This document shows positions 1-64,000 of a DNA stretch of 64,000 nt, in pieces. Made by a program: the position numbers and the translations under genes. The notes under the pieces were generated by a model. The model searched no databases and was not told where the DNA came from. It saw only the letters and a program-made list of their open reading frames with translations. How positions within the stretch are numbered: the first letter of the stretch is position 1; the number at the start of each line of letters is the position of its first letter. The stretch comes from an uncultured Ignavibacteria bacterium (GTDB lineage: Bacteria; Zixibacteria; MSB-5A5; CAIYYT01), in contig CAZIBI010000011.1 in the NCBI GenBank assembly GCA_964537215.1, positions 4,517 to 68,516 on the forward strand, read 5' to 3'.

Positions 1-333
1 CAGTTTAACGCCTATTTGCGCTCGATCGTCTTGAATACGGTCTTGAAAGCGGCTGAAAGCGAAGCAAGGCTGGAGCCAAGCTCGGAGTCTGTGTTGCCGG
101 AAGCCACCAACGGCGACGAGTTCAAGCGGTTTGCCGACAAGGACGTGGTCGAATTTGTCCTCGGTCGCCTAAACTCCGGATGCCGTGAGCTCCTGACGCT
201 CAAGTACTTGCAAGATTTGGACAATTCCGAAATCGCAGAGAAACTGGGACTGCGCGAGGGTACAGTTAGAGTTCGAATTCATCGTTGCACCGAGGGCGCA
301 AAAGAAGTATTGAGGGACAATGGACTTCTGTAA
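1..333 (+). CDS. ECF (sigma-70 family) RNA polymerase sigma factor, C-terminal part; gene continues upstream of the window
   Basis: The translation contains a sigma region 4 helix-turn-helix (...LTLKYLQDLDNSEIAEKLGLREGTVRVRIHRCTEGAKEVL). The reading frame is open back to position 1, and the start listed by the ORF finder at 16 is a TTG. An anti-sigma factor gene follows immediately. Confidence 0.7.
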   Translation, partial: QFNAYLRSIVLNTVLKAAESEARLEPSSESVLPEATNGDEFKRFADKDVVEFVLGRLNSGCRELLTLKYLQDLDNSEIAEKLGLREGTVRVRIHRCTEGAKEVLRDNGLL

Positions 334-382
334 CAATAGCATCGGAACTGGTACCGATATGTTGGAGGCGTGGAGATAGCTT

Positions 383-1231
383 ATGGCTTGCAACGATCCG
401 CGCTACCAATTCTTGCTGGCTGATGCCGCATTGGGCAAACTGTCGCCAGGCGAGATGTTCCAGCTTCAGAGCCACTTGCGCAGCTGTCAAACTTGCCGTG
501 AGAGCTTCAGGGCCGGCGCGATTTTGGCAGGAAAGGACCACGAAGATTTGACTAAGGAATTTGGCGGGCATCCATCAAACGACGAAATTACGCAATACTA
601 CTCGGAGCGCGCCGGCTTGGCGCCCGCCGTTTTGCAATCGATTGAATCGCATCTGGAACTGTGCGCCTTGTGCCGCGAAGAATTGCAATTGTTCGAGCAG
701 GTCGAGCAGGAAATGCTTGCGGCAGCTACGGCAGGACAGAAAACAGCCGGCAATGACGGCGGCTGGCAACACGCTAAGGCGATTGTCCTCCACCCGGTTT
801 TTGCTGCGGCGGTGCTTCTTGTCGTGGCGACGCCGCTGTATCTGATGTGGCGAGATCAAGCCAAACTTTCGGCGCCGATAGTTCCAGGCATACCAACTGC
901 GATAGAACTAAGAGAACCGAGCCGATCGGGCGGAAGCATACAGACTATCCTCAAGCGGCCCGATGGCAGCTATCTGCATCTCATTCTGCCCTATCCTTAT
1001 CAAGTCAGCACGCGTCACTATTTTGTGCAGCTTCACGGTGCCGAAGCAATGAGCGCGGAATCACCGCCGGTCTGGTTGAGATTTTCGCAAGCCGGTAAGA
1101 TCGATGCGTTGATTGGGGCCGCCAATCTCCCCGAAGGGCGGTATGAGCTTACAGTATTCGATGTCGGACGCGAGTTACTGCCCGATACTCTTACCACCTC
1201 ATTCATCTTTGATCTCAAAATTCGAGATTAG
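383..1231 (+). CDS. ZAS-type anti-sigma factor: two zf-HC2 motifs, one transmembrane helix and a periplasmic C-terminal domain
   Basis: There are two HxxxCxxC motifs (HLRSCQTC and HLELCALC). A hydrophobic helix (AIVLHPVFAAAVLLVVATPLYLMW) is followed by a roughly 130-aa C-terminal domain. The gene lies directly downstream of the ECF sigma gene. Confidence 0.6.
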   Translation: MACNDPRYQFLLADAALGKLSPGEMFQLQSHLRSCQTCRESFRAGAILAGKDHEDLTKEFGGHPSNDEITQYYSERAGLAPAVLQSIESHLELCALCREELQLFEQVEQEMLAAATAGQKTAGNDGGWQHAKAIVLHPVFAAAVLLVVATPLYLMWRDQAKLSAPIVPGIPTAIELREPSRSGGSIQTILKRPDGSYLHLILPYPYQVSTRHYFVQLHGAEAMSAESPPVWLRFSQAGKIDALIGAANLPEGRYELTVFDVGRELLPDTLTTSFIFDLKIRD

Positions 1232-1267
1232 CATTTTCAGCGCCAGCAAAGTTGTCGAACAACGCAA

Positions 1268-4200
1268 CTATCTTCCAACCACAATAAAGGCTCCCCACGA
1301 GTATGGATGCGGCGGCATATTTGCTTCGCGAAGTTCACGTAGCGTGGCAAGCTGCGCTTTTCGCACAGCCGATGCAAAACCTTCTTGAAGATTTGTGTAG
1401 AGTCGCTGCATTAGTCGTGCTGTTGATTGGTCGGGCACGTTCCAAAGCGTGCTTACGATGGTCTCGACTCCGGCCAGTTGGAATGCCCGGCGCAGACCAT
1501 AGACGCCCTCGCCATCGTTCACAGTCCCAAGACCCGACTCGCAAGCGGAGAGGACCACGCATTTCGTGCCATGTAAGTCCATCGCAGCGATTTCCTCGCC
1601 GGACAGAACTCCATCCTCCCCGACCAAGGCTGAATCCGCGGGCGCGAGCACTGCCGCTCCGGCTAATAGCAATCCAGATAGCAAAAGAGGATTTGCCGTC
1701 GTGACTTCTTCAAGAGCTTTTGGAAAACAATCATGTGAGAGAAAGTAGGCATGCGTTGCCAGGTGAATAATCTCGTTTCCGCTCGCCAGCCGTTTGAAAT
1801 TCTCCTCGGAAGCTGCGTCACCTACGAGAATATATACCGGCTGCGAATGCGCGGCTCGCCATATTCGAGCGGCGCTTTTTACCTCGCTGCGTGAGGCGAC
1901 CAATGGCGTCAATGATTCCCTCGGAATTCGACAATTTGCCAGTATGCCGCGCGCTACACTATTTTTATTAGAACCCGGTGCATATGAGGCAATCTCCGGA
2001 TTCGTGCTGGCGAAACGTTTCGACAGATCAGCAGTGAAATTCGGGTCGCCGAGCGCCAGCAATCCCGATTGGCGATTTGCAGGGGCAACATCTCGATTGA
2101 GATCGCGAATGCTGTTCAGGTAGGAAAATTGATATTGTTCGATCAGAAACGAATTCGTTGAAGTCGGGAGTGATCCAAACGAAAGCGAATTCAGCGCGCC
2201 GTCGGGAATGACAAACACCTGTCCCGAATCGGGCATGAACTTGCTCAAGGGCTGCCACACGCTGGCAGCTATTTTTTGACCGACCGCGAGGTAAACCAAT
2301 AGCGAATTTGAGTCAGCATCGCCGCCGGTTTCCGACATTGCGCTCATCTGCAAACCGACCCGTCCGATGGCGTCTTCGATTGGCTCTGCCGCGCCCAAGT
2401 TGATCGCCCGCAAAGATCCTCTGTTCGCGATGAACGCTGCATATTGCGATACTCTGCGAGTTGCTGAATAATATTTGACAAACTCAATGAGCGGCGAATT
2501 TTCGCGCAGTAAATTTATCGTTTTATCTTCGCTTAGAATTAGGGTGCCGGGGTCGTCGCCAATCTCGTATCCCAGATGCACCAGCGATTCTTCCAAGAAC
2601 AGTTTTCGAGCGGCAAGGCGCTTGAGTCGACGGTCGAATTTTGCAAAAGAGGAGTCCGCATCGTTTTCAATTTGCGCTCGCGCCAATTGAAGTGAAACAT
2701 CCCGCAACGAATCAAGCAATGGAGACACTCGTTTGTTATTCGAATTCATCAGGTGGGCGCGGTGCTCCAGCACAGATTCCGACACGATCGCCCTCCCGGA
2801 AAGAATCACGGCTGCAAACTCGTCGACAGCGACCGATTTGAGATCGATTCCGGATCTTTCGGGCTGCCGTCGCTGATCGTCATCGGCAAAGAGCGAAGAA
2901 ATGAATTTGTCGCGCAGTTTGTTAATTTCACCGGCAAAACGAGCCGCCTTCAATTCCGGCAATACCTGCACAGCATCCTGAAATCCTGCAAGAGCAATTT
3001 GGTAGGCTCTGGCAAAAGACCGCTGCGCTTCTTTTACTCGATTGCTCCGCAGCTGCAATTCGCCATAGCTGGATAGCAATTCACTCATTCGTGTGCTCTT
3101 GGTTATTTCAACTGATTCGGCAATCGCGATTGCGCGTTGATAAACTGTGTCCGATTGAACAAGATCGCCGCGATCGCGGAGATATTCGGCATGTTCGACC
3201 AAAGGTCGAATTAGGCGGAAGTTGCTCTCGCCATCCCGGCGGTTAACAATGTCTATTACGAGGCGCACCAGACTGTCGGCCTTGTCCAATTGACCTTCGG
3301 TCTTGTCGATTTCTGCGATTGTCATCAGCGCATCACTGTCGAGACTGTCGCCGCGAGCCCCAAGGATGGCAAGCGCCTTGTTCGCTTCAACATGTGCCAG
3401 CGGCAGTTTGCGTTGCTTGATATGCAGTTTGGCTAAGTCGAGATAACCGAATGCGACCTCCGGGTGGTCCGCACCCAGAAATTTGCGTTTGACTCGTAGA
3501 ACCCGATCCAGCATCTCTTCAGCATCGTCGCTTCGCCCCCACTCATCATATAGCACGGCAAGATTCTGAAGAATGCTCACCGTCGCGGCATCATTGGCGC
3601 CAAGTACAGTTTCACGAATGCCAAGCGCCCGTCGCCAATAGGTTTCCGCCTCGGCGGTCCTTCCCTGATCGAAGCAGACTTTACCCAGAGAATTGAAGCT
3701 TGAAGCGATATCCGGATGGTCCGGCGGCAGAGCCTTTCTGCGGATTTCCAGCGCTACGTTGTAAAGGGATTCGGCGCGCGCAAATTGTCCCATCTGGCGA
3801 TAGAGACCGGCAAGGTTTGACGTCAAGGAAGCGACCTCCTGATGCCCTTCGCCCTGGGTTTGCTTTCTCAATTTTATGCCAAGTGTAATCAGTTCTATGG
3901 CCCGCGAGTACTCGCCTTCGGAAGCAGCGACGCCGCCCAGCCGATCAATACTTCCTTGGCATTCGATATGCTCCAATGGTAAAGCAGCCAAGTTGATTTT
4001 GTACGCTTCGTTCCAATACTGAATCGCCCTCGCGCGATCACCACGTCGTACGTAGTAGTCGCCCAGCCGATTGAGAACATAGCCGACACTGGCATCCGCA
4101 GTTCCCAACCTGGTTCGCGCGATTTGCAACGCCTCCTCTCCGAGTTTGATGGCGGAATCCTGCTCGGCAAACCGACTCTGGACATTTGTAAGAAGAAATT

Positions 4201-4870
4201 TGGAGGCACCCTCGGCAAGATCCATCAGCGCGATGACAACAACCTTGGCATCTCCCCTTTGATTCGCCCGCCACTCTTGGGCGATTTGGGCATCGATGCG
4301 CCAGTTATCTTTGAAACGAAGTAGTCTGACATAGACTCCAACCAACTCGTGCAGATAGGTGAGGCGATTGACCAAAGATGCGTCTACTGAAGTGTCTGAT
4401 AGCGCAAGATTCTCCAGAGAGTCTGCACGCCGTTCGTCGCCTTGCTCCTCTGCCATAATCATCTGGCGCCAGGCGATTGCACGACGAAGCGCAACATTCG
4501 TTGGATGAATTTTCGCCGCGAATGCGGCTGCTGCCGACCAAGACGAGTCGGCTTGGGCGACGGAACTGTCCCGCATGTGATAATCGCCGAGACAGATGAG
4601 TATTGCGGCTCGCGCGCTATCAGCATCCGGCGCTTTCGGATTGACCAATGCATAGGCTTCCCACGCCAGTTGCTTAGCAGAATCGCTCGGCCATATTGCT
4701 CGCTGGCGGGCAAAGGAAATGTCGCACGACAAGCGCTCCGCCAGCGCGAGGCGCGACACCCAATCATTTTGCTCTGCGAGCGAAATAGCTGTAGATAGCA
4801 GAACCGTGATTAGTATGGCCAGACTGCGGGCCAAAACTCCTCCCAGTTTTATTGGTCGGTCAAAGATCAC
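1268..4870 (-). CDS. Secreted or exported TPR-repeat protein with C-terminal CHAT (caspase-like, clan CD) protease domain
   Basis: The N-terminus looks like a signal peptide or anchor (RSLAILITVLLSTAISLA). A long TPR-like helical repeat region follows. The C-terminus has CHAT hallmarks (HLATHAYF..., ...VVLSACESG...). The gene converges on the anti-sigma factor gene. Confidence 0.65.
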   Translation of the reverse strand: MIFDRPIKLGGVLARSLAILITVLLSTAISLAEQNDWVSRLALAERLSCDISFARQRAIWPSDSAKQLAWEAYALVNPKAPDADSARAAILICLGDYHMRDSSVAQADSSWSAAAAFAAKIHPTNVALRRAIAWRQMIMAEEQGDERRADSLENLALSDTSVDASLVNRLTYLHELVGVYVRLLRFKDNWRIDAQIAQEWRANQRGDAKVVVIALMDLAEGASKFLLTNVQSRFAEQDSAIKLGEEALQIARTRLGTADASVGYVLNRLGDYYVRRGDRARAIQYWNEAYKINLAALPLEHIECQGSIDRLGGVAASEGEYSRAIELITLGIKLRKQTQGEGHQEVASLTSNLAGLYRQMGQFARAESLYNVALEIRRKALPPDHPDIASSFNSLGKVCFDQGRTAEAETYWRRALGIRETVLGANDAATVSILQNLAVLYDEWGRSDDAEEMLDRVLRVKRKFLGADHPEVAFGYLDLAKLHIKQRKLPLAHVEANKALAILGARGDSLDSDALMTIAEIDKTEGQLDKADSLVRLVIDIVNRRDGESNFRLIRPLVEHAEYLRDRGDLVQSDTVYQRAIAIAESVEITKSTRMSELLSSYGELQLRSNRVKEAQRSFARAYQIALAGFQDAVQVLPELKAARFAGEINKLRDKFISSLFADDDQRRQPERSGIDLKSVAVDEFAAVILSGRAIVSESVLEHRAHLMNSNNKRVSPLLDSLRDVSLQLARAQIENDADSSFAKFDRRLKRLAARKLFLEESLVHLGYEIGDDPGTLILSEDKTINLLRENSPLIEFVKYYSATRRVSQYAAFIANRGSLRAINLGAAEPIEDAIGRVGLQMSAMSETGGDADSNSLLVYLAVGQKIAASVWQPLSKFMPDSGQVFVIPDGALNSLSFGSLPTSTNSFLIEQYQFSYLNSIRDLNRDVAPANRQSGLLALGDPNFTADLSKRFASTNPEIASYAPGSNKNSVARGILANCRIPRESLTPLVASRSEVKSAARIWRAAHSQPVYILVGDAASEENFKRLASGNEIIHLATHAYFLSHDCFPKALEEVTTANPLLLSGLLLAGAAVLAPADSALVGEDGVLSGEEIAAMDLHGTKCVVLSACESGLGTVNDGEGVYGLRRAFQLAGVETIVSTLWNVPDQSTARLMQRLYTNLQEGFASAVRKAQLATLRELREANMPPHPYSWGAFIVVGR

Positions 4871-5200
4871 GACTGTCGAATATGGTACTAATATAACCCC
4901 TTTTATCGATTAAGTCAAGCTCTGTTGGCGCGAGCCTGCAGTCCTTACGACCGCCCCCTGCGAATTGCGCTCTGGAGAAGCGTCATTTTGAAAGAGGTCT
5001 TTGCAGTGAGCTGCAATGGTGATTCTGGGAAGCTCGATAATGTCCATGAAAGAAGAAGGAATCAATAGTGCCTGGAAGCGACATGTCCGCACGACTTTCT
5101 TGCGACCCGTTCAGTTGGAAGTGTGGAGTTCTTCAGTTGGGTCCACCCGGATAGCTACGTTCCGATGTCAGTCACAATACCGAGGCACAAAAATGGCACA

Positions 5201-5222
5201 CCCGGAGTCTTCGGACTCCGGG
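5201..5222 (-). terminator. Stable hairpin (9-bp stem, UUCG/CGAA tetraloop) downstream of the tRNA remnant; possible terminator
   Basis: The plus-strand sequence is cccggagtc-ttcg-gactccggg. On the minus strand it is followed, after a 6-nt spacer, by AUUUUUG. It sits where a tRNA gene terminator would be expected. Confidence 0.35.
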
Positions 5223-5261
5223 CGGGCTAGTGAAGATCATGATAACTCGTTGGCTAGTAAA

Positions 5262-5306
5262 TGCCGGAGGGGGGAATCGAACCCCCACGGGTTTATGGCC
5301 CGCCGG
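5262..5306 (-). other. tRNA 3'-terminal fragment (T arm plus acceptor 3' strand); putative prophage att core or remnant
   Basis: The minus-strand sequence reads GGGGGUUCGAUUCCCCC-CUCCGGC-A, a canonical T stem-loop (GTPsiC-type UUCGAUU) followed by a 7-nt acceptor 3' strand and discriminator. No complementary 5' acceptor strand (G[CU][CU]GG[AG]G) and no D or anticodon arm occur within 150 nt upstream. Instead there is an unrelated perfect hairpin, GACAGC-AAA-GCUGUC. Confidence 0.5.
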
Positions 5307-5454
5307 ATTTTGAGTCGCTCGGACAGCTTTGCTGTCATAGAGTTACGAATCGTGTAACTGCCGCAGTGTCACTCCAAGAAATTCTTGTCAATAATAAGCT
5401 ATGATCGGTCAACCTCATACTACATTTTTAGGCTCGAATTAGGAAGGAGTAAAA

Positions 5455-6312
5455 ATGTGGGATGAATTGATCAGGTGGATTGGTGCTTTACTTGTCGGTG
5501 GAGCAGGGGTAGGAACATCTCTTGCCGAAACTCGGTATATGGGTGAACTCAACATTAAGGGTCGGCTCTTTCTGTTGAGCACGATTGTTGGCCTGCTAAT
5601 GATCACTGCAGGCGAGGTTTACAATCATTTTGTTGAAGACCGCCTTCAACGTCAGAATCAAATTGAAAATAAGTTCAGTACTCTTAAGGAATTTCCAATC
5701 AGAAATTTGGTGTTTGAATTTCATGTGGACAGCAAGAAGCTTAGCGACTTCCCGACTTTTAGCGCCAACTTCAATATAGAGGCTTTTACACCCGCTAACA
5801 TGAAGTTATTCGCACCCGTCGTACATATGCTCGGCGGGGTCTGCCATGATAGAGATTCGGGATGGGTCACGGGTGGCCCCCCTACTTATCCATTTGAAAT
5901 AGAACACAGCGATACTACACTGAGGTTCATAATTGAAAATCCCATGCTATATGCTGGTCCTAAGAATCCAAAACTTCGAATATCAAAAATATCTGACCTT
6001 GCGGGCCTTGATCTCCAGGTCTTCTTGGTGAGAACAGGGTGGACTGGAGATTGGCGAGATGCAACTTTTTCTCCAAGCGCCAATCCACTTACCGAATGTG
6101 AAGTGTTTGCTGAGGCCACCTTTGGAAAGCAACTTGTTTTGAAGTTGATTCCGGTGTATGAGCGTGATGATTCGAGCTGTGTCGCTGTGTACCTCCCCGC
6201 CACCGAAGCTCTAAAGCTAAGTACCGTGTCGGACTTTCGTCGCGCAGGGTGGAAATATAATCACTTCACGGTTGATGTCGCTGAAATGAAGAACTATTTG
6301 GAAGTACAATAA
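5455..6312 (+). CDS. Membrane protein (two N-terminal transmembrane helices plus a roughly 200-aa soluble domain); cargo or moron gene at the prophage end
   Basis: It is the only substantial plus-strand gene in the prophage. It is visibly more AT-rich than its surroundings and has a strong RBS (AGGAAGGAG, 7 nt before the ATG). The two hydrophobic segments are IRWIGALLVGGAGVGTSLA and LFLLSTIVGLLMITAG. Its own terminator follows. Confidence 0.6.
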   Translation: MWDELIRWIGALLVGGAGVGTSLAETRYMGELNIKGRLFLLSTIVGLLMITAGEVYNHFVEDRLQRQNQIENKFSTLKEFPIRNLVFEFHVDSKKLSDFPTFSANFNIEAFTPANMKLFAPVVHMLGGVCHDRDSGWVTGGPPTYPFEIEHSDTTLRFIIENPMLYAGPKNPKLRISKISDLAGLDLQVFLVRTGWTGDWRDATFSPSANPLTECEVFAEATFGKQLVLKLIPVYERDDSSCVAVYLPATEALKLSTVSDFRRAGWKYNHFTVDVAEMKNYLEVQ

Positions 6313-6313
6313 A

Positions 6314-6348
6314 CCCCGTCAACTTTAGTCGACGGGGTATGTCGCTTT
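6314..6348 (+). terminator. Rho-independent terminator of the plus-strand cargo gene
   Basis: The sequence is ccccgtc-aactttagtc-gacgggg followed by the T-rich stretch tatgtcgcttt, placed 2 nt after the stop codon. Confidence 0.5.
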
Positions 6349-6375
6349 AGGGGACCGACCGGCATCGAGAGAGGG

Positions 6376-6435
6376 GGCAGGAAACTCCCGATACCACACG
6401 GTCGCTCCCCAGCCGTAAGATAGCAGTTTCCTGCC
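6376..6435. repeat. 11-bp perfect inverted repeat (ggcaggaaact / agtttcctgcc) enclosing a 38-nt loop, in the gap between convergent terminators
   Basis: Direct inspection of the sequence. Confidence 0.5.
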
Positions 6436-6458
6436 GTAGTCAAGCGATTTCTCAACAC

Positions 6459-6487
6459 AAAAAAAACCCGGCCGTTTCCGACCGGGG
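6459..6487 (-). terminator. Rho-independent terminator ending the minus-strand late or lysis operon
   Basis: On the minus strand the sequence reads CCCGGUCG-GAAA-CGGCCGGG followed by eight U residues (plus strand aaaaaaaa-cccggccg-tttc-cgaccggg). It lies about 40 nt after the stop of the 6528..6962 gene. Confidence 0.6.
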
Positions 6488-6527
6488 TCACCCTAAAGAA
6501 GAAGCACACCGCCGATGCGGAGTTCTG

Positions 6528-6962
6528 TTAGGCCGCCTTGACCAAGGTCGGTGCTGCCACCTTCTTGAGCCAGTCGGCGCCTTTGAATTTGTTCAGCCAG
6601 GCAATCGCGGCGTCGACGCCCTTGCCGATGATCCAGCCCTCGATCGATTCCGGGACAAACGGAATGTCAATGACGCGGTTGATGATCTCGACCAAAGCGT
6701 CGCGCTTCTCTTTGCTGATCAGCACGGCACCGGTGTCCTTGGCGATCTTCTCGATCAGCCAACCGGCAGTGCGCGAGATCTCTGCGACGGCGAGCATGTT
6801 GCCGGTGACGGCTTTGTCGAAGCCGACGATCTTGCCGGTGTCGTCGAGCTCGAACGGATTCCACCCTTCGACGCCGACCATGCCGACCAACTCCTTGATC
6901 TTGTCGACGTCGAGATATTTGACTAATTCCGTTTTCAGGAATGTCGCATCAATAGATGACAT
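6528..6962 (-). CDS. Hypothetical phage protein (144 aa), last gene of the late operon
   Basis: An ORF with a protein-like composition, positioned downstream of the lysis genes. Confidence 0.4.
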   Translation of the reverse strand: MSSIDATFLKTELVKYLDVDKIKELVGMVGVEGWNPFELDDTGKIVGFDKAVTGNMLAVAEISRTAGWLIEKIAKDTGAVLISKEKRDALVEIINRVIDIPFVPESIEGWIIGKGVDAAIAWLNKFKGADWLKKVAAPTLVKAA

Positions 6963-7022
6963 AGTTATCTCCTGTGATTTTGATTATGGATTTGAGGTGA
7001 GTGAACGAAAGTGTTGCGAGGT

Positions 7023-7505
7023 TTACGCGCCGCGCCGCGGAGAGCCGCCCCAGATGAAATTGCCGACCATGTAGATGATGATCGCTGCCACTGCCCCCTG
7101 CAGACCGAACCGTATTGAATACCAAAACCCGAAACCGGTCGGTGAGATGAAGGCCAGGAATATGCCGATCACGAACGGCAATGCTATTGACCGATTGTCG
7201 ACAAAGAAGAGCTCGCCGTTCTTCTTGACCTTGCGCTTCGTAAATTCCGTCAACACGAAGATCATGCCGACAAGCACGGCGAACAGAAACGGGTTTGCGC
7301 CAAAGTACCGCGCCAGTGACTCGATCGTGAGAATTTTGTCGAAGTCGAACGGCGACGGTGTGACGATAGTCGTATCCACAACAGTCGAGTCGAAGCTGCT
7401 CGCGGTTACGGTTCCGACTGCAGGCACGGCATTAGTCGGAATGGTCTGCTGAGCCCAGAGAGTGACTGGCATGATCAGCAGTGCCAGAACGAAAAGGATT
7501 CTCAT
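7023..7505 (-). CDS. Holin-like or lysis-associated membrane protein (signal peptide plus three transmembrane segments)
   Basis: The product begins MRILFVLALLIMPVTLWAQQ and has three further hydrophobic helices. It lies immediately downstream of the endolysin gene. The start is placed at the internal Met, because the 7023..7640 ORF would overlap the endolysin by 115 nt. Confidence 0.4.
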   Translation of the reverse strand: MRILFVLALLIMPVTLWAQQTIPTNAVPAVGTVTASSFDSTVVDTTIVTPSPFDFDKILTIESLARYFGANPFLFAVLVGMIFVLTEFTKRKVKKNGELFFVDNRSIALPFVIGIFLAFISPTGFGFWYSIRFGLQGAVAAIIIYMVGNFIWGGSPRRGA

Positions 7506-7525
7506 GTGTTTCAAATTCCCTCCAA

Positions 7526-8089
7526 TCATAGCACCGTCCGCGACAACCAGCCGTGGAGGTACCTGCGAAACTGTGAATTGTTGATTGCTAACTGCGTATA
7601 GAAGGCCCGCCGCAAATCCACCTGGCTCTCGGCGATCCAAGCGTAGTCTGACTTTGCCGCGGTCAATGCAGCAATCGTCTGATCGCCCATGACACCATCG
7701 ATCTTGACATCGATGCGCGACTGCGGACTTTTGTTGTGGACGTTTAACGCTGACTGCAAAAATATGACAGCCCGTTGGGCGCCGATATTCACAGCGGCGT
7801 CGAAAAGTTCGTTGGCTATTCGCTGGTGGATAATCTGGTTGCAGCGCAGTCGCTCCCAGATGTCGAGATAGAATGTCTCAACCTCGTCATTGATATCCGG
7901 GTCCAGCTCGAGCATGCGCGGGAAGCCGGGCCCCTTCTTCATCTCGTCGACCTTCACCCACCCCGGCCATTGTGGGTTGCGCTTGCGAGCAATGCCGCGA
8001 AACGTCTCGCCGCCTGGATCGGCGGGATCGATTGAATAGCCGCCCTCGTGCTTGGAAGTTTGCTCCCAAGCGTATTTGAATTCTGCCAT
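7526..8089 (-). CDS. Endolysin, glycoside hydrolase family 108 lysozyme domain with C-terminal peptidoglycan-binding domain
   Basis: The N-terminus carries the GH108 signature HEGGYSIDPADPGGETFRGI. The C-terminal part resembles PG_binding_3. Confidence 0.75.
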   Translation of the reverse strand: MAEFKYAWEQTSKHEGGYSIDPADPGGETFRGIARKRNPQWPGWVKVDEMKKGPGFPRMLELDPDINDEVETFYLDIWERLRCNQIIHQRIANELFDAAVNIGAQRAVIFLQSALNVHNKSPQSRIDVKIDGVMGDQTIAALTAAKSDYAWIAESQVDLRRAFYTQLAINNSQFRRYLHGWLSRTVL

Positions 8090-8092
8090 GGC

Positions 8093-9097
8093 TTAAGTCG
8101 TGGTACCGGCGACCTGCAACTCGTAGAAGCTATTTTGCGCCGCGTCGCCGGCGTTGAGTGTTAGCTCGCACCAAATGCCGATAGCATCAGCGGGCTCGAG
8201 GTTTCCGGTCGGCACGTTCTTGTTGCTCGAGTCAAAGGTTCCTGAAGGCGCAACCTTTCGGTTATTGCCGGAACCGTTCGTACCCGAGGCGTTGAGCGAG
8301 CCTTCGAGCATGAATGCTTCTTTGGTCGAAATACCCGACACGACTTCGCTGACAACTGCGTTGGAGAGCGCCAGCGTCGCGTGGGTATTCTTGGCGAAGA
8401 TCTTGTCGTAGCTCTTGACGTTCGAGCCACCGGTCGCGGCCGCGGCTTCGTCGAAGTGAATGCGACGGCACTGCATGATTTCGGTCGGTGTCTTCTCGAA
8501 AAACATTCCCGGAGCCACTTCAAATCCGGATCCGTTGGCCGGAGCCGTGCCCCAATCGTTGCGGACATAAGCACGCTTCAACGTGCCGTTGTACGCGACA
8601 ATCTCGTTAAGCCCGTTTGCACCGGTTCCGGAAGTTACGCGGACGACCTGGCCCTTGTAGATATCGTCTGTGGCCGAAGCGCCGGCGTCGAGATCGATGT
8701 AGGGCTGGCCATCGGCGTCAACACCGCCGCCGGTTGCCGTGTTCGATCGTGTGGCCGTATTGGACATCAGCGCAATATGGCCAGCGCAAGTGGCGGACTT
8801 GACCGCCTTCAACAGGCGCGCAAACGTCTTCGGCGTACCGGCCTGGACTGCCGTTGTTCCGTTCAGGTTGATCGTTTCGGTGATCTTCGCTCCGGAAGAC
8901 GAGCGGCCGGTGATCGCAATGTTCTGTGTCGTGTCGCCGGCGTTTGCCGAAACGGCCTTGAGCTGCACAGCCGAGCTCAATTCGCCCCAGACGACTTTCT
9001 TGGCGGTGTCAATCGCGCCGCCGATTTGCTGCACTGTGTCATCGTCCGGCATGGTAGCAGAACCATAGAACCGGATGTCGCGCTTAATAACGCTCAT
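8093..9097 (-). CDS. Putative tail fibre or receptor-binding-associated structural protein (334 aa)
   Basis: It lies between the giant fibre gene and the lysis genes. Its G/T/S/N-rich composition is typical of fibre or adhesin proteins. Confidence 0.35.
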   Translation of the reverse strand: MSVIKRDIRFYGSATMPDDDTVQQIGGAIDTAKKVVWGELSSAVQLKAVSANAGDTTQNIAITGRSSSGAKITETINLNGTTAVQAGTPKTFARLLKAVKSATCAGHIALMSNTATRSNTATGGGVDADGQPYIDLDAGASATDDIYKGQVVRVTSGTGANGLNEIVAYNGTLKRAYVRNDWGTAPANGSGFEVAPGMFFEKTPTEIMQCRRIHFDEAAAATGGSNVKSYDKIFAKNTHATLALSNAVVSEVVSGISTKEAFMLEGSLNASGTNGSGNNRKVAPSGTFDSSNKNVPTGNLEPADAIGIWCELTLNAGDAAQNSFYELQVAGTTT

Positions 9098-9136
9098 GCT
9101 CTACCTCGCTATTCGAAATGTTGGGATTGCTGAAAT

Positions 9137-9520
9137 TTAGACTGTGGCCAGATTGGTAATCTTGAACCGTAGTTCATCGACAAAGGTCTTGGGCTCAGCG
9201 CCCGCAAGGACGACGGTCAAAGTTAGGACGTGCGTTTCCTCGCAGATCTCGGCTCCGCCGCTGTACACGATCACCGCATCAGCCGGAGTGAGCTCCAAGA
9301 GAAATTCTCCATCTTCATTGAAGCATTCGATCAAGTTCATTGCATTGCGACCGTTGACTGCTGCTGTAGGTTTTCCCTCGACCGTGATTTTTCCCGTCGC
9401 CGATGCGATCATCGAGCGGACGACGACGGTTCCATCCGAGGTTTTCAATTCCTGATCGAAATACAGGTCGAAGGAATTTCCCTCGCGGACTGAACCGGTT
9501 ACGTTGATCGGCATTGTCAT
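9137..9520 (-). CDS. Hypothetical protein (127 aa), coupled to the giant fibre gene by a 4-nt overlap
   Basis: ORF with a 4-nt overlap; possibly a fibre chaperone or assembly factor. Confidence 0.35.
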   Translation of the reverse strand: MTMPINVTGSVREGNSFDLYFDQELKTSDGTVVVRSMIASATGKITVEGKPTAAVNGRNAMNLIECFNEDGEFLLELTPADAVIVYSGGAEICEETHVLTLTVVLAGAEPKTFVDELRFKITNLATV

Positions 9521-12500
9521 TGCCTCCGAATTCGTGCTTTGATTAGTTCTGTGACTCGCGTAATGGCCGCATTGAGCGATGCGGATTTCATCGCAGCGCC
9601 GGACAGCTGCAGGGATTGCAACAGAACTTCCGTTAGCTCCGGCGTCCGCAACATTGCGCCGCCGAGCTCCGGCACAAACAGCCTGGCGTTGGCAATCGCC
9701 AGGACCGCCAGAAAGACGCCTATGTATTCAACTGGAAGTTGCGACTGTGCAATGATTCCGCGCAGGGCTTCGACCTCGAGCCGCGAACGCAGGCTGAAGG
9801 CGCGATTGAATTCAATGTGAGTTGTGATAGATCCCGACACCGGGCTGACAAAGTCAATCGACATGTGGCCCGTCGCGCCAATTCTCCCCATCCATTCCGC
9901 GAGAATACCCTGGGCGGCCGAAATTGCCTTGTTATGCTCGACGGCAAGCCGGTTGGAAGCCGCGAAGGCCTTGCCGGTCTCAACCAGAAGAGTTCCGCCG
10001 ACAACGTTAATCGTCGCACGCGATTCGATCGGCAACCGCGTGTTGGCCGCGACTGACGCTTTCCACTCAACCGGAATCGCGGAACTCATTGAGACGACCG
10101 TTGCGCCGGAGAATTCGAGCGGCAGCTTTGTCGCAAGAATCACTTGCAGCGCGTGCTCGATATTGGTTTTCAATACGCTTGTGACAATCGTGCCCGTATC
10201 GATTTGAAATTGGCTCTGCGCGGCAAGCTTACGCAGGAATTCGGTATTCATGCCAGCGATCACGCCCGCCAACGCCCGGCTTAATTCAACCGGAGCATTC
10301 AATCCGCCGGAAACAGACTTGAGCGATTCCGCCGGCAGCAACGCCGAAAGCGTCCGGACTGAAAGCGACTCGATCTCGACGCGGCCGCGGGCGTCGACCG
10401 AACTGCGCCATTCGACCGGCAGCTGCGCCGACACTTGGAAGTTCTGTGCTCCCAACCACTCGACGGCGATCTGTTGGGCAAAGGTGATCGTGGCCGCCAG
10501 CTCAACCGGAGCCTTCGCCATCGACAACCGCTGCATCAAGACTTCGACCAGTACACTGTTCGCCGCTTGAAGAGTGCGAAGGTGCTCGGTAAGTAGCCGC
10601 GTGACAATCTGCGTGCTGGCCAACCATTCGACCGCGGCTGCGCTTTTAACTATCAGAGATCCGGAGAAATCGACAGCGAGTTTTTGCCCGGCCGCAATCG
10701 CCCTGTTGGTCTCTACCGGGACGATGCCGCTAATCTGAACAGATCCCAGGAATTCGACCGGCAACGCGTGAGTCATCGCTACCTGAAATTGCCCTGTCCA
10801 CTCAACGGGAAGACTGACCGCGTTCGCGACGCTGCGCAGTGATTCGACCGGAACGATTTGCCCGGCAGCTACCAGCTTATTGATCTCCGCCGGCGACGTC
10901 ATCGCCGCAGCAAGTTGCCGCAGCGTTTCGACTGGAGCGACTAAGACCACTGCGAATCCGCCGCGCAGCTCGATTGGAAGTTGAACCGCGGCTGTTAAAC
11001 CGCGTGCGTTTTCGACCGCCATTCCTGCCGGCGTAACCAGGCTGTGCAGCAGATCCGCCGGCATCCCCGATATTGCGGACAGCGAGCGGACATAATCAAG
11101 CGGCAACGTGAAAAGAATCGCGACATTGCCCTTGTACTCTGCCGGCAGCATACTTCGCAATTCGATCCCTGCGAGTGAATCGACAGGAAGCGGCGTGCTC
11201 GCCTGCAGCGTGGAACGCCATTCGGAGAATATCTGCTGGGCAGTCGCCAATTGCTTGTTGGCTTCAACCGGCACGGCGATCTTCGCCTGGAGCGAGCCGG
11301 AGTATTCGTCGGGTAATTTTGTCGCGATCGCAATCGCCGCGAGGCTTTCCATATACTGCTTTAGCGACGCAACCAATGCTGCGCTGAATTCTACCGACAT
11401 TCCTGATCGTGCCTGCAATGAACCGCGCAACTCCGTTGGCAAAAGTGAGCGCGTCTGAAGTGCGCTATTATTCTCGGATGCCAGTACGGCCGTTGATCGC
11501 GTAAAGTATTTGTCCAGCTTCATGTCGATCGTGAATTGCTCGACGCCGGCGCCAAGTAGCGCGATATCGGTCGTGAAGCCCGCAACCTCTTCCGGCTGCA
11601 GATCGATGACCGGGTTGAGATCCCACCAGTAGATTTTGATTTCTTCGATTTCGGCGGTGACGTTTCCCGATGTCGTTACAGTGACCGCGTAATAATCCAC
11701 CTTGACCGAGTACTGACCCAGCGGCAAGCCCAGCGCCTTCAAATCAAATGAAACGGTTGTGCTCTGGAAGCTCGTGGTCAGATTCGTAATCGTGGCCGTC
11801 GAGTTGGCAACAGCTTTCGTCGCATCGTAGGTTGCGCCGCTGGAGACCCACACGTGGAAGCTGGCACTGGAACCGGCCGAGCTCGAGGTCAGCTTCGCGC
11901 GAATCTTGACGTCGAGTTTCCAAACGTCATTCTGCGCCATTTCGTGCTTGCCGTCTTGCGTCGCTTCGTAGGTGGCTGTGTGATCCGTGCTGTAAGAAAT
12001 TGTGTTATCGGTGAAGCTCGATGTCACCGTTGTCGTTTGCCGCTTGTCCTTCTTGCGCTTGACGATGATCTGATCGAAGTACGATCCTTGATCCGCCTTC
12101 AATTTCCATTTCGTCGCATTCGCGATTGAACTTGTGATTTCATCGGCAATCTTGGTACCGCCAAACCAGGCAGAGCAGCCAACGGAAGTGATCTGCAGGG
12201 CGACTTGATACATCTGGCTCTCGAGCGCGTGCAAGCTGCTGTCGTGCCACCCGGTGGAATCTTCGTACTGCGCATAGCTCACGTCGCGATTGATACCGAC
12301 CGACAACACGGCCGCGGCCGCATTGACCAGCTGCAAATAAGTCCGCAGGTACAGCTCATCCATCCAGAGAGCGCAACTAACGATGATATCATCGAGCGCC
12401 GAAGCTAAACTCTTCTCGAGCGCGAAGGTGCCACCCGGAGCGGTTTTCAGCGACCGCGAACCGGTGGCTGTCTTGTTCGGATGATTCGGAGGGCTGACGT

Positions 12501-15474
12501 AAACGGATCCGCTACTCGAGGTCACGGTCATGCCGCGCACGCCATTGACATTCGCTCCGTCCGCGAGCGTCTCAAAGTTCTCATACCCGAGAGGATAGAC
12601 AATCGTCGGATCCGACTTCGGATTGGTCGCGATATCGGGAGCGCCGTAATAGACGTAGAGATCCTTAGCGCCGGCCTTCTTTCCGGCCGACAACGCTTCC
12701 GGTGCCCGGAAAGAGACTATCGTCTCTTCATAGTTGGCGTAATCGATCACGCGGTCCAGCTCGGTCGTGCCCCAATAGACGCGTAGGTCCTTTACGTCGC
12801 GGCGAATCTTCCCATAGGGCGAGGCCGTGAGCTGGAAGACGTCGTTGCCCGATGTCCACATCAGATCAATGCGGTTGTTGGTCAGGCTGTGCTTGATGTT
12901 AAGTATCGGGACGCCAATAGATGAATTGCCGGTAAGGCTCCGTTTTGCCCAGGTTGCACCCGCGTCGTTCGAGAGCAGCTCGATAATCTCAGACGAATAG
13001 CTCTCGTCATCGGATGCTTCGACGAATTCGACAAGGCGATTAACCCGGCTAACTCTGATCGACGCGCCGGCGGTGAGCTGCTTGAATCCAAACTCGACCG
13101 TCTCTGCGGCAGCTTTGGTCCAGGCTGCCGAGGTCGACGGGTTCGTCGTCCAGATATATATTTTCTCGCCATAGGCAGTGTTGGTCAAGACCAGGTCCGG
13201 GCTCTGATAATCCGTGCTCGAGATCCGCAAGATCGCCCGCAGGTCCGGCGTGCCGGAGACCTTCTTCGCAGCGATCGCGACACCGACACCGATGATCAGC
13301 ACATCCGAAGGCAGCGTTGCCGACTTGGTAAAGGAGGCCTCGCAGGTGGACGACGCATGGAGATAAGTATCGTCGGCGTCATAACGTTGAATGCCGTCGT
13401 CGACCAGCGCGTAGTTGACTGACCCGGTCGAGCGTGAAATGTTTGTATGAAAGCCGTCGGCGGCCGGAATGTGATGCTTGTATGCGCGCGAGTCGGCAAC
13501 AGTATAGCAGTGAATCGTGCCGTCCTTGTCGCAGATTGCCGGGCTGCCGCAACGTCCCATCCGGATATTGAAATCCAGATCTTCGGTCATATAGGTGTGC
13601 TGCCAGGCGCCGCTTGCATAGCGCGAGCTGCCAAGGCCACCATCACCATCTGGAGCCCCGAAATCTGGGGCGTAAGCCCACAATACCACCGGCTTATTGT
13701 CGCGCGTCAATGTCAGGTGCCGACAAAAGAAGCTGACGCGATTCCCCGTTTCGTTTTCAATCACTGCGCCAGCGCTGGCTTTGTTGATTCCGGTGCCGGT
13801 TGTACCGCACTGGATTCCAGCGATCGTTCGCCAGGTTGCAAAGCCTCCGGAGCCGCCTTCGTTGTAGTCGCTGTATGCGTACCAGACGCCGAGGGCAATA
13901 TTTGATCCTCCGACGAATGACCAGGCGATGTGAATGCGCTCATTCTTGTCGAGGCGCAAGCCATACATGTAAGTTCGATAAGAGCCGACGTCGTTGTAAT
14001 TGATGATCTCCTGCTCGGAGCTCCAGCTCTCCCCTACCGTGTCGGAATAGTAGAGCACGACCTTGGTCGCCGCGTCGGTTGGTCCCTTGCGCGCGAACAT
14101 GTAAATGCGATTCGAAGAAGGCACCACGATCGCGATCGGATAAGTGTTCTGCGATCCGAGCGTGCCTTTGAGCGTCCAGCCGGTTTCGCCGGCAAAAGCG
14201 CCGGACTGATTTGGTGAGACCGACTTTGCGTAATAGGTCGCCGTGTAATGACAGCCATAGAAGACGTGCAGGTAGCCGGTGTTGTCGATCGTGATCGTCG
14301 GATAGTAGTGGGTGTCAGTGCCTGTGTGCGCGTTATCGATCTTATAGGGCGTGCCCCACTTGTTGGTCACATAGTCATAGCTCTGGATGTAAATACCGAG
14401 ATAGAAATCGCTCTCGAGCTGGCCGAGATAGACGACGTGCTTCTTGGTGCCGAACTCCGCGACCGCATATCCGCTTTCCTGGATCGCTTCATTGTAAGCG
14501 CCGTTGGTTGCAATCTTGTACCGGTTGCCGGTCTTGATTTTGAACTCGTGCGTGTAGTCATCGGTGCATCCGGAGTGCTTCGTATTGAACAGCATCTTGC
14601 GGCGGAAACAATATTTCTCATCCGCCCAAATCCGGTTGATACCTTTGAATTGCGCGTAAGCGCTGTAGTCCGATTCAATCGCCGACCCGTCTTTGAACTT
14701 GATGCGCCAGTAGTACCAGCCATTCGGCGGATCAGATGACAGCTCGCTGCCGTTGTAATCGATCAGCTGGCAGCGGTTGCCGTGCGAAATATCAGTGATA
14801 TCAATCCAGCCCGAGTCCCACACCGTCGAAGCGAAATTAGAAACCGTCGAGACCTGAACATAAGCATGCGTCGCTGTTCCCGATCCGGCAGTGGCATTCC
14901 ACTGCGCCGAGAAGACGGGATCTTCCGAAGCGTCGGTCGGCTGCGACTGGCGCTCGCACTCGAGGTTTGTTGGCGACGGGTGATTCGCGAGGGTGTAATC
15001 GACAACGATCCACACCTGCGTAACTTCCGGATGTTCGCCGGCGACGCCGCGGGCCCGGCACTTGACTCCAGCTTGCAGCGAATCGATATCGCTCGCCGAC
15101 CAGCTACCACCGCCCGGTCGCGAGACCACTTGAGAGTATTCGGCCCAGGATGTCGTAATCGAGAACTGGCTGCCTTCGACCGTCGTGCCGCCGAGGCGCA
15201 GGATCGGGATTACCTGGTTGTTGGTCGAAGTTCCAACCTTGCGGCAGCGAACATAGACCGTGACCGAATTGACAGCGCCATACGCGCCCGCATGATTCTC
15301 CAGCGCATAGCTGTCGGTCAGGTAACTGGTGCCGGTCGTGAAGACGTAAGTCGTGGCATCATCAGCCGACGACTCCGCTACGCACTCCCAGTTGGTTAAG
15401 AGGAGTTCAGGATCTTGTGGCGTCAGCGCGGTGAGGTCACCGGCACCGTTCGGGCGTAAGAGTTCTGTTGACAC
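9517..15474 (-). CDS. Giant (1985 aa) tail fibre or host-specificity protein: N-terminal Ig/FN3-like and beta-propeller-like regions, then about 40 tandem degenerate 18-aa repeats (LPVEW-type) at the C-terminus
   Basis: A single uninterrupted ORF. Its C-terminal ~700 aa are periodic (...SLPVEWTGQFQVAMTHALPVEFLGSVQISGIVPVETNRAIAAGQKLAVDF...). At DNA level the CCGGTCGAA-type unit recurs about every 54 nt. Confidence 0.6.
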   Translation of the reverse strand: MSTELLRPNGAGDLTALTPQDPELLLTNWECVAESSADDATTYVFTTGTSYLTDSYALENHAGAYGAVNSVTVYVRCRKVGTSTNNQVIPILRLGGTTVEGSQFSITTSWAEYSQVVSRPGGGSWSASDIDSLQAGVKCRARGVAGEHPEVTQVWIVVDYTLANHPSPTNLECERQSQPTDASEDPVFSAQWNATAGSGTATHAYVQVSTVSNFASTVWDSGWIDITDISHGNRCQLIDYNGSELSSDPPNGWYYWRIKFKDGSAIESDYSAYAQFKGINRIWADEKYCFRRKMLFNTKHSGCTDDYTHEFKIKTGNRYKIATNGAYNEAIQESGYAVAEFGTKKHVVYLGQLESDFYLGIYIQSYDYVTNKWGTPYKIDNAHTGTDTHYYPTITIDNTGYLHVFYGCHYTATYYAKSVSPNQSGAFAGETGWTLKGTLGSQNTYPIAIVVPSSNRIYMFARKGPTDAATKVVLYYSDTVGESWSSEQEIINYNDVGSYRTYMYGLRLDKNERIHIAWSFVGGSNIALGVWYAYSDYNEGGSGGFATWRTIAGIQCGTTGTGINKASAGAVIENETGNRVSFFCRHLTLTRDNKPVVLWAYAPDFGAPDGDGGLGSSRYASGAWQHTYMTEDLDFNIRMGRCGSPAICDKDGTIHCYTVADSRAYKHHIPAADGFHTNISRSTGSVNYALVDDGIQRYDADDTYLHASSTCEASFTKSATLPSDVLIIGVGVAIAAKKVSGTPDLRAILRISSTDYQSPDLVLTNTAYGEKIYIWTTNPSTSAAWTKAAAETVEFGFKQLTAGASIRVSRVNRLVEFVEASDDESYSSEIIELLSNDAGATWAKRSLTGNSSIGVPILNIKHSLTNNRIDLMWTSGNDVFQLTASPYGKIRRDVKDLRVYWGTTELDRVIDYANYEETIVSFRAPEALSAGKKAGAKDLYVYYGAPDIATNPKSDPTIVYPLGYENFETLADGANVNGVRGMTVTSSSGSVYVSPPNHPNKTATGSRSLKTAPGGTFALEKSLASALDDIIVSCALWMDELYLRTYLQLVNAAAAVLSVGINRDVSYAQYEDSTGWHDSSLHALESQMYQVALQITSVGCSAWFGGTKIADEITSSIANATKWKLKADQGSYFDQIIVKRKKDKRQTTTVTSSFTDNTISYSTDHTATYEATQDGKHEMAQNDVWKLDVKIRAKLTSSSAGSSASFHVWVSSGATYDATKAVANSTATITNLTTSFQSTTVSFDLKALGLPLGQYSVKVDYYAVTVTTSGNVTAEIEEIKIYWWDLNPVIDLQPEEVAGFTTDIALLGAGVEQFTIDMKLDKYFTRSTAVLASENNSALQTRSLLPTELRGSLQARSGMSVEFSAALVASLKQYMESLAAIAIATKLPDEYSGSLQAKIAVPVEANKQLATAQQIFSEWRSTLQASTPLPVDSLAGIELRSMLPAEYKGNVAILFTLPLDYVRSLSAISGMPADLLHSLVTPAGMAVENARGLTAAVQLPIELRGGFAVVLVAPVETLRQLAAAMTSPAEINKLVAAGQIVPVESLRSVANAVSLPVEWTGQFQVAMTHALPVEFLGSVQISGIVPVETNRAIAAGQKLAVDFSGSLIVKSAAAVEWLASTQIVTRLLTEHLRTLQAANSVLVEVLMQRLSMAKAPVELAATITFAQQIAVEWLGAQNFQVSAQLPVEWRSSVDARGRVEIESLSVRTLSALLPAESLKSVSGGLNAPVELSRALAGVIAGMNTEFLRKLAAQSQFQIDTGTIVTSVLKTNIEHALQVILATKLPLEFSGATVVSMSSAIPVEWKASVAANTRLPIESRATINVVGGTLLVETGKAFAASNRLAVEHNKAISAAQGILAEWMGRIGATGHMSIDFVSPVSGSITTHIEFNRAFSLRSRLEVEALRGIIAQSQLPVEYIGVFLAVLAIANARLFVPELGGAMLRTPELTEVLLQSLQLSGAAMKSASLNAAITRVTELIKARIRRQ
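9520..11500 (-). repeat. Tandem degenerate ~54-nt coding repeats (about 40 copies) inside the giant fibre gene
   Basis: Recurrent ttcgaccgg / ctcaaccgg / ctcgattgg motifs at regular spacing, matching the P[VI]E[WF] periodicity in the protein. Confidence 0.6.
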
Positions 15475-15834
15475 TTAGTCCTTAGCTACTTCGAAGTACG
15501 CCCGGCCCTTAACGCCGTCATTGGAAAACGGCACGATGTACTTGAGATTTGCAGCGCGCCAGCCGATCTTGTAGCCTTCACCGCTGATCGCTCCGTTTCT
15601 CAAGTTCATGATGCGCCCGGCGCCGCAAACCGGCCGCGCATCGTCCGGAATGCTGATCTCGTGGATCACTGCACCAGTTTCGACCGCAATCAGGCGAACG
15701 GCAATGACCGCTCCGTAGCGGTCGTCCGGATTCTGAGGATCAATGCGCTCAATGCGCGATTGCGGTGCCCACTCGCTGCGCCGGAGAACTTTCTCCGCGA
15801 AGACGATTTCCCATTCAAACTTATCAGACTTCAT
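15475..15834 (-). CDS. Hypothetical tail-associated protein (119 aa)
   Basis: ORF in the tail-fibre region. Confidence 0.35.
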   Translation of the reverse strand: MKSDKFEWEIVFAEKVLRRSEWAPQSRIERIDPQNPDDRYGAVIAVRLIAVETGAVIHEISIPDDARPVCGAGRIMNLRNGAISGEGYKIGWRAANLKYIVPFSNDGVKGRAYFEVAKD

Positions 15835-16369
15835 CGAAATACAGAAAATGCACTTGCGCCGGCAGCGTTACAGATCCTTGCGCGAGATATTCCACCCGCA
15901 CCTGCAGGTAGAGATAATTCGTCTTCTCCCCCACTGCGTCGATCTTGCTGTCGCCCGGAACGACGCCGATCGAAAGGCCCGTGGCTTCGGAGTAATAGTT
16001 GCTGTGCTGCGCTGACGTCGCTTTGGTTGATTGTGTATTGACAGGGGTTGCGCCGGTTCCGGAAGTGCCGGCGTAGATTGTTACCTTGTTCGGTGGACTC
16101 GATTCGAAATCCGGCCGGTTGGCCGGTCCCGCATATTTGAAATTGTTACAGTAGCCATCCGGCGCCGCTGTACATTCCCAGCGGAGCACGAGCTCGTAGG
16201 AATAAGCCGGGCTCGATCCGGAGTCGCGCGGAATCGGAACCGGATTATTCGCCGCGACGTTGGTCGTCACGTCGGCCGATTGAAATGCCAGCGCTTTGCC
16301 GGAGATCGTCGTTTCCGTTCCGGCGCTTGAGCCGGTGCACTTCTTCAGTGCGAATGCCGCAAGGCCCAT
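15824..16369 (-). CDS. Hypothetical tail-fibre-associated protein (181 aa)
   Basis: ORF in a coupled series. Confidence 0.35.
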   Translation of the reverse strand: MGLAAFALKKCTGSSAGTETTISGKALAFQSADVTTNVAANNPVPIPRDSGSSPAYSYELVLRWECTAAPDGYCNNFKYAGPANRPDFESSPPNKVTIYAGTSGTGATPVNTQSTKATSAQHSNYYSEATGLSIGVVPGDSKIDAVGEKTNYLYLQVRVEYLAQGSVTLPAQVHFLYFDEV

Positions 16370-16372
16370 GGC

Positions 16373-17491
16373 TTACGAGTAGACGCCTTCGATGACGACT
16401 TTCCGAATGCCCGAGGATCCGGTGTAGGGACTGGCCGTAATCATCTTGATCGCGATATCCAGGATGGCATTTTCAGTAACACCGGAGACGTCAACCGTCA
16501 GCTCGACGAACTCATAGGCGCCGGCTGACGAAACCCGCGTGAATACCGCAGGAGTCAACGCGTTAACCGTGAGCGAGACTTGATTGCTACTGGTTGAGTT
16601 ATCCTGCCGAAACTCGAACTTGGCGCGGATCCTTTTATAGTTGCGCCGACGATAGGCCGCAATCTTCAGAACCGTATTCGAGACACCGGAGCCGGAGCTC
16701 GCCGGACGGAAACAGTTTGCGTAAGCGCTATCATAGTCGGTTATGACAGAATTCTCGGAGTAAGCCGCAGCCAAAGTCTGGCTGTAGAGCACGTCGACCG
16801 ACTCGCTAAGATCGACGCCGTCGATAGTGATAGCGGTATCTACCGGGAGATTGCCCTTGACAGAGACATCGCCATACGACAGCAGCGGCTCGAAGATCCG
16901 CAGTTTGTTCGTGATGTTGCCGTTGCTGATCGTGGCCACTCCGGACGTGCGCGCAATTTCCGCCAGCGCTATGTAGTAGTGCCCGGTTGGCGCAGCCGGA
17001 ATCGAAGGCAGGCCGCCGCCGATGGATCCCTGCAGAACAACGAAAGCAAGTGACAGTCGCTGATCAACGCAGGCTTCCGTACCGACGGCCGGATTGATCA
17101 GCGTTGCATCATCGCCGACGTCGATAATCGGGAAACTGATATCGAGATAGACGACATCGTTGCGATTGCCGCCCGACGGTGTCGTGAAACCGGTGATGGT
17201 TTGGTTACCGGTGAGAGTAACGACAAATGACTGGCTCGTGCTGATGTTCAAAATCGCCTGGCCCGCGGCCACTACGATTTGATTTGAGCCGCCAGTCAAA
17301 GCCCAACCGCTGCCGGAGCGCGCTTGCGCGCCGTCCGTGGCCAGCCGCGCAACTTCGTTCAACCGGTAGTCGGCCACCTGCCCGGCTTCATTGAAATCTG
17401 CGTCGACGATGTAGGTATCGCGCTGCGCGATCTTGCGCAGGACGCGTTTGCTTACGCTGAATTGGTCCCGAGTGATATCAGCAGTTCCCAT
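16373..17491 (-). CDS. Putative tail fibre protein (372 aa)
   Basis: It follows the gpI-like gene, the usual position of P2 gpH-type fibres. Its composition is G/S/T/A/V-rich. Confidence 0.4.
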   Translation of the reverse strand: MGTADITRDQFSVSKRVLRKIAQRDTYIVDADFNEAGQVADYRLNEVARLATDGAQARSGSGWALTGGSNQIVVAAGQAILNISTSQSFVVTLTGNQTITGFTTPSGGNRNDVVYLDISFPIIDVGDDATLINPAVGTEACVDQRLSLAFVVLQGSIGGGLPSIPAAPTGHYYIALAEIARTSGVATISNGNITNKLRIFEPLLSYGDVSVKGNLPVDTAITIDGVDLSESVDVLYSQTLAAAYSENSVITDYDSAYANCFRPASSGSGVSNTVLKIAAYRRRNYKRIRAKFEFRQDNSTSSNQVSLTVNALTPAVFTRVSSAGAYEFVELTVDVSGVTENAILDIAIKMITASPYTGSSGIRKVVIEGVYS

Positions 17492-17499
17492 AGTTCACC

Positions 17500-18723
17500 T
17501 CACACCCAGGCGACGGCAACGTCGATGGGCACAAATTGCGGAATGATCTTGGCTAAGTACTCTCTCTTGGCGGTCTCGAATTGCGGCGACCCGGAGAGTG
17601 TGATTGTCAATGTCTTGTCTGCCTGTCCGGCAGCGAAGAACTTCGGCTGCTTGCGCCGGTCCAGCACGCGCAGGATGTAGTTGTCAAATTCGACATCGGT
17701 GCCGAAGGCGCAGAACAGTCCCTTCTTGTTAGCTGCCACCAGCGCGGCATAGTTCTGTTCATAGATCAAAGTCGTCTCATCGAGTATGACGGTGATCTTT
17801 TCGCCGGTATCCCAGATCGTGATTCGATGCGTTCCGGTTCGCCAGGTTGTGCCGGTGATGTCGACGACGTGAATTGGAATCCACGTACCGCTGAAGACGT
17901 AGACCGTCAAGCTCTCAGCCGAGCCGCTCTTGTCGAGCGTCACTAAAAGTGCCTTCGTCGCGCTCTCATATCTGGCCACAGCACCAAACCAGCAATCGCC
18001 GGTTGTCAGCAGCCGGTACTCAAATTGCAGATTGTAATCCGAGGTCGTCTCCGGGAATGTCGCCGACATCGTCGGCGCCAAGGTTCCGCTCAAGGCTGAG
18101 CCGCGCAAGCTTTGCGCAATCGCTTTGAAATTGCCCAGCGCCTCATTCGTCCAGCCTTCCATCGAACCAGAATCCCACGAGTGCGAGACTTCCTTTGACG
18201 TCACTGCCAGACGCGACCAAAATTTGTGCCGGTTGAAGCGGCCGGAAATCTGATACTCCATATCCATTAGCGCCGTGAAGCCCAAATCCTCGATGATGCG
18301 CTTCACGGACCAAAACGTCCCGCGACGCTTGAGGATCGTGAATGCATCGCGCACTAAGCGCCGACGCTCGCGTTCAGTGGCGTACGGCAAATCGATCAAC
18401 TCGAATCCGAAGTTGGCCGCCAGATGCGACAGAAACCGCTGGTCACAGCGCTCATAGTCGCCGAGATACTGGAGCTCGCGCGCGCGGTCGTACATGGTGT
18501 TGAGCATGTCATTGAGCGGTCCGGCAAATTCGACCATGCCCGGCGATTTCTGGCAACCCGGCAAAAAGTCGAGAATGTCAATCGCTTGCGGCTTGATGCG
18601 CGTTTCCGGAAAAGGGCGCACGCCGCGGTGGTCAACCGGACCGCCGCCGATACCGGCCGGAAACTGCGGATTGAAGTCAAAAAAACCGCCGGGAGTCGGC
18701 GAGACATTGTGATCTAAAACCAA
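17500..18723 (-). CDS. Baseplate protein, P2 gpI-like N-terminal region with an extended C-terminus (407 aa)
   Basis: The N-terminal ~150 aa resemble the tail protein I family (...RRLVRDAFTILKRRGTFWSVKRIIEDLGF). The gene sits in the baseplate region. Confidence 0.4.
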   Translation of the reverse strand: MVLDHNVSPTPGGFFDFNPQFPAGIGGGPVDHRGVRPFPETRIKPQAIDILDFLPGCQKSPGMVEFAGPLNDMLNTMYDRARELQYLGDYERCDQRFLSHLAANFGFELIDLPYATERERRRLVRDAFTILKRRGTFWSVKRIIEDLGFTALMDMEYQISGRFNRHKFWSRLAVTSKEVSHSWDSGSMEGWTNEALGNFKAIAQSLRGSALSGTLAPTMSATFPETTSDYNLQFEYRLLTTGDCWFGAVARYESATKALLVTLDKSGSAESLTVYVFSGTWIPIHVVDITGTTWRTGTHRITIWDTGEKITVILDETTLIYEQNYAALVAANKKGLFCAFGTDVEFDNYILRVLDRRKQPKFFAAGQADKTLTITLSGSPQFETAKREYLAKIIPQFVPIDVAVAWV

Positions 18724-18726
18724 GGC

Positions 18727-20301
18727 TTAGTCCTTGCGCGTTTTCCGCGCATCGAGCACGGCGGGATTGTTATTGTGGTAGAATGTGATCGTCGCCTTTT
18801 TGGTGCCGGCCAGATAGACTTCGTAGCCGTCTTTGTAACCGCTGCCGTCGGCCGGAAGATATTTCGTCGAGCAGCCGGCGCACGAGCCGGCGACATACAT
18901 CATCATTTCGATCCACGACTCAAGACTGTCGGTGGCCGACAGTGCAGTAGTCAGCGAGTTGATGATGCTTGTAATCCGCGTGTCGTTTTGCGTTCCATTG
19001 GCCGCCAGAAGAACGGTTATCTCTGCAACCGCGTTAGAGCCATCGGCGTCAAAAGCTTCGTTCAGCCCGGTGATGCCAACAGTCGATCCGCCAAGCTGCG
19101 TCAGGTTCGTCACCGTCGCCAGCGTGCCGCTGGGAGCAAGCCTGGTTGAGACCGCAACGTCAAGATTCGGCGCTTCCGAGGAAGTGATCGCGCTGGCTGC
19201 AATCTTGGCCCCTGTTATTGCGTCGGTGCCAATTTCGCCAGCGTCGATAGTCCCGGAAGTATTATTCAGATCAATCCCGGCCTCGCCGGTGGCGTTAACG
19301 TCGAGCGTCCGCGCTGGTACTGTCGGTGCCAGGCGCGATGATACCGGAACGTCAAGCCCGATCGCTATGGCATCCTGCAAACCCTGCAGCTTTGTTTGCG
19401 CACCGGAGAATGAAGTATCGCTGTCCAATCCATTAGCTCCGAGCCGGACAAATCCACTGACGTTGCCGCTGAGATTTCCGAGCACATGCAATTCCGCCGA
19501 GACATAGTTCTCGTTGCCGTCGAACATTCCGTTGAGGCCGAGAATGCCAAAATTGGTACCGCCGAGCTGGGTGACGTTTGTCACGGTCGCCAGAGTACCA
19601 CCCGGTGCGAGCCTTGAACTAACAGCCGCATCGAGGTTCGGCGCCTTAGCTGCAGTGATCGCGCCGTCCGCGATCTTCGCGCCCGTCAAAAAGCCGTCGG
19701 CAAACTTGGCGGCAGTGAAAGAGTTGCTCTCCAGATCTCCAGCTCCGAGCAATCCGCTCGTAGCATCGAAGTCGACACCGGCGTAGCCGATACCGTTGAT
19801 CGCGAGGGTTCGACCTGCCACTGCGGGAGCAAGCCGCGAAGTCACCTGCGCATCGAGGTTTGCCATGATCCTTGCATCGACGGCCTCGACTGTGTTGGTC
19901 TTCACATCGTATTGGAACTTGGTTTCTGCTATGTCGCCGGCGCCGTAGAGAGTCACCGTCGTCGTGTACTGGCCAAGCCCGCCCGCCCCGTCGATGTCCT
20001 GTATCTGATCATACCAGATGTAGCTGGTATCTTCGCGGTTGACCACCATCGCAATACTGATGTCGTTGAATGGGAAGGTAGTCGAGAAAGCAAAGTAGGC
20101 CTGCCCTGTTCCCGCCAACACTGTCTTAATTGAAGCACTGTCGGGCTTGACCGGCACCACGACTGAACCAGAGGCGATCACGGGCTTAACCAGGTAGTCG
20201 CCGATGTTGTCAACGGCGCGCTTCTCGCCGAGATTGGATGCCACAAGCGGCAAAACCGGCAGGCTCAAAATGAGCAGCCGGAGCATGAATCTCCTGAACA
20301 T
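18727..20301 (-). CDS. Signal-peptide-bearing repeat protein (524 aa) with an internal ~170-aa duplication; putative fibre or adhesin, or a secreted moron
   Basis: The N-terminus (MFRRFMLRLLILSLPVLPLVAS) looks like a Sec signal peptide. The internal repeats are ...VSSRLAPGGTLATVTNVTQLGG... and ...VSTRLAPSGTLATVTNLTQLGG.... Confidence 0.45.
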   Translation of the reverse strand: MFRRFMLRLLILSLPVLPLVASNLGEKRAVDNIGDYLVKPVIASGSVVVPVKPDSASIKTVLAGTGQAYFAFSTTFPFNDISIAMVVNREDTSYIWYDQIQDIDGAGGLGQYTTTVTLYGAGDIAETKFQYDVKTNTVEAVDARIMANLDAQVTSRLAPAVAGRTLAINGIGYAGVDFDATSGLLGAGDLESNSFTAAKFADGFLTGAKIADGAITAAKAPNLDAAVSSRLAPGGTLATVTNVTQLGGTNFGILGLNGMFDGNENYVSAELHVLGNLSGNVSGFVRLGANGLDSDTSFSGAQTKLQGLQDAIAIGLDVPVSSRLAPTVPARTLDVNATGEAGIDLNNTSGTIDAGEIGTDAITGAKIAASAITSSEAPNLDVAVSTRLAPSGTLATVTNLTQLGGSTVGITGLNEAFDADGSNAVAEITVLLAANGTQNDTRITSIINSLTTALSATDSLESWIEMMMYVAGSCAGCSTKYLPADGSGYKDGYEVYLAGTKKATITFYHNNNPAVLDARKTRKD

Positions 20302-20314
20302 GGGGATCTCCTAT

Positions 20315-23300
20315 TTAGTCGATTTGTCTTTTCTTCTTGCGCAGAACAGTGCTGGGCTGCTCGCCGGATTGGAAAGTGAAGTTGAGAGTCGTTGGCTGGT
20401 TGATCGTGAACTGCTGCTGTTGCTCGACGAAGTTGTGCGTCACCTTTATCGTGTAGGGATTGTACAAGGCGCGGTCCGAGTTCTGGTTATAGGTCGTCGT
20501 CTTGGCCGAGTCACGGAATTCATCCAAGATCGTGATCAGTTGACCGGAAACTCCCGTAACGCCGGAATAGACCAGCGAGTCGAGCGCATTGCGGATCTCC
20601 ACGTTCGTGCCGGAAAGCGGCGCGGCCGTTTCGTTGCGGCTATTGATCGTCGCCGTCCACGAGATAAACCATTCGGTGCCGTCATTCGGCGTGGTGAGGA
20701 AATTATAAGCGCCGAACATCATCGTGCGCTCGAACGCCGAATCGGCCTCGGCGTCGCCGTAGCGATTGTCGATGAATCGCAAATCGCGGGACGACAGATA
20801 CGTGTTCTCGCCGTTCTTGGCCTTGCGCCAGTTCGGGGCGGTCAGCGTATCCTTGAAATCGAAAAAATTATCGCGGAATTCGAGGCCAACCGAGTTGACA
20901 CCAACGCCGCGCAGCAAGAGTCCATTGGAGATAAAATTGTTGTGCCGCATTTCCATGAAGTCGACGCCCGCCTGGTAGCTCCAGCTCGGGTAGTAAAGCT
21001 GCAGCGCCGATCCCGTCACCGTTCCGGTCGAGAAGCCTCGGAAAGTATTGTCGTGGATGAACCACTTGAAACTGCCGGAGCGCGTAATCCGGATGCCGTC
21101 GACGGCCGGCGCACTCGGATTGATCGCCAGCGCCGTCGCGTAATTGTTGCGCAGAGAACAAATCGGCGCGCCCTCGATCTGGATACCGTAAGCGAGATTC
21201 CCGTAGCCATATTCCTGCGAGTACTGGTAGGACTCGACAGAAATGATGTTGCCCTCGACAATCGACCACTGCATCGAATCCGGATCAACTGCCTTGGTGG
21301 TTATATGGATGCCGGTGCCGTGGTAGGTCCCGGTGCCGAAGACCTTGTTGTAACGAATGATGCTCGCAGCATTGCCATAATCTTCAATCGCGAATCCGTT
21401 TGTGAGTACTGTCTTGGGGTAGAATTCGCAATTCTGAACGATGTTGCGCGGGTATTGGAGTATCCCGTCACCTGTCACGTCGCGCTTCGTGGTTACATAG
21501 ACGCCCTGGTAGGGATAATTATAGAAGCGGCAATGATCAATGACAGAACTATATCCATAGCCTCCCTTGTCGGCTCGCAGATTCACCCCGACCGAAGGCA
21601 CCGCCTCGCGCTTGGTGTAATGGAATGACAGCGGATTATCCGGGAAGGTGACATCGGTCGAATCGACATTCCAGCGAATAGCGTTCCAGGTGAAAATGCC
21701 ATTGGGATTTGAACCCTTCGGGAAGATCGTCGCCTTCTTGATCGTGACATCCGAGCAAGTATAGGAGCCGTAAATACCGACGCTGAACAGCGACGGCTGA
21801 ACCGGCTCAATGCGGAGATCTCTGATGATCGTCCCCTCGCCAACACCGCCGGCGACGCCGAGTCCCCAAAACTCGCGGTTGCTCGCTGTCGTGCCGTAAC
21901 AAGTGCCACCATCGACAGCCATCGTATCGCCCGCGGCATCGTGATAGCGCTGCGCGTTCATCATGTCGAGCACGAGCGAACAGGTGTCCGGTTCAAGCGC
22001 GACGCCGAACGATCGGAACGTCGTATGCAGAACATGATCGAAGTAGACTTGATCGGAGCTTGCAGCTGTGCTGCCGCCGGTAATCTGAATGAAAATCTTG
22101 TAACTCTCCACCGAATTGCCGGTCATGAAATGCACCCAAACCGGTTCGGAACCCCGCTCCATCGTACCAGTGTTGTTCGTCGCGGAATAAGCGGTATCGC
22201 CGCCTGCGGTTAGTAGTCCCATCGTCACGCGGACGTTGGTGTTGGCTGTGTTCAGATACGCCATTTCGATCGCGTGATGAGTCTTCGGTGCAAAATTGTA
22301 GAATGCCGCGCTCTTGACCGTCTGCGTTGTGCAAGGGAGCTGTACTCGCAGTGCATAGCCGCCATCCCAAACCGACGGTTCATCGCTGCCCTCCAGGACA
22401 ACTTCATAGTGACCGGACCTGCGCGTAATCGCCGGCGCATCGCTGAAGTCCCAATTCACAGCCCGGGTCGGATCGGTGTCGGGAGTCTCAAAGGAATTGT
22501 TAGCGATGTTGTTCAGCGCAACGGAGTCTGGCGCCAGCTTATAACCATTGCCGAGGATGATCACGGGCGTCTGAATAACCAGTCCCCACTTCTTATTGCG
22601 GCAATAAACATTCTCGATGAAATTGAGCGTGTCGCCTGAGGCGAATCCATTCGCCGTATTGACAAGCCCGCCGTAATTGTCATGCCACATCTGCCCGATA
22701 TCGTGCCACTTGGGACTGTGCGAAGGCGCGGCCGGCTGCCAGGCACCATAGTAGGTGTGTGGCTTCCCGCCGTAAGTGAAGTTCATTTGCGCCGGAGCGG
22801 TTGGTCGGCCGAAGTTTCGATTCTCCGGATCGGTCAGAAGCGGATCGACGTTCGGGGTACTGTGAGCATCGAGCCCGCAAGCCTGCCATTGCGTCCAGTT
22901 CGTGCTATTGGAATTGCAGTAGCCGATGAACGACGTCGCGGGGTCAAAGTACATGTTGCTGTCAATACTGATGAATTCCTGCGGCTGATGACCATTCCAG
23001 GAAACCAGTCGCATCCAATTGTCATATTGATTCGATGCGTGCAGATAATCGTACATTAGGTTGTACTTGACGACGGTGCCGCTCCCGGAGATAGCCTCCT
23101 GCGCCCCAAACAGGGCATTGCACTTATAGGCTGTATTGTTGCAGATGAAATTGCCGCCGCGAGCATATCCGGTTGAATCCGTCGCGCTGGCGCCGGAAAG
23201 TTGTATGAACGTGGTTGGTAGCTTATAGCCGATGTTTGTGTATGCCGAGCAGGCTTCCGCCTTCTCTCCGATCCAGATCCCATATTCCCTTTGCCCAATG

Positions 23301-24406
23301 CAAGTGCAGTTGCGCACGACATTGCCGACCGCATGATGGCCAAAGTCCGGATAGTTACCCATCTTGAGGCTGACGCCGGCCGCAAAGACCGTTGAGTCGA
23401 AATAACAGCCGTCGATGACCGTCTCTCTTGTCGCGTAAAGTGCAATCCCCGATCCACCATGAGGCGTCACTGCCGTGCCGCTCAAATCGCCGCGCACGTG
23501 CCACAAAGAACAGTTCAATATTTCATTGAATTGCGACCACGAGGAAAGTGCGGAGCCGTAGGTCGCTCCGTGGAAGATTGCCGCGGGATTGGAGTATTTG
23601 AAATTTGATGAATACTTCAGATTACATTGTTCGATTCGCCAGTTATCGCCCCCGCCACCATCGGATGTTCCCTGCGCAATCAGGTAATGGCCAAGATAGA
23701 TATTCAGCCCGTAGATCGTGACATAGTCGCAGGTCTCACTGCGACTGCTGAATACTTCCTGGACTGCTGCCATGTAAGTTAAGGTGTTCGGATTGACGCG
23801 CGTGGACGGCCAGATATATAAAGTGTCGGTGATGGCCTGATAGTAGAAAGTCCCAGGGCCGTTCATCCAGACAGATGTATCCTGCGCGAGCTGCGATCCA
23901 TAGATAGAATACTCGCCGCTGTTGAGCACACGGCACGGCCGCATGAGAACATTCGTGCCCTCGATGACGCAAGTCACAACGTCCGTGCGGCTATACCAGG
24001 CGTTTCTGGCTGAGGCTGTCGGCGCGTACACCTTCTTCCACTTCCAATTCGAACCGCTCGAATCAAAGCAGACCCACGAAGCGCCGCCAACGACTTCGCC
24101 GCCCCAGAGGGTTGTGCGGTAGGCGGAACCAACAGTAAAGGTCGAGCAGGCATAGACGGTTCGGTCTGTTGCCGAAGTGCCACCCGACGGTACATTGATG
24201 CGAACATTGTACCAGTTGCCGGTACCGAAAAGGACGGTATCACCGGCAACAACAGTCGAATTGATCTTTGTATGCGTCGCCCAAGCCGTCGCCCAAGACG
24301 TTCCATTGTTGGCATCACTGCCGCCGATTGCGACGTAATAGGTCAGCGCGTTTGCTGTCACCGACCAAAGCAGCAGCAGGGCCAGTAGCCCGATGATTCT
24401 CTTCAT
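20315..24406 (-). CDS. Signal-peptide-bearing right-handed parallel beta-helix (pectate-lyase fold) protein, 1363 aa; putative tailspike, depolymerase or secreted polysaccharide lyase
   Basis: The N-terminus MKRIIGLLALLLLWSVTANA precedes the beta-helix entry motif LTYYVAIGGSDANNGTSWATAW. The body is a long N/G/T/Y-rich repetitive region typical of beta-helix carbohydrate-active proteins. Confidence 0.5.
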   Translation of the reverse strand: MKRIIGLLALLLLWSVTANALTYYVAIGGSDANNGTSWATAWATHTKINSTVVAGDTVLFGTGNWYNVRINVPSGGTSATDRTVYACSTFTVGSAYRTTLWGGEVVGGASWVCFDSSGSNWKWKKVYAPTASARNAWYSRTDVVTCVIEGTNVLMRPCRVLNSGEYSIYGSQLAQDTSVWMNGPGTFYYQAITDTLYIWPSTRVNPNTLTYMAAVQEVFSSRSETCDYVTIYGLNIYLGHYLIAQGTSDGGGGDNWRIEQCNLKYSSNFKYSNPAAIFHGATYGSALSSWSQFNEILNCSLWHVRGDLSGTAVTPHGGSGIALYATRETVIDGCYFDSTVFAAGVSLKMGNYPDFGHHAVGNVVRNCTCIGQREYGIWIGEKAEACSAYTNIGYKLPTTFIQLSGASATDSTGYARGGNFICNNTAYKCNALFGAQEAISGSGTVVKYNLMYDYLHASNQYDNWMRLVSWNGHQPQEFISIDSNMYFDPATSFIGYCNSNSTNWTQWQACGLDAHSTPNVDPLLTDPENRNFGRPTAPAQMNFTYGGKPHTYYGAWQPAAPSHSPKWHDIGQMWHDNYGGLVNTANGFASGDTLNFIENVYCRNKKWGLVIQTPVIILGNGYKLAPDSVALNNIANNSFETPDTDPTRAVNWDFSDAPAITRRSGHYEVVLEGSDEPSVWDGGYALRVQLPCTTQTVKSAAFYNFAPKTHHAIEMAYLNTANTNVRVTMGLLTAGGDTAYSATNNTGTMERGSEPVWVHFMTGNSVESYKIFIQITGGSTAASSDQVYFDHVLHTTFRSFGVALEPDTCSLVLDMMNAQRYHDAAGDTMAVDGGTCYGTTASNREFWGLGVAGGVGEGTIIRDLRIEPVQPSLFSVGIYGSYTCSDVTIKKATIFPKGSNPNGIFTWNAIRWNVDSTDVTFPDNPLSFHYTKREAVPSVGVNLRADKGGYGYSSVIDHCRFYNYPYQGVYVTTKRDVTGDGILQYPRNIVQNCEFYPKTVLTNGFAIEDYGNAASIIRYNKVFGTGTYHGTGIHITTKAVDPDSMQWSIVEGNIISVESYQYSQEYGYGNLAYGIQIEGAPICSLRNNYATALAINPSAPAVDGIRITRSGSFKWFIHDNTFRGFSTGTVTGSALQLYYPSWSYQAGVDFMEMRHNNFISNGLLLRGVGVNSVGLEFRDNFFDFKDTLTAPNWRKAKNGENTYLSSRDLRFIDNRYGDAEADSAFERTMMFGAYNFLTTPNDGTEWFISWTATINSRNETAAPLSGTNVEIRNALDSLVYSGVTGVSGQLITILDEFRDSAKTTTYNQNSDRALYNPYTIKVTHNFVEQQQQFTINQPTTLNFTFQSGEQPSTVLRKKKRQID

Positions 24407-24422
24407 GATGTCCTTGAGAGTT

Positions 24423-25934
24423 TTAGAGTTCGAAGTCGAGGATCGTACGCGACACCGATGTGCCGCCCTGATTGGCCGTTATCGCAATCGAAGCGATATT
24501 CCTGATTTGATAAAGCGGCATCGTCAAATCCGAGGCCGGCGAATCGATAACAACGCGGTCGATGCCCTTGACATTTTGGATCTCGCGCGAAAGCTTGGAG
24601 AGTGCGACGACAGCGCCGAATTCGTTTGGATAGAGTCCGTCGGCGTCGCGGTAAGTCGGCGAACCGAAGCGCACGATCGCTTGCCGCACTTGCTCAATGA
24701 CCTGATCACGGAAATAGCCGTCGGCAATCCAGATCTCGATATCGTAACCGACATCCAAATAGGACGGATCGGATACTCTAACCTCGGTGAGAATTGCTCG
24801 GATATCATCGCCGTTCAGATAGGCGGCAACTTCGGCTTTGAACCCGGCGGCCGGATTGCCCCCGGAAGCGGGCACGAAACGCACGTCGATGGTTAGATTG
24901 TCAATTCCCACAGCAACCGCCTGTGCGATTGCGCCATAATCTTCAGAAACATAGTCGAGCAGTAGCGACTTGATGGCTTCCGAGGTCAGACCCGACATCT
25001 GTGCGCGCCACTTCGCGAGTGCCAGAACCTTGGCGTGCCGAACCGTCTCGGCATCCATGCCGCCAGTGGCCGCCAATGGATTTGTGACGGATTGCACGTG
25101 ATCGATGACGGTGAGAAGTTCCGTGATCGTGTTCGCGCCGACATTACCGGTCGATCCTCCACCGGTGCGATACGTCGCCCGAATGTTGTTGGTGCCGGCG
25201 GCCGGGACAGCTCCCATTTCACCATCGCCGAACTGCAGATAAACCCAGCCTTCGTTGTCGATCGTTATCGTATAGTGTTTCGCCGTCGGGCTGGAGTCCA
25301 CCAGATCGATAACTCTTGTCCATGTCACCCAGGCTGATCCGTCAAAAACGTCGATGCCTTCCGATTGCCACACCACCGGCCGGCGCTTCAGATAGAACCG
25401 CTGCCGCGCCGTGCCGTTCGATGAGCCCACGACTTCGTGGATCACTGACTCGCCCTGGATCACCGGAACCGAAGCCGTCGCCGCATCGGCGAGCACCAAA
25501 ACGTCTTGCGTGCTTTCGAACGGGATCGCGTCGTCAGTGATGCTGGTGTCGGTTGCGAATCGAGTGCGAGCAGGGATCGTTAGTTCTGCATGCGGAACCT
25601 CGAACGTGAATTGCACCGACGTTGTCGCCGAGGTCCTCTCCCTTACCATGTGCCCTACCTGCCGGCAGAGCGAGCGCACATCTTCGCGCCGGTCAGCCGT
25701 CACGAGAAACGCATTACGCGCTGCTTGGTTGGCTGCCTGCTGGGTGATGTGAGATAAGGAAGAAAAGACCGAGAGCAATTGATTGCCCGGATCGGTTGCC
25801 GAGTTGTCGGTCCAGCTCGGAGCGACAACTGACTTGATCGCGAGCGCGTTGTCGAGTAAATCCTGCAGCGAGTACTCACTGAACGGAATCTCGACCAGCG
25901 GGATCTTCCGCGTTCTGTCGGGAACTAAAACCAT
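24423..25934 (-). CDS. Baseplate protein, gpJ-like (503 aa)
   Basis: Its size and position immediately after the gp25/W-like gene (1-nt overlap) fit gpJ in the canonical V-W-J baseplate order. Confidence 0.5.
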   Translation of the reverse strand: MVLVPDRTRKIPLVEIPFSEYSLQDLLDNALAIKSVVAPSWTDNSATDPGNQLLSVFSSLSHITQQAANQAARNAFLVTADRREDVRSLCRQVGHMVRERTSATTSVQFTFEVPHAELTIPARTRFATDTSITDDAIPFESTQDVLVLADAATASVPVIQGESVIHEVVGSSNGTARQRFYLKRRPVVWQSEGIDVFDGSAWVTWTRVIDLVDSSPTAKHYTITIDNEGWVYLQFGDGEMGAVPAAGTNNIRATYRTGGGSTGNVGANTITELLTVIDHVQSVTNPLAATGGMDAETVRHAKVLALAKWRAQMSGLTSEAIKSLLLDYVSEDYGAIAQAVAVGIDNLTIDVRFVPASGGNPAAGFKAEVAAYLNGDDIRAILTEVRVSDPSYLDVGYDIEIWIADGYFRDQVIEQVRQAIVRFGSPTYRDADGLYPNEFGAVVALSKLSREIQNVKGIDRVVIDSPASDLTMPLYQIRNIASIAITANQGGTSVSRTILDFEL

Positions 25935-26308
25935 TAGCGCAGTCCTATGCTTATTGTCTGCCCTTGCGAGCTGTCCTTGTGGCGAAACTCAACCGAATAT
26001 CCCATCTGCCCAGCCGCAAATCGTTCAAGATTGATCGGGCGCACTGCAATCAAATCGACATTGCGACACCATACCCGGATTGAATCCGCGGTATCCGCCT
26101 GCAGCATCGCCGAACGGCTGACCGACGTGAAGACACGTTTGGGAAGTTCCGATCCGAATGTTGGCCAGAACGGCAATTCGCCGTGCGCCGTCATCAGCAC
26201 CTGGGCAATCGATTCCTTGAGATGTTGCACTCCGGATGACATCAGTAGCTTGCCGTCCGGTCCGAACTCAAGCGGAAATTTCAATCCGCGAATGTCGTCG
26301 AGCTTCAC
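25934..26308 (-). CDS. Baseplate wedge protein, gpW / gp25-like (124 aa)
   Basis: The sequence GELPFWPTFGSELPKRVF and the overall size match the GPW_gp25 family. Confidence 0.6.
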   Translation of the reverse strand: MKLDDIRGLKFPLEFGPDGKLLMSSGVQHLKESIAQVLMTAHGELPFWPTFGSELPKRVFTSVSRSAMLQADTADSIRVWCRNVDLIAVRPINLERFAAGQMGYSVEFRHKDSSQGQTISIGLR

Positions 26309-26571
26309 GAGATCTTGCCTGTCGCCGCGGTGGTTGTTGAGGGTGAATGTACGTGCGGCGCGCCGTCGTTAGGGGTCATTGTCACAGTCAGCACATCGAT
26401 TGTGGCATATTGATTGATGTGCGCTATGATCACCGCGGCCATCGCCCGATAGCGCGCCTGTCGATAGGCCGCGTGATTGGCCGGGTTGGCGTTCTCGCCG
26501 ATGTAGTTATTGTAAACAGCGTCCTCGGCTGCCATCATGGCGTCGCCCAGGACGTTAGCGTTCATGGCCAT
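26305..26571 (-). CDS. Hypothetical baseplate-associated protein (88 aa)
   Basis: ORF coupled by 4-nt overlaps to the spike-like and W-like genes. Confidence 0.35.
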   Translation of the reverse strand: MAMNANVLGDAMMAAEDAVYNNYIGENANPANHAAYRQARYRAMAAVIIAHINQYATIDVLTVTMTPNDGAPHVHSPSTTTAATGKIS

Positions 26572-26572
26572 A

Positions 26573-27091
26573 TCAACCTGCCTTCACGTTTCCGAGTCCC
26601 TGCGGGTGCTCCTTGCCTGTATAAGCGCAAACCATTTTCGTCGTCACCAGTTTTCCCGCAGCTCCATTGAGTTCGATATTGCCGTTCTCGCGGACCTTGA
26701 TCTCCGCGCCGCCGGAACTATGGATAATGATGTCGCCGTCTTCAACGAACTGCAGCCGGTGCCCGGCTGGAGTTTTGAAGACGCGAGTGTTGGCGTTTGC
26801 TTCACTTGGCTTAGGTTGCGTTCCTGTCCACTGATAGCCGAGAATCATGAACTCCCCGTTTCCCATTGGCGCCAAAATTGCCGTGTCGCCGATTTCCGGC
26901 AAACAGTAGAAGCCGAAGCCGGGCCCGGCGAATGGCGCGCAACTGTGACACCAGGCGGTGATATTTGCTCTCGGGTAGGAGTTATTGATGCCAAGCTCCG
27001 GGCTGCAAAATCCATGCACCTTAATCTTCACGCGCCCCTGTTGCTTTGGGTCAGAGACGTTGACGACAGTACCGCGATAATTCCTATACAC
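26573..27091 (-). CDS. Baseplate spike or assembly protein, gpV-like (172 aa)
   Basis: Its size and position between the gpD-like and gpW-like genes fit gpV. A G-rich beta-strand motif GDIIIHSSGGAEIKV is present. Confidence 0.5.
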   Translation of the reverse strand: MYRNYRGTVVNVSDPKQQGRVKIKVHGFCSPELGINNSYPRANITAWCHSCAPFAGPGFGFYCLPEIGDTAILAPMGNGEFMILGYQWTGTQPKPSEANANTRVFKTPAGHRLQFVEDGDIIIHSSGGAEIKVRENGNIELNGAAGKLVTTKMVCAYTGKEHPQGLGNVKAG

Positions 27092-28241
27092 TCAAAGCAC
27101 TCCGCTCGACATCGAAGGAAGTCCGGTAGCCTTCGTCGCGCGACCAATTGTGCTCGGTACCGGTGATGAAATAATCGCCGGAATACTTGGCGCCAAAATC
27201 ATTGAACCCGCGCACGATAAAATTGTGTGTCTGTCCCATCCGGACATGCGGCCAGCCCTTGAGTGATCCTTGTCCTTCGATGAACTTGCGCGCCCGCTTT
27301 TCAATCTCCGCTTGCGCGAGAATAATTGCTTCGTTGGTGCTGCGCACGGAGCCGCTGACAACCAAAGTCTCGACGCGGGTTGTGGCTACTTTGAGCATCG
27401 TGTAATCGAGCTGCCCGCGCTGCGGCTGCAGATCTGCACTACCGCGTTTCTTTCCTTGCGCATCGACCGAAGTCCAGGCAATCAGTTCGACCTTTTGGCG
27501 TTGCTTCAGCGGCCGGCGTCGCGGTCGGAAATGGTATAGCTCCACTCCCAGCGGATCGACTTCTTGTTCGGCCAGCGGCCGATAGTAGAAATTCAATTTG
27601 AACGTCGGCACAATCCCGACTTGCGTCGCTGTCGGCTGCAAAAATGAATCGTAGGCGACCAGATAGATTGTCTTGTTGCGCACAAACAGGGCGAGATCGT
27701 TTTCCTCAGCGATCAAACTTAGAAAGTACCAGTCCGTCTGATCGTCCGGGCGAAATCCGACTTGATAGTCGTTCAGTATGTAATCCTTGAGCGGCGCATT
27801 GGTGTCGATGACATAATCGAACCCGTCCGGCCGGTATTTGTCCAGGACAGCTGTCACGACTTCGAGCAGCTTGTTTTTGGCGTAAACTTCCGGTGGCCAC
27901 TCGAAACGTTTCAGGCGCCAGCTCCGATCGTAAGCTGTCAGCCGCAGTTCATTCGGCCGCATGTGAGCAAACTCCGGCGCATCTTCGGTCAGTTCGCCAT
28001 TGAAGACCTCCACCAGCTCGTGCTCCCATCCGATCTGCAGCGAGAATTCACTCTCCGGCGCTACTGCGGCAACGGTCAGATCAAACAACTCGCCGTCCTC
28101 AAACGTGACTTCGACCTTGCTGGTACTGCCGAGCTTTTCCTCAAAGGTGATTTCCTTCACCGCAAGCTTGGCGTTCTCGCTCAACTCCGCGCCGTTGATC
28201 GCAATCTGCCAGCGCGGCGTTAGCCGGCTGCTGTTGATCAT
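27084..28241 (-). CDS. Tail protein, late control gene D-like (385 aa)
   Basis: Its size and position after the tape measure, gpU-like and gpX-like genes match the P2 and Mu order. Confidence 0.5.
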   Translation of the reverse strand: MINSSRLTPRWQIAINGAELSENAKLAVKEITFEEKLGSTSKVEVTFEDGELFDLTVAAVAPESEFSLQIGWEHELVEVFNGELTEDAPEFAHMRPNELRLTAYDRSWRLKRFEWPPEVYAKNKLLEVVTAVLDKYRPDGFDYVIDTNAPLKDYILNDYQVGFRPDDQTDWYFLSLIAEENDLALFVRNKTIYLVAYDSFLQPTATQVGIVPTFKLNFYYRPLAEQEVDPLGVELYHFRPRRRPLKQRQKVELIAWTSVDAQGKKRGSADLQPQRGQLDYTMLKVATTRVETLVVSGSVRSTNEAIILAQAEIEKRARKFIEGQGSLKGWPHVRMGQTHNFIVRGFNDFGAKYSGDYFITGTEHNWSRDEGYRTSFDVERSALSV

Positions 28242-28420
28242 AGCGCCGCCGGGTTCTCGCCGCGGACGCGCAACTGCAGATCCGGATGCGGATAGAACAA
28301 ATCGGCATCACCGTTCAATGCGGCAATGCGCGTGTACTGCAGTGGGTCTTTGGCATAAGCCCGCTCCGCAATCTGATCAATTCTCTCGCGCGGCAGCGGG
28401 TTCAGAAACTGTTCATCCAT
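28238..28420 (-). CDS. Small tail protein, gpX-like (60 aa)
   Basis: A 60-aa ORF coupled between the gpU-like and gpD-like genes. Confidence 0.4.
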   Translation of the reverse strand: MDEQFLNPLPRERIDQIAERAYAKDPLQYTRIAALNGDADLFYPHPDLQLRVRGENPAAL

Positions 28421-28996
28421 TTATCGAATTCTCGCTAATCCTCTTGGCCCGTTGATTCCAAAGCTTACCGGCGAACGCCACTCTTTGAAACCGACGCGCA
28501 GGCCTCCCCGCCGAATAGTCCCATCCTTGAACCGCTCGTCAATCCGGAATGAAAACCGCGTCATACGGCCGTTGTAATACCAGTCGTCGCCGATTATCAC
28601 CCGCACGAGCGATGAGCGCCCATTGTCGGGCCGGATGTTTCCCCAGTCGCGCAGCGCACCGATCACATTTTCGATTTTCACCAGCTTGTTGTCGGCACCG
28701 TCATCGTAGACGAGGTTCCGGTCAAGGTTATGCCGAACCACGGGTGCGGCCGGATCGACAACCCAGTCCGAGACGATTTCCATTTCCGTTTGGCCGACGC
28801 CGAGGAACTGCACGTCGATCTTGTCGGCTCCCGTCCACTCGGTGTCTGACCAACCGTAGGAAACGGCCGGCTCGATCATCTGCGGATTGAATTGCAAACT
28901 GAAAAATCTGTTATCATCCAGATTGTAGAGCTGCGCCCTGGCTATCGCCTGCGGTGCGCGTGACGTCACGAGCCGAATTGGTATGACAATGTTCAT
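28421..28996 (-). CDS. Tail protein, gpU / DNA-circulation-like (191 aa)
   Basis: Its start overlaps the tape measure stop by 1 nt, which is the canonical position for gpU. Confidence 0.4.
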   Translation of the reverse strand: MNIVIPIRLVTSRAPQAIARAQLYNLDDNRFFSLQFNPQMIEPAVSYGWSDTEWTGADKIDVQFLGVGQTEMEIVSDWVVDPAAPVVRHNLDRNLVYDDGADNKLVKIENVIGALRDWGNIRPDNGRSSLVRVIIGDDWYYNGRMTRFSFRIDERFKDGTIRRGGLRVGFKEWRSPVSFGINGPRGLARIR

Positions 28997-31227
28997 TAGA
29001 ATTGCGCCTCTGGCGATCTATCCGCCTTGTCTTTGACATAGCGGTCGAACGCGTCGACATAATCTTGCGGGTTGGATCCCGCCGGCGTCACGATGTAGAT
29101 ATTGCCGAAGTTCTGCTGCACGGCCGGAGCGGCGTCGTTCGCCTTGCTGCCAAGCGAGGTGTCAAAATAGACTCGCGCCAGTGCATCCATGCTTTCGCGC
29201 ATTCTCTGATTGTGGTCAAGCGTCGTACCAAGACGCTGATCTGAAACCGGGTTGAACATTCCCGTCTCGATCAGGTTTGCCCGGATATCTCCATGCCGGA
29301 TTGCGCCACTCATTAGAGCTCGCTCGACATCGGCGGAATATCCAAGCTTTGAATCGAACGGCGTCGGAATGATGCTGGCAGCCGCAAGCGGCACGAATCC
29401 CTTGGCCGCGCCAAAAATACCTTTGCCCATCATGCCGGCAAGTTCGCGCGCTGCGCCGCGCTGGGTCTCGCGCGCAACAGCAGTTGCGGCATCTTCAATG
29501 AGCGCCTTGCCGAGAATGTTCTTAGGCAGCTCCTTGGCCGCCGTAAATTCGCTGAAGAACGCGTCATCTGCTGCAGTCGCAGTTGACTTTACAATCTGCT
29601 TGACTGCGTCGTCTACTTGGCTCGCCGCCGCCTTTGCCCCCGCAACTGCTGCGTCGTCGGCGACGGTTGCCGCTGCCTGGGATGCGGCCTTCATTTCTCG
29701 CATCAGTCGCCACGACTTGTATCCGAGATATGTATTCATCGCGGCACCGCCGAGTACCATCGCACCACCGCCGAGTTCCGCCGCACCTCCTACAATTCCG
29801 CCGCTGACTAAGGCGGTCTTGACGAAGTTCGGATTGTTCTTCGCAAAGTCAGTGAGGTCTTGCAGCCACGGCCGTATCTCTTTGGAGAGATCCTTGACGA
29901 CCGGCAGCAGATTCGTTCCGATATCTTCCGCGAGGTTGCCGAATTGATTCTTCAATATCTGCAGCTGAAAATCCGCATCCTCGGCCGTGGCGCCGAACGC
30001 CTCGGTGATGTAACCCGTGTCGCGGAACTCGACTTCCATGCGTTTGATCGCTTCGGACTTGCCGATGAAATTGCCGATCTGGATTCCAAAGGAGTCGATC
30101 AAAGCCCGCTGTGCATCGCCGGTCAGACCGAGGGCCGCCATGCGTTGATTCTCCGGAATCTTCCCTGCCGCGATTTGCTCATCCACCTTGGCCATCGCTT
30201 CTTTGGTGATCCCCATCGTCGATTCGATATCGGAGAGTACTTCGGTGAATCCACGCATTTCGCCACCCGGTCCGGTCATCCGGATATTCATCAGCTTCGA
30301 CATCTGCGGCGAAATGCTCTTGCGCAATTCATCTTTGGCGAGGAAGTCGGTAAGTGAAAGTTCCGGCTTACCCAGTTCCTTGCGCATGTCCTTTACCTTC
30401 TTGTCGAAGTTGAGCATGTTCACCATCACTCCCGCAACGCCCGACCCAACCATACGATCCAGCTTGCCCATCGCCAGAAGCGGCGTCATCAGCGCGAACG
30501 TCTGTTCCATACTGGGATTCATGATCCCGGCTTCCTCGGTAAACTGCCGCAGGGCGCCGGTCATGCTGCTGACGTCGAAGGAATATTTCCGCGAAGCGAA
30601 CGCCAGCGCATTGGTGATGCGCAGCGATTTTTCCTGCTCGGAAATATTGCCCATGCTGTCCTTGAACATTTTATAGGCGATATTGTAAGCTTCGACGGAC
30701 TGCACGGCGTCGGTAGTCGTCACTGCGGCCATGCGCATGATATTCTGATACGAAGCCGCCGCAGCCTCGCTGTTGTTCATCAAGCCCTGCAGCTTGATAA
30801 ATGCCGCGTCCATCTGATCCGACGGCAACCCGATTTCCGAGTTGGCCAGCGAGTCGACGAAGTCCTTCTCTTTCGCCATTATCCGCACGGCTTCCAGCCG
30901 GCTGAGATTCTGTTGCGCCATCGCCTGCGTAACACGCCCGGTCCACATGTGCTCATCCTGCATCGCTTTGCGGCCCGCGACGAATGCCGGAGCGAGCAGG
31001 GCCGCGCCGCCGGCCATCACCGATGCGCCCTGCACCATCATCTGCCGACTGCGCGCCGCTTGCTTCTCGATCATCTCCGCCTGTTTGACATAGTCCTTGG
31101 TCAAATCCTGAACTTCACCCTTGAGGTTGCGGAGCTCTTTCGCCGCGGCACGAGCTTCTTTTGAGGTTTTATCTGTGAACTCGAGCACGAACCCAAGTCC
31201 CATTTGTTTGATTAGATCAAAACTCAT
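28996..31227 (-). CDS. Tail tape measure protein (743 aa)
   Basis: A long alpha-helical protein with an internal Gly-rich hydrophobic segment (LVSGGIVGGAAELGGGAMVLGGAAM). It lies after the tail chaperone genes. Confidence 0.7.
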   Translation of the reverse strand: MSFDLIKQMGLGFVLEFTDKTSKEARAAAKELRNLKGEVQDLTKDYVKQAEMIEKQAARSRQMMVQGASVMAGGAALLAPAFVAGRKAMQDEHMWTGRVTQAMAQQNLSRLEAVRIMAKEKDFVDSLANSEIGLPSDQMDAAFIKLQGLMNNSEAAAASYQNIMRMAAVTTTDAVQSVEAYNIAYKMFKDSMGNISEQEKSLRITNALAFASRKYSFDVSSMTGALRQFTEEAGIMNPSMEQTFALMTPLLAMGKLDRMVGSGVAGVMVNMLNFDKKVKDMRKELGKPELSLTDFLAKDELRKSISPQMSKLMNIRMTGPGGEMRGFTEVLSDIESTMGITKEAMAKVDEQIAAGKIPENQRMAALGLTGDAQRALIDSFGIQIGNFIGKSEAIKRMEVEFRDTGYITEAFGATAEDADFQLQILKNQFGNLAEDIGTNLLPVVKDLSKEIRPWLQDLTDFAKNNPNFVKTALVSGGIVGGAAELGGGAMVLGGAAMNTYLGYKSWRLMREMKAASQAAATVADDAAVAGAKAAASQVDDAVKQIVKSTATAADDAFFSEFTAAKELPKNILGKALIEDAATAVARETQRGAARELAGMMGKGIFGAAKGFVPLAAASIIPTPFDSKLGYSADVERALMSGAIRHGDIRANLIETGMFNPVSDQRLGTTLDHNQRMRESMDALARVYFDTSLGSKANDAAPAVQQNFGNIYIVTPAGSNPQDYVDAFDRYVKDKADRSPEAQF

Positions 31228-31427
31228 GATGCACGACTAATTCCAAACGAGAATTTTACCTTTGCCCTGCAGTTCCAGCATCTTGCTGACGCGACGGCAA
31301 AGCGAAACGCGGTAGTGATGTGACAAGTTGAGAATCTCATTTTGTGATAGCGAGGTTTGCGTCAAGAGGAAGGCCTCTTGCTCCTGGTAGGTTTCGTCCT
31401 GAACGAATAGACCGGCGACCTGGTCGG

Positions 31428-31910
31428 CTACTTTTCGGCCGCCGCGGGAGCTTCCCCCAGTTCTTTTTTCAACTCTGCATTGATCTCATTGCGCAGGCCA
31501 TCCGACAGCCTGACCGAATCGAGAATCGCGAGTACGCGGTCAATTTTGATCAGTCGGCCGCCGGAGCCGTTCTGATAGGCGATCATGATCCCGATATCGC
31601 GCGCCGTCAGCTTATAGAATACATCATCGGCGCGGAGCGTTGTCTGCTCGATTGTTCCGATTGACAACACCGTCTGCTTAAAGACGATGCAGTAATACTG
31701 GTTGAATTCTGCCAGGGCAAATTGACGCTCAACGGGATTCGGCGATTCAAGGTCGTACTTCGACGATAGCAGCTTGCGCGCTGTAGTGTCCATATCCTTG
31801 ATCGTGATCTGGTCCTGCATCGTCAGCCGCCGCATGACAACGTCTTTGTGAACAGTTCCGCCGGCATCTTCGTAACCGTCAAGTAACTCAAATGTGATGC
31901 GGTCTTGCAT
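31428..31910 (-). CDS. Tail assembly chaperone (160 aa)
   Basis: Positioned between the tube gene and the tape measure gene. Confidence 0.45.
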   Translation of the reverse strand: MQDRITFELLDGYEDAGGTVHKDVVMRRLTMQDQITIKDMDTTARKLLSSKYDLESPNPVERQFALAEFNQYYCIVFKQTVLSIGTIEQTTLRADDVFYKLTARDIGIMIAYQNGSGGRLIKIDRVLAILDSVRLSDGLRNEINAELKKELGEAPAAAEK

Positions 31911-31924
31911 GTGCTTCTTCTCCT

Positions 31925-32449
31925 TTAGCCAATTCCGATAAATGCGCCGACCGGCGCTTCTTCGATTTCTTCGTAAGTAATTGTCACTCGCTCCAATGCG
32001 AGATCGTTCGCCATCGCGTTATTCTCCGGTCCGTCCCACGCGGAGGGGAACGCCTTGAACAAGTCCCAGCCGCGCCGCGCAATTGAGACCTCGCCGGTGA
32101 CTTCCTGAAGCGCATAGATCGTCACGGTCCGGTGATAGTCCTTTTCGCCCGGCTGCCATTCTTTTGCTGCCTTAAACCAGCGAAACAGGAAACCGGAGAC
32201 ATCGAGCACCTTGGTCAGGGTCACTTCCTTGTAGGTCGCTCGCTGGGGAAAATTCCGCCGCTTGTTATCGCCTGGCTCATTGATCGTGAAACTTTCCAGC
32301 GTTCCGCCCGGCCCGCTCGATTCGCGAAAGCCGCCGAAACCGACAACCAGCGGGTTTGTCTCCCCTTCGATGATGATAGCGAAACGCGCCACCTGAAGTT
32401 CAGGCAGCGCGATCGTTAAGGCATTCTGGATATCTTGTTCGAGTGCCAC
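31925..32449 (-). CDS. Tail tube-family or tail assembly protein (174 aa)
   Basis: Positioned after the tube gene, with an RBS AGGAGA before the next gene. No slippery site is evident. Confidence 0.4.
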   Translation of the reverse strand: MALEQDIQNALTIALPELQVARFAIIIEGETNPLVVGFGGFRESSGPGGTLESFTINEPGDNKRRNFPQRATYKEVTLTKVLDVSGFLFRWFKAAKEWQPGEKDYHRTVTIYALQEVTGEVSIARRGWDLFKAFPSAWDGPENNAMANDLALERVTITYEEIEEAPVGAFIGIG

Positions 32450-32452
32450 GGA

Positions 32453-32902
32453 TTACAGAGCAACCTCGTAGACACGCGGCGTCGCGATCTTGATTTCAAA
32501 TGTTGCCTTGGCGGTATTGTCGTTCGCATTGGCAGCGGGCGTCTTCACACTGACGCAAATGGCATTCTCGAACACGACCCGGTGATAGGGCGTACCCGTT
32601 TCCGGATGCCGGAATGTGATTGTACCCGACTTCTTCATCTGGCCGCCCTTCTGACGCCAGTCGATAAATGAATTGAGTACAATCTGGTCGAGCTCGCGCG
32701 CCACCTTGCGCAGCGTGATCGTCACCGGCTCGTGATTGCCCAGCGTCAGAGTCATGTAGTTCGGATCGGTACCGTCGCGGTTCTGGATCAACGCCCGCGC
32801 CTGTTCCGGAACATCGATTTCCTCGAACGCCGCGACAGTGATTCCATCCAGCTCGATTTCGAAAGCCGTCCCGACTATGGGATTTTTGAGTTGGTCACTC
32901 AT
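32453..32902 (-). CDS. Tail tube protein (149 aa)
   Basis: Its size and position immediately after the sheath gene fit a tube protein. Confidence 0.55.
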   Translation of the reverse strand: MSDQLKNPIVGTAFEIELDGITVAAFEEIDVPEQARALIQNRDGTDPNYMTLTLGNHEPVTITLRKVARELDQIVLNSFIDWRQKGGQMKKSGTITFRHPETGTPYHRVVFENAICVSVKTPAANANDNTAKATFEIKIATPRVYEVAL

Positions 32903-32942
32903 GTTTTGGTTATCTCCTCTTCACCCCGGAAATCTCCCGGGA

Positions 32943-34661
32943 TTACGCCGCTGCGCCGAGTGAAGACTCGACGAAACCGGTGTTATCAAAGCTCATCACA
33001 TAATCAATCTTCTCGGCCACTCCGACGAGTCCGATTGACAGATTCACCCGCAACGTGTCCGAGCCGACCTGTGAGATTGCCACGCCATAAGACGTGATCT
33101 CGCCGTCGTTCAGCTTGTTGCGGAAATAGTTGTCCAGACGCCGCTGCAGCATCGCCTTGGTGCGATCATTGATCGGCTTGAACGCGACATCGCCGGTCTC
33201 GGACTTGAGCGTCTGCGCGATGTCGTTAAACTGCTCGGAATGATTCAGGAATTTCCACAGCGGATTTGCGGCCAGTGTGTATCCGCCCCAGACGCGCGCG
33301 CCGTTGGGCGTAATTGTGTTGATATTGCTTTGCGACATCAACTGATCATTGGCCTCGGAGTATTTGTAGTACGGCTTGCCGCGCAGCACGATTTCTTTGT
33401 TGCCGACCGATTCAAAGATGCCAAACGAGGCGTCTTTCTTCGCCGCCACGCCGAGCACGGCGCCGATAACCGGACTTACCACAGTCGCGCCATTGACCAA
33501 TCCCGTCTGCCAGTCGTACCAGTTGGCGATCTCTCTGCCCTCGAACTTGCGCGCGAACAGGATCGCGTCGGTGACCGACGTATTGAACGGCGTCTCCATA
33601 TACAATTCGAAGCCGCGTGCCTTGGCAGTCTTGGCTTTGGCGTAGGCCAGCAGCGCCCGCATCACAGCCTCATAACCGTCGGCCGGCGAAGTGTTGATCT
33701 TCGGATTCGGGCAGGCGATTCGGAACAGTCCCTCGATTGTCTCAAACGCATAGAGCCCGGTGCCGTTGTCGGCCGAACCGATCCAATGCGAAGACTCCAG
33801 TCCGCCAACGTCGTCGGTGCCGCCGGTCAAAGCCACCGGTGTCGTCGCCGAAGCCACACTCGGCCACTGGTCATAGAGCGGCGTCGAAGGCGAAGTCACA
33901 TCCACCGTTTCGATCGGATAATTCTTCTCGTCGATGTTGACGACCTTGGTGTGGAAGAATGATACGAGCGGATTCTTGGACAATCCCTTGAAACGCTCGA
34001 TCTCAAGCGTCCGGTGATAGACGATGATCATGAACTCCTGCGAGCTCGCGGTCGTCAATGCGACGGTGTAGGTGTTCGTCAGGCCGCCGGTCCAGGTCAC
34101 AATGCCCGTACCGTCGCCGGAAGCGCTCGGCGTCACCGTATCCAGCGTGACCTTTTCGCTCTGCGTGCCGTTGTCGAACTTCAGCACCGAGCCGGTCTCA
34201 AGCTGCGCCACCGACTGAAGCGTCGCCGTTGTCGCCGAGGCGCTCACCTGCGCCGTCAATCTGGTAATCAAACGGCTGTCCGGAGCAATTGAGACGCGTA
34301 AGAGATTTCCCCAGGCGCCAAACCACTTACAGCGGATCGTCAAAGTCGGCTGCGGTGAGCTGTCGATATCATTGACAGTCACAAAGGCGCGAACCGCTGC
34401 CGGTCCCTTGACATTGACAACAGCAAGTTGCGCGTCGCCTGCGTTGTTGAAGAAATCGACCAGGTCATAGTGCGAGGTCGTTCCCGTGACCGCTTCATTG
34501 CCAAACAGACCCTGCGCTTCGGCCATACTGCCGACGAAGACGGCTTTGTTGAGCGGGCCCTTCTGGAAGGTACCCATCAAGCCGGTAATACGTGCGCCGC
34601 GGCCGGTAATCGCAGCAACGCCCAAGCCCTCGCGGACGTTGACACCTTTCTGTAGTGTCAT
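32943..34661 (-). CDS. Contractile tail sheath protein (572 aa)
   Basis: Its size and its position upstream of the tube, chaperone and tape measure genes fit a sheath protein. Confidence 0.55.
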   Translation of the reverse strand: MTLQKGVNVREGLGVAAITGRGARITGLMGTFQKGPLNKAVFVGSMAEAQGLFGNEAVTGTTSHYDLVDFFNNAGDAQLAVVNVKGPAAVRAFVTVNDIDSSPQPTLTIRCKWFGAWGNLLRVSIAPDSRLITRLTAQVSASATTATLQSVAQLETGSVLKFDNGTQSEKVTLDTVTPSASGDGTGIVTWTGGLTNTYTVALTTASSQEFMIIVYHRTLEIERFKGLSKNPLVSFFHTKVVNIDEKNYPIETVDVTSPSTPLYDQWPSVASATTPVALTGGTDDVGGLESSHWIGSADNGTGLYAFETIEGLFRIACPNPKINTSPADGYEAVMRALLAYAKAKTAKARGFELYMETPFNTSVTDAILFARKFEGREIANWYDWQTGLVNGATVVSPVIGAVLGVAAKKDASFGIFESVGNKEIVLRGKPYYKYSEANDQLMSQSNINTITPNGARVWGGYTLAANPLWKFLNHSEQFNDIAQTLKSETGDVAFKPINDRTKAMLQRRLDNYFRNKLNDGEITSYGVAISQVGSDTLRVNLSIGLVGVAEKIDYVMSFDNTGFVESSLGAAA

Positions 34662-34734
34662 ATTGCTATTCTCCTATTGAATGGAATCTAAGAATCGAAT
34701 GAGGGATCATTCCGGCTGAAGCCGGAATCGAAAA

Positions 34735-34950
34735 CTAATTATCGTCGTCTGCAGGAGCGCCGGAAACATCCGCGCCGGTCTCGTCAACCTTGACGGCGAT
34801 TGAAATAATGTCGCGCTGTTCGAGCAGGCGGATTTCTTCGCTCAGAGCGCCGCGCCCAGAGGCCTCGACCTCGAAGCTGCTGCCCTTGACCAACTGATTG
34901 CCGGCAAGTGTAAACGGCGCATCGACCAAACTGGTGATCGTGAAAATCAT
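34735..34950 (-). CDS. Hypothetical small structural protein (71 aa)
   Basis: Coupled ORF. Confidence 0.3.
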   Translation of the reverse strand: MIFTITSLVDAPFTLAGNQLVKGSSFEVEASGRGALSEEIRLLEQRDIISIAVKVDETGADVSGAPADDDN

Positions 34951-35540
34951 TCTTCCTCCTGCAAAGTAATCGTCTGACCCTGATATTGTAGCTGCACGCC
35001 AAGTACGAGTGCGACTTCCTCGATATCGCGCGGATCGTCAAACCAAACCGGCGAATGGAATCGAATAACTTTATGGAAGTCGCCGTCGAGTAGATCGTCT
35101 TGATTGTCGCCCGGCTCGGGATGCATCTCGTAGTTTGTGATATTGGGAGCCTGCAGAGTGCCATGGTTCACCGGAAATGAAGTCCGCGCTGCCATCATCA
35201 CCGAAAGCGGCTCGACCAGATTCCAGTCGTCGACCGAAGTCCGACAGAAGGTGTCGATCTGAATAAACGCGCGAAACGGCACCGGCAGTCGCTTGAGTTC
35301 CGCTGTTTGCGCCTGAAGGTCAATCGACTCTTCCTGGAAGTAGCCGGAATAGCGCAGGTCCGGGGCGGGTTCAAATCCGTAAAGCGACAGTGTCAACTTC
35401 GGCGGATCGGTTTTTACATCGTCGCTGGTGACAACGCGGTCATCCGGAATCGCAACGCGGATATCGTCCGCAATGATGCCGTCCAGCTTGCCTGCCAGGT
35501 GCGTCTTGAGACCGTCGAAAATCTGATAGATCTTGCTCAC
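34947..35540 (-). CDS. Head-tail joining or tail completion protein (197 aa)
   Basis: Based on position only. Confidence 0.35.
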   Translation of the reverse strand: MSKIYQIFDGLKTHLAGKLDGIIADDIRVAIPDDRVVTSDDVKTDPPKLTLSLYGFEPAPDLRYSGYFQEESIDLQAQTAELKRLPVPFRAFIQIDTFCRTSVDDWNLVEPLSVMMAARTSFPVNHGTLQAPNITNYEMHPEPGDNQDDLLDGDFHKVIRFHSPVWFDDPRDIEEVALVLGVQLQYQGQTITLQEEE

Positions 35541-36208
35541 TAATCAGCCTTGAAGATCATCCGCACTTGAACGCCCTTGATTGTCGCGGCGACAAAGTCA
35601 ACGCCCATCGTGATACAACGCTGCGCCTCGACAGAAATCGGCGCCTGGTCAACATGCGCCCAGCGGTAGCGTTCCGCCTGCGGATTGCATTGTACCGACC
35701 AGATCGAATTTGATCCGAACGTCAAGGCTGAGGCTCCGGCCGCGGCTCCTTTGAGTATATGAATCGTCGCATTGGCCGTCGCATCGGCGTATTGAACCGT
35801 GGCGACAATGGAGAGTATCTTGCCCGCCGCCGGTGTGTAGTAAATTGCGGTGTTCTCGCTCTCATTGACGTCGGCTCCAATTGTGCCGTTGATCCGGCAG
35901 ACCCAGGTCTCGGGGAATTTGGTGAGATAGTCGGCGGGTGCGTGGATAAACGTCTCGCGCAGCAGCCCGTCAATCCAAATGTCGTATTCGCCGACCGGCA
36001 GCGCCGTCAGCTTGATAATTCCGTCGGCGTCGGCAGTCCCCGATCTCACGATCGGGGTCGTGGTACCGGTGGCATAGAGCACGTAAGGCGCATTGCGGTA
36101 GACCCGGAGAATGTCCGAACCCACCGAAAGGCGCTGTGCGATTAGATATTTTTCATTCGCCATATTTACACACTGCCGAGCACGGCCTTGCGCACTTCGA
36201 CTCTCCAA
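35540..36208 (-). CDS. Structural protein with a carboxypeptidase-regulatory-like (prealbumin-fold) domain (about 210 aa)
   Basis: The motif DGIIKLTALPVGEYDIWIDG is present. Confidence 0.35.
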   Translation of the reverse strand: MESRSAQGRARQCVNMANEKYLIAQRLSVGSDILRVYRNAPYVLYATGTTTPIVRSGTADADGIIKLTALPVGEYDIWIDGLLRETFIHAPADYLTKFPETWVCRINGTIGADVNESENTAIYYTPAAGKILSIVATVQYADATANATIHILKGAAAGASALTFGSNSIWSVQCNPQAERYRWAHVDQAPISVEAQRCITMGVDFVAATIKGVQVRMIFKAD

Positions 36209-36627
36209 TTCTCATAGAGTTCATCGCGGATTTGTTCAATAGTTGGGCGTAGGTATGACCGCGCAGGTATCCGGAGGAAGTAGGTTGTTCCAGTCTTGGA
36301 ATTCGTCACATATCCCATGAATCCAAACTCATGCACGCGGGCGATGTTCACGAGCGAGTCGCCTGATTTCTTTCTGCTGGCTGTTCGCAGGACGCCCACG
36401 AACGCCGAGTACGGATTGATCGCTTTGAATGTGATCGAGTTGAGCAAATCGCCCTTGTCGATGAGCATCTTCGAAGATCCCTTGCGGGCTATTGTCGCCG
36501 CCTGCAATGGCTCCCAGTCGAACACTTGGTCGCGGATGTTGCGTCTGACCTGCTCGGCTGCAAACGAAGCATTCTTCTTGGTTGCCTTCTCGGCCGCTTG
36601 CCTCACGATGTCCGGCAACTTGTTCAT
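36166..36627 (-). CDS. Head-tail joining protein, HK97 gp10-like (153 aa)
   Basis: Its C-terminal motif ...VNIARVHEFGF... and its size match the HK97 gp10 family. Confidence 0.45.
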   Translation of the reverse strand: MNKLPDIVRQAAEKATKKNASFAAEQVRRNIRDQVFDWEPLQAATIARKGSSKMLIDKGDLLNSITFKAINPYSAFVGVLRTASRKKSGDSLVNIARVHEFGFMGYVTNSKTGTTYFLRIPARSYLRPTIEQIRDELYENWRVEVRKAVLGSV

Positions 36628-36667
36628 CGCATTTATCGCGCCGTCCCAGTCGCCGGTCGTGTATGCT

Positions 36668-37090
36668 TTAGCGATTGCGTTTCTCCCCGGCCTTGCGCGT
36701 CAAGGCAACCTGATAGCCGAAATATTTTCCGCGACTCTGCATGTGTGGCATGACCTTATCTACGTAGAACATTTCTGCGAATTCCGGCAGAGTGAAGCGG
36801 TCCTTAGTTGTGAGAGTGATCGCCAATGCTGTCAAATCTCTCTTCGTGACGAGCAGGACAGCAGCAACATCTTCCTTCAGCCCGAGCTTCGTCCGCATCG
36901 CCTGACTTGGCGCCATTTCGATTTGCGCCTTGAGCGTCTTGTGCGACCCGCTCGGATAACAAGCATCTTCATCCGCGACCTGTTTGGTCAAAGAATCAAC
37001 GCCGGTCTCGACGAACTTCTGATAAGTGACATTCGACCCGCAGCGATCGATCATCGACTGCAGATTGATTTCAAAAGCGTCAGTTACCAT
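36668..37090 (-). CDS. Head-tail connector or head-closure protein (140 aa)
   Basis: Based on position only. Confidence 0.35.
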   Translation of the reverse strand: MVTDAFEINLQSMIDRCGSNVTYQKFVETGVDSLTKQVADEDACYPSGSHKTLKAQIEMAPSQAMRTKLGLKEDVAAVLLVTKRDLTALAITLTTKDRFTLPEFAEMFYVDKVMPHMQSRGKYFGYQVALTRKAGEKRNR

Positions 37091-37362
37091 TAGTCACCGT
37101 TTCGGGCAATCATCTTCTGAATTAACAGATTGTTCTGATCGACGACTTTCGTCACAAGTCGGACAGCTTCCTGGTGTAGACTGATAGCTTGATTCACGCG
37201 CTCCGAAAGGTGATCATCTTCATTGTGCAGTTGCTCAATGTCCTTTTCAGCCGCCTGAAGCTTGATTGCTTGGTCATCTTGCGACTTTTTTACCCAAACC
37301 GCCATCCCACCCAAACCGATCAGCAGTCCGATCGTCGTAAACAAAACATTCGTTAAATCCAT
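37090..37362 (-). CDS. Small membrane-anchored coiled-coil protein (about 90 aa), i-spanin-like in architecture
   Basis: A transmembrane helix (LFTTIGLLIGLGGMAVWV) is followed by a coiled-coil segment. The start is placed at the internal Met (MDLTNV...) to avoid a 100-nt overlap with the upstream gene. Confidence 0.35.
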   Translation of the reverse strand: MDLTNVLFTTIGLLIGLGGMAVWVKKSQDDQAIKLQAAEKDIEQLHNEDDHLSERVNQAISLHQEAVRLVTKVVDQNNLLIQKMIARNGD

Positions 37363-37369
37363 AGCTCCC

Positions 37370-38011
37370 TTACACAGCAGCCATCCGTAGCCGCCGATAA
37401 CGTGCCAATGTTTGCGCGATCTCGGAATCGCCGGTCCAGCCGTGACTCGTGATCGCAGTTTGTGCGTATTCAAACTCCGCCGGTCCGAGCCTCTCTCTCA
37501 CGATATCGCCGCGCCCGGCTGTTGCTACTTCCTCGACCGGCGTCTTCAATGCGAATGCGACGATCCGAATAATCAGCCGCCTGATCAGCGCCGGCGGCAA
37601 GTACACCACTGGCGAAGATCCTGGCTTGGCGATGACATGCCCGAACGATCCAACGATTTTGATATTGCGATTTCCCGTCGACCAAACGCCGCCAATTCTC
37701 CGCAGCTGCGGTTTGAACAAGGCGTGCTCAACGATCAGGTCCGTTACAATCTCATAGTCGCCGGAATCGAGCGCCCTGCCGTTCTCTTCGATCGAAGTAA
37801 TGCTGATTGCCGGATGCTCAAGGTTAAGCAGCTCCTTGCTGTAGCCGGAAACGTACATCGTGTGGTTATCGACCTTTCGGAAGAGGCGGCCGGTGACAGA
37901 CTCAACCGTCTGCTCGGCCAGGTCGATCAAACCGTTGACGCGCGTTATGGCGTACGGGGGATCCGTAATCCCCTCGCACGCCAGTTCGCTGAATTCAATG
38001 ATCTGACCCAA
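37370..38011 (-). CDS. Head-tail connector protein (213 aa)
   Basis: Based on position only. Confidence 0.35.
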   Translation of the reverse strand: MGQIIEFSELACEGITDPPYAITRVNGLIDLAEQTVESVTGRLFRKVDNHTMYVSGYSKELLNLEHPAISITSIEENGRALDSGDYEIVTDLIVEHALFKPQLRRIGGVWSTGNRNIKIVGSFGHVIAKPGSSPVVYLPPALIRRLIIRIVAFALKTPVEEVATAGRGDIVRERLGPAEFEYAQTAITSHGWTGDSEIAQTLARYRRLRMAAV

Positions 38012-38014
38012 CGC

Positions 38015-38569
38015 TTAACCCTGCAGAATCGGCATCGGCTGATCCGGGATGTCGAACGGAGAAATTGCGTTGTTGTACTCCTGAGTCAGAGCCGTGGCGC
38101 CGGTACACTTGAGGCGCGTCTCACCGACGCACATCCAAATGACATCGTCACCAAAGCCCAGCGCCGTTTTGATCTGGGCGATTGTCGGACGAACGACCGT
38201 CGCGTGCGCGGCCACCGTTCCCGGCACCCAAGCGGACCGAACGGCGCCGTCGCCCTTCGATCTCCAATAAATCAGACAGTAGATGACCGACTGTCCGGAT
38301 GCCAGCGGAGCGGCCGATCCCGAATTCGACAGATCGATGTCAGCCAGCGGATTGACGTTTACGACAACGCCGTCAACTGCCAGTGCTCCCGCACTGAGGT
38401 TGACGTTGAAATCATGCGCCGGAGTTCCGGTGTTGATGGTGCTTGCGTTCGTCGGCGCACCGATGATGCAGCCGCGCAGGACTTTGGTCTTGTCCTGAAA
38501 GTCGGCGGCACCAACGCCGCCTGGCATGTACCGGTTCGAAAAACCGTTATAGTGATTCTGATTTCCCAT
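38015..38569 (-). CDS. Hypothetical head protein (184 aa), possibly a decoration protein
   Basis: Based on position only. Confidence 0.3.
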   Translation of the reverse strand: MGNQNHYNGFSNRYMPGGVGAADFQDKTKVLRGCIIGAPTNASTINTGTPAHDFNVNLSAGALAVDGVVVNVNPLADIDLSNSGSAAPLASGQSVIYCLIYWRSKGDGAVRSAWVPGTVAAHATVVRPTIAQIKTALGFGDDVIWMCVGETRLKCTGATALTQEYNNAISPFDIPDQPMPILQG

Positions 38570-38635
38570 CGGGAACCTCGAATTATCTGGTTAAAGATTA
38601 GTTACTGCGAAATGTTCATTTGAGCCCGGCAGGCA

Positions 38636-39178
38636 TTAGTTGCCGGGTGCACCCGCATCCTGTCCGGTGCCGGCTGCCGGCTTGTTATCGCCCGCGCCTG
38701 GCTCGGTGTTGGCTCCCGGAGCTGGCGGGGCTGCTGTCGATTTAGTCGTGACTGCATCCAGAGCGGTCCGTATTCGCTTGAGTCGACCTTCGCCGATCCC
38801 GTTGACGGCCAGCAACTGTTCGTCGCTCATCGCCGCGAGAGATTTGATCGAGTCGATTCCCGCTTGCTTGATGAAGCCCACTGTCACTTCGTCGATGTCG
38901 AGATTATCGAGTTCGTGATCGCCTTGCCCCACGCGCGACGGCATCTCCACATTGACAAGGCTCTCGAGATAGTCGGGCCTGAAGATTCCGAGAGGAATGT
39001 CCGGACGAACCGGGAGATCGAGGTCAGTGGCGAAGAACGCGTCGCTCACGAACAGCTTGCAGAGCGGGCTGTTCGCGGGCAACGTGATTGTGAAAGGCGA
39101 TTCAAGCTTAGCTCCAAAGCAGGGAGACTCGAAGCTCTGCGGCCTAAGCGTGAATCGTTTACATGCTACTTGTGACAT
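38636..39178 (-). CDS. Helix-hairpin-helix-containing protein (180 aa) adjacent to the major capsid gene
   Basis: The C-terminal sequence ...LLAVNGIGEGRLKRIRTALD is HhH-like. The protein has a Pro/Ala/Gly-rich tail. Confidence 0.3.
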   Translation of the reverse strand: MSQVACKRFTLRPQSFESPCFGAKLESPFTITLPANSPLCKLFVSDAFFATDLDLPVRPDIPLGIFRPDYLESLVNVEMPSRVGQGDHELDNLDIDEVTVGFIKQAGIDSIKSLAAMSDEQLLAVNGIGEGRLKRIRTALDAVTTKSTAAPPAPGANTEPGAGDNKPAAGTGQDAGAPGN

Positions 39179-39209
39179 TTACTGTCTCCTGCTTGGGAAG
39201 AAATCGGGG

Positions 39210-40484
39210 TTATGTCAACGAAACTTCGGGCAGGCGAATACGAGTGATCTTCGACACCGCCTTGGGGATGACGAGGATGACATCGTAGTCAAAGAAATTC
39301 CGGAACCAGATGCGCTCGTAGTTCGATTCGAACTCCGAGTAGTTGCGCCAGTCGTCCGAAATACAGAGACCGAAGTTAAGCGGGTTGCAATGGATGATCG
39401 TGGTTTCGTCAGCGACGTAAACGCGATAGTTGGTCGCGGTTGTGTTGGCAGCACCGAGCCCGTAGAAGTCGGTGGTGTCAAATTCCAGATGGCTGGACAC
39501 ATCCGAGACGCGGCCAGTGCGCGTCTGACCAGTCGGGATATATACGACCTTGACGCGGCGGCCGGCATGCGCCGAATTGTAACCACCGAAAGCGGTGTCG
39601 CAACGCACGCGGGTAAAGCCCGACTGCGCGGAAGCCGCATCAGCAAGAGCGCTCGGACCGCCCTTGGTCGAAATCTGCGGAATACGCAGGAAAGGAATCG
39701 AGAAGGGAGCTGTGATGCCGCGCTGTGTGAGCGCCTCAGCGGTCAAACCGGCGTACGAGGAACTCGTGTTCACATAGCCGATTTCTTCCTGCCACTTGTC
39801 GATGATGGCCGGGTTGCAGATCCAGCGAGTGGCATCGTCGCCGGAGAAGTCTTCGTCCATCAGCTCGCGCAGCTTGGCGAAGAACTTCTTGTTGAGCGGA
39901 AGGCTTAATGCGTCATAGAGCTGAGTCCCGGTGTTGGTTAACTTGAGAATGCCGTCGTTGACCGAACGCGAGTACTCGATGTCATTTGCGGGCGAAGCTG
40001 CGAGCGCCTCATCGCCGTTCATGAGGTTGTCGGCCATGTCATTAGAGACAACCGTAGCCCAGCGGGTCTTGATCATCTCGGTGACGTCGGTGATGCCATT
40101 GGCCTTGAACTGCCGGATCATCTGGCGAGTGATGGCCAGATCGGAACGTACACCGGCTGTCTTGAACGGGCGCTCGGTGAATTCCGGAGAAGTGGTCTTC
40201 TCGTAGCCCTTGTTTTCCTTTGCCGGGAAGACGGCGCGCTGCGTCCAGTCCATGACCGGCGCGTCGCCAGCCGGGCCGGCGACCGGAATAACCTGAATCG
40301 CCGCAAGCACAGAGGACTTTTGCTTGATCATGTCGATCATTTCCAGGCGCTGTTCAGGCGACAGGCTGCCTGTCAGCAGCTCGCTGGTGACAACGCTCTT
40401 CGTGATTGCCCCTTCCGGATTAAACTCGACACCTACGTCGTTGGCAATCTTCGAGAGAGCATCAATCGGATTTACCTTGCTCAT
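39210..40484 (-). CDS. Major capsid protein (424 aa)
   Basis: Its size and its position directly after the protease-scaffold gene fit a major capsid protein. Confidence 0.6.
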   Translation of the reverse strand: MSKVNPIDALSKIANDVGVEFNPEGAITKSVVTSELLTGSLSPEQRLEMIDMIKQKSSVLAAIQVIPVAGPAGDAPVMDWTQRAVFPAKENKGYEKTTSPEFTERPFKTAGVRSDLAITRQMIRQFKANGITDVTEMIKTRWATVVSNDMADNLMNGDEALAASPANDIEYSRSVNDGILKLTNTGTQLYDALSLPLNKKFFAKLRELMDEDFSGDDATRWICNPAIIDKWQEEIGYVNTSSSYAGLTAEALTQRGITAPFSIPFLRIPQISTKGGPSALADAASAQSGFTRVRCDTAFGGYNSAHAGRRVKVVYIPTGQTRTGRVSDVSSHLEFDTTDFYGLGAANTTATNYRVYVADETTIIHCNPLNFGLCISDDWRNYSEFESNYERIWFRNFFDYDVILVIPKAVSKITRIRLPEVSLT

Positions 40485-40557
40485 TATGAACCTCGTATTG
40501 TGAGACTAAATGTTTTCGGATTGTTGCCTTGCCCCGCTTTGATCCACCCGCCTGCGA

Positions 40558-41880
40558 TTAGGCGGGATTCGAGAGTTTCTCTTCCGCCAGAAGCGAAAGA
40601 CTCTTGAAGATGGCGTCCGTCGAAGACGTCTTTTTCGGCGGATCATCGGCCTTCTCGATGACAATGTTCGAGCCAAGTGATTTCTTGAGAACAGCCGAAA
40701 TGTTCTCAACCTTGGTATTGAGGTTGACCACCGCCTTGGCCATCGTCGCGGTGATCTCACCCTCCTCACCCTTGACGAGCTTGTCCAGCTTGCCGGTGAG
40801 ATCGGTGACCGACTGCTGCAGCGCGTTGAGATCGCCCGTAGCCTTCTTGACTTCGTCGAGCTTGTTGGTGATGGCCTTGTTGACGGCATCCGGTAGCGCC
40901 GCGGAGATACCATCCGCGATCATCTTGTTCAGTTGTTCCGGCGTCAATTGCATTTCGATTTCTCCTTCTTGAGGCGGCTTCGCGCCGCCGTCGTTATCCA
41001 GATTGAATTCAATTTTCTCGGGTTCTCTCTCCACACCCTTGCGCAGCTCAATGACTGACTTGGACATCTTCTCCAGGACGCCCATAATCTGAGCCATCTT
41101 GTTCCAGAACTGGTCGAGTGATTCCTTGATCGCGGCAAGCTTTTCGGCGTCGGATTTTCCGTCTTCGTACATGGCGGAGACTATTGCGGAGTAGATGGTG
41201 TCCATCATCTTGGGTAGATTGTCCCAGAACTCCTGCAGGCGCATCGCTTGGTCGAAGTCGATTGACTTGACTATCGCTTCGATGTTGTCAGCCGGAACGT
41301 AGCCCGCTTTGCGCAACAGGGAATCCAGCCCGCGCTCGACAAAGCTCTTTTCAACCGGACTGCGCTTCGCGTAGCCACCGATCGACACTCCGGTAATCTC
41401 GCCTTTGACGATCTTGTCCCAGGTGGCGTCGGTGCACTGAATGCAGATCCACCAGGCGCCCGGATAGACTTTCTCAAAGCCGTGAGCCTTGCCCAGAGCG
41501 CCGTCCTTGTCGATAGCCGACTGGACCGCATTGCCGACGTTGTCGAATATCTTGTGATCGATTCCGGTTCCGGTGCCTTTTTGGGTACCGACGGACAGGT
41601 TTGTCATGAAGGAATTGCACGCACGCTCGACCTGTTCTTCGTGAACGGCCTCACCGTCGCGGTGTGGCAGCTCCGGCACCAGCGCATAGAGCAGGACTTG
41701 CTTCTTGACAGTGTCAACTTTGGTGAACTCAAAGAAGCGTTCGACCTTTTCGTAGCCTTGAGGCGCGGTCGCAGCTGACTTCATGACTTGGATCGTTGCT
41801 TCCGGCACCATTGGCGTGCCGCAAAGCGAGACCTCGACAACCGAAATCTCTGACAGATATGCCTTGATATCTCCGGGCAT
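40558..41880 (-). CDS. Prohead protease fused to a coiled-coil scaffold domain
   Basis: The N-terminus looks like an HK97-type prohead protease (...ISVVEVSLCGTPMVPEATIQ...). The C-terminal 200 aa are coiled coil (KLDEVKKATGDLNALQQSVTDLTGKLDKLVKGEE). The start is placed at MPGDIKAY. Confidence 0.55.
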   Translation of the reverse strand: MPGDIKAYLSEISVVEVSLCGTPMVPEATIQVMKSAATAPQGYEKVERFFEFTKVDTVKKQVLLYALVPELPHRDGEAVHEEQVERACNSFMTNLSVGTQKGTGTGIDHKIFDNVGNAVQSAIDKDGALGKAHGFEKVYPGAWWICIQCTDATWDKIVKGEITGVSIGGYAKRSPVEKSFVERGLDSLLRKAGYVPADNIEAIVKSIDFDQAMRLQEFWDNLPKMMDTIYSAIVSAMYEDGKSDAEKLAAIKESLDQFWNKMAQIMGVLEKMSKSVIELRKGVEREPEKIEFNLDNDGGAKPPQEGEIEMQLTPEQLNKMIADGISAALPDAVNKAITNKLDEVKKATGDLNALQQSVTDLTGKLDKLVKGEEGEITATMAKAVVNLNTKVENISAVLKKSLGSNIVIEKADDPPKKTSSTDAIFKSLSLLAEEKLSNPA

Positions 41881-41917
41881 CTTGACTCCTGTATGACTGT
41901 GAATGGAAAGTTCCGAA

Positions 41918-42436
41918 TTAGATCTGGGCGAATCGAGGATCGTAAGTTGCGAGCTCTTCGCTCTGCTCAATCTTGGTTATCTCACCGCGTTTGATTGCAG
42001 CCAGCGCCCTTGTGAGTGCCCGCAACCCGGCAGGAATGAATCGCGCGTGGTACGCGCGGCCGGCGCTCTCACCTGGCTTCAGTAGGACGGCCTCTTGTTC
42101 ACAAATCGGGCCGGTGTCAATTCCCTCGTCGCACCAAAACCAAGTGACTCCGGAAACACGTTCGCCGGATGCAATCGAGTGTCGAATTGCGTCAGGACCG
42201 CGGCGATACGGAAGGATTGACGGGTGAAAGATCAGCGTGCCGAGTATTGGCGCGGACCATTCAGAGCGCTTGAGAATCCTGTTCAGCCGCGGCGCAAGGG
42301 CGAAACATGCCAAGTGCGGATTTGCGCATAAATGGAATCCGGCATCCCGGCAAAGCGCCAAACACTCGAGTCCGAATTTCTCACCGCCACCATAGATAAA
42401 GACATTGCTATGGACGACCTCGGCGAGCGCGCTCAT
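41918..42436 (-). CDS. Formyltransferase-domain protein (172 aa), Fmt/PurN N-terminal-domain-like
   Basis: The motifs HPSILPYRRGPDAIRHSI and GVTWFWCDEGIDTGPI resemble the Fmt SLLP and DTG motifs. The catalytic Asn position reads LIFHPS, with no Asn. The gene overlaps the upstream gene by 4 nt (ATGA). Confidence 0.5.
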   Translation of the reverse strand: MSALAEVVHSNVFIYGGGEKFGLECLALCRDAGFHLCANPHLACFALAPRLNRILKRSEWSAPILGTLIFHPSILPYRRGPDAIRHSIASGERVSGVTWFWCDEGIDTGPICEQEAVLLKPGESAGRAYHARFIPAGLRALTRALAAIKRGEITKIEQSEELATYDPRFAQI

Positions 42437-43593
42437 TGCTTCACCTCGCCATAGTAGCGGAATCCCTGCACAGCGCGGAAGTGACCGCCGTATCCGGAAG
42501 AGGGGGCATCAACGCGTCCTAAGCGGGCCGCCGACTTTTGTATCGAGGCGGCGCTCTTTGCCTTCGATGATCCAAAGAGCTTCGCGGAAACTTGCCGCCA
42601 CCGTTTGTCGTGGCGCAGAGCCGAGCACAAGCCAGGATGGGAAGTATGGAAGATCGTTCGTAGCTTGCGCCCTGGAATCCTGCCCTTGCCCTCGAGCTGC
42701 AGCTGGCAGATGAAATTCAGGAACCGCATACCGACGCCGGCGCCTTGCCATTCCGGCATGACGACCAATCGGCAGGCCCTTGCTTCTATTCCGTCGCCGC
42801 AATTCTTGGTTGAGACCGCCAGGTGTACGACCGGCTCACCGTCTACCGAGCCAACGTAGCACTTGGCGCCGATCATCTTCGGAATTTTCAGATAGTGATG
42901 CGGCTCAAACAAGTCCCAGTAACGCCAGTCCGTCTGCCAAACCGAGAGCTCAAACTTTGGCCGTCGCCAAAGGCCCCTCCCAGAGTACTTTCCGGTCCCG
43001 GTGTCGAACACCCAGTCGGGTTCCAGCCAGTCGATGATATCGTAATGGCATGAGAGCAGCACGCACTTGCCGACGCCGCGCTTCCACGACTTGGCAAAGG
43101 CCAGCGCTCCGAAGCGGGCGATCTGACGATCAACGACCGACGTGAATTCATCGATAACGATCGAATCCGGCCGTTCGGCAATTACCCGAGCGAGATCCGC
43201 TCGAAACTTTTCTCCGTTCGACAGAACGCGATACGGCCGCAACCAAGTCGGTACCGATCCGAGGCCGACCGATGCAAGCGCCGCAGTGACATCGTTGAAG
43301 TCGCCGCTGGCCGCGATTGCGTCGATGATCGGCTTGTTGCCCGGCCAGTCGGTAGACTGGTAAAACGCTTGCTTGCCGAGAACCTTTTCACCCAGCGAGC
43401 TCTTGCCGCTTCCACTGGGACCGACAATCAGTCCGAGTTTCCAATCTGCGTCATCTATCGGCAGATCAACTACGAGATCGAAGTTTGCTCCGGACTCGGC
43501 GTTGAAGAGTGACTTTACTCGGGCGGCCCGGTAGCTCCGGAAATTGGCGCAAGACTTGTGGACCTCAATCTTCATGTGGTCACCACCTTGCAC
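42433..43593 (-). CDS. ABC-type ATPase domain fused to a C-terminal GNAT-like domain (386 aa)
   Basis: ABC hallmarks are present: Walker A GPSGSGKSSL, the signature LSNGEKFRADLARVI, Walker B / D-loop DSIVIDEFTSVVD and an H-loop LSCHY. The C-terminal sequence RLVVMPEWQGAGVGMRFLNFI resembles GNAT motif A. Confidence 0.5.
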   Translation of the reverse strand: MQGGDHMKIEVHKSCANFRSYRAARVKSLFNAESGANFDLVVDLPIDDADWKLGLIVGPSGSGKSSLGEKVLGKQAFYQSTDWPGNKPIIDAIAASGDFNDVTAALASVGLGSVPTWLRPYRVLSNGEKFRADLARVIAERPDSIVIDEFTSVVDRQIARFGALAFAKSWKRGVGKCVLLSCHYDIIDWLEPDWVFDTGTGKYSGRGLWRRPKFELSVWQTDWRYWDLFEPHHYLKIPKMIGAKCYVGSVDGEPVVHLAVSTKNCGDGIEARACRLVVMPEWQGAGVGMRFLNFICQLQLEGKGRIPGRKLRTIFHTSHPGLCSALRHDKRWRQVSAKLFGSSKAKSAASIQKSAARLGRVDAPSSGYGGHFRAVQGFRYYGEVKQ

Positions 43594-44132
43594 TGGTAAC
43601 CTTGCTTGGTCAGCTTCGCATAGACCGCGGACTGCTCTTTCTCATTTGCGCAGGTGACAATGACGCCGAACTGTTCCCGATAGTTGTTCTCGTCGGGGAT
43701 TGGCGCCGCAAGGTCTGACAGATCGGCGGAGCCGATTTGCTTGGCGAGAGCCTTCAGGTCCTCGTCGCCAAAGCCGAGGTCTAATGCCGTGATGTCGAGC
43801 GATTGAGTGATGCTCTCTATCTGCTGTAGCAGCTGGGCTTCATCCCAGCTCGACAGCTCGCCGGTTCGATTGTCGGCGATAGCGAACGCCTTCGCCAAGG
43901 TGCCCTTCAGTTCCGTGCGGACAACGTCAACCGTCTTCCAGCCGAGTTCGCGGGCAGCGGCAACGGTACCGTTGCCGGCGATTACGAAATTCTTTGCATC
44001 GACGACGACCGGTTTCTGTTGCCCGTATCTCGTCAGCGAATCCTTGATTGCAGCGAGATTCTTCTCGTTATGCAATCTCGGGTTGGCCGGGTGCAGCTTT
44101 AGCCGCTCCAGCCGGACACGCTCCAGCTTCAT
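43572..44132 (-). CDS. ParB/Srx-like N-terminal-domain protein (186 aa)
   Basis: The sequence VRLERLKLHPANPRLHNEKNLAAIKDSLTRYGQQKPVVVDAKNFVIAGNGTVAAARELGWKTV matches the ParB N-terminal fold. The GxRR arginine pair is replaced by GNGT. Confidence 0.5.
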   Translation of the reverse strand: MKLERVRLERLKLHPANPRLHNEKNLAAIKDSLTRYGQQKPVVVDAKNFVIAGNGTVAAARELGWKTVDVVRTELKGTLAKAFAIADNRTGELSSWDEAQLLQQIESITQSLDITALDLGFGDEDLKALAKQIGSADLSDLAAPIPDENNYREQFGVIVTCANEKEQSAVYAKLTKQGYQCKVVTT

Positions 44133-44180
44133 GGTTCACCTTCCGATAAGATTAGATATACCACACCCCAAAAGGGATAT

Positions 44181-44240
44181 GGCACAGTGGAAAGTGACAC
44201 GGTGAGCTGCTAACTTTGCGTGTCATGGGGGCACTGTGCC
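44181..44240. promoter_or_regulatory. Nested inverted repeats (outer 9-bp ggcacagtg/cactgtgcc, inner gtgacacg/cgtgtca) in the 140-bp gap between the head-morphogenesis gene and the three-gene insert
   Basis: Direct sequence inspection. This is the only sizeable intergenic gap in the head operon. Confidence 0.45.
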
Positions 44241-44274
44241 CTCCAGAAAAGTGCTTAGAATCGTTCGGCGCTTA

Positions 44275-45231
44275 CTACGCCGCTCGCCTGAAATGTCTTG
44301 AGATATCGCCCCGCATCTTGCGCATGAATGAGACAACTGTACACCGGCAACTGAAATGGAACGGCGGCAGTATCATGCCCTTATCCATTATCTGGCCAAT
44401 GTCCAGTCCTGAGATATCATCGAATGACAGCCACGGCGAAACCGCCTTGACGTCTTCCGGATTCTCGCTTGCGATCATGCGCTCGACCTGGCCGTAAGCC
44501 TTGCCGACCGGAATGATCTTGCCGTTCATCTCGCCGCAGATCGGGCAAGTGCGCTCGTCATCCATCGCAATGATTTCGAGCTCGGCGATGTCGACTTCTT
44601 TGTAGCCGCGAATCAATCCGAAATTGCGACTGCGATTCATGGCGCTGCCGGCGAGGCCCGACCAGTAGTTCTGCGGTTTGGCCGGTACGCCTGGATAGTC
44701 TTCGAAGAAATTGCTGAGCAGCTTGCCGACTTCATCGCGGCCGAGTCCCTGCTCGAGTCCGCTGGCCACCGTTTGGGAAATGGCGCCGGATATATTCTTG
44801 TCGAAGTAGTTGCCGATCCAATAGGTGTGATGGTTGGTCAACCAATTGACCGACACCTCATCGCGGAGACTGAAACTCACATCGAGCAACTGCTGACTGA
44901 GCCCAATCGCCTTGCCGTTCAGATAAGACTTGCCGAACAAGGTCAGGAGGCCTTCGCGCATATCCTTGGCCATCTTCGGGCCTGCCTCCGACCGCAGGAC
45001 TTCGATTATCACCTGGAGGTCATCCTGCGTCACCCGAGTACTGACCTCGTGGATGTACGCCATTGCGGTCTTCAACCCGCGACGCGTTGCTGCTATCCAG
45101 CCGGTATATACCAGCTCGAGCATGTCAGCCTCGTACGGAATTGTCTCGCGCTTGTTGATCGCGTCAACGGAGCGATCAATAATTTGGATTGCGAGATTGC
45201 GCTCGTCAGCGGTGAGGCAGTCAAGGCACAT
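44275..45231 (-). CDS. Head morphogenesis protein, Mu gpF / SPP1 gp7 family (318 aa)
   Basis: A C-terminal ...PPFHFSCRCTVVSF motif is present. The gene lies directly after the portal gene. Confidence 0.6.
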   Translation of the reverse strand: MCLDCLTADERNLAIQIIDRSVDAINKRETIPYEADMLELVYTGWIAATRRGLKTAMAYIHEVSTRVTQDDLQVIIEVLRSEAGPKMAKDMREGLLTLFGKSYLNGKAIGLSQQLLDVSFSLRDEVSVNWLTNHHTYWIGNYFDKNISGAISQTVASGLEQGLGRDEVGKLLSNFFEDYPGVPAKPQNYWSGLAGSAMNRSRNFGLIRGYKEVDIAELEIIAMDDERTCPICGEMNGKIIPVGKAYGQVERMIASENPEDVKAVSPWLSFDDISGLDIGQIMDKGMILPPFHFSCRCTVVSFMRKMRGDISRHFRRAA

Positions 45232-45233
45232 AA

Positions 45234-46859
45234 CTATTGCACCGCGTGCTTCTTTTCGATCGCTTTTCTTAGACCGCTTAGTCCATCGATAAGCGAACGA
45301 CCGAACGGGTCGCCACCCGATCCACCGGAACCGAATGGGTCAAACGCCGGAGCGAATTGCTGCTTGTACTCGCCGTAGAGCATGTTGCGAATCTTCTCAT
45401 CCAGCTTCGGCGGCTCCTTGCCCATCAGTGAGCAGAGGAAGTCAACAGCGTGGCCAACCGGTATCAGATCCGGAGTCTTGCTCATTGCGTCGAGGATTTC
45501 GACATTGTCGACGATGGGTAACGGCAGAGATTCGAAACGCCAGTTCCGGATTCCCATGCTCAGGCAGATCTGGTTAAACATCTCGTCATCGGCGTGGCGC
45601 AGTGGCGCAAACGCCTGCTGCTCGGAAATGACCTTGGCCTCTTTGACAGCTGCGTGACTGTAATCTGTCGACGCGCCAACCAGCGCCGGAGCGATACGAA
45701 ATTTCTTAAGGACAGCGTCGGCGTTGTTCTTGATGTAATTCTGGAAAAGCGCGTCCTGCTGCATGTATTGTGCAAGCGGCACGAACTCGATCTTGACTGG
45801 GCTGGCCTTTTCCCCACCGGAGGCATCTTCGTACTTAAAGGGCTCGGCCTGTAGAATCATCGACTTGTGGAAGTTCTGAACTCCGGCGATGTTCGTTTCG
45901 ATGAACCCCCGGATACTCTCGGAAGCATCTTCGCCGGCTTCTCCGGTAGGTAGGAAGCCGCCGGAAACGAGAATCGCAAACTGCGGTATGCCCTTGTTAT
46001 CGAAGTAGAGATAGTTGACGTCCTTGGCGAGCTTGGCGCCAACGATGTTGATTATCTCACTGACCCAGGGCGCTTCACCGTAAGGCGAATTGTTCGAAGG
46101 GTAGCAATCGAAGATAAGCTCGGTCGCTTCGAGATTGAGCGGCCAGCGGCTGTCGCCCTTGCCGAACTCTCCCGTCAGCTTGTTGAGGCTGCGCGGATCC
46201 CCGAATGACTTAAACCAAACTTTCTTGTTTCCGATTTGCTGGCAGAACTTCCGGAAGCGAGTGACGCTGGTCTTCTCTTCCCAGCTGCCGTCATCCATCC
46301 GGACCGCATAGTTAACCTCGATGTCCGTTGTGTCCGGCTTGCTCATGCGGACGGTCTTGGCCGGCACGCGATAGAGCTCTACAGGATCGCCGATAAAATT
46401 GCGGACAATCTCGGTGCAGCGATAGCCGGTATAGCTTTTGTCCATCCGCAGCTCCGCGCGAAACTTGCGCAAAGACTGATGCGGATTGGGCTGCCGGAAG
46501 AGAAGCTCGACGCGCTTGAGATCGGCCAGGTCGGCGGCGCCTGGGTTTTGATCGGGGTTCGCCCTGGGCGCCTGAAACTTGATCGCGTAACCGGTGTAGT
46601 CGACGTTGACCGTCAGGGCTTCAACGCATTGCGAGATCGTATCGGAGTTGAATGAGAATGTGCAGAGCGTAGCCGGATCAAACATCGGCCGCAAGAGTTC
46701 ATTCTTGCCATAGCTCTGTTCGAAGCCGTCGATGATGTTGGACTGCGGCCCCGTCATCGCCTTTTCGACGATGGACGACATCATGCGCGGCTGTATGAAC
46801 TTCAGCCCGGCTTGTTTGTCCTTGGTGACAATCCTCGACGTCGCTACAACTTCGCCCAT
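45234..46859 (-). CDS. Portal protein (541 aa)
   Basis: Its size and its position between TerL and the Mu F-like gene fit a portal protein. Confidence 0.6.
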   Translation of the reverse strand: MGEVVATSRIVTKDKQAGLKFIQPRMMSSIVEKAMTGPQSNIIDGFEQSYGKNELLRPMFDPATLCTFSFNSDTISQCVEALTVNVDYTGYAIKFQAPRANPDQNPGAADLADLKRVELLFRQPNPHQSLRKFRAELRMDKSYTGYRCTEIVRNFIGDPVELYRVPAKTVRMSKPDTTDIEVNYAVRMDDGSWEEKTSVTRFRKFCQQIGNKKVWFKSFGDPRSLNKLTGEFGKGDSRWPLNLEATELIFDCYPSNNSPYGEAPWVSEIINIVGAKLAKDVNYLYFDNKGIPQFAILVSGGFLPTGEAGEDASESIRGFIETNIAGVQNFHKSMILQAEPFKYEDASGGEKASPVKIEFVPLAQYMQQDALFQNYIKNNADAVLKKFRIAPALVGASTDYSHAAVKEAKVISEQQAFAPLRHADDEMFNQICLSMGIRNWRFESLPLPIVDNVEILDAMSKTPDLIPVGHAVDFLCSLMGKEPPKLDEKIRNMLYGEYKQQFAPAFDPFGSGGSGGDPFGRSLIDGLSGLRKAIEKKHAVQ

Positions 46860-46872
46860 GATTTCCTATTTC

Positions 46873-48516
46873 TTAGATTAGAGTGATGCCGGCAGGCTGC
46901 TTTCGGATCTTTCTCTTCGCCGTCGGCTGCGTTGCCACATCCACGGGCACCGTTGGTTCTGTCCTCACCTTTGCCTGAGACACATGTCCGACTCGCTCCA
47001 GGTATCTCAAGAACCACTGAACACCCCGCTCGGTGATCCAAGCTGCCGAGAGCTGGTCGTCGTGATCACAGGCCGTCGGATCGTGAAGCTCTTCGATCAG
47101 ATTGTCAGTGATTTCCTTATCTTCGGGAGTCTTGTACGGGAAATGGATTTGGCGGTTCTCACAGAGCACCGAGAGCGATGGATAGCCTGCGAATGGATCG
47201 TACTTATTGCCGCCGGTGTAGTGCTTTTTGATCGGGACGCCGGTCTCTTCTCTGATATGCCAGCTGTAGATTTCACCGAAGGCATTTTCTTCGAAGAACA
47301 TCCGGTTCGGGCGATGAAGTCGGCACTGGTTGACGATCGTGCTCTTGACTGTCTTCGGCGACATTCCGCGATCGCGGAAGAGATCCAGCAGATACCGATG
47401 TTCGTTTTCCGCGATGCCCCAGGTCATATTGACAAAGAAATCGGTGTCGTTTTTCTCGGCCCGCTTCTTGTCAGTAACTAAGGCCGGGTCGCACCCGGAA
47501 ATGATGCCAAGGAATTTCTTCCGGTCGTACTCGCGGTAGCTAATTGTATCATCGCAGCACGCCTTGAGGTCGTCTCGCGAGATAAGTGCGCTAACATCGT
47601 CGCTCGCCTCCTGCTGATATTTCAGGTTGAAAGCGACAGTGCCAATTTCGCGGCGCAGAGCGAGCAGTCGTTTGACCGGATATCGCTCTTCGGTGAGTGC
47701 CTTGCCCGGAAACTTTAGGTCAATTTCGACGCGCCACTTACTGCGGTCGCCGAATTCATTGACCTCATGCCGCGGCAGCTCGACGATGCGGTAATGCTCT
47801 GGCCCCGGATCCTCGACCAGCGCCTTGCTGATAATCATGTGGTAGTCGGCAAGGCCCGCAAGGTACGCGTAGATGTCCTTGGGGTGCTGCTTATTGGCGA
47901 GCACCAACAAACGGCCGCCCGGTACCAAACGCGTACGAATCGCGTTCTGGAACATGTGGACGTGGAACTTCCGCGTCTTCTCGCTTCTGACGTTGAGATC
48001 GTTCTGGATGTCATCCAGAAGGATCAAGTCATAGTGCTTCCCGTAGAAGCGCTTCGAGTCCATGCCGTAGGCCTCGAAGGTGCGCTCTTTCGCATTGAGG
48101 TCGCGGCGAACTTGGAAGCGACGATCCGACCAATACTTCGCAGTCCTAAACGGTCCGAAGTCCTCGATGATTCTATCGTTCTCGAGGTCTTGGCGGAGCA
48201 CCGAGCCGGAGGCCTCCGAAAGGTCGCCGGTCGATGAAATATAGCAAATGCGGATGTTGCGATTGAATGTTATCGACCGCAGCGGAACAAGCCGCGCGAT
48301 AACTTCGGTCTTGCCGGAATCCGGCGGGCCGACGATGCCACCCTTGGTGATCTCGCGCAGTTCTTCGAACCACGCCTTTTGACACGCCCAGAGATTTAAG
48401 TCAAGATAGTACGCCGCATAGAATTTGATCGACTTCGCGGCAAGCTTGCGCCTCGCTGTCGGGGTGCTTGCACCCAAATCTCTAAGTGCGGCATTGATCT
48501 CACTTGGGCTTATCAC
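46873..48516 (-). CDS. Terminase large subunit (547 aa)
   Basis: An N-terminal P-loop (GIVGPPDSGKTEV) and a C-terminal nuclease-like region (DTDFFVNMTWGIAE) are present. The gene lies between the TerS-like and portal genes. Confidence 0.75.
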   Translation of the reverse strand: MISPSEINAALRDLGASTPTARRKLAAKSIKFYAAYYLDLNLWACQKAWFEELREITKGGIVGPPDSGKTEVIARLVPLRSITFNRNIRICYISSTGDLSEASGSVLRQDLENDRIIEDFGPFRTAKYWSDRRFQVRRDLNAKERTFEAYGMDSKRFYGKHYDLILLDDIQNDLNVRSEKTRKFHVHMFQNAIRTRLVPGGRLLVLANKQHPKDIYAYLAGLADYHMIISKALVEDPGPEHYRIVELPRHEVNEFGDRSKWRVEIDLKFPGKALTEERYPVKRLLALRREIGTVAFNLKYQQEASDDVSALISRDDLKACCDDTISYREYDRKKFLGIISGCDPALVTDKKRAEKNDTDFFVNMTWGIAENEHRYLLDLFRDRGMSPKTVKSTIVNQCRLHRPNRMFFEENAFGEIYSWHIREETGVPIKKHYTGGNKYDPFAGYPSLSVLCENRQIHFPYKTPEDKEITDNLIEELHDPTACDHDDQLSAAWITERGVQWFLRYLERVGHVSQAKVRTEPTVPVDVATQPTAKRKIRKQPAGITLI

Positions 48517-49105
48517 CGCGACGCTGCTTGATTATGTCATCGGCGATCGTGTCGCCGAGTTCCTCGAGGTTGACCTGCGCAACCTGTTCGAGCTTGTCGA
48601 GTATGGCCGCAACGCGATCCGTCTTCTGTTCCGTGGGCTCCGGTGTGTCGAGCGGAATCTCCGGAGTCACCATGTCGAGCAACTCCATTTTTGTTTTTAC
48701 CAGCTCGCGGTAATCTTTGAGGTCGCCCTTAATGCCCCTTACTTTGCCAGTACCCTGGCAGGCCTCGCAATTCCCGCCGGCAACTTTGCCGGTAGCGCTG
48801 CAGTTCGGACATGGCCGCGGATACTTCGCTTCGAGGACGATGTTGTTCACGACGCCGGCGATGAAGGTATTGGTCTCCATCAGCTGGTTGGCCATCGAAT
48901 ACGATGCCCGGTTATCAGCAATCCTTTGTGCCTTTTGCCGGCGCTCTTCTATGCGCTCATCCCAACGGTCCCGCTTCTTGATCCGCGAGATCGTAACCTC
49001 TGAAATCCCGAAGGTCCGACTAAGTTGAGCAAAAGGCGTGTCCTGCTCGTAGAGCTTGAACATCGCAACGGCGATGTCTTTCGTTACTTTGCGTTGGACT
49101 GGCAT
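48500..49105 (-). CDS. Putative terminase small subunit / HTH DNA-binding protein with an internal zinc ribbon (201 aa)
   Basis: The N-terminus has an HTH (FAQLSRTFGISEVTISRIKK). A CPNC...CEAC ribbon follows. It is the first gene after the late intergenic region and overlaps terL. Confidence 0.5.
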   Translation of the reverse strand: MPVQRKVTKDIAVAMFKLYEQDTPFAQLSRTFGISEVTISRIKKRDRWDERIEERRQKAQRIADNRASYSMANQLMETNTFIAGVVNNIVLEAKYPRPCPNCSATGKVAGGNCEACQGTGKVRGIKGDLKDYRELVKTKMELLDMVTPEIPLDTPEPTEQKTDRVAAILDKLEQVAQVNLEELGDTIADDIIKQRRGDKPK

Positions 49106-49400
49106 TAGGAGTTGAGACTTTCGGGTTCAATGCAGCGCGGCGTTATTGGCGCCGCGCCGCTACTTCAGGGAGGTACTGGCTTACATATAAAGGAAGGACT
49201 GTACTTTGTGACTGGGGATGTTGTTGGCGTTGAGTTGATTAACTCAAGTTGGGTGTTTTTGCACCCGTTGGTGGACAAGGAGTTACTGGTGTATTGCGAG
49301 CGGAATTTCAAAAAACTATTTTTTCGGCGAGTACGACTAAACTTGGCTTAAGTTATTCGCCGATATGTTTTTGCGGAAAGTGAAAGTTTTTTTGTCTACC
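49106..49400 (-). promoter_or_regulatory. 295-bp AT-richer intergenic region upstream of the packaging and late operon, with a terminator-like GC hairpin and a 7-bp palindrome
   Basis: The hairpin gcgcggcg-ttattgg-cgccgcgc lies at about 49131-49153. The palindrome TTGAGTT-gatt-AACTCAA lies at about 49232-49250. There are A/T runs around 49310-49400. Confidence 0.45.
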
Positions 49401-49667
49401 CTAATATACTTCCCGGAAATCGCATTTGTCGCACTGAATTATTTGACTAACGAGGTCACCGTCGCCACCTTCTTCGGTGTCAAAACACTCCTGTGTGTAA
49501 TGGATGAGTCCGCCGCATTTGCATCGTTTGGGGAATTTCTCATTCCTAAGTGTGCCAAACTGGTTCCAATCGAGGCAGCCAGAGCAATTCTCTACCGCCC
49601 GAAAGTGTTCCGGCCAGGCAATATTGAAACCTTCGTTGTCGCTGAAGAAAAACTGGCTTGGGATCAT
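49401..49667 (-). CDS. Cys-rich zinc-ribbon protein (88 aa)
   Basis: The Cys clusters are CSGC...CKCGG...C...CDKC. Its start and the stop of the upstream 80-aa gene overlap in an ATGA. Confidence 0.4.
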   Translation of the reverse strand: MIPSQFFFSDNEGFNIAWPEHFRAVENCSGCLDWNQFGTLRNEKFPKRCKCGGLIHYTQECFDTEEGGDGDLVSQIIQCDKCDFREVY

Positions 49668-49906
49668 CCGAGAAGCTCCCTTGGGACGCCGAGGCTGACA
49701 GTGCCCGCCTCCAGGTACTGTTTGAAATTCCGGTCGTCCATGATGTACCTCATGAATATTCCGTACTCGGAAGTTAGGGTGACTCCCAGATAGAGCTGGC
49801 CGAAGAACGCTGGATCGCGCCTCGCGCGTTCCATTAGCCTTCTCACCGTCCGCTTTGTTGCCTTCCGTCTCCGCCCCGGGCAGACGCCGCGCTTCCAAGC
49901 CTTCAT
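49664..49906 (-). CDS. Small basic protein (80 aa)
   Basis: An ORF with a protein-like composition, coupled by ATGA overlaps on both sides. It is preferred over the overlapping 177-aa frame, whose N-terminal half is low-complexity. Confidence 0.4.
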   Translation of the reverse strand: MKAWKRGVCPGRRRKATKRTVRRLMERARRDPAFFGQLYLGVTLTSEYGIFMRYIMDDRNFKQYLEAGTVSLGVPRELLG

Positions 49907-50403
49907 TTCCCCTCCGCCAAATCAGCCGCGTCAATCGGGTCGCTGAATACTCTAAAGCTGAAGTCGTAGCGATCAGGGTGCGTCACTTCTTCCGGATGTC
50001 TCATTCTCCAGACCCAAGTACTTCTCGACCCGTTGGGCAGGTTCCACTTCTCGCCTTTGTAGATCAGTGTTATGACGTCAGTGGCGACGACTTTCCTAAA
50101 TCGGTAAACGCCCGGACCCTCCTCGTATGAATATAGGCTGTCGAGCCGATAGAGCATTTCGCCATTGCCCTTTACGCCATCGGCTTCGGCAACTCCAGAG
50201 CTTAACGGCGGCAACTGATTGCCAAACCGTTCAGTCATCCCTCTGACCAGCGAGGCATTGGTTTCGATTTCCTCAAGGTTGCGATTGATCTCGCCGGCAG
50301 CGTATAGGACATAAATCAAAGCTGACACGGAGAAGATCAAGCTGAACACGTGAAACCATGTGCCAATAAGCGAATAATCATGTATGGATTTCTTCGCTGT
50401 CAT
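49903..50403 (-). CDS. Membrane protein (166 aa; N-terminal transmembrane helix plus C-terminal domain)
   Basis: The transmembrane segment is IGTWFHVFSLIFSVSALIYVLYAAG. The gene lies directly downstream of the HerA-like gene. Confidence 0.45.
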   Translation of the reverse strand: MTAKKSIHDYSLIGTWFHVFSLIFSVSALIYVLYAAGEINRNLEEIETNASLVRGMTERFGNQLPPLSSGVAEADGVKGNGEMLYRLDSLYSYEEGPGVYRFRKVVATDVITLIYKGEKWNLPNGSRSTWVWRMRHPEEVTHPDRYDFSFRVFSDPIDAADLAEGK

Positions 50404-50416
50404 TCTTCCTCCACCT

Positions 50417-52258
50417 CTAACTTAACTGATCCGCTATCAGCTGCGATAGCCTTATTTCGGACGATCCTTCTATCAGGCCGAGCGAGCGCATGCGCGAAAG
50501 ATACTCGCCGAAAGTCCCACCGCTCGCTACCACACCCACCAAATCGGCAAGCTCTGCCCTGCTGATTCCTTTGGGGTGGTCCAGGATAATATCGAGCATC
50601 TCAGCTTGCCGCGCGTTCAAATGGTTGGCCTTATACCAGTCGATCAACTCCCTTCCGATCGGCAGCGGCTCGACATCGCGGACGGTGGCCTCGCCTGTGG
50701 CGGTTATTCGGATGCTATCCCGTTGCCCCTCAATCAGTCTGGCTACTCGTAGGCGCGAGAGATACTCCCCAAACGTACCGCCGGTACTCTTGAGCCCGAC
50801 CAGCGTCCCGATTATCCGAGCACTGGTCGACTCAAAACCCATCTGTTGACGCTGCGAGAGAGCTACCAGAATGCGCTTCTGGGAAGCGTTGATTTTGAAG
50901 TCGCCGTCAACTTGTTCAGCTTTCTTTACATCTTTCGGAACATGTAAAGTTTCGGGGCGATTTCTGAACGAGTTTGGCTGTTCCTTGGCGACTTTTACAG
51001 ATTCCGTTATTGTGTTATCTTCCTCACGGACTGTAAGGTGCCGGGTGCCTGGTGTGAAGGTTCGGTGAACTCGCATTTCCGTTGAATGACCTTTCGGGTC
51101 GACCTCTTCAACTCTCTTTTTGTTCTCGATTATAACTCCGGCCATCGCGTGGACGTCCTCAATGAAGCTTTCGGCGGGAGAGAGGCGTTTAACCAACCTT
51201 CCGACAAGCCTTTCCGCGTCAATTAGGCTCTTGCGAAGACCCATGATTTCGGTTCCATGATCGCACGGCTTCACCTGGCTCTTTTCCGCCAGCGTCAACT
51301 TGCGCTTAAGGTCGGTTATCTCCCTGCGGAGATCCTCCGTCGTGCGCGCCTGCTCTTCGGCTTCCTGCGGGAGATCTGCGAGTTTAGCGAGGATGTCCTT
51401 AACCTTTGCGTTCGGCGCCGGCGGCGTCTCGAGGAAACGAGCCCCGACCTTGGGGTGGTGCGTCTCAACCGGACCGACCTTGAGCAATAGGACACCGGGG
51501 GCTTCCTGTTTGTCGGTTCGCCAAGCCGGACCGTAAGCGTAGAAGTCCCCGGGTCGGAGGATTCGCAAGGCTGTTCTGTCGGCCTTGCCGATGAGTCCAA
51601 GTTCGTCGGCGGCTCTTGCCTGGTCGATGTCGAGAGACGTTCGGCCAATAAGCTTGTTACCCAGTTCCGCACAGACGTCCTTGTGGAACTTCGATAGTCT
51701 TTGTGTGGCTGCTACGAGACAAAATCCACGTTTCCTTCCCCTCGTGGCCAGATCAATTACGGATGGTGCGGATTCAGCTTGGCCTTTTTCCGGACAGAAG
51801 TGATGAGCTTCGTCGATCACTACAAGTATCGGACGCCACAAATCTTTCTTGACCATCATGAGAGACTCGAGGAAAAGCCGCACAAATCGGATTCTGTCAT
51901 GGGCTTTCAGCTCGTAGAGATCGCAGATCGCGGAGACCTGCAGCTCCATCAGCTTTTGCGCGAGTAGCCCGGCCGTCTTGGGCGAAGCCTGCACGTCGCC
52001 GTTCTTGCTGGCGATGATGTAATCAAATTTAGAGCGGAGCGTCGAGAACTCGCCTTCGAGGTCGATGACAATCTGCTGCACCTGTCCGTGCGATTGTTCG
52101 AGCAGCCGGCGAATCGCCCAAGACTTTCCGGCGCCGGATTGCGCCTGAATCAACGCCCGTGATTCGATCAAAGTCGGAAGGTCGAGATCGAGATCGCGGC
52201 CTTCGTTGGTCTTGCCGATGTTAAGTTTCATCGCCGGTTCCTCCGAAAGAACTTCCAA
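50417..52258 (-). CDS. HerA/FtsK-superfamily P-loop ATPase (DUF87-like) with two C-terminal winged-helix repeats (613 aa)
   Basis: Walker A (AQSGAGKSWAIRRLLEQ) and Walker B (PILVVIDEAHHFCPEKG) are present, as is ATRGRKRGFCLVAATQRL. The C-terminus carries a tandem ...GGTFGEYLSR(L/M)R...LIEG... duplication. Confidence 0.55.
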   Translation of the reverse strand: MEVLSEEPAMKLNIGKTNEGRDLDLDLPTLIESRALIQAQSGAGKSWAIRRLLEQSHGQVQQIVIDLEGEFSTLRSKFDYIIASKNGDVQASPKTAGLLAQKLMELQVSAICDLYELKAHDRIRFVRLFLESLMMVKKDLWRPILVVIDEAHHFCPEKGQAESAPSVIDLATRGRKRGFCLVAATQRLSKFHKDVCAELGNKLIGRTSLDIDQARAADELGLIGKADRTALRILRPGDFYAYGPAWRTDKQEAPGVLLLKVGPVETHHPKVGARFLETPPAPNAKVKDILAKLADLPQEAEEQARTTEDLRREITDLKRKLTLAEKSQVKPCDHGTEIMGLRKSLIDAERLVGRLVKRLSPAESFIEDVHAMAGVIIENKKRVEEVDPKGHSTEMRVHRTFTPGTRHLTVREEDNTITESVKVAKEQPNSFRNRPETLHVPKDVKKAEQVDGDFKINASQKRILVALSQRQQMGFESTSARIIGTLVGLKSTGGTFGEYLSRLRVARLIEGQRDSIRITATGEATVRDVEPLPIGRELIDWYKANHLNARQAEMLDIILDHPKGISRAELADLVGVVASGGTFGEYLSRMRSLGLIEGSSEIRLSQLIADQLS

Positions 52259-52617
52259 ATGATCGGATCGAGGTTATACGTCCACGATGGGTAAAAGCGG
52301 CCGAGCGTCAGCAACCCGACAGTAGCTTCGGCGAAGTTGATGACTGCATAAGTCAAGTCATCCAGGAACTCAGCACCCCAGAAGCGATACTCAATCGAGA
52401 AAGCCGCTATCTCATTGATCCGCTTTTTGAATTGTTCCGCCAACTCTTCGTTGTTCTTTCCTGCTGTCATTTCTTCCCGCCTTCCCTTTCCGCCAAATTC
52501 AGAAGCGAATCTACTTCGGCATCGGTCGGATTTGTATCGAGTTTCAGCCTTCCACCATCGGTACCACCAGGTAGGGGATAATAAATACCGCCTCTGCCTT
52601 CGTGAGCGTCGATACAA
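52228..52617 (-). CDS. Hypothetical protein (true start probably the internal Met, about 80 aa)
   Basis: The ORF overlaps the HerA-like start. The alternative overlapping frame 52467..52763 carries a signal-peptide-like N-terminus. The two could not be resolved by eye. Confidence 0.25.
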   Translation of the reverse strand: MYRRSRRQRRYLLSPTWWYRWWKAETRYKSDRCRSRFASEFGGKGRREEMTAGKNNEELAEQFKKRINEIAAFSIEYRFWGAEFLDDLTYAVINFAEATVGLLTLGRFYPSWTYNLDPIIWKFFRRNRR

Positions 52618-52729
52618 TAACTTAGGCCGGAGCGAAATGATTTTCGTCTCTCATCCCGAACCCATAGCCACGCAAGCAGTGGTTGGCTTAGAATCAGGGT
52701 ACAGAGGATGACCGCTCGAGTGACCTTAC

Positions 52730-53215
52730 TCATCCCTTCCCCTTTCCCACGCAGGCGGAGCAAAGATCGGGTTCGACCCAGTGGCAGAAGCCTTCATCCG
52801 TAGAGCATGCGGAAAATTCTGTGCATGCACAAACGCGGCACTTCTTATTGGCATCAGTCTGTGCAGCCTTCCGTTCCCGCGTCATGTTGAAAAAGTCCCG
52901 CGCGGCAAAGACGCGTCCGATGCCCATGATCTCACGCGCCCTGTTGGCTTCTGCCACGGTCCAGCGCTGTCGCGGCTTCCGCTGAATCTTGTTCATCTCG
53001 AAGATGTCGCAGATTGTCAGCTCCAACTCTTCAACCCGCTTGTTCATGGCAACAATTTCGTCGAGTTCATTTACTGCCGCGAGCAATCCCTGATAAGCAA
53101 GCCTCGTATGCTCGACCTGCTCTTTACTGTCTAATGAGAGGTCCTCGAATTGCGTCCGGCATCCCTTCGCCGCCTCCTCGATGCGGCGAATAATGTCGAT
53201 CTTCGCTCGGTTCAC
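52730..53215 (-). CDS. Hypothetical protein with a C-terminal Cys cluster (161 aa)
   Basis: The C-terminus reads CRVCACTEFSACSTDEGFCHWVEPDLCSAC. The gene overlaps the ParB-like gene by 4 nt. Confidence 0.4.
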   Translation of the reverse strand: MNRAKIDIIRRIEEAAKGCRTQFEDLSLDSKEQVEHTRLAYQGLLAAVNELDEIVAMNKRVEELELTICDIFEMNKIQRKPRQRWTVAEANRAREIMGIGRVFAARDFFNMTRERKAAQTDANKKCRVCACTEFSACSTDEGFCHWVEPDLCSACVGKGKG

Positions 53216-54831
53216 TTCTTCCCTGCCTTCTTCTCCGGTGCGGCGCCGACCTTCGGCTTCGCGTCGGGGATCGCTTTCACCGCGTCCGCTTCGAGGTCGG
53301 ACCAGTTGAGGCCGAGCAGGTGAATTGCAATCTGTTGCGTTGCCTGCCAGTCATCAACGTAGATGCTCTCCGATACGACTCTCCAGATTTCCTTAAGCGC
53401 CGCACCTTCGCTCATATTCTTCCACTTCGCGAGTCCGTCAAATTTACCGTGATCGTTGCAGATAAGCGCGGATGCAAAGAGCCTCATGACGTCCATCGGG
53501 GTGAGCAAAACAAGATGCGCCGGTGGGTTAGAGCGCGAATCGAAGGAATTCATTATCTTCTCGCGAATCCACTGCTCGCGCCGTGCCGCAATTTCTTCGG
53601 CTTTCTGTTTCTCAACTTGTTCCGGCGTCATCTTCTTGACATCAGCCTTGGTCGGTTTCTTCGGCTCATCCGCCTTCTTGATCTTGATGTAGCTGATCGA
53701 TCCAAGCCCTCTCTCGTTGATCGTCATGGCGGGGACTGCGCCCTTGTCACTCTTCCTGACGACCTCGTAACCTAAGTCACTACTCCACGGTTTGGGCTTA
53801 ATGAGGGTGTTGCCGCGCGACAAACCTCCGACGATCCGATTATCGCCCCTGCCCCAGCCGGAGTTCTTATCCAAAAGCACAAGGTTCGGATGTTTGGCTT
53901 GCGCCTCTGCAAGCTTCTGCTTGCCGAATTTTTCCAGCTTCTTGTTCCAGCAGGCGATGTCCAAACACTTGTCCTCCGGCGATGCTTTCTTGCCATCGAC
54001 TTCGCCGTCGAAAAGCAGCGACTGGCAGGACGACCGTTTCGGGCAGGCGCTACAAGCACCGGCAGCCGGGAACAAAATCGCGTCATCGAGCTTCCACGGC
54101 GCGGACTTGAGCGTTCGATCGAACGCCGATAGCTCGCGCTTAACATCGTTGACGGTCGGGACGTTGCTGCTCTTCAAGTAAGATTGCAGTAGCTTGCCCT
54201 GTACGCTCGGCTCATAACTGGCGATCATTTCGAACGCGGCCACTGATAGAGCTTTGCCTTCTCGCAAGTTGGCGATGTACTTCATCCATTCCGGCGTGAG
54301 CTTATTGAGCTGCTCGCGCCGCGCTACCGCCTGCGGTGTCATCCCCAGATCGGCGGCAATATCTTTCGTCTCGCGGCCGTCGTCGCGCAGATTCTTGATC
54401 GCGGCCGCTTCTTCGAATGCGGTGAGCTGCAAGCGGTGAAGATTGGCAGTGAGCTGGATCGTCTGCATTTTGTCACCAGGCATGTCTTCGGCGATCTCTA
54501 TCACGCGCGCGGTCTTGGTTTTGTTCTTCTGCAGAGCGGCGAACCTCCGATGGCCGTCAACCAGCAAATACTTCTCGTTGCCTTTGATGTCGCCGCCGTC
54601 CGGAATGTGCTGCACGATTAACGGAATTTGCAGTCCGATTGCGGCGATGGATTTCGCCAACGTGTCGATATCACGCAGGCGGTCGTTCCCTTGACTCGCC
54701 CGAATGTGACTCAATTCAATTTCTTTTACTTCTTCTCTTGCGGTGGTCATTACTTCCTCACTTGGTTCGTTGAAAACTCTCCGGCTCCCAGAAGACCAGC
54801 CAGCGGTCGACTGTCGCAGTCGGTTCCTCAA
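53212..54831 (-). CDS. ParB-like nuclease / partition-family protein (539 aa)
   Basis: An N-terminal ParB domain (...YLLVDGHRRFAALQ...) and a central HTH-like region are present, followed by a Lys-rich C-terminus. Confidence 0.6.
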   Translation of the reverse strand: MRNRLRQSTAGWSSGSRRVFNEPSEEVMTTAREEVKEIELSHIRASQGNDRLRDIDTLAKSIAAIGLQIPLIVQHIPDGGDIKGNEKYLLVDGHRRFAALQKNKTKTARVIEIAEDMPGDKMQTIQLTANLHRLQLTAFEEAAAIKNLRDDGRETKDIAADLGMTPQAVARREQLNKLTPEWMKYIANLREGKALSVAAFEMIASYEPSVQGKLLQSYLKSSNVPTVNDVKRELSAFDRTLKSAPWKLDDAILFPAAGACSACPKRSSCQSLLFDGEVDGKKASPEDKCLDIACWNKKLEKFGKQKLAEAQAKHPNLVLLDKNSGWGRGDNRIVGGLSRGNTLIKPKPWSSDLGYEVVRKSDKGAVPAMTINERGLGSISYIKIKKADEPKKPTKADVKKMTPEQVEKQKAEEIAARREQWIREKIMNSFDSRSNPPAHLVLLTPMDVMRLFASALICNDHGKFDGLAKWKNMSEGAALKEIWRVVSESIYVDDWQATQQIAIHLLGLNWSDLEADAVKAIPDAKPKVGAAPEKKAGKK

Positions 54832-54997
54832 TCCGAGAAATCTTCGCGACAGCTACGCAGTGCGGGCCATCAAAGAACCTGATCTTATCTCCGACTTTTC
54901 CGTCGGGAACGTACTTCTTGGAAATGTTAGTGATCTCGCCGCGAACGCAGGCGTCCACCAATTCATCAACCCGCCGGGCGGGTATCCTGTGATTCAT
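54758..54997 (-). CDS. Small hypothetical protein (79 aa)
   Basis: ORF only. Confidence 0.3.
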   Translation of the reverse strand: MNHRIPARRVDELVDACVRGEITNISKKYVPDGKVGDKIRFFDGPHCVAVAKISRIEEPTATVDRWLVFWEPESFQRTK

Positions 54998-55611
54998 TCG
55001 TCTCCCTTCTTTGGATCAAGACTCTTTAACTTCGCCGTGTCGACTGGCGCCAAAGTTGAATCCGGCGACCAGCCGTCTATCTGGTTAAAGTCGATCACGC
55101 TCGTGTTCATCATCATCATCTGATCGGTGATCGCTTCCCTCGCGCTTTCGGAGACGATCCAGTAAATGCCGCGGATTGAATCCCGGCTGGTGATCGCGTA
55201 GACCTTGCGAATGCCTCTTCCCCGCGCGACTTCAATGCCGCCGAATTGCTGCGACGTCCAATTGGTGTCCTCGGTATAGGTCTCAACAACCTGGGGAAAC
55301 TCGCCATCGAAGAGGAAGAACGACCGCGGACACTCGCAGGGTTTCGGTTCCGGTCCGCCCGCAAAGATGTAGTTGATCAGCCACACGGCATCGCCCATCG
55401 TGATGCGGCCGTCACCGTCGCAGTCGCCACCGGTTGAGGCTTTAGCAATTTCGATGGCGCTATTCAATGTCCAGAGCGCCGCGGCAATAAGAAGAACTCT
55501 GAAAATGATCAGAATGATAGCGGCACGTTTCGTAGTCATCGCGTCTTCTCCTTCTCTTTGTGCTCTAAGTCGCAACCCATCCAGCCGCCTTCCCCCTTGC
55601 AGATATCGCAC
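54994..55611 (-). CDS. Membrane-anchored protein with a dockerin-type Ca-binding repeat
   Basis: A hydrophobic anchor (AAIILIIFRVLLIAAALWTL) is followed by DCDGDGRITMGDAVWLINYIF, which fits the dockerin consensus D-x-D-G-D-G-x-I-x-x-x-D-x-x-x-L-x-x-Y-I. Confidence 0.45.
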   Translation of the reverse strand: MRYLQGGRRLDGLRLRAQREGEDAMTTKRAAIILIIFRVLLIAAALWTLNSAIEIAKASTGGDCDGDGRITMGDAVWLINYIFAGGPEPKPCECPRSFFLFDGEFPQVVETYTEDTNWTSQQFGGIEVARGRGIRKVYAITSRDSIRGIYWIVSESAREAITDQMMMMNTSVIDFNQIDGWSPDSTLAPVDTAKLKSLDPKKGDE

Positions 55612-56120
55612 TGGACATTGAGGTCTTCATCCGGTTCGAGACAACAGCAACAGTCTTCACCGCAATCGTGATATGCGCCTTCGCCGGAACAACTCCAGCA
55701 GCCAATCCATTCCAGCGGGGCACCACATTCTTTGCAGTAGCCATCATCGTCGGGAACGTACTGCTCTACGGTGAAGCCTTCCGGCAAGTCGAACAGCCCC
55801 AGCTTCCCTTTGACTGAAACCGATACGATGCGCTGCACGTCTTCCAAAATCCACGCCCACGCTTTCGGATAGACTTGGCATTTCGCGGCGGCCTCGTGAA
55901 CCTGTGTCATTGGAACACAATCGACCAATCTCACAAGGCAGAGGGCAATGCCCTTGGGGAGCTTGTCCATTTCGTCCTTGCTGAAGTTCGGATTGGGTGT
56001 CTTGCTCGCACAGATCAGAATGTCGCCTCGATAGTTCGTCTTGTACGTCCGCGTTTCAATAGTCTTTTCTCCGGACGCAATCATCGAAGCCCAGGGTTGG
56101 ATAATGGAGAGGGCTTTCAT
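55536..56120 (-). CDS. ASCH (PUA-like) domain protein with a C-terminal poly-Cys tail
   Basis: The N-terminus reads MKALSIIQPWASMIASGEKTIETR. The C-terminus carries about 16 Cys residues (...CKECGAPLEWIGCWSCSGEGAYHDCGEDCCCCLEPDEDLNVQCDICKGEGGWMGC). Confidence 0.55.
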   Translation of the reverse strand: MKALSIIQPWASMIASGEKTIETRTYKTNYRGDILICASKTPNPNFSKDEMDKLPKGIALCLVRLVDCVPMTQVHEAAAKCQVYPKAWAWILEDVQRIVSVSVKGKLGLFDLPEGFTVEQYVPDDDGYCKECGAPLEWIGCWSCSGEGAYHDCGEDCCCCLEPDEDLNVQCDICKGEGGWMGCDLEHKEKEKTR

Positions 56121-56623
56121 CCTGCAAAGCCTTTCTCTAAAACGCCGAGTGTGTGTTTGGCTTCCTTAAGATCCAAGATTGCGTTGCAGAGATAGCATCC
56201 AACGACGCCGTCACTGTTTGCGTGCTGGCAGGCGCCTCTCGTGACTTCGCTTAAGAGCTTGTCAGCTGCGAGGCGATAATCGTGAATCGCCGCTGTCCGC
56301 CTGCCCTCGACGGTCAGCGCTTCTTCCACGAGTGCAATTGCGGCATCCCGATTCGCTGAGCCGGTTGGTATGATTAGACCAGCACACTTGAGTAATTCTT
56401 CCACCGCACCAACCAGACGCGGCTTGAATTCGAGGTGATCCGCCTGTACCGCCTGCACCTGCAACGGCTGCAAGAATTCTTCCGCCTGCGCTAAGAATTG
56501 AGCGATGCACTGATCGCAGATGTCCATTGACTTGTTGACGTTCCCACCAACCCCGTCGAAATGTGCGTGGGCAAGGAGTCCGGCATTTGCTCCCTTCGCC
56601 CCGCAACGATCACAGATAATCAT
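56117..56623 (-). CDS. Zinc-finger-containing hypothetical protein (168 aa)
   Basis: The N-terminus has CDRC...CDQC; further Cys residues occur near the C-terminus. Confidence 0.35.
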   Translation of the reverse strand: MIICDRCGAKGANAGLLAHAHFDGVGGNVNKSMDICDQCIAQFLAQAEEFLQPLQVQAVQADHLEFKPRLVGAVEELLKCAGLIIPTGSANRDAAIALVEEALTVEGRRTAAIHDYRLAADKLLSEVTRGACQHANSDGVVGCYLCNAILDLKEAKHTLGVLEKGFAG

Positions 56624-56958
56624 ACTTTCTTCCTCTTTTCCAAGCTCGACATGTCAATCCAGAGCTTGCCGTTTCTAATCTCGTGTGGCACGATGGTCGT
56701 ACCCATTTGCGAGAAGACATTGAGATAGTTGGCGATCGCGCTGAACGGAAATCCGTTGTAACTCCGACGCGCCATCGAGTAACAATTCCAGCCCTCTTCT
56801 TTTTCCCGCGTCAATCGCACCATGCCGGTCTTGCGGTCTACTTCGACCGAAACGAAATCAGCATCGAAGATTTGGCGCGGAATCATCACCCGCCCCAGCC
56901 CGACGCGGATTTGCGGATTGTTCGTCCTGTTATCAATCTTCAACTTCTCGAACGCCAC
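56620..56958 (-). CDS. Hypothetical protein (112 aa)
   Basis: Coupled ORF. Confidence 0.3.
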   Translation of the reverse strand: MAFEKLKIDNRTNNPQIRVGLGRVMIPRQIFDADFVSVEVDRKTGMVRLTREKEEGWNCYSMARRSYNGFPFSAIANYLNVFSQMGTTIVPHEIRNGKLWIDMSSLEKRKKV

Positions 56959-56959
56959 G

Positions 56960-57241
56960 CTACTTTCTCCTAAACTCTTTCGCCGCCGGGCAGTCCGCGA
57001 AGTGCGGCTCCAGCGTGTCGGCGTTGACCGGAATGAATTTTCCCGTCTTCGGATTCTTGTAGAAGAATATCTTCGCCGGACACTTGCTGCATTTTTGGAT
57101 CAGCTCCGTCGTGTGCGGGTAGGTGATCTTCTTGCGGTCAGTCATCGTCATCCTCGGTCTCAAAATCGGATTCATAATCATCGAGCGCATCATCGTGGCG
57201 CTCGGCCGGTGTGTCCGATACGCAGTGAGTGCAGTCGCCAA
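56960..57241 (-). CDS. Zinc-ribbon protein (93 aa)
   Basis: The Cys pattern is CSKCPAK...HFADC. Confidence 0.35.
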   Translation of the reverse strand: MATALTAYRTHRPSATMMRSMIMNPILRPRMTMTDRKKITYPHTTELIQKCSKCPAKIFFYKNPKTGKFIPVNADTLEPHFADCPAAKEFRRK

Positions 57242-57408
57242 GCGAGTTCAGTGCGCAATCGCACGGCTCGCCGCAAACGTCGCAAGTGTGCATCACTTCC
57301 TCCGATTGATCCGGCGCGACCGCCGAGCTTGCTTGTTTCGCGCTTTGATCTTGCCGCGCGGCTCGCGAAACCCGCCGTTAGTATTCGATGTCGTGGTTGA
57401 TTGCGATT

Positions 57409-57666
57409 TCATCGCTTGTTCCTCCGGAGCATCGCCTTGAGGCATTTGCCGCAGCCGATGAACGAATGTTGGTCAAAGAAACCATCGAACCAATCGAGGT
57501 ACTTGAAGCTCTTGTAGCTGCGGCCACACTTGCATTTCTCAATCGTGTATTTCGCCATTGTCTCTCCCTGTAAATTTCCGGCGCTGTCCAAGAAGCACGT
57601 CCGTGTGCAGCGCCGGAGTTGGTTGATTGAACTACGGTTTGTCCTTCGGCCTGAATCGCAGCTCAC
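57409..57666 (-). CDS. Zinc-ribbon protein (85 aa)
   Basis: The Cys pattern is CKCG...CGKC. Confidence 0.35.
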   Translation of the reverse strand: MSCDSGRRTNRSSINQLRRCTRTCFLDSAGNLQGETMAKYTIEKCKCGRSYKSFKYLDWFDGFFDQHSFIGCGKCLKAMLRRNKR

Positions 57667-57780
57667 CGCGCACGGCCTCGTCTTTCCGGCGTCGCTTGCA
57701 GATCTTGATGATCCAGTCGGCGACGATGCCGAGCAGAATTGCCGAGATACAGGCGATAACGATCTTGACGCCGATGGACA

Positions 57781-58146
57781 TTAGGCGGCTACCTTCGCCT
57801 TCCAGACCAAGGTGCTGGTCACAGCTTCCGGATGCAGCGCCGGGTCAAGGAACTGGATCGATCCGGTACAGATGATCTCCTTGACCTCGTCACCGAAACG
57901 TGCGTCGACGATCACCGTCACCGTAGCGACATCGAGGTCGGTAATCGCCGCGAAGTCGGGAACGGTAACATCGAGAACGCGACCGGTTTCAAATCCGCCC
58001 GGTACAGCGGCGACGACACCGTGGTGGTCGCAAACGACCGACAGGATTTTCTCGACCGGGACCTCCTGGGTCATCGCCTCGTCGGCGTAGAATTTCATCT
58101 CGCCTTCGAGTCCGTTGGGGTTCTCCCCGAGCTTCCATGTAAACAT
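57781..58146 (-). CDS. Hypothetical protein (121 aa)
   Basis: ORF only. Confidence 0.3.
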   Translation of the reverse strand: MFTWKLGENPNGLEGEMKFYADEAMTQEVPVEKILSVVCDHHGVVAAVPGGFETGRVLDVTVPDFAAITDLDVATVTVIVDARFGDEVKEIICTGSIQFLDPALHPEAVTSTLVWKAKVAA

Positions 58147-58242
58147 TGTCTCTCTCCTATGAGATTGGTTGTATGTTGTCCCGCCCGTGTTGCCCCGGCC
58201 GGGTGTTATCTGCTAAGGCAAGCCGCGCCGGCTTGAAGTGAA

Positions 58243-58371
58243 CTACTGCGGTAGATCAGGCGGTTTCGCCGAACGCGGCTGTGCTGGTTTCTTCTTCTTA
58301 TTTGGCCAGTCGATCTCAATCTTCAGCCCGCAAAGAGCGAGCACGATTATGAGCCATCCCCACCAAGGCAT
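58243..58371 (-). CDS. Unlisted small membrane peptide (42 aa, MPWWGWLIIVLALCGLKIEIDWPNKKKKPAQPRSAKPPDLPQ)
   Basis: Found by hand translation. An RBS GGAAGGA lies 7 nt upstream of the ATG. A hydrophobic helix is followed by a basic tail. The ORF fills an otherwise empty 230-bp gap. Confidence 0.3.
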   Translation of the reverse strand: MPWWGWLIIVLALCGLKIEIDWPNKKKKPAQPRSAKPPDLPQ

Positions 58372-58375
58372 AGAA

Positions 58376-59017
58376 TTATCCTTCCTTCTCGACCGCGACA
58401 CGCGGCACTGGCGACATCACCGGGATCTCAATGCGCGCGCCGTTGCCGGTCCAGACGAGGCGCTGTTCCGAGTAAAGTCTCACAAGGCCGGGGTTGCCTT
58501 CCGTGGCAATCCAGAGAGTGATCTCTTCACCTGGATTCGCTCCATCAACACCCGGCCGCCAAGGGTCGCTATTGCCGTAGACCGGCATGAAGCGCACCTT
58601 GCCGCCAACTTCGAGCTGCCCGTATCCGCATGTGATTCCCGCCGGCGTCCGGGCGATCAGCTTTGTTCCGTCCGGCGTCGGGATCAGATTTCCGTTTTCT
58701 TCTTTGATTTGGAATTTCGAGCACCAGAGGCTGACCCACGTCTGCGTGATCACAACGCCGTAGTGCAGTAGCTCCGCGATGTAAGCCTGCATGCCCGGCA
58801 GGCTCATCCAATAGGTGACCAGCGGCCGCGGATCGTCGAAGGTCTTCACGAATGAAGTCCACGGCATTCCGTTCGCGCAGTAGGTCTCAACGATCGTGTT
58901 GCCGACCTCGAGTACTGATACGCCCTCGAGGTGAATGTCAACCGCGACGCGGCCCGAAGGCATCACCGGGTTGAAGTCGAAATTTTGTCCCATCATTCCG
59001 TACATCTTTGTCCTCAC
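58376..59017 (-). CDS. Hypothetical protein (213 aa)
   Basis: ORF only. Confidence 0.3.
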   Translation of the reverse strand: MRTKMYGMMGQNFDFNPVMPSGRVAVDIHLEGVSVLEVGNTIVETYCANGMPWTSFVKTFDDPRPLVTYWMSLPGMQAYIAELLHYGVVITQTWVSLWCSKFQIKEENGNLIPTPDGTKLIARTPAGITCGYGQLEVGGKVRFMPVYGNSDPWRPGVDGANPGEEITLWIATEGNPGLVRLYSEQRLVWTGNGARIEIPVMSPVPRVAVEKEG

Positions 59018-59490
59018 AGTCTCCGATATTTGGATATTTCGATTGTTGTCTTGATGAATGCTTTGACGTCGGAATCTTCCACCGACTCGTAAGGGTAGCG
59101 CAGCGGATTGGACACCTGGCGCTTGCCCTCAAAGACTCGCTGCCAGTGTTCGACGTCGCCGCCTAAGTCGAGCTTGGCGGTGATCGCGGCGCGCGCGTGA
59201 CTGGCAGTCGCGAAGTAGATGCAGTATTCGCGCAGGAGAGCGAAGACTGCTTTGAATGCCGACTCCAGTGTGCCGCGGCTGCCGAATCCGAACCGCTTCA
59301 TGATCTCGCTGTCGCACAATCCCAATTCGATCTTCGCTGCCACCAGCTCGCGCTCCGCCGGCGTCAGATGATCCACGGCTTTCCGCATGAGCTCGACCAG
59401 CTCACTGGCCTCCATGTCGCGGCCAAGAATATCCTTGAGTCTATGCGCGATCGAGCGAATTGACTTTTCGGTCAAGTAACCGTACGTCAT
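59014..59490 (-). CDS. Sigma-70 region 4-like HTH protein (possible phage late regulator)
   Basis: The sequence ...LTPAERELVAAKIELGLCDSEIMKRFG... is region 4-like. The true start may be the internal Met at about 59415, which removes the overlap with the upstream gene. Confidence 0.4.
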   Translation of the reverse strand: MTYGYLTEKSIRSIAHRLKDILGRDMEASELVELMRKAVDHLTPAERELVAAKIELGLCDSEIMKRFGFGSRGTLESAFKAVFALLREYCIYFATASHARAAITAKLDLGGDVEHWQRVFEGKRQVSNPLRYPYESVEDSDVKAFIKTTIEISKYRRL

Positions 59491-59989
59491 CTATCCTCAC
59501 TGTGCATCTCGTGGGCCGGCCCACGAAGGTTATCTCCAACACCACTGATCCGCGCGGTCCCGCGTTCAGCACCTTCCCGTAGGTTCCACCGAAAGCGCCG
59601 CCGACGATCTCGACGGTCCGGCCGCGGTTGATGTCGCCAAAGTCGGCCGACTTCACATGCTTGCGGATTTCCACCGAAGCCCGTTCTGTGGATGCTTTGA
59701 TCTTGTCGATTTGCGCGTCGGTAAGAATCGCGATGCGGCCGCCGAAGATCACCCAGCGCAGCGGCAGCATTGCCGGCAGCGCTTCCGGATCCACGCCGCC
59801 GGTGTCGCGGACAAAGAGGTAATTGAAGTAGAGCGGCTGGGGTCTTTGCACTATCCCCGCGTCGGAGTAGATCGGCACCAGCACGGTCGGCTGGTAGATC
59901 TCCATGCTTAACTTCTTGAGTCGAAGACTCCGGTAGAGCCTTTCGATTTCGCCTAAGTGAACAGCAGTCATCCATGACATTATCCTCAC
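59441..59989 (-). CDS. NusG/RfaH-family (NGN + KOW) transcription antitermination-like protein (182 aa)
   Basis: The N-terminal NGN-like segment is WMTAVHLGEIERLYRSL...YLFVR. The C-terminal KOW motif is GRTVEIVGGAFGGTYGKVLNAGPRGSVVLEITFVGRPTRCTV. Confidence 0.5.
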   Translation of the reverse strand: MRIMSWMTAVHLGEIERLYRSLRLKKLSMEIYQPTVLVPIYSDAGIVQRPQPLYFNYLFVRDTGGVDPEALPAMLPLRWVIFGGRIAILTDAQIDKIKASTERASVEIRKHVKSADFGDINRGRTVEIVGGAFGGTYGKVLNAGPRGSVVLEITFVGRPTRCTVRIDDVRLLDRKVNSLDRA

Positions 59990-59996
59990 CTATCCC

Positions 59997-60599
59997 TTAG
60001 AATTCTTCCTCGACGAAATTCCCCGGCCTGGGGCGTCTTGTCGTTTTTGTATCCCCGAAATTCAATTTGCTTTGTTCGACGTGCGGCTGGAATTCGCCCA
60101 CGACCTCGAGCGCGACAACGATCCATTCATCGAAGCCCGGCTCGGTCACAAACCATTCCTTGCCCGGAAATGGATAGGCGTTGACGACGTTGTCGTTGAT
60201 GTAGAGGAATCGAGTGTCGACAAACGGATTCTTCTTTGTCTTTCGATCGCGCTGCAGCGAATCCTTGACGCCCTTCTTGAGATTGTCTTCATCGAGCAGC
60301 GCCCGCGTTCTCGTCTGTGACTTGAGCGGACGGCCGTTCTTGTCTGCGAATTTCTTCCGCATCGTCTTTTGGTGGCTGGCGACGTGGTACTCGAGGTACA
60401 TCACGATCGGAGTCTTGACATCCGGAACGATCCATCCGGATTTCTTCTTGGCCCTTTCCAGCTCGCGCCGCGCCCGCTCCCGGAATGCTTTGTAATCGCC
60501 CTCCAGGAAGACCATCTTCCTGCCGTTCTTCCACGCCTCGATACGGCGATGGTCGAATCCGAGCGGACCGGGAATGATGAATTCGATGCGCTGGCTCAT
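59997..60599 (-). CDS. RusA-like Holliday junction resolvase (200 aa)
   Basis: The motif ...LLDEDNLKKGVKDSL... matches the RusA D-x-DN-x-x-K-x-x-x-D signature. The gene overlaps dnaB by 4 nt. Confidence 0.5.
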   Translation of the reverse strand: MSQRIEFIIPGPLGFDHRRIEAWKNGRKMVFLEGDYKAFRERARRELERAKKKSGWIVPDVKTPIVMYLEYHVASHQKTMRKKFADKNGRPLKSQTRTRALLDEDNLKKGVKDSLQRDRKTKKNPFVDTRFLYINDNVVNAYPFPGKEWFVTEPGFDEWIVVALEVVGEFQPHVEQSKLNFGDTKTTRRPRPGNFVEEEF

Positions 60600-61993
60600 A
60601 GCGGCAGTCCCTGCTGGCTACCGGCCAGCGATTCAAACGAGACCAAATCGCCGCACCAGAAGAGCGAGGCCTTCCCAAGTGGATTTTGTCTCGACTTCTT
60701 CAGGAGAATTCGCGCGTGATTCTTGGGGAACTCATTCAGGCGATCGGGATAATCCATATAGGGATGCCAGACGAAGAGCACGTTGTCGGCGTCCTGTTCG
60801 ATCGATCCAGATTCTCTCAAGTCCGTAAGCTGCGGCTCTTTGTTCTGACGCTGCTCGACCAAGCGATTCATCTGGCAGAGGCCGATAACCGCGACCGATA
60901 ATTCCCGAGCCATGCGCTTCAGAAAGCGCGTGATGAAGCTGACTTCGGCGACGCGCTCATTGGCCTTGAATCCGCCGACTTCGATGAGCTGGACGTAATC
61001 TATGATGATCACCTTCGAGTTGCGCTCGCGGATGGAGCGCCGCGCGAGCCGCCGCAATGTGTATGGGCCGGGATCGTCAATGAGGTAGTGGTATTTGACG
61101 AGCGATTCCTGCCCGACAGCGCGCTGAATCGCCGCATACTCTTCCGCGGAGAGCCCGCGGCCGTTCTTGATCTTGGCATGAGGAATCCGGGTCCGCCAGG
61201 AAACCCGGCGCGACTCGATTTGGACCTCGTCCATTTCGTACGAAAAGAAATCAGATGCGATCCCGATGTCGCTCAAGTGCTCGGCCATTTGCTGCGCCAG
61301 CGCCGACTTCCCTTGCCCCGGCCTGCCGGCCAAAACTGTGAATGTACCGTCGTCGAACTCATCGAAGAGATCGTCGACTTCAGGAAACCCAGTCCGCACC
61401 AGCGACCGCACTTCTTCCGGATGCTCGTTTGCGTAGATTCGTGCGTCGAGCTTCTTGAGAAACGCAAGTCCGGAATCCACCGGCGATATTTCTTTGTCGA
61501 CCTTGGCTTCAACCGCCAGCTTGAACAGCTTGTGGTCAGCGAACTCGAGTACATCTGATGGACTCTCGTGTTCATTTGCCCGCTTGAATACTTCAGCGGA
61601 GAAGTGCATCAGCTTGCGGAGGATCGCTTTCTCCTTGACGATCTGCGCATAGCGCTCGCAGTTGGCGGCAGAGTAAACATCTTCCTGCAATTCCACCAGA
61701 TAGGCGCGGCCGCCGATCGCTTCAAGTTGCCCCGCGCTCACCAGCTGATCAGTCACCGTCACAATGTCCGCCGGCTGCGCCTTGTCGTTGATCTCCAGGA
61801 TCGCCTTAAATATCTCGATGTGGCGCCGCTCGTAGAAATCATCCGGAGCGACTATCGAGCGAGCAGCGTCGATGTAAATGTTGTCGATCATCAGTGCGCC
61901 GAGCAGCGACATCTCCGCCTGCCGGTCCTGTGGTGGAATCTTGTCTAAGGTCGCTTGGTCGATTTCACCAGCCGGCGCGTTTGTATGACTCAC
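60596..61993 (-). CDS. dnaB: Replicative DNA helicase, DnaB family (465 aa)
   Basis: The N-terminal DnaB domain reads SLLGALMIDNIYIDAARSIVAPDDFYERRHIEIFKAIL. Walker A is LAGRPGQGKSALAQQMAEH. RecA-like C-terminal motifs follow. Confidence 0.85.
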   Translation of the reverse strand: MSHTNAPAGEIDQATLDKIPPQDRQAEMSLLGALMIDNIYIDAARSIVAPDDFYERRHIEIFKAILEINDKAQPADIVTVTDQLVSAGQLEAIGGRAYLVELQEDVYSAANCERYAQIVKEKAILRKLMHFSAEVFKRANEHESPSDVLEFADHKLFKLAVEAKVDKEISPVDSGLAFLKKLDARIYANEHPEEVRSLVRTGFPEVDDLFDEFDDGTFTVLAGRPGQGKSALAQQMAEHLSDIGIASDFFSYEMDEVQIESRRVSWRTRIPHAKIKNGRGLSAEEYAAIQRAVGQESLVKYHYLIDDPGPYTLRRLARRSIRERNSKVIIIDYVQLIEVGGFKANERVAEVSFITRFLKRMARELSVAVIGLCQMNRLVEQRQNKEPQLTDLRESGSIEQDADNVLFVWHPYMDYPDRLNEFPKNHARILLKKSRQNPLGKASLFWCGDLVSFESLAGSQQGLPL

Positions 61994-62981
61994 TTGCGTA
62001 CTCCATTACTTTTGCCGGGTCCTTGAGTTGAGTTTTGAAATAGGCGATCACGGAGCCAAGCGTTTTCGGCCTTCCGTTCGTCGACGAAACGTGTTCATCC
62101 AGGACTTGCTTTAGAAATGCGATTAGAGCTTCCGGTGGCGGCCAGGTATCAACGCGATTGATGTCCTTGAAGTAGACCTCAACGATCAGTCCATTGGCGA
62201 TGTTACCGGCAATGCCGCCGATGTGCTTCATGTCCGCGCACGGCAGCAACTCTCCGAAGTATTCCTTGACCGCCGCGACATAATCACCGCGAGTTAATTT
62301 TTCAGCTTGAGATTCAATAGGCGCCGTAGGCGCACTTGGTTGTGGCTCCGGATATGGTTCCGGTTCTGGATCAGGTTCTGGTTCTGGTATTGCCGAACCG
62401 TTTGCCGAACCCTCCGGGAACGGTATGGGTAACGGTATGGCAGACAGTTCGGCGAACCGTTTCTGTAACCGTTCGTGTAACGGTTTGCCTAACCGTTCGG
62501 AGATGGTTTCGGAAGTCGCCTTGAGAAACGGGCAAAGCGAGTCATAGAAGTCTTTGAAGATTGGAGTCGCCGGTAGATCAAGAGCTCGCTTAAGCATGCC
62601 GATTGCGACGTTGACATTGTCCGGAGCGTCGTACTCGTGCCACTTGGTGCAAAAGACGATCTTCTTTTCGAAGTCGTACTTGATCCAACCCTCATCAGCG
62701 AGCGCGATTAATTCGGCCCTGACGGCCTCTATGGCCGCCTTGAAGGCGATTGGATCGGTCTGCTCGATATCTATGCCGTCAACCTCATCAACAATCGTTA
62801 GAATCGGCAGACGGTAGAGTCCGGGGTTGCCGGTGGCGTGCTCGTTAGACCATAGATATGCGAGCAAACACTTTGTATCACGAGGCTTGACCTTGAACCT
62901 TTTCGAGTTCCAAGTCTTCCGTACGATCTTGCCGTATGGAGTGCGGCCACCTTTGCTTAGTTCACTCATCAAGAGTCCCAC
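61965..62981 (-). CDS. Replication initiator / replisome organiser protein with an internal Pro-Glu linker (338 aa)
   Basis: It lies immediately upstream of dnaB. It contains an internal linker EPEPDPEPEPYPEPQP. An iteron-like repeat array lies inside the gene, as in lambda O-type initiators. Confidence 0.5.
   Translation of the reverse strand: MGLLMSELSKGGRTPYGKIVRKTWNSKRFKVKPRDTKCLLAYLWSNEHATGNPGLYRLPILTIVDEVDGIDIEQTDPIAFKAAIEAVRAELIALADEGWIKYDFEKKIVFCTKWHEYDAPDNVNVAIGMLKRALDLPATPIFKDFYDSLCPFLKATSETISERLGKPLHERLQKRFAELSAIPLPIPFPEGSANGSAIPEPEPDPEPEPYPEPQPSAPTAPIESQAEKLTRGDYVAAVKEYFGELLPCADMKHIGGIAGNIANGLIVEVYFKDINRVDTWPPPEALIAFLKQVLDEHVSSTNGRPKTLGSVIAYFKTQLKDPAKVMEYASESYKRAGW
62411..62520. 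repeat. Iteron-like array: six copies of AACGGTT / AACCGTT (direct and inverted) at ~12-bp spacing inside the initiator gene; candidate origin of replication
   Basis: The copies lie at about 62419, 62431, 62454, 62467, 62479 and 62491. The array is preceded by GGTTC(T/C)GG tandem repeats at 62336-62400. Confidence 0.5.
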
Positions 62982-62996
62982 GATGTGTATTCATCT

Positions 62997-63398
62997 TCAT
63001 ATAGCCATTCCCATTCCTGCGTTGATGATTGGCAGCTCCGATTGGATCGCTACCACTTCGGCTTTACTGGGGAGTTGTGCGCAGCGCTGTTCGACTGCGA
63101 CGCGGACGATGTGAATCTTGACCTCGCGCTGGTAGAGATGATCGCGCGTCGATTGGAGATCCTCGCGCCACCAAGCCCACGAGAACCCCTTGCCGCCGGA
63201 AGCGATCTCTTTCATCTGTAGCCGGAGCCAACTTATAAGCTGGCGCGTATCGGCCTCGCGCTCGTGCAGAGCATCGGCCAACACCCCGGCATAGATCGGC
63301 TTGTCGGAGGTGCGCAGGATGTCAATTAGCAACTGCGCCTTTCCTTTCAGCCGATCCGAGAGATCGCTGTTGACGTTTTCGTATCCGGTGAGATTCAC
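62997..63398 (-). CDS. Hypothetical early protein (133 aa)
   Basis: ORF only. Confidence 0.3.
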   Translation of the reverse strand: MNLTGYENVNSDLSDRLKGKAQLLIDILRTSDKPIYAGVLADALHEREADTRQLISWLRLQMKEIASGGKGFSWAWWREDLQSTRDHLYQREVKIHIVRVAVEQRCAQLPSKAEVVAIQSELPIINAGMGMAI

Positions 63399-63421
63399 TA
63401 CCCGTCCGCCCTATGCCCTTA

Positions 63422-63955
63422 CTACTTTCCCTTTCCAGATTTGCCGGTCTTGCCCTGCTTGGCGGACTTCTTCTCGTCTCCGCCGTCGGCAAAGTCTTCG
63501 TCGACCGACTCCTCTTCTCCATCACCATCGCTTTCGTCGAGCGGCAACGGCAATTGCGCCGGCGTAAGTGTGACCTCAATCAAACTCGCGAGCAGCACGT
63601 CCCAAAGCAGGTCAATGTCCGTCAGCTCGCGCCTGGAACACGAGACCGGGAGGACGACAAACCGGGTTGTCACATCGCCGGAGTCGCTCTTGCGGCTGTC
63701 GCAGGTGAACTCATAGTCATTCTTGGTATTGAAGCTGACTTGCAGATCCTGCGCGGGATCCTTGATGATCAGCTTAAAGGGATTGCCGTCGCAGAACCCT
63801 TCGAGGGTTTCGAGTGTGTGGAATTGTGACTGTTCGATCTGCAACTTGAATGTGCATCCTGGCACCTTCTTGCCGTAAACGTCCAGCACTTGGGCGCGAC
63901 AGCGGAGGTCGCCGTCGGGGATAGCTTCGAATTTGATTGGCTTGCGAGTCGCCAT
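63422..63955 (-). CDS. Hypothetical early protein with an acidic and Lys/Gly-rich C-terminus (177 aa)
   Basis: ORF only. Confidence 0.3.
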   Translation of the reverse strand: MATRKPIKFEAIPDGDLRCRAQVLDVYGKKVPGCTFKLQIEQSQFHTLETLEGFCDGNPFKLIIKDPAQDLQVSFNTKNDYEFTCDSRKSDSGDVTTRFVVLPVSCSRRELTDIDLLWDVLLASLIEVTLTPAQLPLPLDESDGDGEEESVDEDFADGGDEKKSAKQGKTGKSGKGK

Positions 63956-64000
63956 TAAATCACTCCATGTGTGATAAGTTCCATCTGCCTGTTAATAGCC

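What the first reader, a model, noticed from the sequence alone, without database searches (positions are those of the whole stretch)
1..4870. Host locus: ECF sigma factor, double-ZAS anti-sigma factor and an exported TPR-CHAT protease, a Craspase-like logic without CRISPR
The anti-sigma factor carries two HxxxCxxC zinc fingers and a single transmembrane helix with a periplasmic tail. The convergent neighbour is a 1200-aa TPR-CHAT caspase-like protease with an N-terminal signal or anchor sequence. In type III-E CRISPR systems a TPR-CHAT protease (Csx29) cleaves an anti-sigma-like protein (Csx30) to release an RpoE-family ECF sigma. Here the same three functional classes are clustered, but with the protease placed extracytoplasmically. 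That suggests a CHAT protease acting as site-1 protease on the periplasmic domain of the anti-sigma factor.
Basis: inference. Interest (0 to 1): 0.55.

Follow-up and report, generated by a model that had tools for sequence, protein, structure and literature searches.

The report
Sigma, anti-sigma and exported caspase-like protease
A bacterial gene switch (sigma factor plus membrane anti-sigma factor) sits next to a secreted caspase-like protease in many distantly related genomes, which suggests that the protease cuts the anti-sigma factor outside the cytoplasm to turn the switch on.

Summary
Window 1-4870 holds the 3' end of an ECF sigma gene, a 282-aa anti-sigma factor and a convergent 1200-aa TPR-CHAT protein. 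The anti-sigma factor has two invariant HxxxCxxC sites, one membrane helix and a 126-aa outer domain. The TPR-CHAT protein has a signal-peptide-like N-terminus and an intact His1040/Cys1110 dyad.

The three genes are functionally linked. The same trio occurs in all 7 orthologous loci (CHAT 39-61% identical, CHAT-side flanks different). It also occurs in 8 of 8 distant CHAT homologues that I picked blind to context, in convergent, divergent and co-directional layouts. One locus reached from the anti-sigma side has it too.

The outer domain of the anti-sigma factor defines an undescribed family (395 cluster representatives). It has one invariant Arg in a loop about 24 residues beyond the membrane helix. 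I propose this as the cleavage site, by inference only.

The closest known system is not Craspase but DdvA-DdvS of Myxococcus. There the periplasmic TPR-CHAT is fused to the anti-sigma factor and was proposed, without proof, to act as site-1 protease. This locus is a split version of that. No cleavage has been shown. I rate the site-1 protease reading at about 0.45 and the functional association at about 0.9.

The parts
1..333 (+). 3' end of the ECF sigma factor gene (last 110 aa, region 4; the gene is cut by the window start)
   Evidence: Sigma70_r4_2 E 8e-12. Full-length 181-aa orthologues pass the TIGR02937 ECF cut-off.
383..1231 (+). Anti-sigma factor, 282 aa: tandem zinc-binding anti-sigma domains, one membrane helix, Ig-like outer domain
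   Evidence: zf-HC2 above cut-off. Alignment A1. AlphaFold model with 4+3 helices, a membrane helix and a 7-strand sandwich.
389..496 (+). First zinc site: C3...H31-x3-C35-x2-C38 (CHCC type)
   Evidence: Invariant in A1. H31/C35/C38 are invariant and C3 is >=90% conserved in 47 diverse family members. Codons verified.
569..673 (+). Second zinc site: H63...H90-x3-C94-x2-C97 (HHCC type)
   Evidence: Invariant in A1. Weak hits to the ChrR and RsrA models at aa 63-118 and 82-108. Codons verified.
782..850 (+). Single transmembrane helix (aa 134-156, IVLHPVFAAAVLLVVATPLYLMW)
   Evidence: Hydropathy maximum. Helix 138-163 in the model.
923..928 (+). Invariant Arg181-Ser182 in the loop E-L-R-E-P-S-R-S; candidate scissile bond (inference)
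   Evidence: R181 is one of only 6 invariant columns in 47 diverse members. Family motif Q-x-[ILV]-x-L-x-P-x-R-[SAGT], with R a median of 24 aa after the membrane helix. The loop at 180-184 has pLDDT <50.
941..1222 (+). Outer (periplasmic) 7-strand beta-sandwich domain, aa 187-280; no Pfam family
   Evidence: Model. Only generic Ig-like fold hits. 395 cluster representatives in the exhaustive search. No Pfam match in 47 members.
1268..4870 (-). Exported TPR-CHAT caspase-like protease gene, 1200 aa, convergent with the anti-sigma gene (36-nt gap)
   Evidence: Pfam CHAT E 9e-64 plus TPR families. Model pLDDT 79.7. Foldseek top hits are Csx29, separase and DdvA.
4775..4870 (-). Signal-peptide-like N-terminus (aa 1-32, ...LAILITVLLSTAISLA|EQ); alternative start TTG at 4834-4832
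   Evidence: Sequence. All orthologues, and 71 of 79 distant homologues, have the same feature.
2891..4165 (-). TPR superhelix (about aa 236-660)
   Evidence: TPR_12, TPR_10 and other Pfam hits. Paired helices 233-660 at pLDDT around 90.
1274..2287 (-). CHAT protease domain (aa 862-1199) with catalytic His1040 (1751-1753) and Cys1110 (1541-1543)
   Evidence: Pfam. Invariant dyad. Codons verified.
4890..4918 (-). Sigma-70-type promoter-like site TTGACT-17-TATATT just upstream of the protease gene
   Evidence: Best match (10 of 12) in the 5.5-kb region. Aligned equivalents in L001 and L009. This is a consensus match only.

Best explanation
This is an envelope signalling module made of an ECF sigma factor, its single-pass zinc-binding anti-sigma factor and a Sec-exported soluble TPR-CHAT (caspase-like) protease.

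Proposed mechanism:
1. At rest the anti-sigma factor holds the sigma factor at the inner face of the membrane.
2. The protease is made from its own promoter and waits inactive in the periplasm.
3. A protein signal bound by the TPR superhelix activates the CHAT domain.
4. The protease cuts the anti-sigma factor in the exposed loop just outside the membrane, at or next to the invariant Arg181-Ser182. This is site-1 cleavage.
5. The short stub then becomes a substrate for an RseP-type intramembrane protease.
6. The sigma factor is freed and transcribes its targets. These are probably the large secreted surface proteins encoded divergently from the sigma gene in related loci.

Shown: the gene anatomy, the conservation of the trio, the export signal, the intact dyad and the invariant Arg loop.
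Inferred: that the protease acts on the anti-sigma factor, the cut site, the involvement of a site-2 protease, the signal and the regulon.
For: Conserved neighbourhood:
- The trio occurs in all 7 orthologous loci, with anti-sigma 46-96% and CHAT 39-61% identical. The flanks upstream of the protease gene differ.
It appears in three gene orders: convergent (L014, L097, P0114), divergent (L012, L096) and co-directional (L010, L015, L016).
- It occurs in L017, L019 and L024 from a metagenome sample.
- It occurs in L098/L099, reached independently from the anti-sigma side.
- CHAT loci outside this clade (domain identity <39%) have no sigma gene at the two nearest gene positions, 0 of 196.

Protease:
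- The dyad is invariant.
- The fold is like Csx29, separase and DdvA.
- 71 of 79 homologues look exported.
- The gene has a sigma-70-like promoter of its own. It does not carry the TGTTACA motif that is conserved upstream of the sigma gene.

Anti-sigma factor:
- The outer domain family has 395 cluster representatives, and 91 of 96 short members have an N-terminal zinc motif.
- R181 is invariant in 47 members at 14-39% identity. Only 6 columns are invariant in total.
- It lies a median of 24 residues after the membrane helix, in a low-confidence loop.
- From my own knowledge, DegS cuts RseA at a similar distance from the membrane.
- Separases cut after Arg (PMC11506125).

Precedent:
- DdvA is a zinc-binding anti-sigma factor fused to a periplasmic TPR-CHAT. 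It was proposed to be its own site-1 protease, and removing the domain exposes it to RseP.
Against: - No cleavage has been shown for this family or for DdvA. DdvA dyad mutants had no phenotype under the conditions tested.
- An invariant Arg may be structural, or a binding determinant, rather than a scissile site.
- CHAT proteases differ in specificity. Csx29 cuts after Met or Leu.
- In the co-directional loci (L010, L015, L016) the partner's outer domain is not homologous to this family (hhalign probability 2.7%). Recognition therefore cannot depend on that fold alone.
- Some close CHAT relatives have no sigma gene within the flanks available (L020, L022).
- The convergent layout means the protease gene is not in the sigma operon.
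- The promoter call is a consensus match. It may not apply if this lineage uses Bacteroidota-type promoters.
- The presence of a site-2 protease could not be checked.
Confidence: 0.45

Rival explanations
1. The protease is a periplasmic partner of the anti-sigma factor but does not cut it. Its real substrates are other envelope proteins, for example the large secreted surface proteins encoded next door. The Ig-like domain of the anti-sigma factor, with its invariant Arg, binds the protease as a sensor or pseudosubstrate inhibitor, as securin does for separase. Sigma activity would then report the state of the protease.
For: - Large secreted proteins are recurrent neighbours. They carry Peptidase_S74, Dockerin, PKD/CARDB, Laminin_G, gingipain-like C25 or Por_Secre_tail domains.
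- The conserved adjacency and the invariant Arg fit binding as well as cleavage.
- The fold search of the outer domain returned Ig-like cysteine-protease inhibitors (chagasin, EhICP2) among many generic Ig hits, at noise level.
Against: - The neighbouring secreted proteins share no common domain that would mark a common substrate.
- The Arg sits in a flexible loop at the distance from the membrane that is typical of site-1 cuts.
- The fold hits are weak (E >= 2e-3) and the model confidence is low (pLDDT 62).
Confidence: 0.25
2. The protease is an output of the system, not an input. The sigma factor drives or co-regulates its expression, and the protease acts on unrelated targets after induction.
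For: - In L010, L015, L016, L017 and L024 the protease gene lies on the same strand as the sigma and anti-sigma genes and may be co-transcribed with them.
- Published ECF neighbourhood analyses note that regulators and targets cannot be told apart from synteny alone (PMC7826278).
Against: - In the window and most loci the gene is convergent or divergent.
- It has its own sigma-70-like promoter.
- It lacks the motif conserved upstream of the sigma gene.
- This reading does not explain the invariant Arg loop in the anti-sigma outer domain.
Confidence: 0.15
3. The adjacency is inherited gene order with no functional meaning. The protease is one of many exported TPR-CHAT proteins of this lineage and has nothing to do with the sigma and anti-sigma pair.
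For: - All 7 orthologous loci come from one class (Ignavibacteria MAGs).
- TPR-CHAT genes are numerous in these genomes. Several paralogues occur per MAG (L002 with L016; L007 with L015).
Against: - The flanks upstream of the protease gene differ between orthologous loci.
- The pairing recurs with rearranged gene order and with non-orthologous sigma and anti-sigma pairs in other lineages, 8 of 8 blind picks.
- The background frequency is about 1% sigma hits per gene, and 0 of 196 at the nearest two positions outside the clade.
Confidence: 0.05

Closest known systems
[quoted passage not shown]
   Same: - An ECF sigma factor held by a single-pass anti-sigma factor whose N-terminal domain is a CHCC-type zinc site.
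- A TPR-CHAT caspase-like module with a His-Cys dyad on the periplasmic side.
- The published (unproven) model has the CHAT module make the site-1 cut in the linker just outside the membrane, followed by RseP.
- The modelled protease matches the DdvA structure 8rot by fold (Foldseek E 2e-13) and weakly by profile (E 5e-3).
   Different: - Here the protease is a separate, signal-peptide-bearing protein from its own convergent gene, not a domain of the anti-sigma factor.
- The anti-sigma factor carries two tandem zinc domains and a small Ig-like outer domain with an invariant Arg.
- The hosts are Ignavibacteria and other lineages, whereas the fused type was reported only in Myxococcota and one Comamonas.
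- No CBASS or CRISPR genes are nearby. The neighbours are secreted surface proteins.
Type III-E CRISPR Craspase: Cas7-11/gRAMP, Csx29 (TPR-CHAT), Csx30, CASP-sigma (PMC10028731)
   Same: - A TPR-CHAT protease genetically linked to an ECF-type sigma factor and its inhibitor.
- Csx29 is the best structural match of the model (8eey_B, E 1e-14) and the best profile match in the PDB (E 1.5e-5).
- Proteolysis of the inhibitor is thought to relieve inhibition of the sigma factor.
   Different: - Craspase is cytoplasmic, RNA-guided and bound to Cas7-11. This locus has no cas genes or array, and the protease is exported.
- Csx30 is not a zinc-binding membrane anti-sigma factor. The anti-sigma factor here gave no significant match to any PDB chain (best E 0.83, an unrelated methyltransferase).
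- Csx29 cuts after Met or Leu.
DegS-RseA-RseP regulated intramembrane proteolysis of E. coli sigma-E
   Same: - A single-pass anti-sigma factor with a periplasmic domain.
- A soluble or anchored periplasmic protease makes the first cut about 30 residues outside the membrane, and an intramembrane protease then acts (my own knowledge).
- The candidate site here lies at a comparable distance from the membrane.
   Different: - The site-1 enzyme would be a caspase-like cysteine protease with a TPR sensor, not a PDZ serine protease.
- The anti-sigma factor is zinc-binding and has an unrelated outer domain.
ECF54 group (Actinobacteria), with CHAT, carboxypeptidase and subtilase neighbours (PMC8999054, PMC7826278)
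   Same: A published case in which a CHAT-domain gene is a conserved neighbour of an ECF sigma gene and proteolytic control has been proposed.
   Different: ECF54 has no anti-sigma factor and is found in Actinobacteria. Here a classical anti-sigma factor is always present and the hosts are different.

Membership tests
CHAT domain, caspase-like clan CD peptidases (PF12770) | Profile match above the curated cut-off | tested here: met
   216 bits against a cut-off of 24, E 8.8e-64, aa 862-1199.
CHAT domain, caspase-like clan CD peptidases (PF12770) | Catalytic His-Cys dyad | tested here: met
   H1040 and C1110 are invariant in A2, A3 and A6. Codons checked.
CHAT domain, caspase-like clan CD peptidases (PF12770) | TPR-CHAT fold as in solved structures | tested here: met
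   Model pLDDT 79.7. Foldseek top hits are Csx29, separase and DdvA, E 1e-14 to 2e-13.
CHAT domain, caspase-like clan CD peptidases (PF12770) | Proteolytic activity | not testable with these tools
   Needs an enzyme assay.
Class I zinc-binding anti-sigma factor (zf-HC2, PF13490) | Profile match and HxxxCxxC motif at the N-terminus | tested here: met
   26.6 bits against 22.2. The motif is present twice and invariant.
Class I zinc-binding anti-sigma factor (zf-HC2, PF13490) | Encoded directly downstream of an ECF sigma gene | tested here: met
   49-nt gap (334-382) in the window. The same order is seen in all related loci.
Class I zinc-binding anti-sigma factor (zf-HC2, PF13490) | Binds zinc and its sigma partner | not testable with these tools
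   Biochemical property.
ECF (group IV) sigma factor | Regions 2 and 4 only, about 180 aa | tested here: met
   Region 4 is in the window. The 181-aa orthologue passes TIGR02937. Region 2 of the window's own gene lies outside the window.
DdvA-type TPR-CHAT anti-sigma factor | Zinc-binding domain, membrane helix and TPR-CHAT in one polypeptide | tested here: not met
   The anti-sigma factor is 282 aa with an Ig-like tail. TPR-CHAT is a separate convergent gene.
DdvA-type TPR-CHAT anti-sigma factor | CHCC-type zinc site and single membrane helix | tested here: met
   C3/H31/C35/C38 and one helix.
DdvA-type TPR-CHAT anti-sigma factor | CHAT active site lacking the three-helix motif, dimeric arrangement | not tested
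   The model coordinates were not compared residue by residue with 8rot.
Type III-E Craspase module | Association with Cas7-11/gRAMP and a CRISPR array | tested here: not met
   No Cas family appears among the Pfam hits of any neighbouring gene in the loci examined. PADLOC gave only a generic TPR hit.
Type III-E Craspase module | Cytoplasmic TPR-CHAT | tested here: not met
   Signal-peptide-like N-terminus in the window protein and in 71 of 79 homologues. No dedicated signal-peptide predictor was available.
Type III-E Craspase module | Csx30-type inhibitor | tested here: not met
   The anti-sigma factor has no significant sequence match to any PDB chain, and the PDB includes Csx30 of 8eey. Best hit E 0.83, unrelated.
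Regulated intramembrane proteolysis of anti-sigma factors | Site-2 (RseP-type) protease in the same genome | not testable with these tools
   Only a 64-kb window and short loci were available.

The most novel reading that the evidence does not exclude
A widespread, undescribed class of ECF signalling. The anti-sigma side has hundreds of sequence clusters. The modules examined come from Ignavibacteria MAGs, one 'Ca. Deferrimicrobium' MAG and MAGs labelled only 'bacterium'. In this class a free periplasmic caspase-like TPR-CHAT protease would be the signal-activated site-1 protease. It would cut a dedicated Ig-like anti-sigma domain after an invariant Arg and so switch on genes for large secreted surface proteins. 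Because enzyme and substrate are separate proteins, the system would allow a direct test of the CHAT-as-site-1-protease idea, which is still unproven for DdvA.
Probability: 0.4. Interest if true: 0.75.

Novelty: new variant of a known kind. Interest (0 to 1): 0.6.

Why it matters
- For most ECF sigma groups the protease that starts anti-sigma degradation is unknown. A caspase-like enzyme in that role has only been proposed, for DdvA, where it cannot easily be tested: enzyme and substrate are one chain and the signal is unknown.
- This module separates the two. It offers a predicted cut site (R181|S182) and many natural variants, so a simple in vitro cleavage assay could settle the question.
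- It also defines a new periplasmic anti-sigma domain family.
- It links bacterial TPR-CHAT proteases, best known from CRISPR Craspase and eukaryotic separase, to ordinary envelope signalling and possibly to the control of secreted surface proteins.

Tried and rejected
- A metagenome scan with the anti-sigma alignment A1 found nothing, and a viral-contig scan also found nothing. A11 was too diverse to scan with.
- The word-index search with the outer-domain alignment A7 returned only 3 proteins. The exhaustive search was needed.
- The long multi-repeat proteins match only a short GxYxL Ig-like stretch, so I disregarded them.
- TGTTACA at the end of the sigma gene is a coding coincidence at the stop codon, not a second regulatory site. 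I could not derive a convincing ECF -35/-10 pair from 5 upstream regions.
- There is no significant hairpin in the 36-nt gap between the convergent genes (z = -1.4).
- The 197-aa neighbours in L002, L019 and L098 are not homologous to each other.
- The outer domain of the L010-type partner is not homologous to the main family.
- PADLOC gave no defence-system match. Rfam and ARAGORN found no RNA gene in 1-8000.
- Cluster look-up gave no taxon names.
- The fold search of the anti-sigma model gave only generic Ig-like matches on a low-confidence model.
- I considered arguing for Arg specificity from the Glu that follows the catalytic Cys, and dropped the idea. Csx29 has the same Glu but cuts after Met or Leu.

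Full report
**What is in the window**

The ORF list and Pfam scan confirm three genes.

- Positions 1-333(+) encode the last 110 residues of a sigma-70-family protein (Sigma70_r4_2, E 8e-12). The gene is cut by the window start. Its 181-aa orthologues pass the NCBIfam ECF superfamily cut-off.
- Forty-nine bases downstream, 383-1231(+) encodes a 282-aa protein that matches zf-HC2 above the Pfam cut-off.
- Thirty-six bases after its stop, and convergent, 1268-4870(-) encodes a 1200-aa protein with many TPR hits and a CHAT domain (E 9e-64, aa 862-1199).
- To the right of the protease gene lie a sigma-70-like promoter match (4918-4890), a strong terminator-like hairpin on the minus strand (5224-5199) and a tRNA-like T-arm plus acceptor strand (5262-5286, minus strand, unique in the window). 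A phage endolysin follows at 7526-8089.

**The anti-sigma factor**

- In six homologues (46-96% identity) both HxxxCxxC motifs are invariant. So are an upstream Cys3 and His63, placed 28 and 27 residues before the respective His. These are therefore two tandem zinc-binding anti-sigma domains, of CHCC and HHCC type.
- The second domain also hits the ChrR and RsrA anti-sigma models weakly.
- The AlphaFold model is only moderately confident (pLDDT 62). It shows 4+3 helices, a membrane helix at 138-163, a coil, and a seven-stranded beta-sandwich at 187-280.
- The sandwich has no Pfam family and only generic Ig-like structural neighbours.

**The protease**

- Four orthologues are 59-61% identical over the full length, more conserved than the anti-sigma factor. 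All begin with a short charged stretch and a hydrophobic segment.
- Of 79 full-length distant homologues, 71 have the same feature. It is followed by a conserved mature N-terminus (Q-T-W-K-E-L-L..A-D-S-L). The other 8 look like truncated gene calls.
- No signal-peptide predictor was available, so export is an inference from sequence.
- The AlphaFold model is good from residue 240 onward (pLDDT 79.7, pTM 0.76). Its best PDB matches are Csx29 of Craspase, human separase and DdvA (E 1e-14 to 2e-13).
- By sequence profile the CHAT domain is only distantly related to Csx29 (E 1.5e-5) and DdvA (E 5e-3).
- The first roughly 230 mature residues are specific to the orthologous group and are modelled with low confidence.

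**Is the neighbourhood conserved?**

- The anti-sigma family found by the word-index search is small, 5 proteins. Every contig with enough flank shows sigma, then anti-sigma, then the convergent TPR-CHAT gene.
- A scan of one genome per GTDB species with the protease alignment found five loci, all in MAGs labelled Ignavibacteria. Two have only 39-42% CHAT identity. All five have the same layout.
- The flank upstream of the protease gene differs among loci: a type II secretion ATPase, a kinase, unrelated ORFs, and here a prophage.
- The flank on the sigma side usually holds a divergently transcribed gene for a large secreted protein with Peptidase_S74, Dockerin or SBBP domains.

I then looked at distant protease homologues (about 31-36% identity over the C-terminal 580 residues). 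I chose them only because their contigs were long. All eight have a sigma and single-pass partner next to the protease gene.

- Convergent: L014, L097 and the P0114 contig.
- Divergent: L012 and L096.
- Co-directional: L010, L015 and L016.

In the co-directional loci the partners are a divergent roughly 204-aa sigma-like protein (hhalign probability 83%, E 9e-6 against the ECF alignment) and a 310-340-aa single-pass protein without a zinc motif.

- A metagenome sample of 79 CHAT loci added three more cases among the closest relatives: L017, L019 and L024.
- That sample also provides a control. Loci with CHAT-domain identity below 39% have no sigma hit at the two nearest gene positions (0 of 196). 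They have 5 hits farther out, about 1% of genes.
- Finally, a 231-aa family member found from the anti-sigma side (P0148) sits in the same convergent trio (L098/L099).
- The association is therefore specific to one clade of exported TPR-CHAT proteins. It has survived gene-order rearrangement and partner replacement, which argues for a functional link.

**A new anti-sigma outer domain with one invariant Arg**

- An exhaustive profile search with the outer domain found 395 cluster representatives.
- Of the 96 short proteins among the best 150, 91 have an N-terminal H/CxxxCxxC motif, 86 have a clear membrane helix, and 9 have the tandem zinc architecture.
- They share the motif Q-x-[ILV]-x-L-x-P-x-R-[SAGT]. 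Leu is present in 95 of 96. Arg is present in 86 of 96 in its alignment column. In 11 sequences an Arg occupies the next, otherwise gapped, column, which looks like a local alignment shift. Arg is therefore close to invariant.
- The Arg lies a median of 24 residues beyond the membrane helix.
- In a full-length alignment of 47 diverse members (14-39% identity to the window protein) only six columns are invariant. They are L20, the zinc ligands H31, C35 and C38, then R181 and G252.
- In the model R181 lies in a loop with pLDDT below 50, between the membrane helix and the sandwich.
- In the window's subgroup the context is E-x-x-R|S, which recalls the separase ExxR site quoted in PMC11506125. The acidic P4 residue is not general in the family.

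**How it most likely works**

- The best-supported reading is that the exported TPR-CHAT protease is the signal-activated site-1 protease of this anti-sigma family. It would cut at or near R181-S182, after which an RseP-type protease and cytoplasmic proteases release the sigma factor.
- Shown: anatomy, conserved association, export signal, intact dyad and the invariant exposed Arg.
- Inferred: the enzyme-substrate relation, the cut site, the site-2 step, the signal (probably a protein bound by the TPR superhelix) and the regulon (probably the divergent secreted-protein genes).
- Weak support for the protease acting as an input rather than an output comes from its own sigma-70-like promoter. 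This is the best match in 5.5 kb, with aligned equivalents in L001 and L009. It also lacks the TGTTACA motif that is invariant upstream of the sigma gene in five loci.
- Evidence against: nothing has been cleaved. DdvA dyad mutants were silent under the conditions tested. CHAT specificities vary. The co-directional partners have a non-homologous outer domain. L020 and L022 lack a sigma gene in the flanks available.
- I put the site-1 protease model at 0.45, a non-cleaving partner or other-substrate model at 0.25, an output model at 0.15 and coincidence at 0.05.

**Comparison with known systems**

Membership fails. No cas genes are present, the protease is exported, and the inhibitor is a classical zinc-binding membrane anti-sigma factor rather than Csx30.
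- The closest known system is DdvA-DdvS of Myxococcus xanthus. It is a CHCC zinc-binding single-pass anti-sigma factor whose periplasmic part is itself a TPR-CHAT. It was proposed to clip its own linker in trans before RseP acts (PMC11506125).
- That fused type was reported only from Myxococcota and one Comamonas. The present module is a split version with a different outer domain and different hosts, so it is not a member of the DdvA family either.
- ECF54 of Actinobacteria also has CHAT neighbours but no anti-sigma factor.
- Five full-text searches found no paper that describes this split module. The supplementary group descriptions of the ECF classification were not available, so a brief earlier mention cannot be excluded.

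**Novelty and value**

- I classify this as a new variant of a known kind.
- It would interest specialists for three reasons. It gives the CHAT-as-site-1-protease idea a testable two-protein form with a predicted scissile bond. It defines an undescribed anti-sigma outer domain family. And it suggests that caspase-like proteases take part in ordinary envelope signalling in the Ignavibacteria MAGs and the few other uncultured lineages where I saw the module.

**Limits**

- All related loci come from MAGs or metagenomes.
- Only one context was obtained from the anti-sigma side outside the window's own subgroup.
- No complex prediction, signal-peptide predictor or whole genome was available.

Noticed in passing
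window 5199-5300: On the minus strand there is a tRNA-like T arm plus acceptor strand (GGGGGTTCGATTCCCCC-CTCCGGC-A, 5262-5286). A strong terminator-like hairpin follows it (5224-5199). ARAGORN and Rfam call no tRNA here, and the 25-mer is unique in the window. It looks like the displaced 3' end of a tRNA gene left at a prophage attachment site. The intact copy would lie beyond the window.
   Followed up: partly
window 5455-9097 and onward: Phage genes begin here. 7526-8089(-) is an endolysin (PHROG 315, E 5e-31). The neighbouring ORFs (5455-6312, 6528-6962, 7023-7640, 8093-9097) have no PHROG match. The rest of the 64-kb window was not examined.
   Followed up: partly
window 4832-4870: The protease ORF begins at GTG 4870. 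An in-frame TTG at 4834-4832, preceded by GGGAGGAG (4844-4837), would give M-A-R-S-L-A-I-L..., which matches the short N-termini of the orthologues better. Either start keeps the signal-like segment.
   Followed up: partly
window 383-700; L012 4368-5255; L096 4346-5227; L097 8655-9512; L033 1804-3147: Tandem anti-sigma domains recur. Both zinc sites are intact in the window group, L097 and L033. In L012 and L096 the first repeat has lost its ligands and only the second keeps HxxxCxxC. About 9 of 96 family representatives have two motifs. I found no description of tandem anti-sigma domains, and their role is unexplained.
   Followed up: partly
L001 4266, L002 9188, L005 13200, L007 13164, L009 13165: An invariant TGTTACA, followed 11-13 nt later by TTTTG or TTTTC, lies about 200 nt upstream of the sigma start codon. 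The intergenic region is otherwise poorly conserved and is shared with the divergent secreted-protein gene. It could be a promoter or an operator. The equivalent region lies outside the window.
   Followed up: partly
L010 940-8910; L015 4039-9018; L016 397-4868; L024 156-2670: There is a second type of partner pair. It consists of a roughly 204-aa (241 aa in L024) very divergent sigma-like protein with no Pfam hit, and a 310-340-aa (truncated by the contig end in L024) single-pass protein without a zinc motif, on the same strand as a TPR-CHAT gene. L015 and L016 come from the same MAGs as L007 and L002, so one genome carries several paralogous modules. These partners also have a T/G-R-D/S/G motif shortly after the membrane helix, but their outer domain is not homologous to the main family.
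   Followed up: partly
L001 1008-4048; L014 10487-15033; L097 10464-13823; L098 5947-8406; L016 5548-10868: Genes for large secreted or surface proteins recur beside the module, often divergent from the sigma gene. Their domains include Peptidase_S74 with Dockerin, PKD/CARDB, FlgD_ig, Laminin_G, gingipain-like Peptidase_C25 and SBBP, and many have Por_Secre_tail. They are candidate targets of the sigma factor or substrates of the protease. The corresponding side of the window's locus is cut off.
   Followed up: no
window 4165-4774 (protease aa 33-235): The window's orthologous group has about 230 extra N-terminal residues that the roughly 970-aa homologues lack. The region is helical, conserved within the group and modelled at low confidence. 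Function unknown.
   Followed up: no
window 1232-1267 and equivalents in related loci: The convergent anti-sigma and protease genes are packed very tightly, 2-38 nt between stop codons in all convergent loci. The window has no significant terminator hairpin in this gap, so the two transcripts may overlap at their 3' ends.
   Followed up: partly

Follow-up and report, generated by a model that had tools for sequence, protein, structure and literature searches.

A leftover 3′ part of a leucine tRNA gene at the predicted end of a myovirus-like prophage in an uncultured bacterium

Near the left end of the DNA analysed here (64,000 nt in all, referred to as the window) lies a stretch that reads like the second half of a tRNA gene, with phage genes on one side and non-phage genes on the other. 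This raises the question of whether a prophage has integrated into a tRNA gene at this position and, if so, into which one. An original prediction, made from the sequence alone, had taken the stretch as the mark of such an integration and had placed the intact tRNA gene together with the integrase at the other prophage end, beyond the window.

A tRNA-Leu(CAA) fragment without a 5′ half

The T arm and acceptor strand quoted in the original prediction (GGGGGTTCGATTCCCCC-CTCCGGC-A) were found at positions 5262–5286 of the minus strand. This is their single copy in the window, even when up to three mismatches are allowed, and 0 occurrences are expected from shuffled sequences. The predicted extent, in contrast, did not hold, as the identical block goes 10 nt past the right edge given earlier (5306). 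In total, 57 nt of the window (5260–5316, minus strand) are identical at 57 of 57 positions to intact tRNA-Leu(CAA) genes of related uncultured FCB-group metagenome-assembled genomes (MAGs). Read on the minus strand from 5316 to 5262, the sequence is GA-CUCAAAA-UCCGG-CGGGCCAUAAACCCGU-GGGGG-UUCGAUU-CCCCC-CUCCGGC-A, and comprises the following parts:

5260–5316, minus strand: putative attR core, the displaced 3′ part of tRNA-Leu(CAA), 100% identical to the intact genes at loci L005, L007, L013 and L019–L021
5308–5314, minus strand: anticodon loop CUCAAAA with the anticodon CAA at 5312–5310; identity with the intact tRNA begins 2 nt earlier
5307–5303, minus strand: 3′ strand of the anticodon stem
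5302–5287, minus strand: long variable arm of 16 nt (CGGGCCAUAAACCCGU)
5286–5270, minus strand: perfect T arm, GGGGG/UUCGAUU/CCCCC
5269–5263, minus strand: 3′ strand of the acceptor stem, CUCCGGC
5262, minus strand: discriminator A

The 57-nt direct-repeat unit thus starts with the last two nucleotides of the 5′ strand of the anticodon stem and ends 2 nt past the discriminator A (5262). Because the remnant covers both the anticodon loop and the variable arm, it can be named as tRNA-Leu(CAA), and ARAGORN called intact genes of this type matching the fragment at L003, L005, L007, L009, L012, L013, L019–L021 and L024. Judged by its sequence, the feature is what remains of a leucine tRNA gene, namely its 3′ part, and would mark the end of a tailed prophage with a predicted size of roughly 70 kb.

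According to the original prediction, no matching 5′ half accompanies this remnant, and our searches bore this out. ARAGORN, which had been named as the check for a complete but unusual tRNA, called no tRNA in the whole 64 kb, and Rfam gave no match in the window at gathering thresholds; a permissive Rfam scan returned a sub-threshold, partial tRNA-type match (18.7 bits versus a gathering score of 47). For the 32-nt 5′ half of the cognate tRNA there was no match in the window better than 10 mismatches, and no GCCGGAG-like acceptor strand (≤1 mismatch) was present within 400 nt upstream of the fragment. The cloverleaf therefore lacks the acceptor 5′ strand, the D arm and the anticodon-stem 5′ strand. 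With neither a 5′ half nor an acceptor 5′ strand found, the feature qualifies as a true 5′-less fragment. A complete but unusual tRNA gene, be it split, permuted or intron-containing, would have the perfect 3′ part alone in its favour, but no tRNA was reported by ARAGORN or Rfam, the acceptor 5′ strand and the D arm are absent both upstream and window-wide, and the break falls at the same boundary where identity to the intact genes ends. We consider this explanation next to impossible.

Downstream of the fragment, a stable hairpin with a UUCG loop and a U-run had been predicted as the original tRNA terminator. The corresponding features are:

5183–5259, minus strand: B′ arm, composed of spacer, hairpin and T-run, the native tRNA-downstream segment as delimited by alignment and blastn with relatives
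5199–5224, minus strand: G+C-rich hairpin with a perfect 9-bp stem (5201–5209/5214–5222) and a loop at 5210–5213
5189–5193, minus strand: T5 run, starting 7 nt past the perfect stem and 5 nt past the extended stem

The B′ arm could be aligned with L003, where the matching DNA comes after the intact tRNA, and with L006, L008 and L010, where it comes after the fragments. A spacer of 37 nt (minus strand) separates the fragment from the hairpin, whose stem lengthens to 11 bp when a G·U pair and a C-G pair are counted, contains 8 G-C pairs and closes a 4-nt loop. The 93 nt from 5170 to 5262, hairpin included, fold at −29 kcal/mol (z = −2.85). In the four sequences available, a sample size without statistical power (n = 4), 8 of the 11 pairs are invariant and one pair occurs as U-A, U·G or C-G; the position of the T-run is likewise kept in the alignment with relatives. 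As in an intrinsic terminator, there is thus a G+C-rich stem-loop (9–11 bp), and it is conserved at four loci. A scan for terminator-like patterns returned one in the window versus 0.7 expected from shuffles, which is chance level, with the T5 run passing the lenient rule of the scan only. Of the original prediction, the stem-loop and the T-run stand, but the T-run is not flush with the stem, and UUCG is the plus-strand reading of a loop that is CGAA on the tRNA (minus) strand. Since the loops of the relatives are GAAU, CAAA and CUCC, all of them different, there is no conserved UUCG tetraloop, and a special meaning of such a loop was dropped. The hairpin and T-run would probably end the tRNA transcript and, at their present location, might block read-through from phage late genes into the neighbouring CHAT gene.

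The fragment as a probable attachment-site junction

The gene content on the two sides of the fragment differs as had been predicted, with non-phage genes to the left and phage genes to the right:

383–1231, plus strand: zf-HC2 (anti-sigma-like) protein, non-phage
1268–4870, minus strand (shared with the fragment): 1200-aa CHAT-domain/TPR protein (CHAT, 8.8e-64), non-phage
5317–5380, minus strand: phage-derived P arm, adjoining the core
5455–6312, plus strand: orphan 285-aa ORF with two hydrophobic N-terminal segments, a candidate moron
6528–64000, minus strand: myovirus-like prophage body, running past the window end
7526–8089, minus strand: endolysin
9517–15474, minus strand: 1985-aa fibre-like protein with weak matches to PHROGs of unknown function only
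17500–18723, minus strand: Tail_P2_I
20315–24406, minus strand: very large tail-region ORF of 1363 aa
24423–25934, minus strand: baseplate wedge
32943–34661, minus strand: sheath
39210–40484, minus strand: structural protein
40558–41970, minus strand: head protease
45234–46859, minus strand: portal
46873–48516, minus strand: TerL
53212–54831, minus strand: ParB-like protein
60596–61993, minus strand: DnaB
61965–62981, minus strand: DnaD-like protein (loader)

Almost all of the right-hand genes lie on the minus strand, with the replication module at the right edge of the window, and follow the order DnaB/DnaD-like, ParB-like, TerL, portal, protease, sheath, baseplate, fibre, endolysin and then the fragment. 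From this gene order it follows that the lysis/tail end of the prophage adjoins the fragment. No isolated phage has a TerL more than 24% identical to this one, which places this phage far from cultured references, and the isolated-phage collection contained no similar DNA. As a side observation, a 386-aa protein encoded between the head protease and the minor head genes (42433–43593, minus strand) matches PHROG 11143, of unknown function (2.3e-145), and more weakly an ATPase-type PHROG.

When 53 nt of the fragment were searched for exact matches in the GTDB representative genomes, eight loci were returned (L003–L010), all of them in uncultured MAGs labelled Ignavibacteria or 'uncultured bacterium'. 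Four of these hold a complete tRNA-Leu(CAA) (L003, L005, L007, L009) and four the 3′ part alone (L004, L006, L008, L010). The same 53-nt pattern had 0 matches in viral_contigs and one, an unrelated intact tRNA, in metagenome_contigs. Host labels differ between databases: the MAGs of L003–L010 are 'uncultured Ignavibacteria bacterium' in GTDB/ENA, whereas NCBI assigns a 100%-identical integrase (P0001) to Candidatus Zixiibacteriota.

Among these loci, L003 represents the unoccupied site, in which the intact tRNA is followed by a segment aligning with window positions 5183–5261, including hairpin and T-run, and downstream of B′ by non-phage genes only (NAGPA and a large adhesin). The L008 contig opens with the fragment and has a NAGPA flank that is 81% identical to that of L003 over 808 nt. 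L004 and L010, in turn, are occupied: both are ~75% identical in nucleotide sequence to window positions 6460–9320 and both end at the same fragment, and the P arm of L010 is 86% identical to that of the window over 100 nt. In the MAGs of L004 and L010, an intact tRNA is present on a separate contig (L005, L007), 120–125 nt from a convergent tyrosine integrase gene (PF00589); between the two integrases, identity is 89%. The integrase combines an N-terminal SAM-like and a catalytic domain. The same attL-like arrangement of an integrase beside an intact tRNA was also seen in L013 and L019–L025, and in L013, L014 and L019–L025 integrase homologues adjoin an intact tRNA-Leu(CAA) that is preceded by a flotillin gene.

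The signature of integration into a tRNA gene, as originally predicted, is thus supported by the 57/57 identity, by the homology of B′ to the empty site L003, by the related prophages of L004 and L010 that end at the fragment, and by a second copy, in the same MAGs as these prophages, within an intact tRNA beside an integrase (L005, L007). We conclude that the feature is very probably the attR junction of a temperate myovirus-like prophage, predicted to measure ~69–71 kb, that integrated into a tRNA-Leu(CAA) gene. The phage attP would carry a 57-nt copy of the tRNA 3′ part, and the phage tyrosine integrase would recombine attP with the tRNA gene (attB) inside this 57-nt identity, with the crossover likely at the anticodon loop, where identity starts. 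Recombination would yield attL, consisting of the tRNA 5′ half, core, P′ arm and integrase and thereby regenerating a complete tRNA, and attR, consisting of P arm, core and B′ arm, which is the side seen in the window. At attR, a promoter-less and 5′-less 3′ fragment would be left behind, still joined to its native hairpin and T-run and to the non-phage flank. The fragment sets one prophage boundary to the nucleotide (5316/5317).

On the phage side of this boundary, the P arm contains two direct GTKACA motifs (5372–5367 and 5358–5353, minus strand), 14 nt apart and ~40–60 nt from the core, against a background of 0.35 GTKACA per kb per strand. The pair recurs at the matching position in L006 and L010; in L004, the first copy is intact and the second reads ATTACA. 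On the P′ side, GTTAYA-N7-CTTACA directly follows the core in several attL loci (L007, L020, L027 and L028, with the P′ arm of L005 also listed). From their sequence and placement, the GTKACA motifs are plausible candidates for arm-type sites of the integrase or of an accessory protein.

Lambda-type heterobivalent tyrosine integrase systems have arm-type sites, and the arrangement described here resembles them in that short direct repeats (GTKACA, CTTACA), as candidate sites, flank the core on both the P and the P′ side, and in that the integrase of the relatives carries an N-terminal SAM-like domain in addition to the catalytic one. Unlike a full lambda-type att site, the P-arm half alone is visible in this window. 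The satellite phage P4 uses leuX, the anticodon of which is CAA. The pathogenicity island PAI II536, with a P4-like integrase, likewise targets leuX of E. coli (PMC3202238). As with these leuX elements, the same isoacceptor gene would be targeted here, a tyrosine integrase would restore the complete tRNA and direct repeats would flank the element; unlike in them, the repeat is 57 nt long and starts from the anticodon stem, and the element is a large myovirus-like prophage.

In tDNA-borne islands generally, a regenerated tDNA together with a displaced 3′ fragment is the defining signature (PMC4383910), and in the Islander collection 3760 of 3919 islands have a 3′ fragment and 2083 of 3919 belong to the anticodon-centred class (PMC4383910). 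Here, with the anticodon stem-loop as the starting point of identity, the att site would belong to the anticodon-centred class (class A) in the classification of PMC4383910. Further likenesses to Islander tDNA islands (PMC4383910; Williams 2002, cited there) are the displaced 3′-terminal tRNA fragment at one element end, the regenerated tRNA that, in the relatives, adjoins a tyrosine integrase at the opposite end and is directly oriented, this same start of identity at the anticodon stem-loop, and a predicted size within 2–200 kb. Of the Islander signature, the tDNA fragment identical to part of a genuine tRNA gene, its reach through the discriminator A plus 2 nt and an unoccupied site in relatives (L003) were found. 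The present case departs from the Islander ones in its host, an uncultured FCB-group bacterium given as Ignavibacteria or Zixiibacteriota in the records, and in that the intact tDNA and integrase of the element would lie outside the window. Since integration of tyrosine-integrase elements into tRNA 3′ parts is textbook knowledge, no new biology is involved, and what we describe is real but ordinary: a well-understood feature, found in a new prophage from an uncultured lineage.

Two other explanations leave the fragment in place but detach it from an integration event of this prophage. The fragment could be a relic of an earlier integration, with the adjacent prophage using another site; tRNA genes do collect fragments of successive elements, and tandem arrays have been reported (PMC4383910). 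However, the homologous prophages of L004 and L010 end at the same fragment, L010 has a window-like P arm, L006 likewise carries the GTKACA pair, of which L004 retains one intact copy, and homologous early regions of related phages lead to an integrase beside an intact tRNA. We regard a relic as very unlikely. Alternatively, the window could stem from an unintegrated (episomal or virion) phage genome, with the fragment as attP core and with CHAT and zf-HC2 as cargo genes of the phage, and attP sites of tRNA-integrating phages do hold such tRNA fragments (PMC4383910). An attP core should, however, lead into a P′ arm (ttaaGTTAYA...) and the integrase behind it, which is the order at the attL loci, whereas the core in the window is followed by the B′ segment seen after the intact tRNA at the empty site, with no integrase nearby. 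A free phage genome is hence barely tenable.

The predicted far end of the prophage

The original prediction that the integrase would be missing from the window was confirmed, as neither the window nor the adjoining 1.3 kb yielded an integrase homologue. This extension was gained with a 177-aa protein encoded at 63422–63955, which matched two ~2-kb Logan contigs. One of them (L001, from SRR14271333) is 100% identical to window positions 62922–64000 and extends 1332 nt further. At the nucleotide level, the extension has 79–83% identity to the early regions of L020, L021 and L028 and is collinear with them. In all three, a divergent regulatory region and then the integrase follow; in L020 and L021 the sequence also reaches the intact tRNA, and the L028 contig breaks off within the core. 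The early region of L015 (7.6 kb) had no similarity to the window and provided no link to its phage, and a DnaB search of viral_contigs returned a single, irrelevant locus.

Based on homology to these early regions, the integrase is predicted at ~73.0–75.8 kb in window coordinates and the attL tRNA at ~74.25–76 kb on the minus strand, which is the orientation of the fragment. By analogy with the related prophages, the intact tRNA and the integrase would be expected ~10–12 kb past position 64000, giving a prophage of ~69–71 kb. The fragment thereby names tRNA-Leu(CAA) as the integration target and predicts where the far end lies (~10–12 kb past the window), which helps in annotating and excising a temperate myovirus prophage from an uncultured, little-studied FCB lineage with no close isolated relatives.

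The core is also where several of the contigs break off, either exactly at it or within it (L008, L015, L017 and L026–L028), and the Logan contigs L015, L027 and L028 end 27–30 nt into the shared sequence. Breaks at the core are expected for a sequence that is present in two contexts, and they fit a branch of the assembly graph at a repeated or polymorphic att site, for example in a mixture of lysogens and non-lysogens.

The two flanks of the junction

Next to attR, the interval 5362–6460 of the window is without an equivalent in L004 and L010, the related prophage ends, and may therefore be a variable moron slot. It contains the orphan 285-aa ORF, which is the sole one among the lysis/tail-end ORFs examined that is clearly read on the plus strand and which has no Pfam, PHROG or PADLOC match; the small ORFs at the prophage end gave no defence-system match.

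On the other side, the DNA that follows the ~80-nt B′ arm varies: L003 and L008 have the NAGPA gene there, L006 and L010 a second integrase, and the window the CHAT gene. Because this context varies among genomes, the left flank may not be core chromosome; it is non-phage but could be an older island instead. A second, unrelated tyrosine integrase lies ~130 nt past the fragment and hairpin in L006 and L010, in attL geometry (L006, 1334–2542; L010, 3799–5007; both minus strand; 402 aa, PF00589 at 2e-31). It is ~23% identical to the phage integrase and convergent with the fragment, and its ORF extends through the hairpin and, antisense, through the fragment. A sigma-70 gene, an unknown gene and a CHAT/TPR gene come after it. 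This arrangement points to two elements in tandem at tRNA-Leu(CAA).

Transferred to the window, this would mean that the fragment is the attR of the prophage, but that the DNA to its left (hairpin, CHAT/TPR and zf-HC2) comes from an older element at the same tRNA, with the hairpin derived from the integrase-proximal arm of that element and the junction lying between phage and island. The second integrase of L006 and L010 speaks for this, as does the finding that the sequences beyond the ~80-nt segment are unlike between genome groups. Against it, the second integrase is untraceable in the window, where its tblastn matches cover the shared core and hairpin nucleotides only; window positions 1–5180 contain no further T arm or hairpin copy; the hairpin in L003 and L008 directly adjoins ordinary non-phage genes without an integrase; and the zf-HC2 protein of the window is unrelated to the 308-aa protein of L006. 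On balance, we consider an older island to the left of the prophage unlikely, though still worth keeping in mind. A synteny between the left flank of the window and L006, seen with tblastx, was dropped: the genes are ordered differently, L006 has an integrase and a sigma factor in between, and the neighbouring proteins are unrelated. Similarity is confined to matches of the CHAT/TPR protein, and what remains of the likeness is CHAT/TPR paralogy.

A broader version of the island explanation would make the tRNA-Leu(CAA) locus a multi-element hotspot, used in tandem by at least two unrelated families of tyrosine integrases, in which the ~80-nt hairpin and T-run module moves with the integrase-proximal arm of the second element and the CHAT/TPR and zf-HC2 genes of the window are decayed cargo of such an island. 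We give this hotspot only a small chance of being correct; if it is, the second element would restore the terminator of the tRNA as well as its 3′ end. L006 and L010 belong to one MAG (CAYJKI): their flanks after the fragment are 100% identical over 1500 nt and their phage sides differ, which suggests two prophage variants at one site in a co-assembled population.

Follow-up and report, generated by a model that had tools for sequence, protein, structure and literature searches.

The window, the 64-kb stretch of DNA analysed here, carries at the att-proximal end of a prophage a gene for a predicted membrane protein (P0001), and this cargo gene is very probably a horizontally acquired moron, as judged from its base composition and from the corresponding interval of related phages. 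In those relatives similarity to the window ends at 6460, in one set of them it starts again at 5361, and since the content of the slot between these points varies from phage to phage, the gene is best read as an addition to the phage chromosome. From the predicted placement of its product we infer that envelope-directed lysogenic conversion is the best-supported role of P0001.

The cargo gene belongs to a myovirus-like prophage whose integration site is a tRNA-Leu(CAA) gene. The prophage extends from 6528 to the end of the window with its genes on the minus strand, among them those for a GH108 endolysin, tail proteins, the portal, the large terminase and a DnaB-like helicase (Table 1). Minus-strand ORFs of high GC3 cover 92% of 6400-64000, and the gaps contain minus-strand ORFs of lower GC3; the other plus-strand ORFs of the prophage, considered as candidate genes, look like shadows of minus-strand genes and were rejected. 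ORF coverage and GC3 thus support the original prediction that the cargo gene is the only plus-strand gene of the prophage.

At the prophage end, the minus strand from 5322 to 5262 reads CCGAGCGACTCAAAATCCGGCGGGCCATAAACCCGTGGGGGTTCGATTCCCCCCTCCGGCA, a fragment that starts in the anticodon stem and has the anticodon loop CUCAAAA (anticodon CAA), a long variable arm, a T arm, the 3' acceptor strand and the discriminator base A. Its CAA anticodon and class-II features identify it as the 3' part of a tRNA-Leu(CAA). The matching 5' half is absent, no full tRNA was called there by ARAGORN or Rfam, and an Rfam scan of 4800-6700 returned no RNA family. Independently assembled Logan contigs from the same sample (k = 31) break inside the fragment, the phage-side contig (L001) starting at 5294 and the flank-side contig (L022) stopping at 5289, and these breaks fit a repeat of ~62 nt at about 5260-5323. 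The contig breaks therefore suggest that the fragment is present more than once in the source genome, as expected of an att core; this repeat is deduced from the near end of the prophage alone, the far end falling outside the window. As in other tRNA-integrating phages, a 3' tRNA fragment lies at the prophage end and a repeat of it is implied, and in the related phage L014 the order is terminator, tRNA fragment, integrase. An att remnant had been predicted near the cargo gene, and the tRNA-Leu(CAA) fragment, repeated in the source sample, answers to it.

Two sets of related phages were recovered through the genes neighbouring the cargo gene. One, the more distant, is represented by L014, a 68.8-kb Logan contig whose endolysin is at least 90% identical to that of the prophage and whose DNA is 66-75% identical to window 11319-6460. 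The other, which is closest to the prophage, comprises the ENA contigs L018-L021, in which the 144-aa late protein is 90% identical; at least 23 contigs with this 90%-identical protein were examined, and they reduce to four arrangements. In both sets blastn similarity to the window ends at 6460, directly past the shared terminator of the late operon. This terminator, a hairpin with a T8 tract on the minus strand that had been predicted to lie beside the cargo gene, is kept in three related phages, L014 and L018 among them.

Beyond this point the relatives differ from the window and from each other. L014 follows the order 334-aa gene, endolysin, 141-aa gene, 144-aa gene, terminator hairpin, ~110 bp and tRNA 3' fragment (attP), beyond which come a 378-aa tyrosine integrase and then lysogeny and early genes; no gene lies between its late terminator and attP. 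In the L018-type contigs similarity restarts at window 5361-5183, a segment comprising the att arm, an identical 59-nt tRNA core and a conserved terminator, and in L018-L021 the place of P0001 in the slot is taken by an unrelated gene for a 331-aa SDH_protease (PF01972), which lies on the same strand as the late operon. In L018 this ClpP/S49-like protease cargo (8562-9557) has a GC3 of 0.47 against 0.69-0.77 in the late genes, and it gave no PADLOC match. The slot thereby occurs in three states among related phages: with the P0001 gene, with the protease gene, and empty. On these alignments, the comparison shows the interval between the late-operon terminator and attP to be a cargo hotspot with apparent exchange of cassettes.

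The insertion that carries P0001 measures ~1.1 kb (roughly window 5362-6459) and has conserved phage sequence on either side. It holds a single ORF, with the late-operon terminator and the att arm as neighbours, and no transposon-like terminal repeats of the insertion were found. Its non-coding spacer includes a perfect 11-bp inverted repeat (6376-6386 and 6425-6435), which is probably not meaningful, its fold scoring z = -0.96 against shuffled sequence. Derivation of the cargo gene from one of the phage's own proteins was also considered and was rejected, the family profile being negative against all ORFs of the window and of the related loci.

By definition a moron is additional DNA of deviant GC content that has a promoter and a terminator of its own (PMC3594210). 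The cargo gene is extra DNA lying between sequences that are adjacent in relatives, and its base composition deviates as well. Its GC is 0.456 and its GC3 is 0.448, as against a GC3 of 0.66-0.80 in the phage genes and 0.54-0.59 in two genes of the left flank (13 phage and flank genes measured); it is the lowest-GC 858-nt stretch in the window (z = -4.5, with 0.3% of windows as low). The lower GC claimed in the original prediction is therefore borne out by computation, and its reading of the gene as moron-type cargo at the prophage end agrees with the extra DNA, the foreign composition, the opposite orientation and the gene's own translation signals.

The ORF is intact and starts with ATG, and a Shine-Dalgarno sequence, AGGAAGGAG, stands 5 nt before the start codon, as expected from the strong ribosome-binding site claimed earlier. 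The sole promoter-like site upstream is a weak 9/12 match that sits on the right-hand junction of the insertion and was scored against the consensus sigma-70, which is maybe not that of the host. A hairpin predicted in the leader (dG -21.8 kcal/mol, z -4.0; 1 of 200 shuffles folds equally well) may be a translational control element of the cargo gene. Because it would occlude both the Shine-Dalgarno sequence and the AUG, constitutive expression in the lysogen is not assured, and if the hairpin is real, translation of the gene would be regulated rather than constitutive. Downstream, the claim of an own terminator holds in part: a strong hairpin follows the stop codon (dG -19.7, z -3.7), but the U-tract is missing on the plus strand, so we describe it as a 3' hairpin and not as a textbook intrinsic terminator.

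Table 1. Features of the cargo slot, the att site and the prophage, in window positions.
Feature	Position	Strand	Remarks
Terminator hairpin 3' of the tRNA fragment, beyond the prophage end	5199-5224	-	Conserved beside the att core in L018-type contigs
tRNA-Leu(CAA) 3' fragment, att core at the prophage end	5262-5322	-	Read from sequence; contig breaks
Phage-side att arm	5324-5361	-	Conserved with L018-type phages; right border of the cargo slot
Sigma-70-like promoter match, GTGTCA-18-AATAAT, 9/12	5366-5395	+	Weak; putative
Leader hairpin, predicted	5407-5472	+	Pairs the AUG and part of the Shine-Dalgarno sequence (GGAG)
Shine-Dalgarno sequence AGGAAGGAG	5441-5449	+	5 nt 5' of the cargo ATG; read from sequence
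Cargo ORF (P0001), 285 aa	5455-6312	+	ORF list, sequence reading, hydrophobicity, AlphaFold2 model
GC-rich hairpin, 12 bp	6313-6338		Starts at the first base 3' of the cargo stop codon
Non-coding spacer of the insertion	6339-6459		Absent from related phages
Late-operon intrinsic terminator, hairpin and T8	6467-6486	-	Left border of the cargo slot
Last late-operon gene, 144 aa	6528-6962	-	Homologue 90% identical in L018-type phages
GH108 endolysin	7526-8089	-	
Tape-measure protein	28996-31227	-	
Tail sheath	32943-34661	-	
Portal	45234-46859	-	
Large terminase	46873-48516	-	
DnaB-like helicase	60596-61993	-	

Both parts of the protein architecture given in the original prediction, two N-terminal transmembrane helices and a ~200-aa domain of no known function, are recovered. 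P0001 has hydrophobic segments at about residues 5-24 and 37-56, which are conserved in its homologues and helical in an AlphaFold2 model built from a four-sequence alignment (pLDDT 82.9, pTM 0.72). In the model, helices at 2-23 and 34-78 are followed by ~12 strands between 84 and 248 and by short C-terminal helices, so that a stalk helix ending near residue 78 leads into a beta-rich domain (84-248) without a family match, and C-terminal helices close the protein. A Foldseek search of the model against the PDB and BFVD found nothing at E <= 1e-3, the best being weak matches to Ig-like sandwiches. Across the four members of the family the invariant columns are W2, T26, P81, D92, P100, P113, G136, W137, L182, P211, V234, P248, D274 and L282; Pro, Gly, Trp and Leu make up most of them, two are Asp, and no catalytic-type set is among them, and the beta-rich domain accordingly looks non-enzymatic. 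With respect to topology, all four members carry a net positive charge (+1 to +3) in the loop that joins the helices and a net negative or neutral one in the segment after the second helix, the charge bias of P0001 itself being small. P0005 is predicted to have one additional N-terminal transmembrane helix, with its C-terminus still outside. Under the positive-inside rule applied to the four members, the C-terminal domain of P0001 is probably periplasmic, a placement held with moderate confidence.

The family to which P0001 belongs is very small. P0001 has no match in Pfam, PHROG, PADLOC or NCBIfam, and its homologues are likewise without a credible match; in PHROGs nothing was found at E <= 0.1 for P0001 or below E = 0.2 for the three homologues, and none of the four members matched a PADLOC-DB v2 family at E <= 1. 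A word-indexed search of 5.8 billion proteins returned P0001 itself alone, to which the family profile added P0005 alone. When 1.8 billion cluster representatives, which cover ~15 billion proteins, were searched exhaustively with HMMER, three remote homologues emerged: P0002 (292 aa, E = 9e-27, full length), P0003 (279 aa, E = 1.7e-8) and P0005 (329 aa, E = 3.4e-4). A further candidate, P0004, was discarded as a spurious HMMER match from a repetitive helical protein. The three homologues share the architecture of P0001 and align with it end to end at 19-27% identity. Further, tblastn against INPHARED (50,697 phage records) and PLSDB plasmids revealed no homologue, IMG/VR viral contigs yielded nothing with the family profile or with each homologue, and JGI metagenome contigs yielded nothing with the profile or with a hand-built degenerate motif. 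Among GTDB genome contigs only P0002 was returned, in a Candidatus Zixiibacteriota MAG.

The homologues lie in non-phage contexts on contigs of 1.3-2.6 kb (loci L005 196-1185, L006 208-1513 and L007 1-1783). P0002 stands between a collapsed beta-helix-like ORF (135 aa, of similarly low GC3; L006) and an Fe-superoxide dismutase gene, P0003 stands between genes for a right-handed beta-helix protein and a 3-hydroxyacyl-CoA dehydrogenase, and P0005 lies upstream of a gene for a PAAR protein. All are poorer in GC than their neighbours: GC3 is 0.49 against 0.71 for P0002 and 0.58 against 0.71-0.76 for P0003, and GC is 0.35 for P0005 against 0.58 in the adjacent PAAR gene. Given this pattern, the family acts in each of its observed settings as a mobile cassette of one gene. 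Two of the three homologues are directly downstream of secreted right-handed beta-helix proteins, which could be a genuine association or a coincidence.

Among known conversion cargo, the gtrABC O-antigen modification genes of P22-like and Shigella phages are an att-adjacent example. The cargo gene resembles them in lying beside attP on the side away from the integrase, in its independent orientation, in its predicted membrane product and in being variable between relatives. It differs from them in being a single gene with no glycosyltransferase or flippase signature and no Pfam match. By position and anatomy, as read from the assembled DNA, the cargo gene is a classic moron or att-adjacent conversion gene, and by sequence and predicted fold it is a member of no described exclusion or defence family.

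The analogy to phage exclusion comes from HK97 gp15 and P22 SieA, two inner-membrane proteins that block DNA entry (PMC3594210, PMC10883804). Like the cargo gene, HK97 gp15 is extra relative to related phages and has deviant GC (PMC3594210), and its small product, located in the inner membrane, is proposed to target the arriving tail or the step of DNA entry (PMC3594210), a role that P0001 might share by analogy. However, gp15 lies within the tail operon, the P0001 gene lies at the att end, the two have no sequence similarity (PHROGs), and P0001 is much larger, with a predicted folded beta-rich domain of ~200 aa. P22 SieA, an integral protein of the inner membrane that is encoded by a prophage and dispensable for the phage, offers a model for halting formation of the DNA conduit (PMC10883804). 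It differs from P0001, with which it has no sequence similarity, in its length of 162-164 aa, its three predicted transmembrane helices and its lack of a large soluble domain.

The cargo gene is probably transcribed on its own, opposite to the late operon, and its product would enter the inner membrane through the two-helix hairpin. The stalk helix and the non-enzymatic beta-rich domain of ~200 aa would then face the periplasm, where P0001 would alter events at the cell envelope of the lysogen, most plausibly by binding or obstructing a host membrane component that other phages need or the tail-tip or DNA-conduit proteins with which these arrive. Superinfection exclusion at the DNA-entry step is, by this analogy, the leading candidate role, and we put it forward tentatively, as a possibility that may well prove wrong. 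The original prediction named superinfection exclusion or abortive infection as candidate roles, and both are still hypotheses. Against it, P0001 has no sequence or structural likeness to known exclusion or defence proteins (PHROGs, PADLOC, PDB, BFVD), and its homologues stand beside Fe-SOD, 3-hydroxyacyl-CoA dehydrogenase, beta-helix and PAAR genes and not beside phage genes. By sequence it falls in none of the known exclusion families (SieA, gp15, Imm, Sp, Sie2009, Ltp, Cor/Llp), and as regards defence systems, no defence HMM matched and the insertion contains no partner cyclase or sensor gene. A fuller version of the proposal, which we consider rather unlikely as a whole, would place P0001, as the first member from a phage, in a new and extremely rare family of proteins that are anchored by two helices, turn a beta domain towards the periplasm and have no recognisable PDB relative, a family spread as low-GC single-gene cassettes among bacterial chromosomes and phages of uncultured lineages and acting as a stand-alone DNA-entry exclusion module.

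One alternative is a lysogenic conversion unrelated to defence, in which the outward-facing beta domain would serve the host envelope (adhesion, polymer or substrate binding, stress tolerance, or protection from toxins or bacteriocins) and the phage would be its vehicle. The homologues are single low-GC genes whose neighbourhoods are ordinary chromosomal ones and neither phages nor recognisable defence islands, secreted right-handed beta-helix proteins precede two of the three, and no homologue occurs in the viral contigs and sequenced phages searched (IMG/VR, INPHARED). Set against this, contigs of just 1.3-2.6 kb give a narrow view of context, and the att-proximal slot of temperate phages commonly houses anti-phage genes too. 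We regard this explanation as somewhat unlikely.

The architecture also recalls a different kind of protein. In CBASS effectors of the Cap15 type two N-terminal transmembrane helices precede a compact domain rich in beta structure, and P0001 is like Cap15 in this architecture alone. It could on that basis be a single-gene abortive-infection or membrane-disrupting effector, whose C-terminal domain would sense a phage cue or small molecule and whose two-helix hairpin would oligomerise and depolarise the membrane. A low-GC, mobile, stand-alone gene is compatible with such an effector, and a leader hairpin able to hold translation low would suit a toxic product. P0001 nonetheless differs from Cap15 in that PADLOC is negative, as it is for all four members, the cassette contains no partner cyclase or sensor gene, and the beta domain is larger and predicted to be periplasmic. 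The charge pattern puts the domain outside the cytoplasm, where triggers of abortive infection are not usually sensed, and the Gly-rich pattern of the first transmembrane helix is not conserved. We consider an abortive-infection effector improbable, and the outward-facing domain together with the lack of catalytic-type residues leads us to lean towards exclusion or envelope conversion over a cytoplasmic abortive-infection sensor.

A functionless hitch-hiker, recently captured and silent or decaying, would fit the weak promoter match, the Shine-Dalgarno sequence and AUG that can be sequestered in a hairpin, and the extreme rarity of the family, but it is quite improbable given the intact 285-codon ORF with its strong Shine-Dalgarno sequence, the end-to-end alignment with homologues that keep the architecture at 19-27% identity, and a sequence that is identical in two independent read sets. 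Least probable of all is an accessory factor of the phage's lytic cycle (lysis-timing, antiholin or spanin-like): the cargo gene, whose product is itself predicted to be membrane-anchored, lies beside the lysis cassette, ~1.2 kb or less from the endolysin gene and that of a membrane protein (7023-7640), yet it is on the opposite strand past the conserved late terminator, is foreign in composition, is missing from both related phage sets, which retain the same lysis genes, and has its homologues in non-phage settings.

Should P0001 block phage entry, as in the exclusion role, it would be an exclusion module that consists of one gene and is new in structure, from uncultured bacteria that have been little studied. 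If it is not anti-phage, it is an ordinary moron, and morons without an assigned function are common in prophages. Prophage morons are a known kind of gene; the protein family encoded by this one is very rare and uncharacterised. The related phages, three in kind, that have the gene, the protease or nothing in one slot offer a clean natural experiment.

The DNA on the other side of the att core has features of its own. Direct repeats of the tRNA-Leu 3' fragment border the apparent host flank (window 1-5259; L022 1-8985) on both sides: L022 begins within the fragment (window 5289) and ~8.9 kb on ends in a second copy, CACAAAATCCGGCGGGCCATAAACCCGTGGGG, with non-tRNA DNA before that copy. This segment encodes an ECF sigma factor, a zf-HC2 anti-sigma factor (383-1231), a 1200-aa TPR-CHAT protein (1268-4870), a Peptidase_S74 protein and a dockerin-like protein, and an integrase is absent from it; it has the look of an island, or of the remnant of a prophage, that integrated next to the present prophage in a tandem arrangement. 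In L018 (9764-16062), and also in L019 and L021, a 402-aa integrase comes next after the att core and conserved terminator, and beyond it are encoded an HTH_17 excisionase, a sigma-70-like protein, a 308-aa protein and a 919-aa TPR-CHAT protein. These genes may represent a form of the neighbouring island in which the integrase is retained, whether as a tandem island or as part of the phage. An ORF at 5016-5357 (+), like one at L018 9768-9942 (-), crosses the reverse complement of the tRNA fragment (...CRRGESNPHGFMARRILSRS...); we take neither for a gene, because the conserved tRNA sequence simply lacks stop codons, and the reading of the L018 integrase ORF through the att core is probably an artefact of a missing stop codon.

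Within the prophage, two very large late proteins, of 1985 aa (9517-15474, -) and 1363 aa (20315-24406, -), have almost no family annotation, and the homologue of the 1985-aa protein in L019 and L020 bears BNR/sialidase-type repeats.
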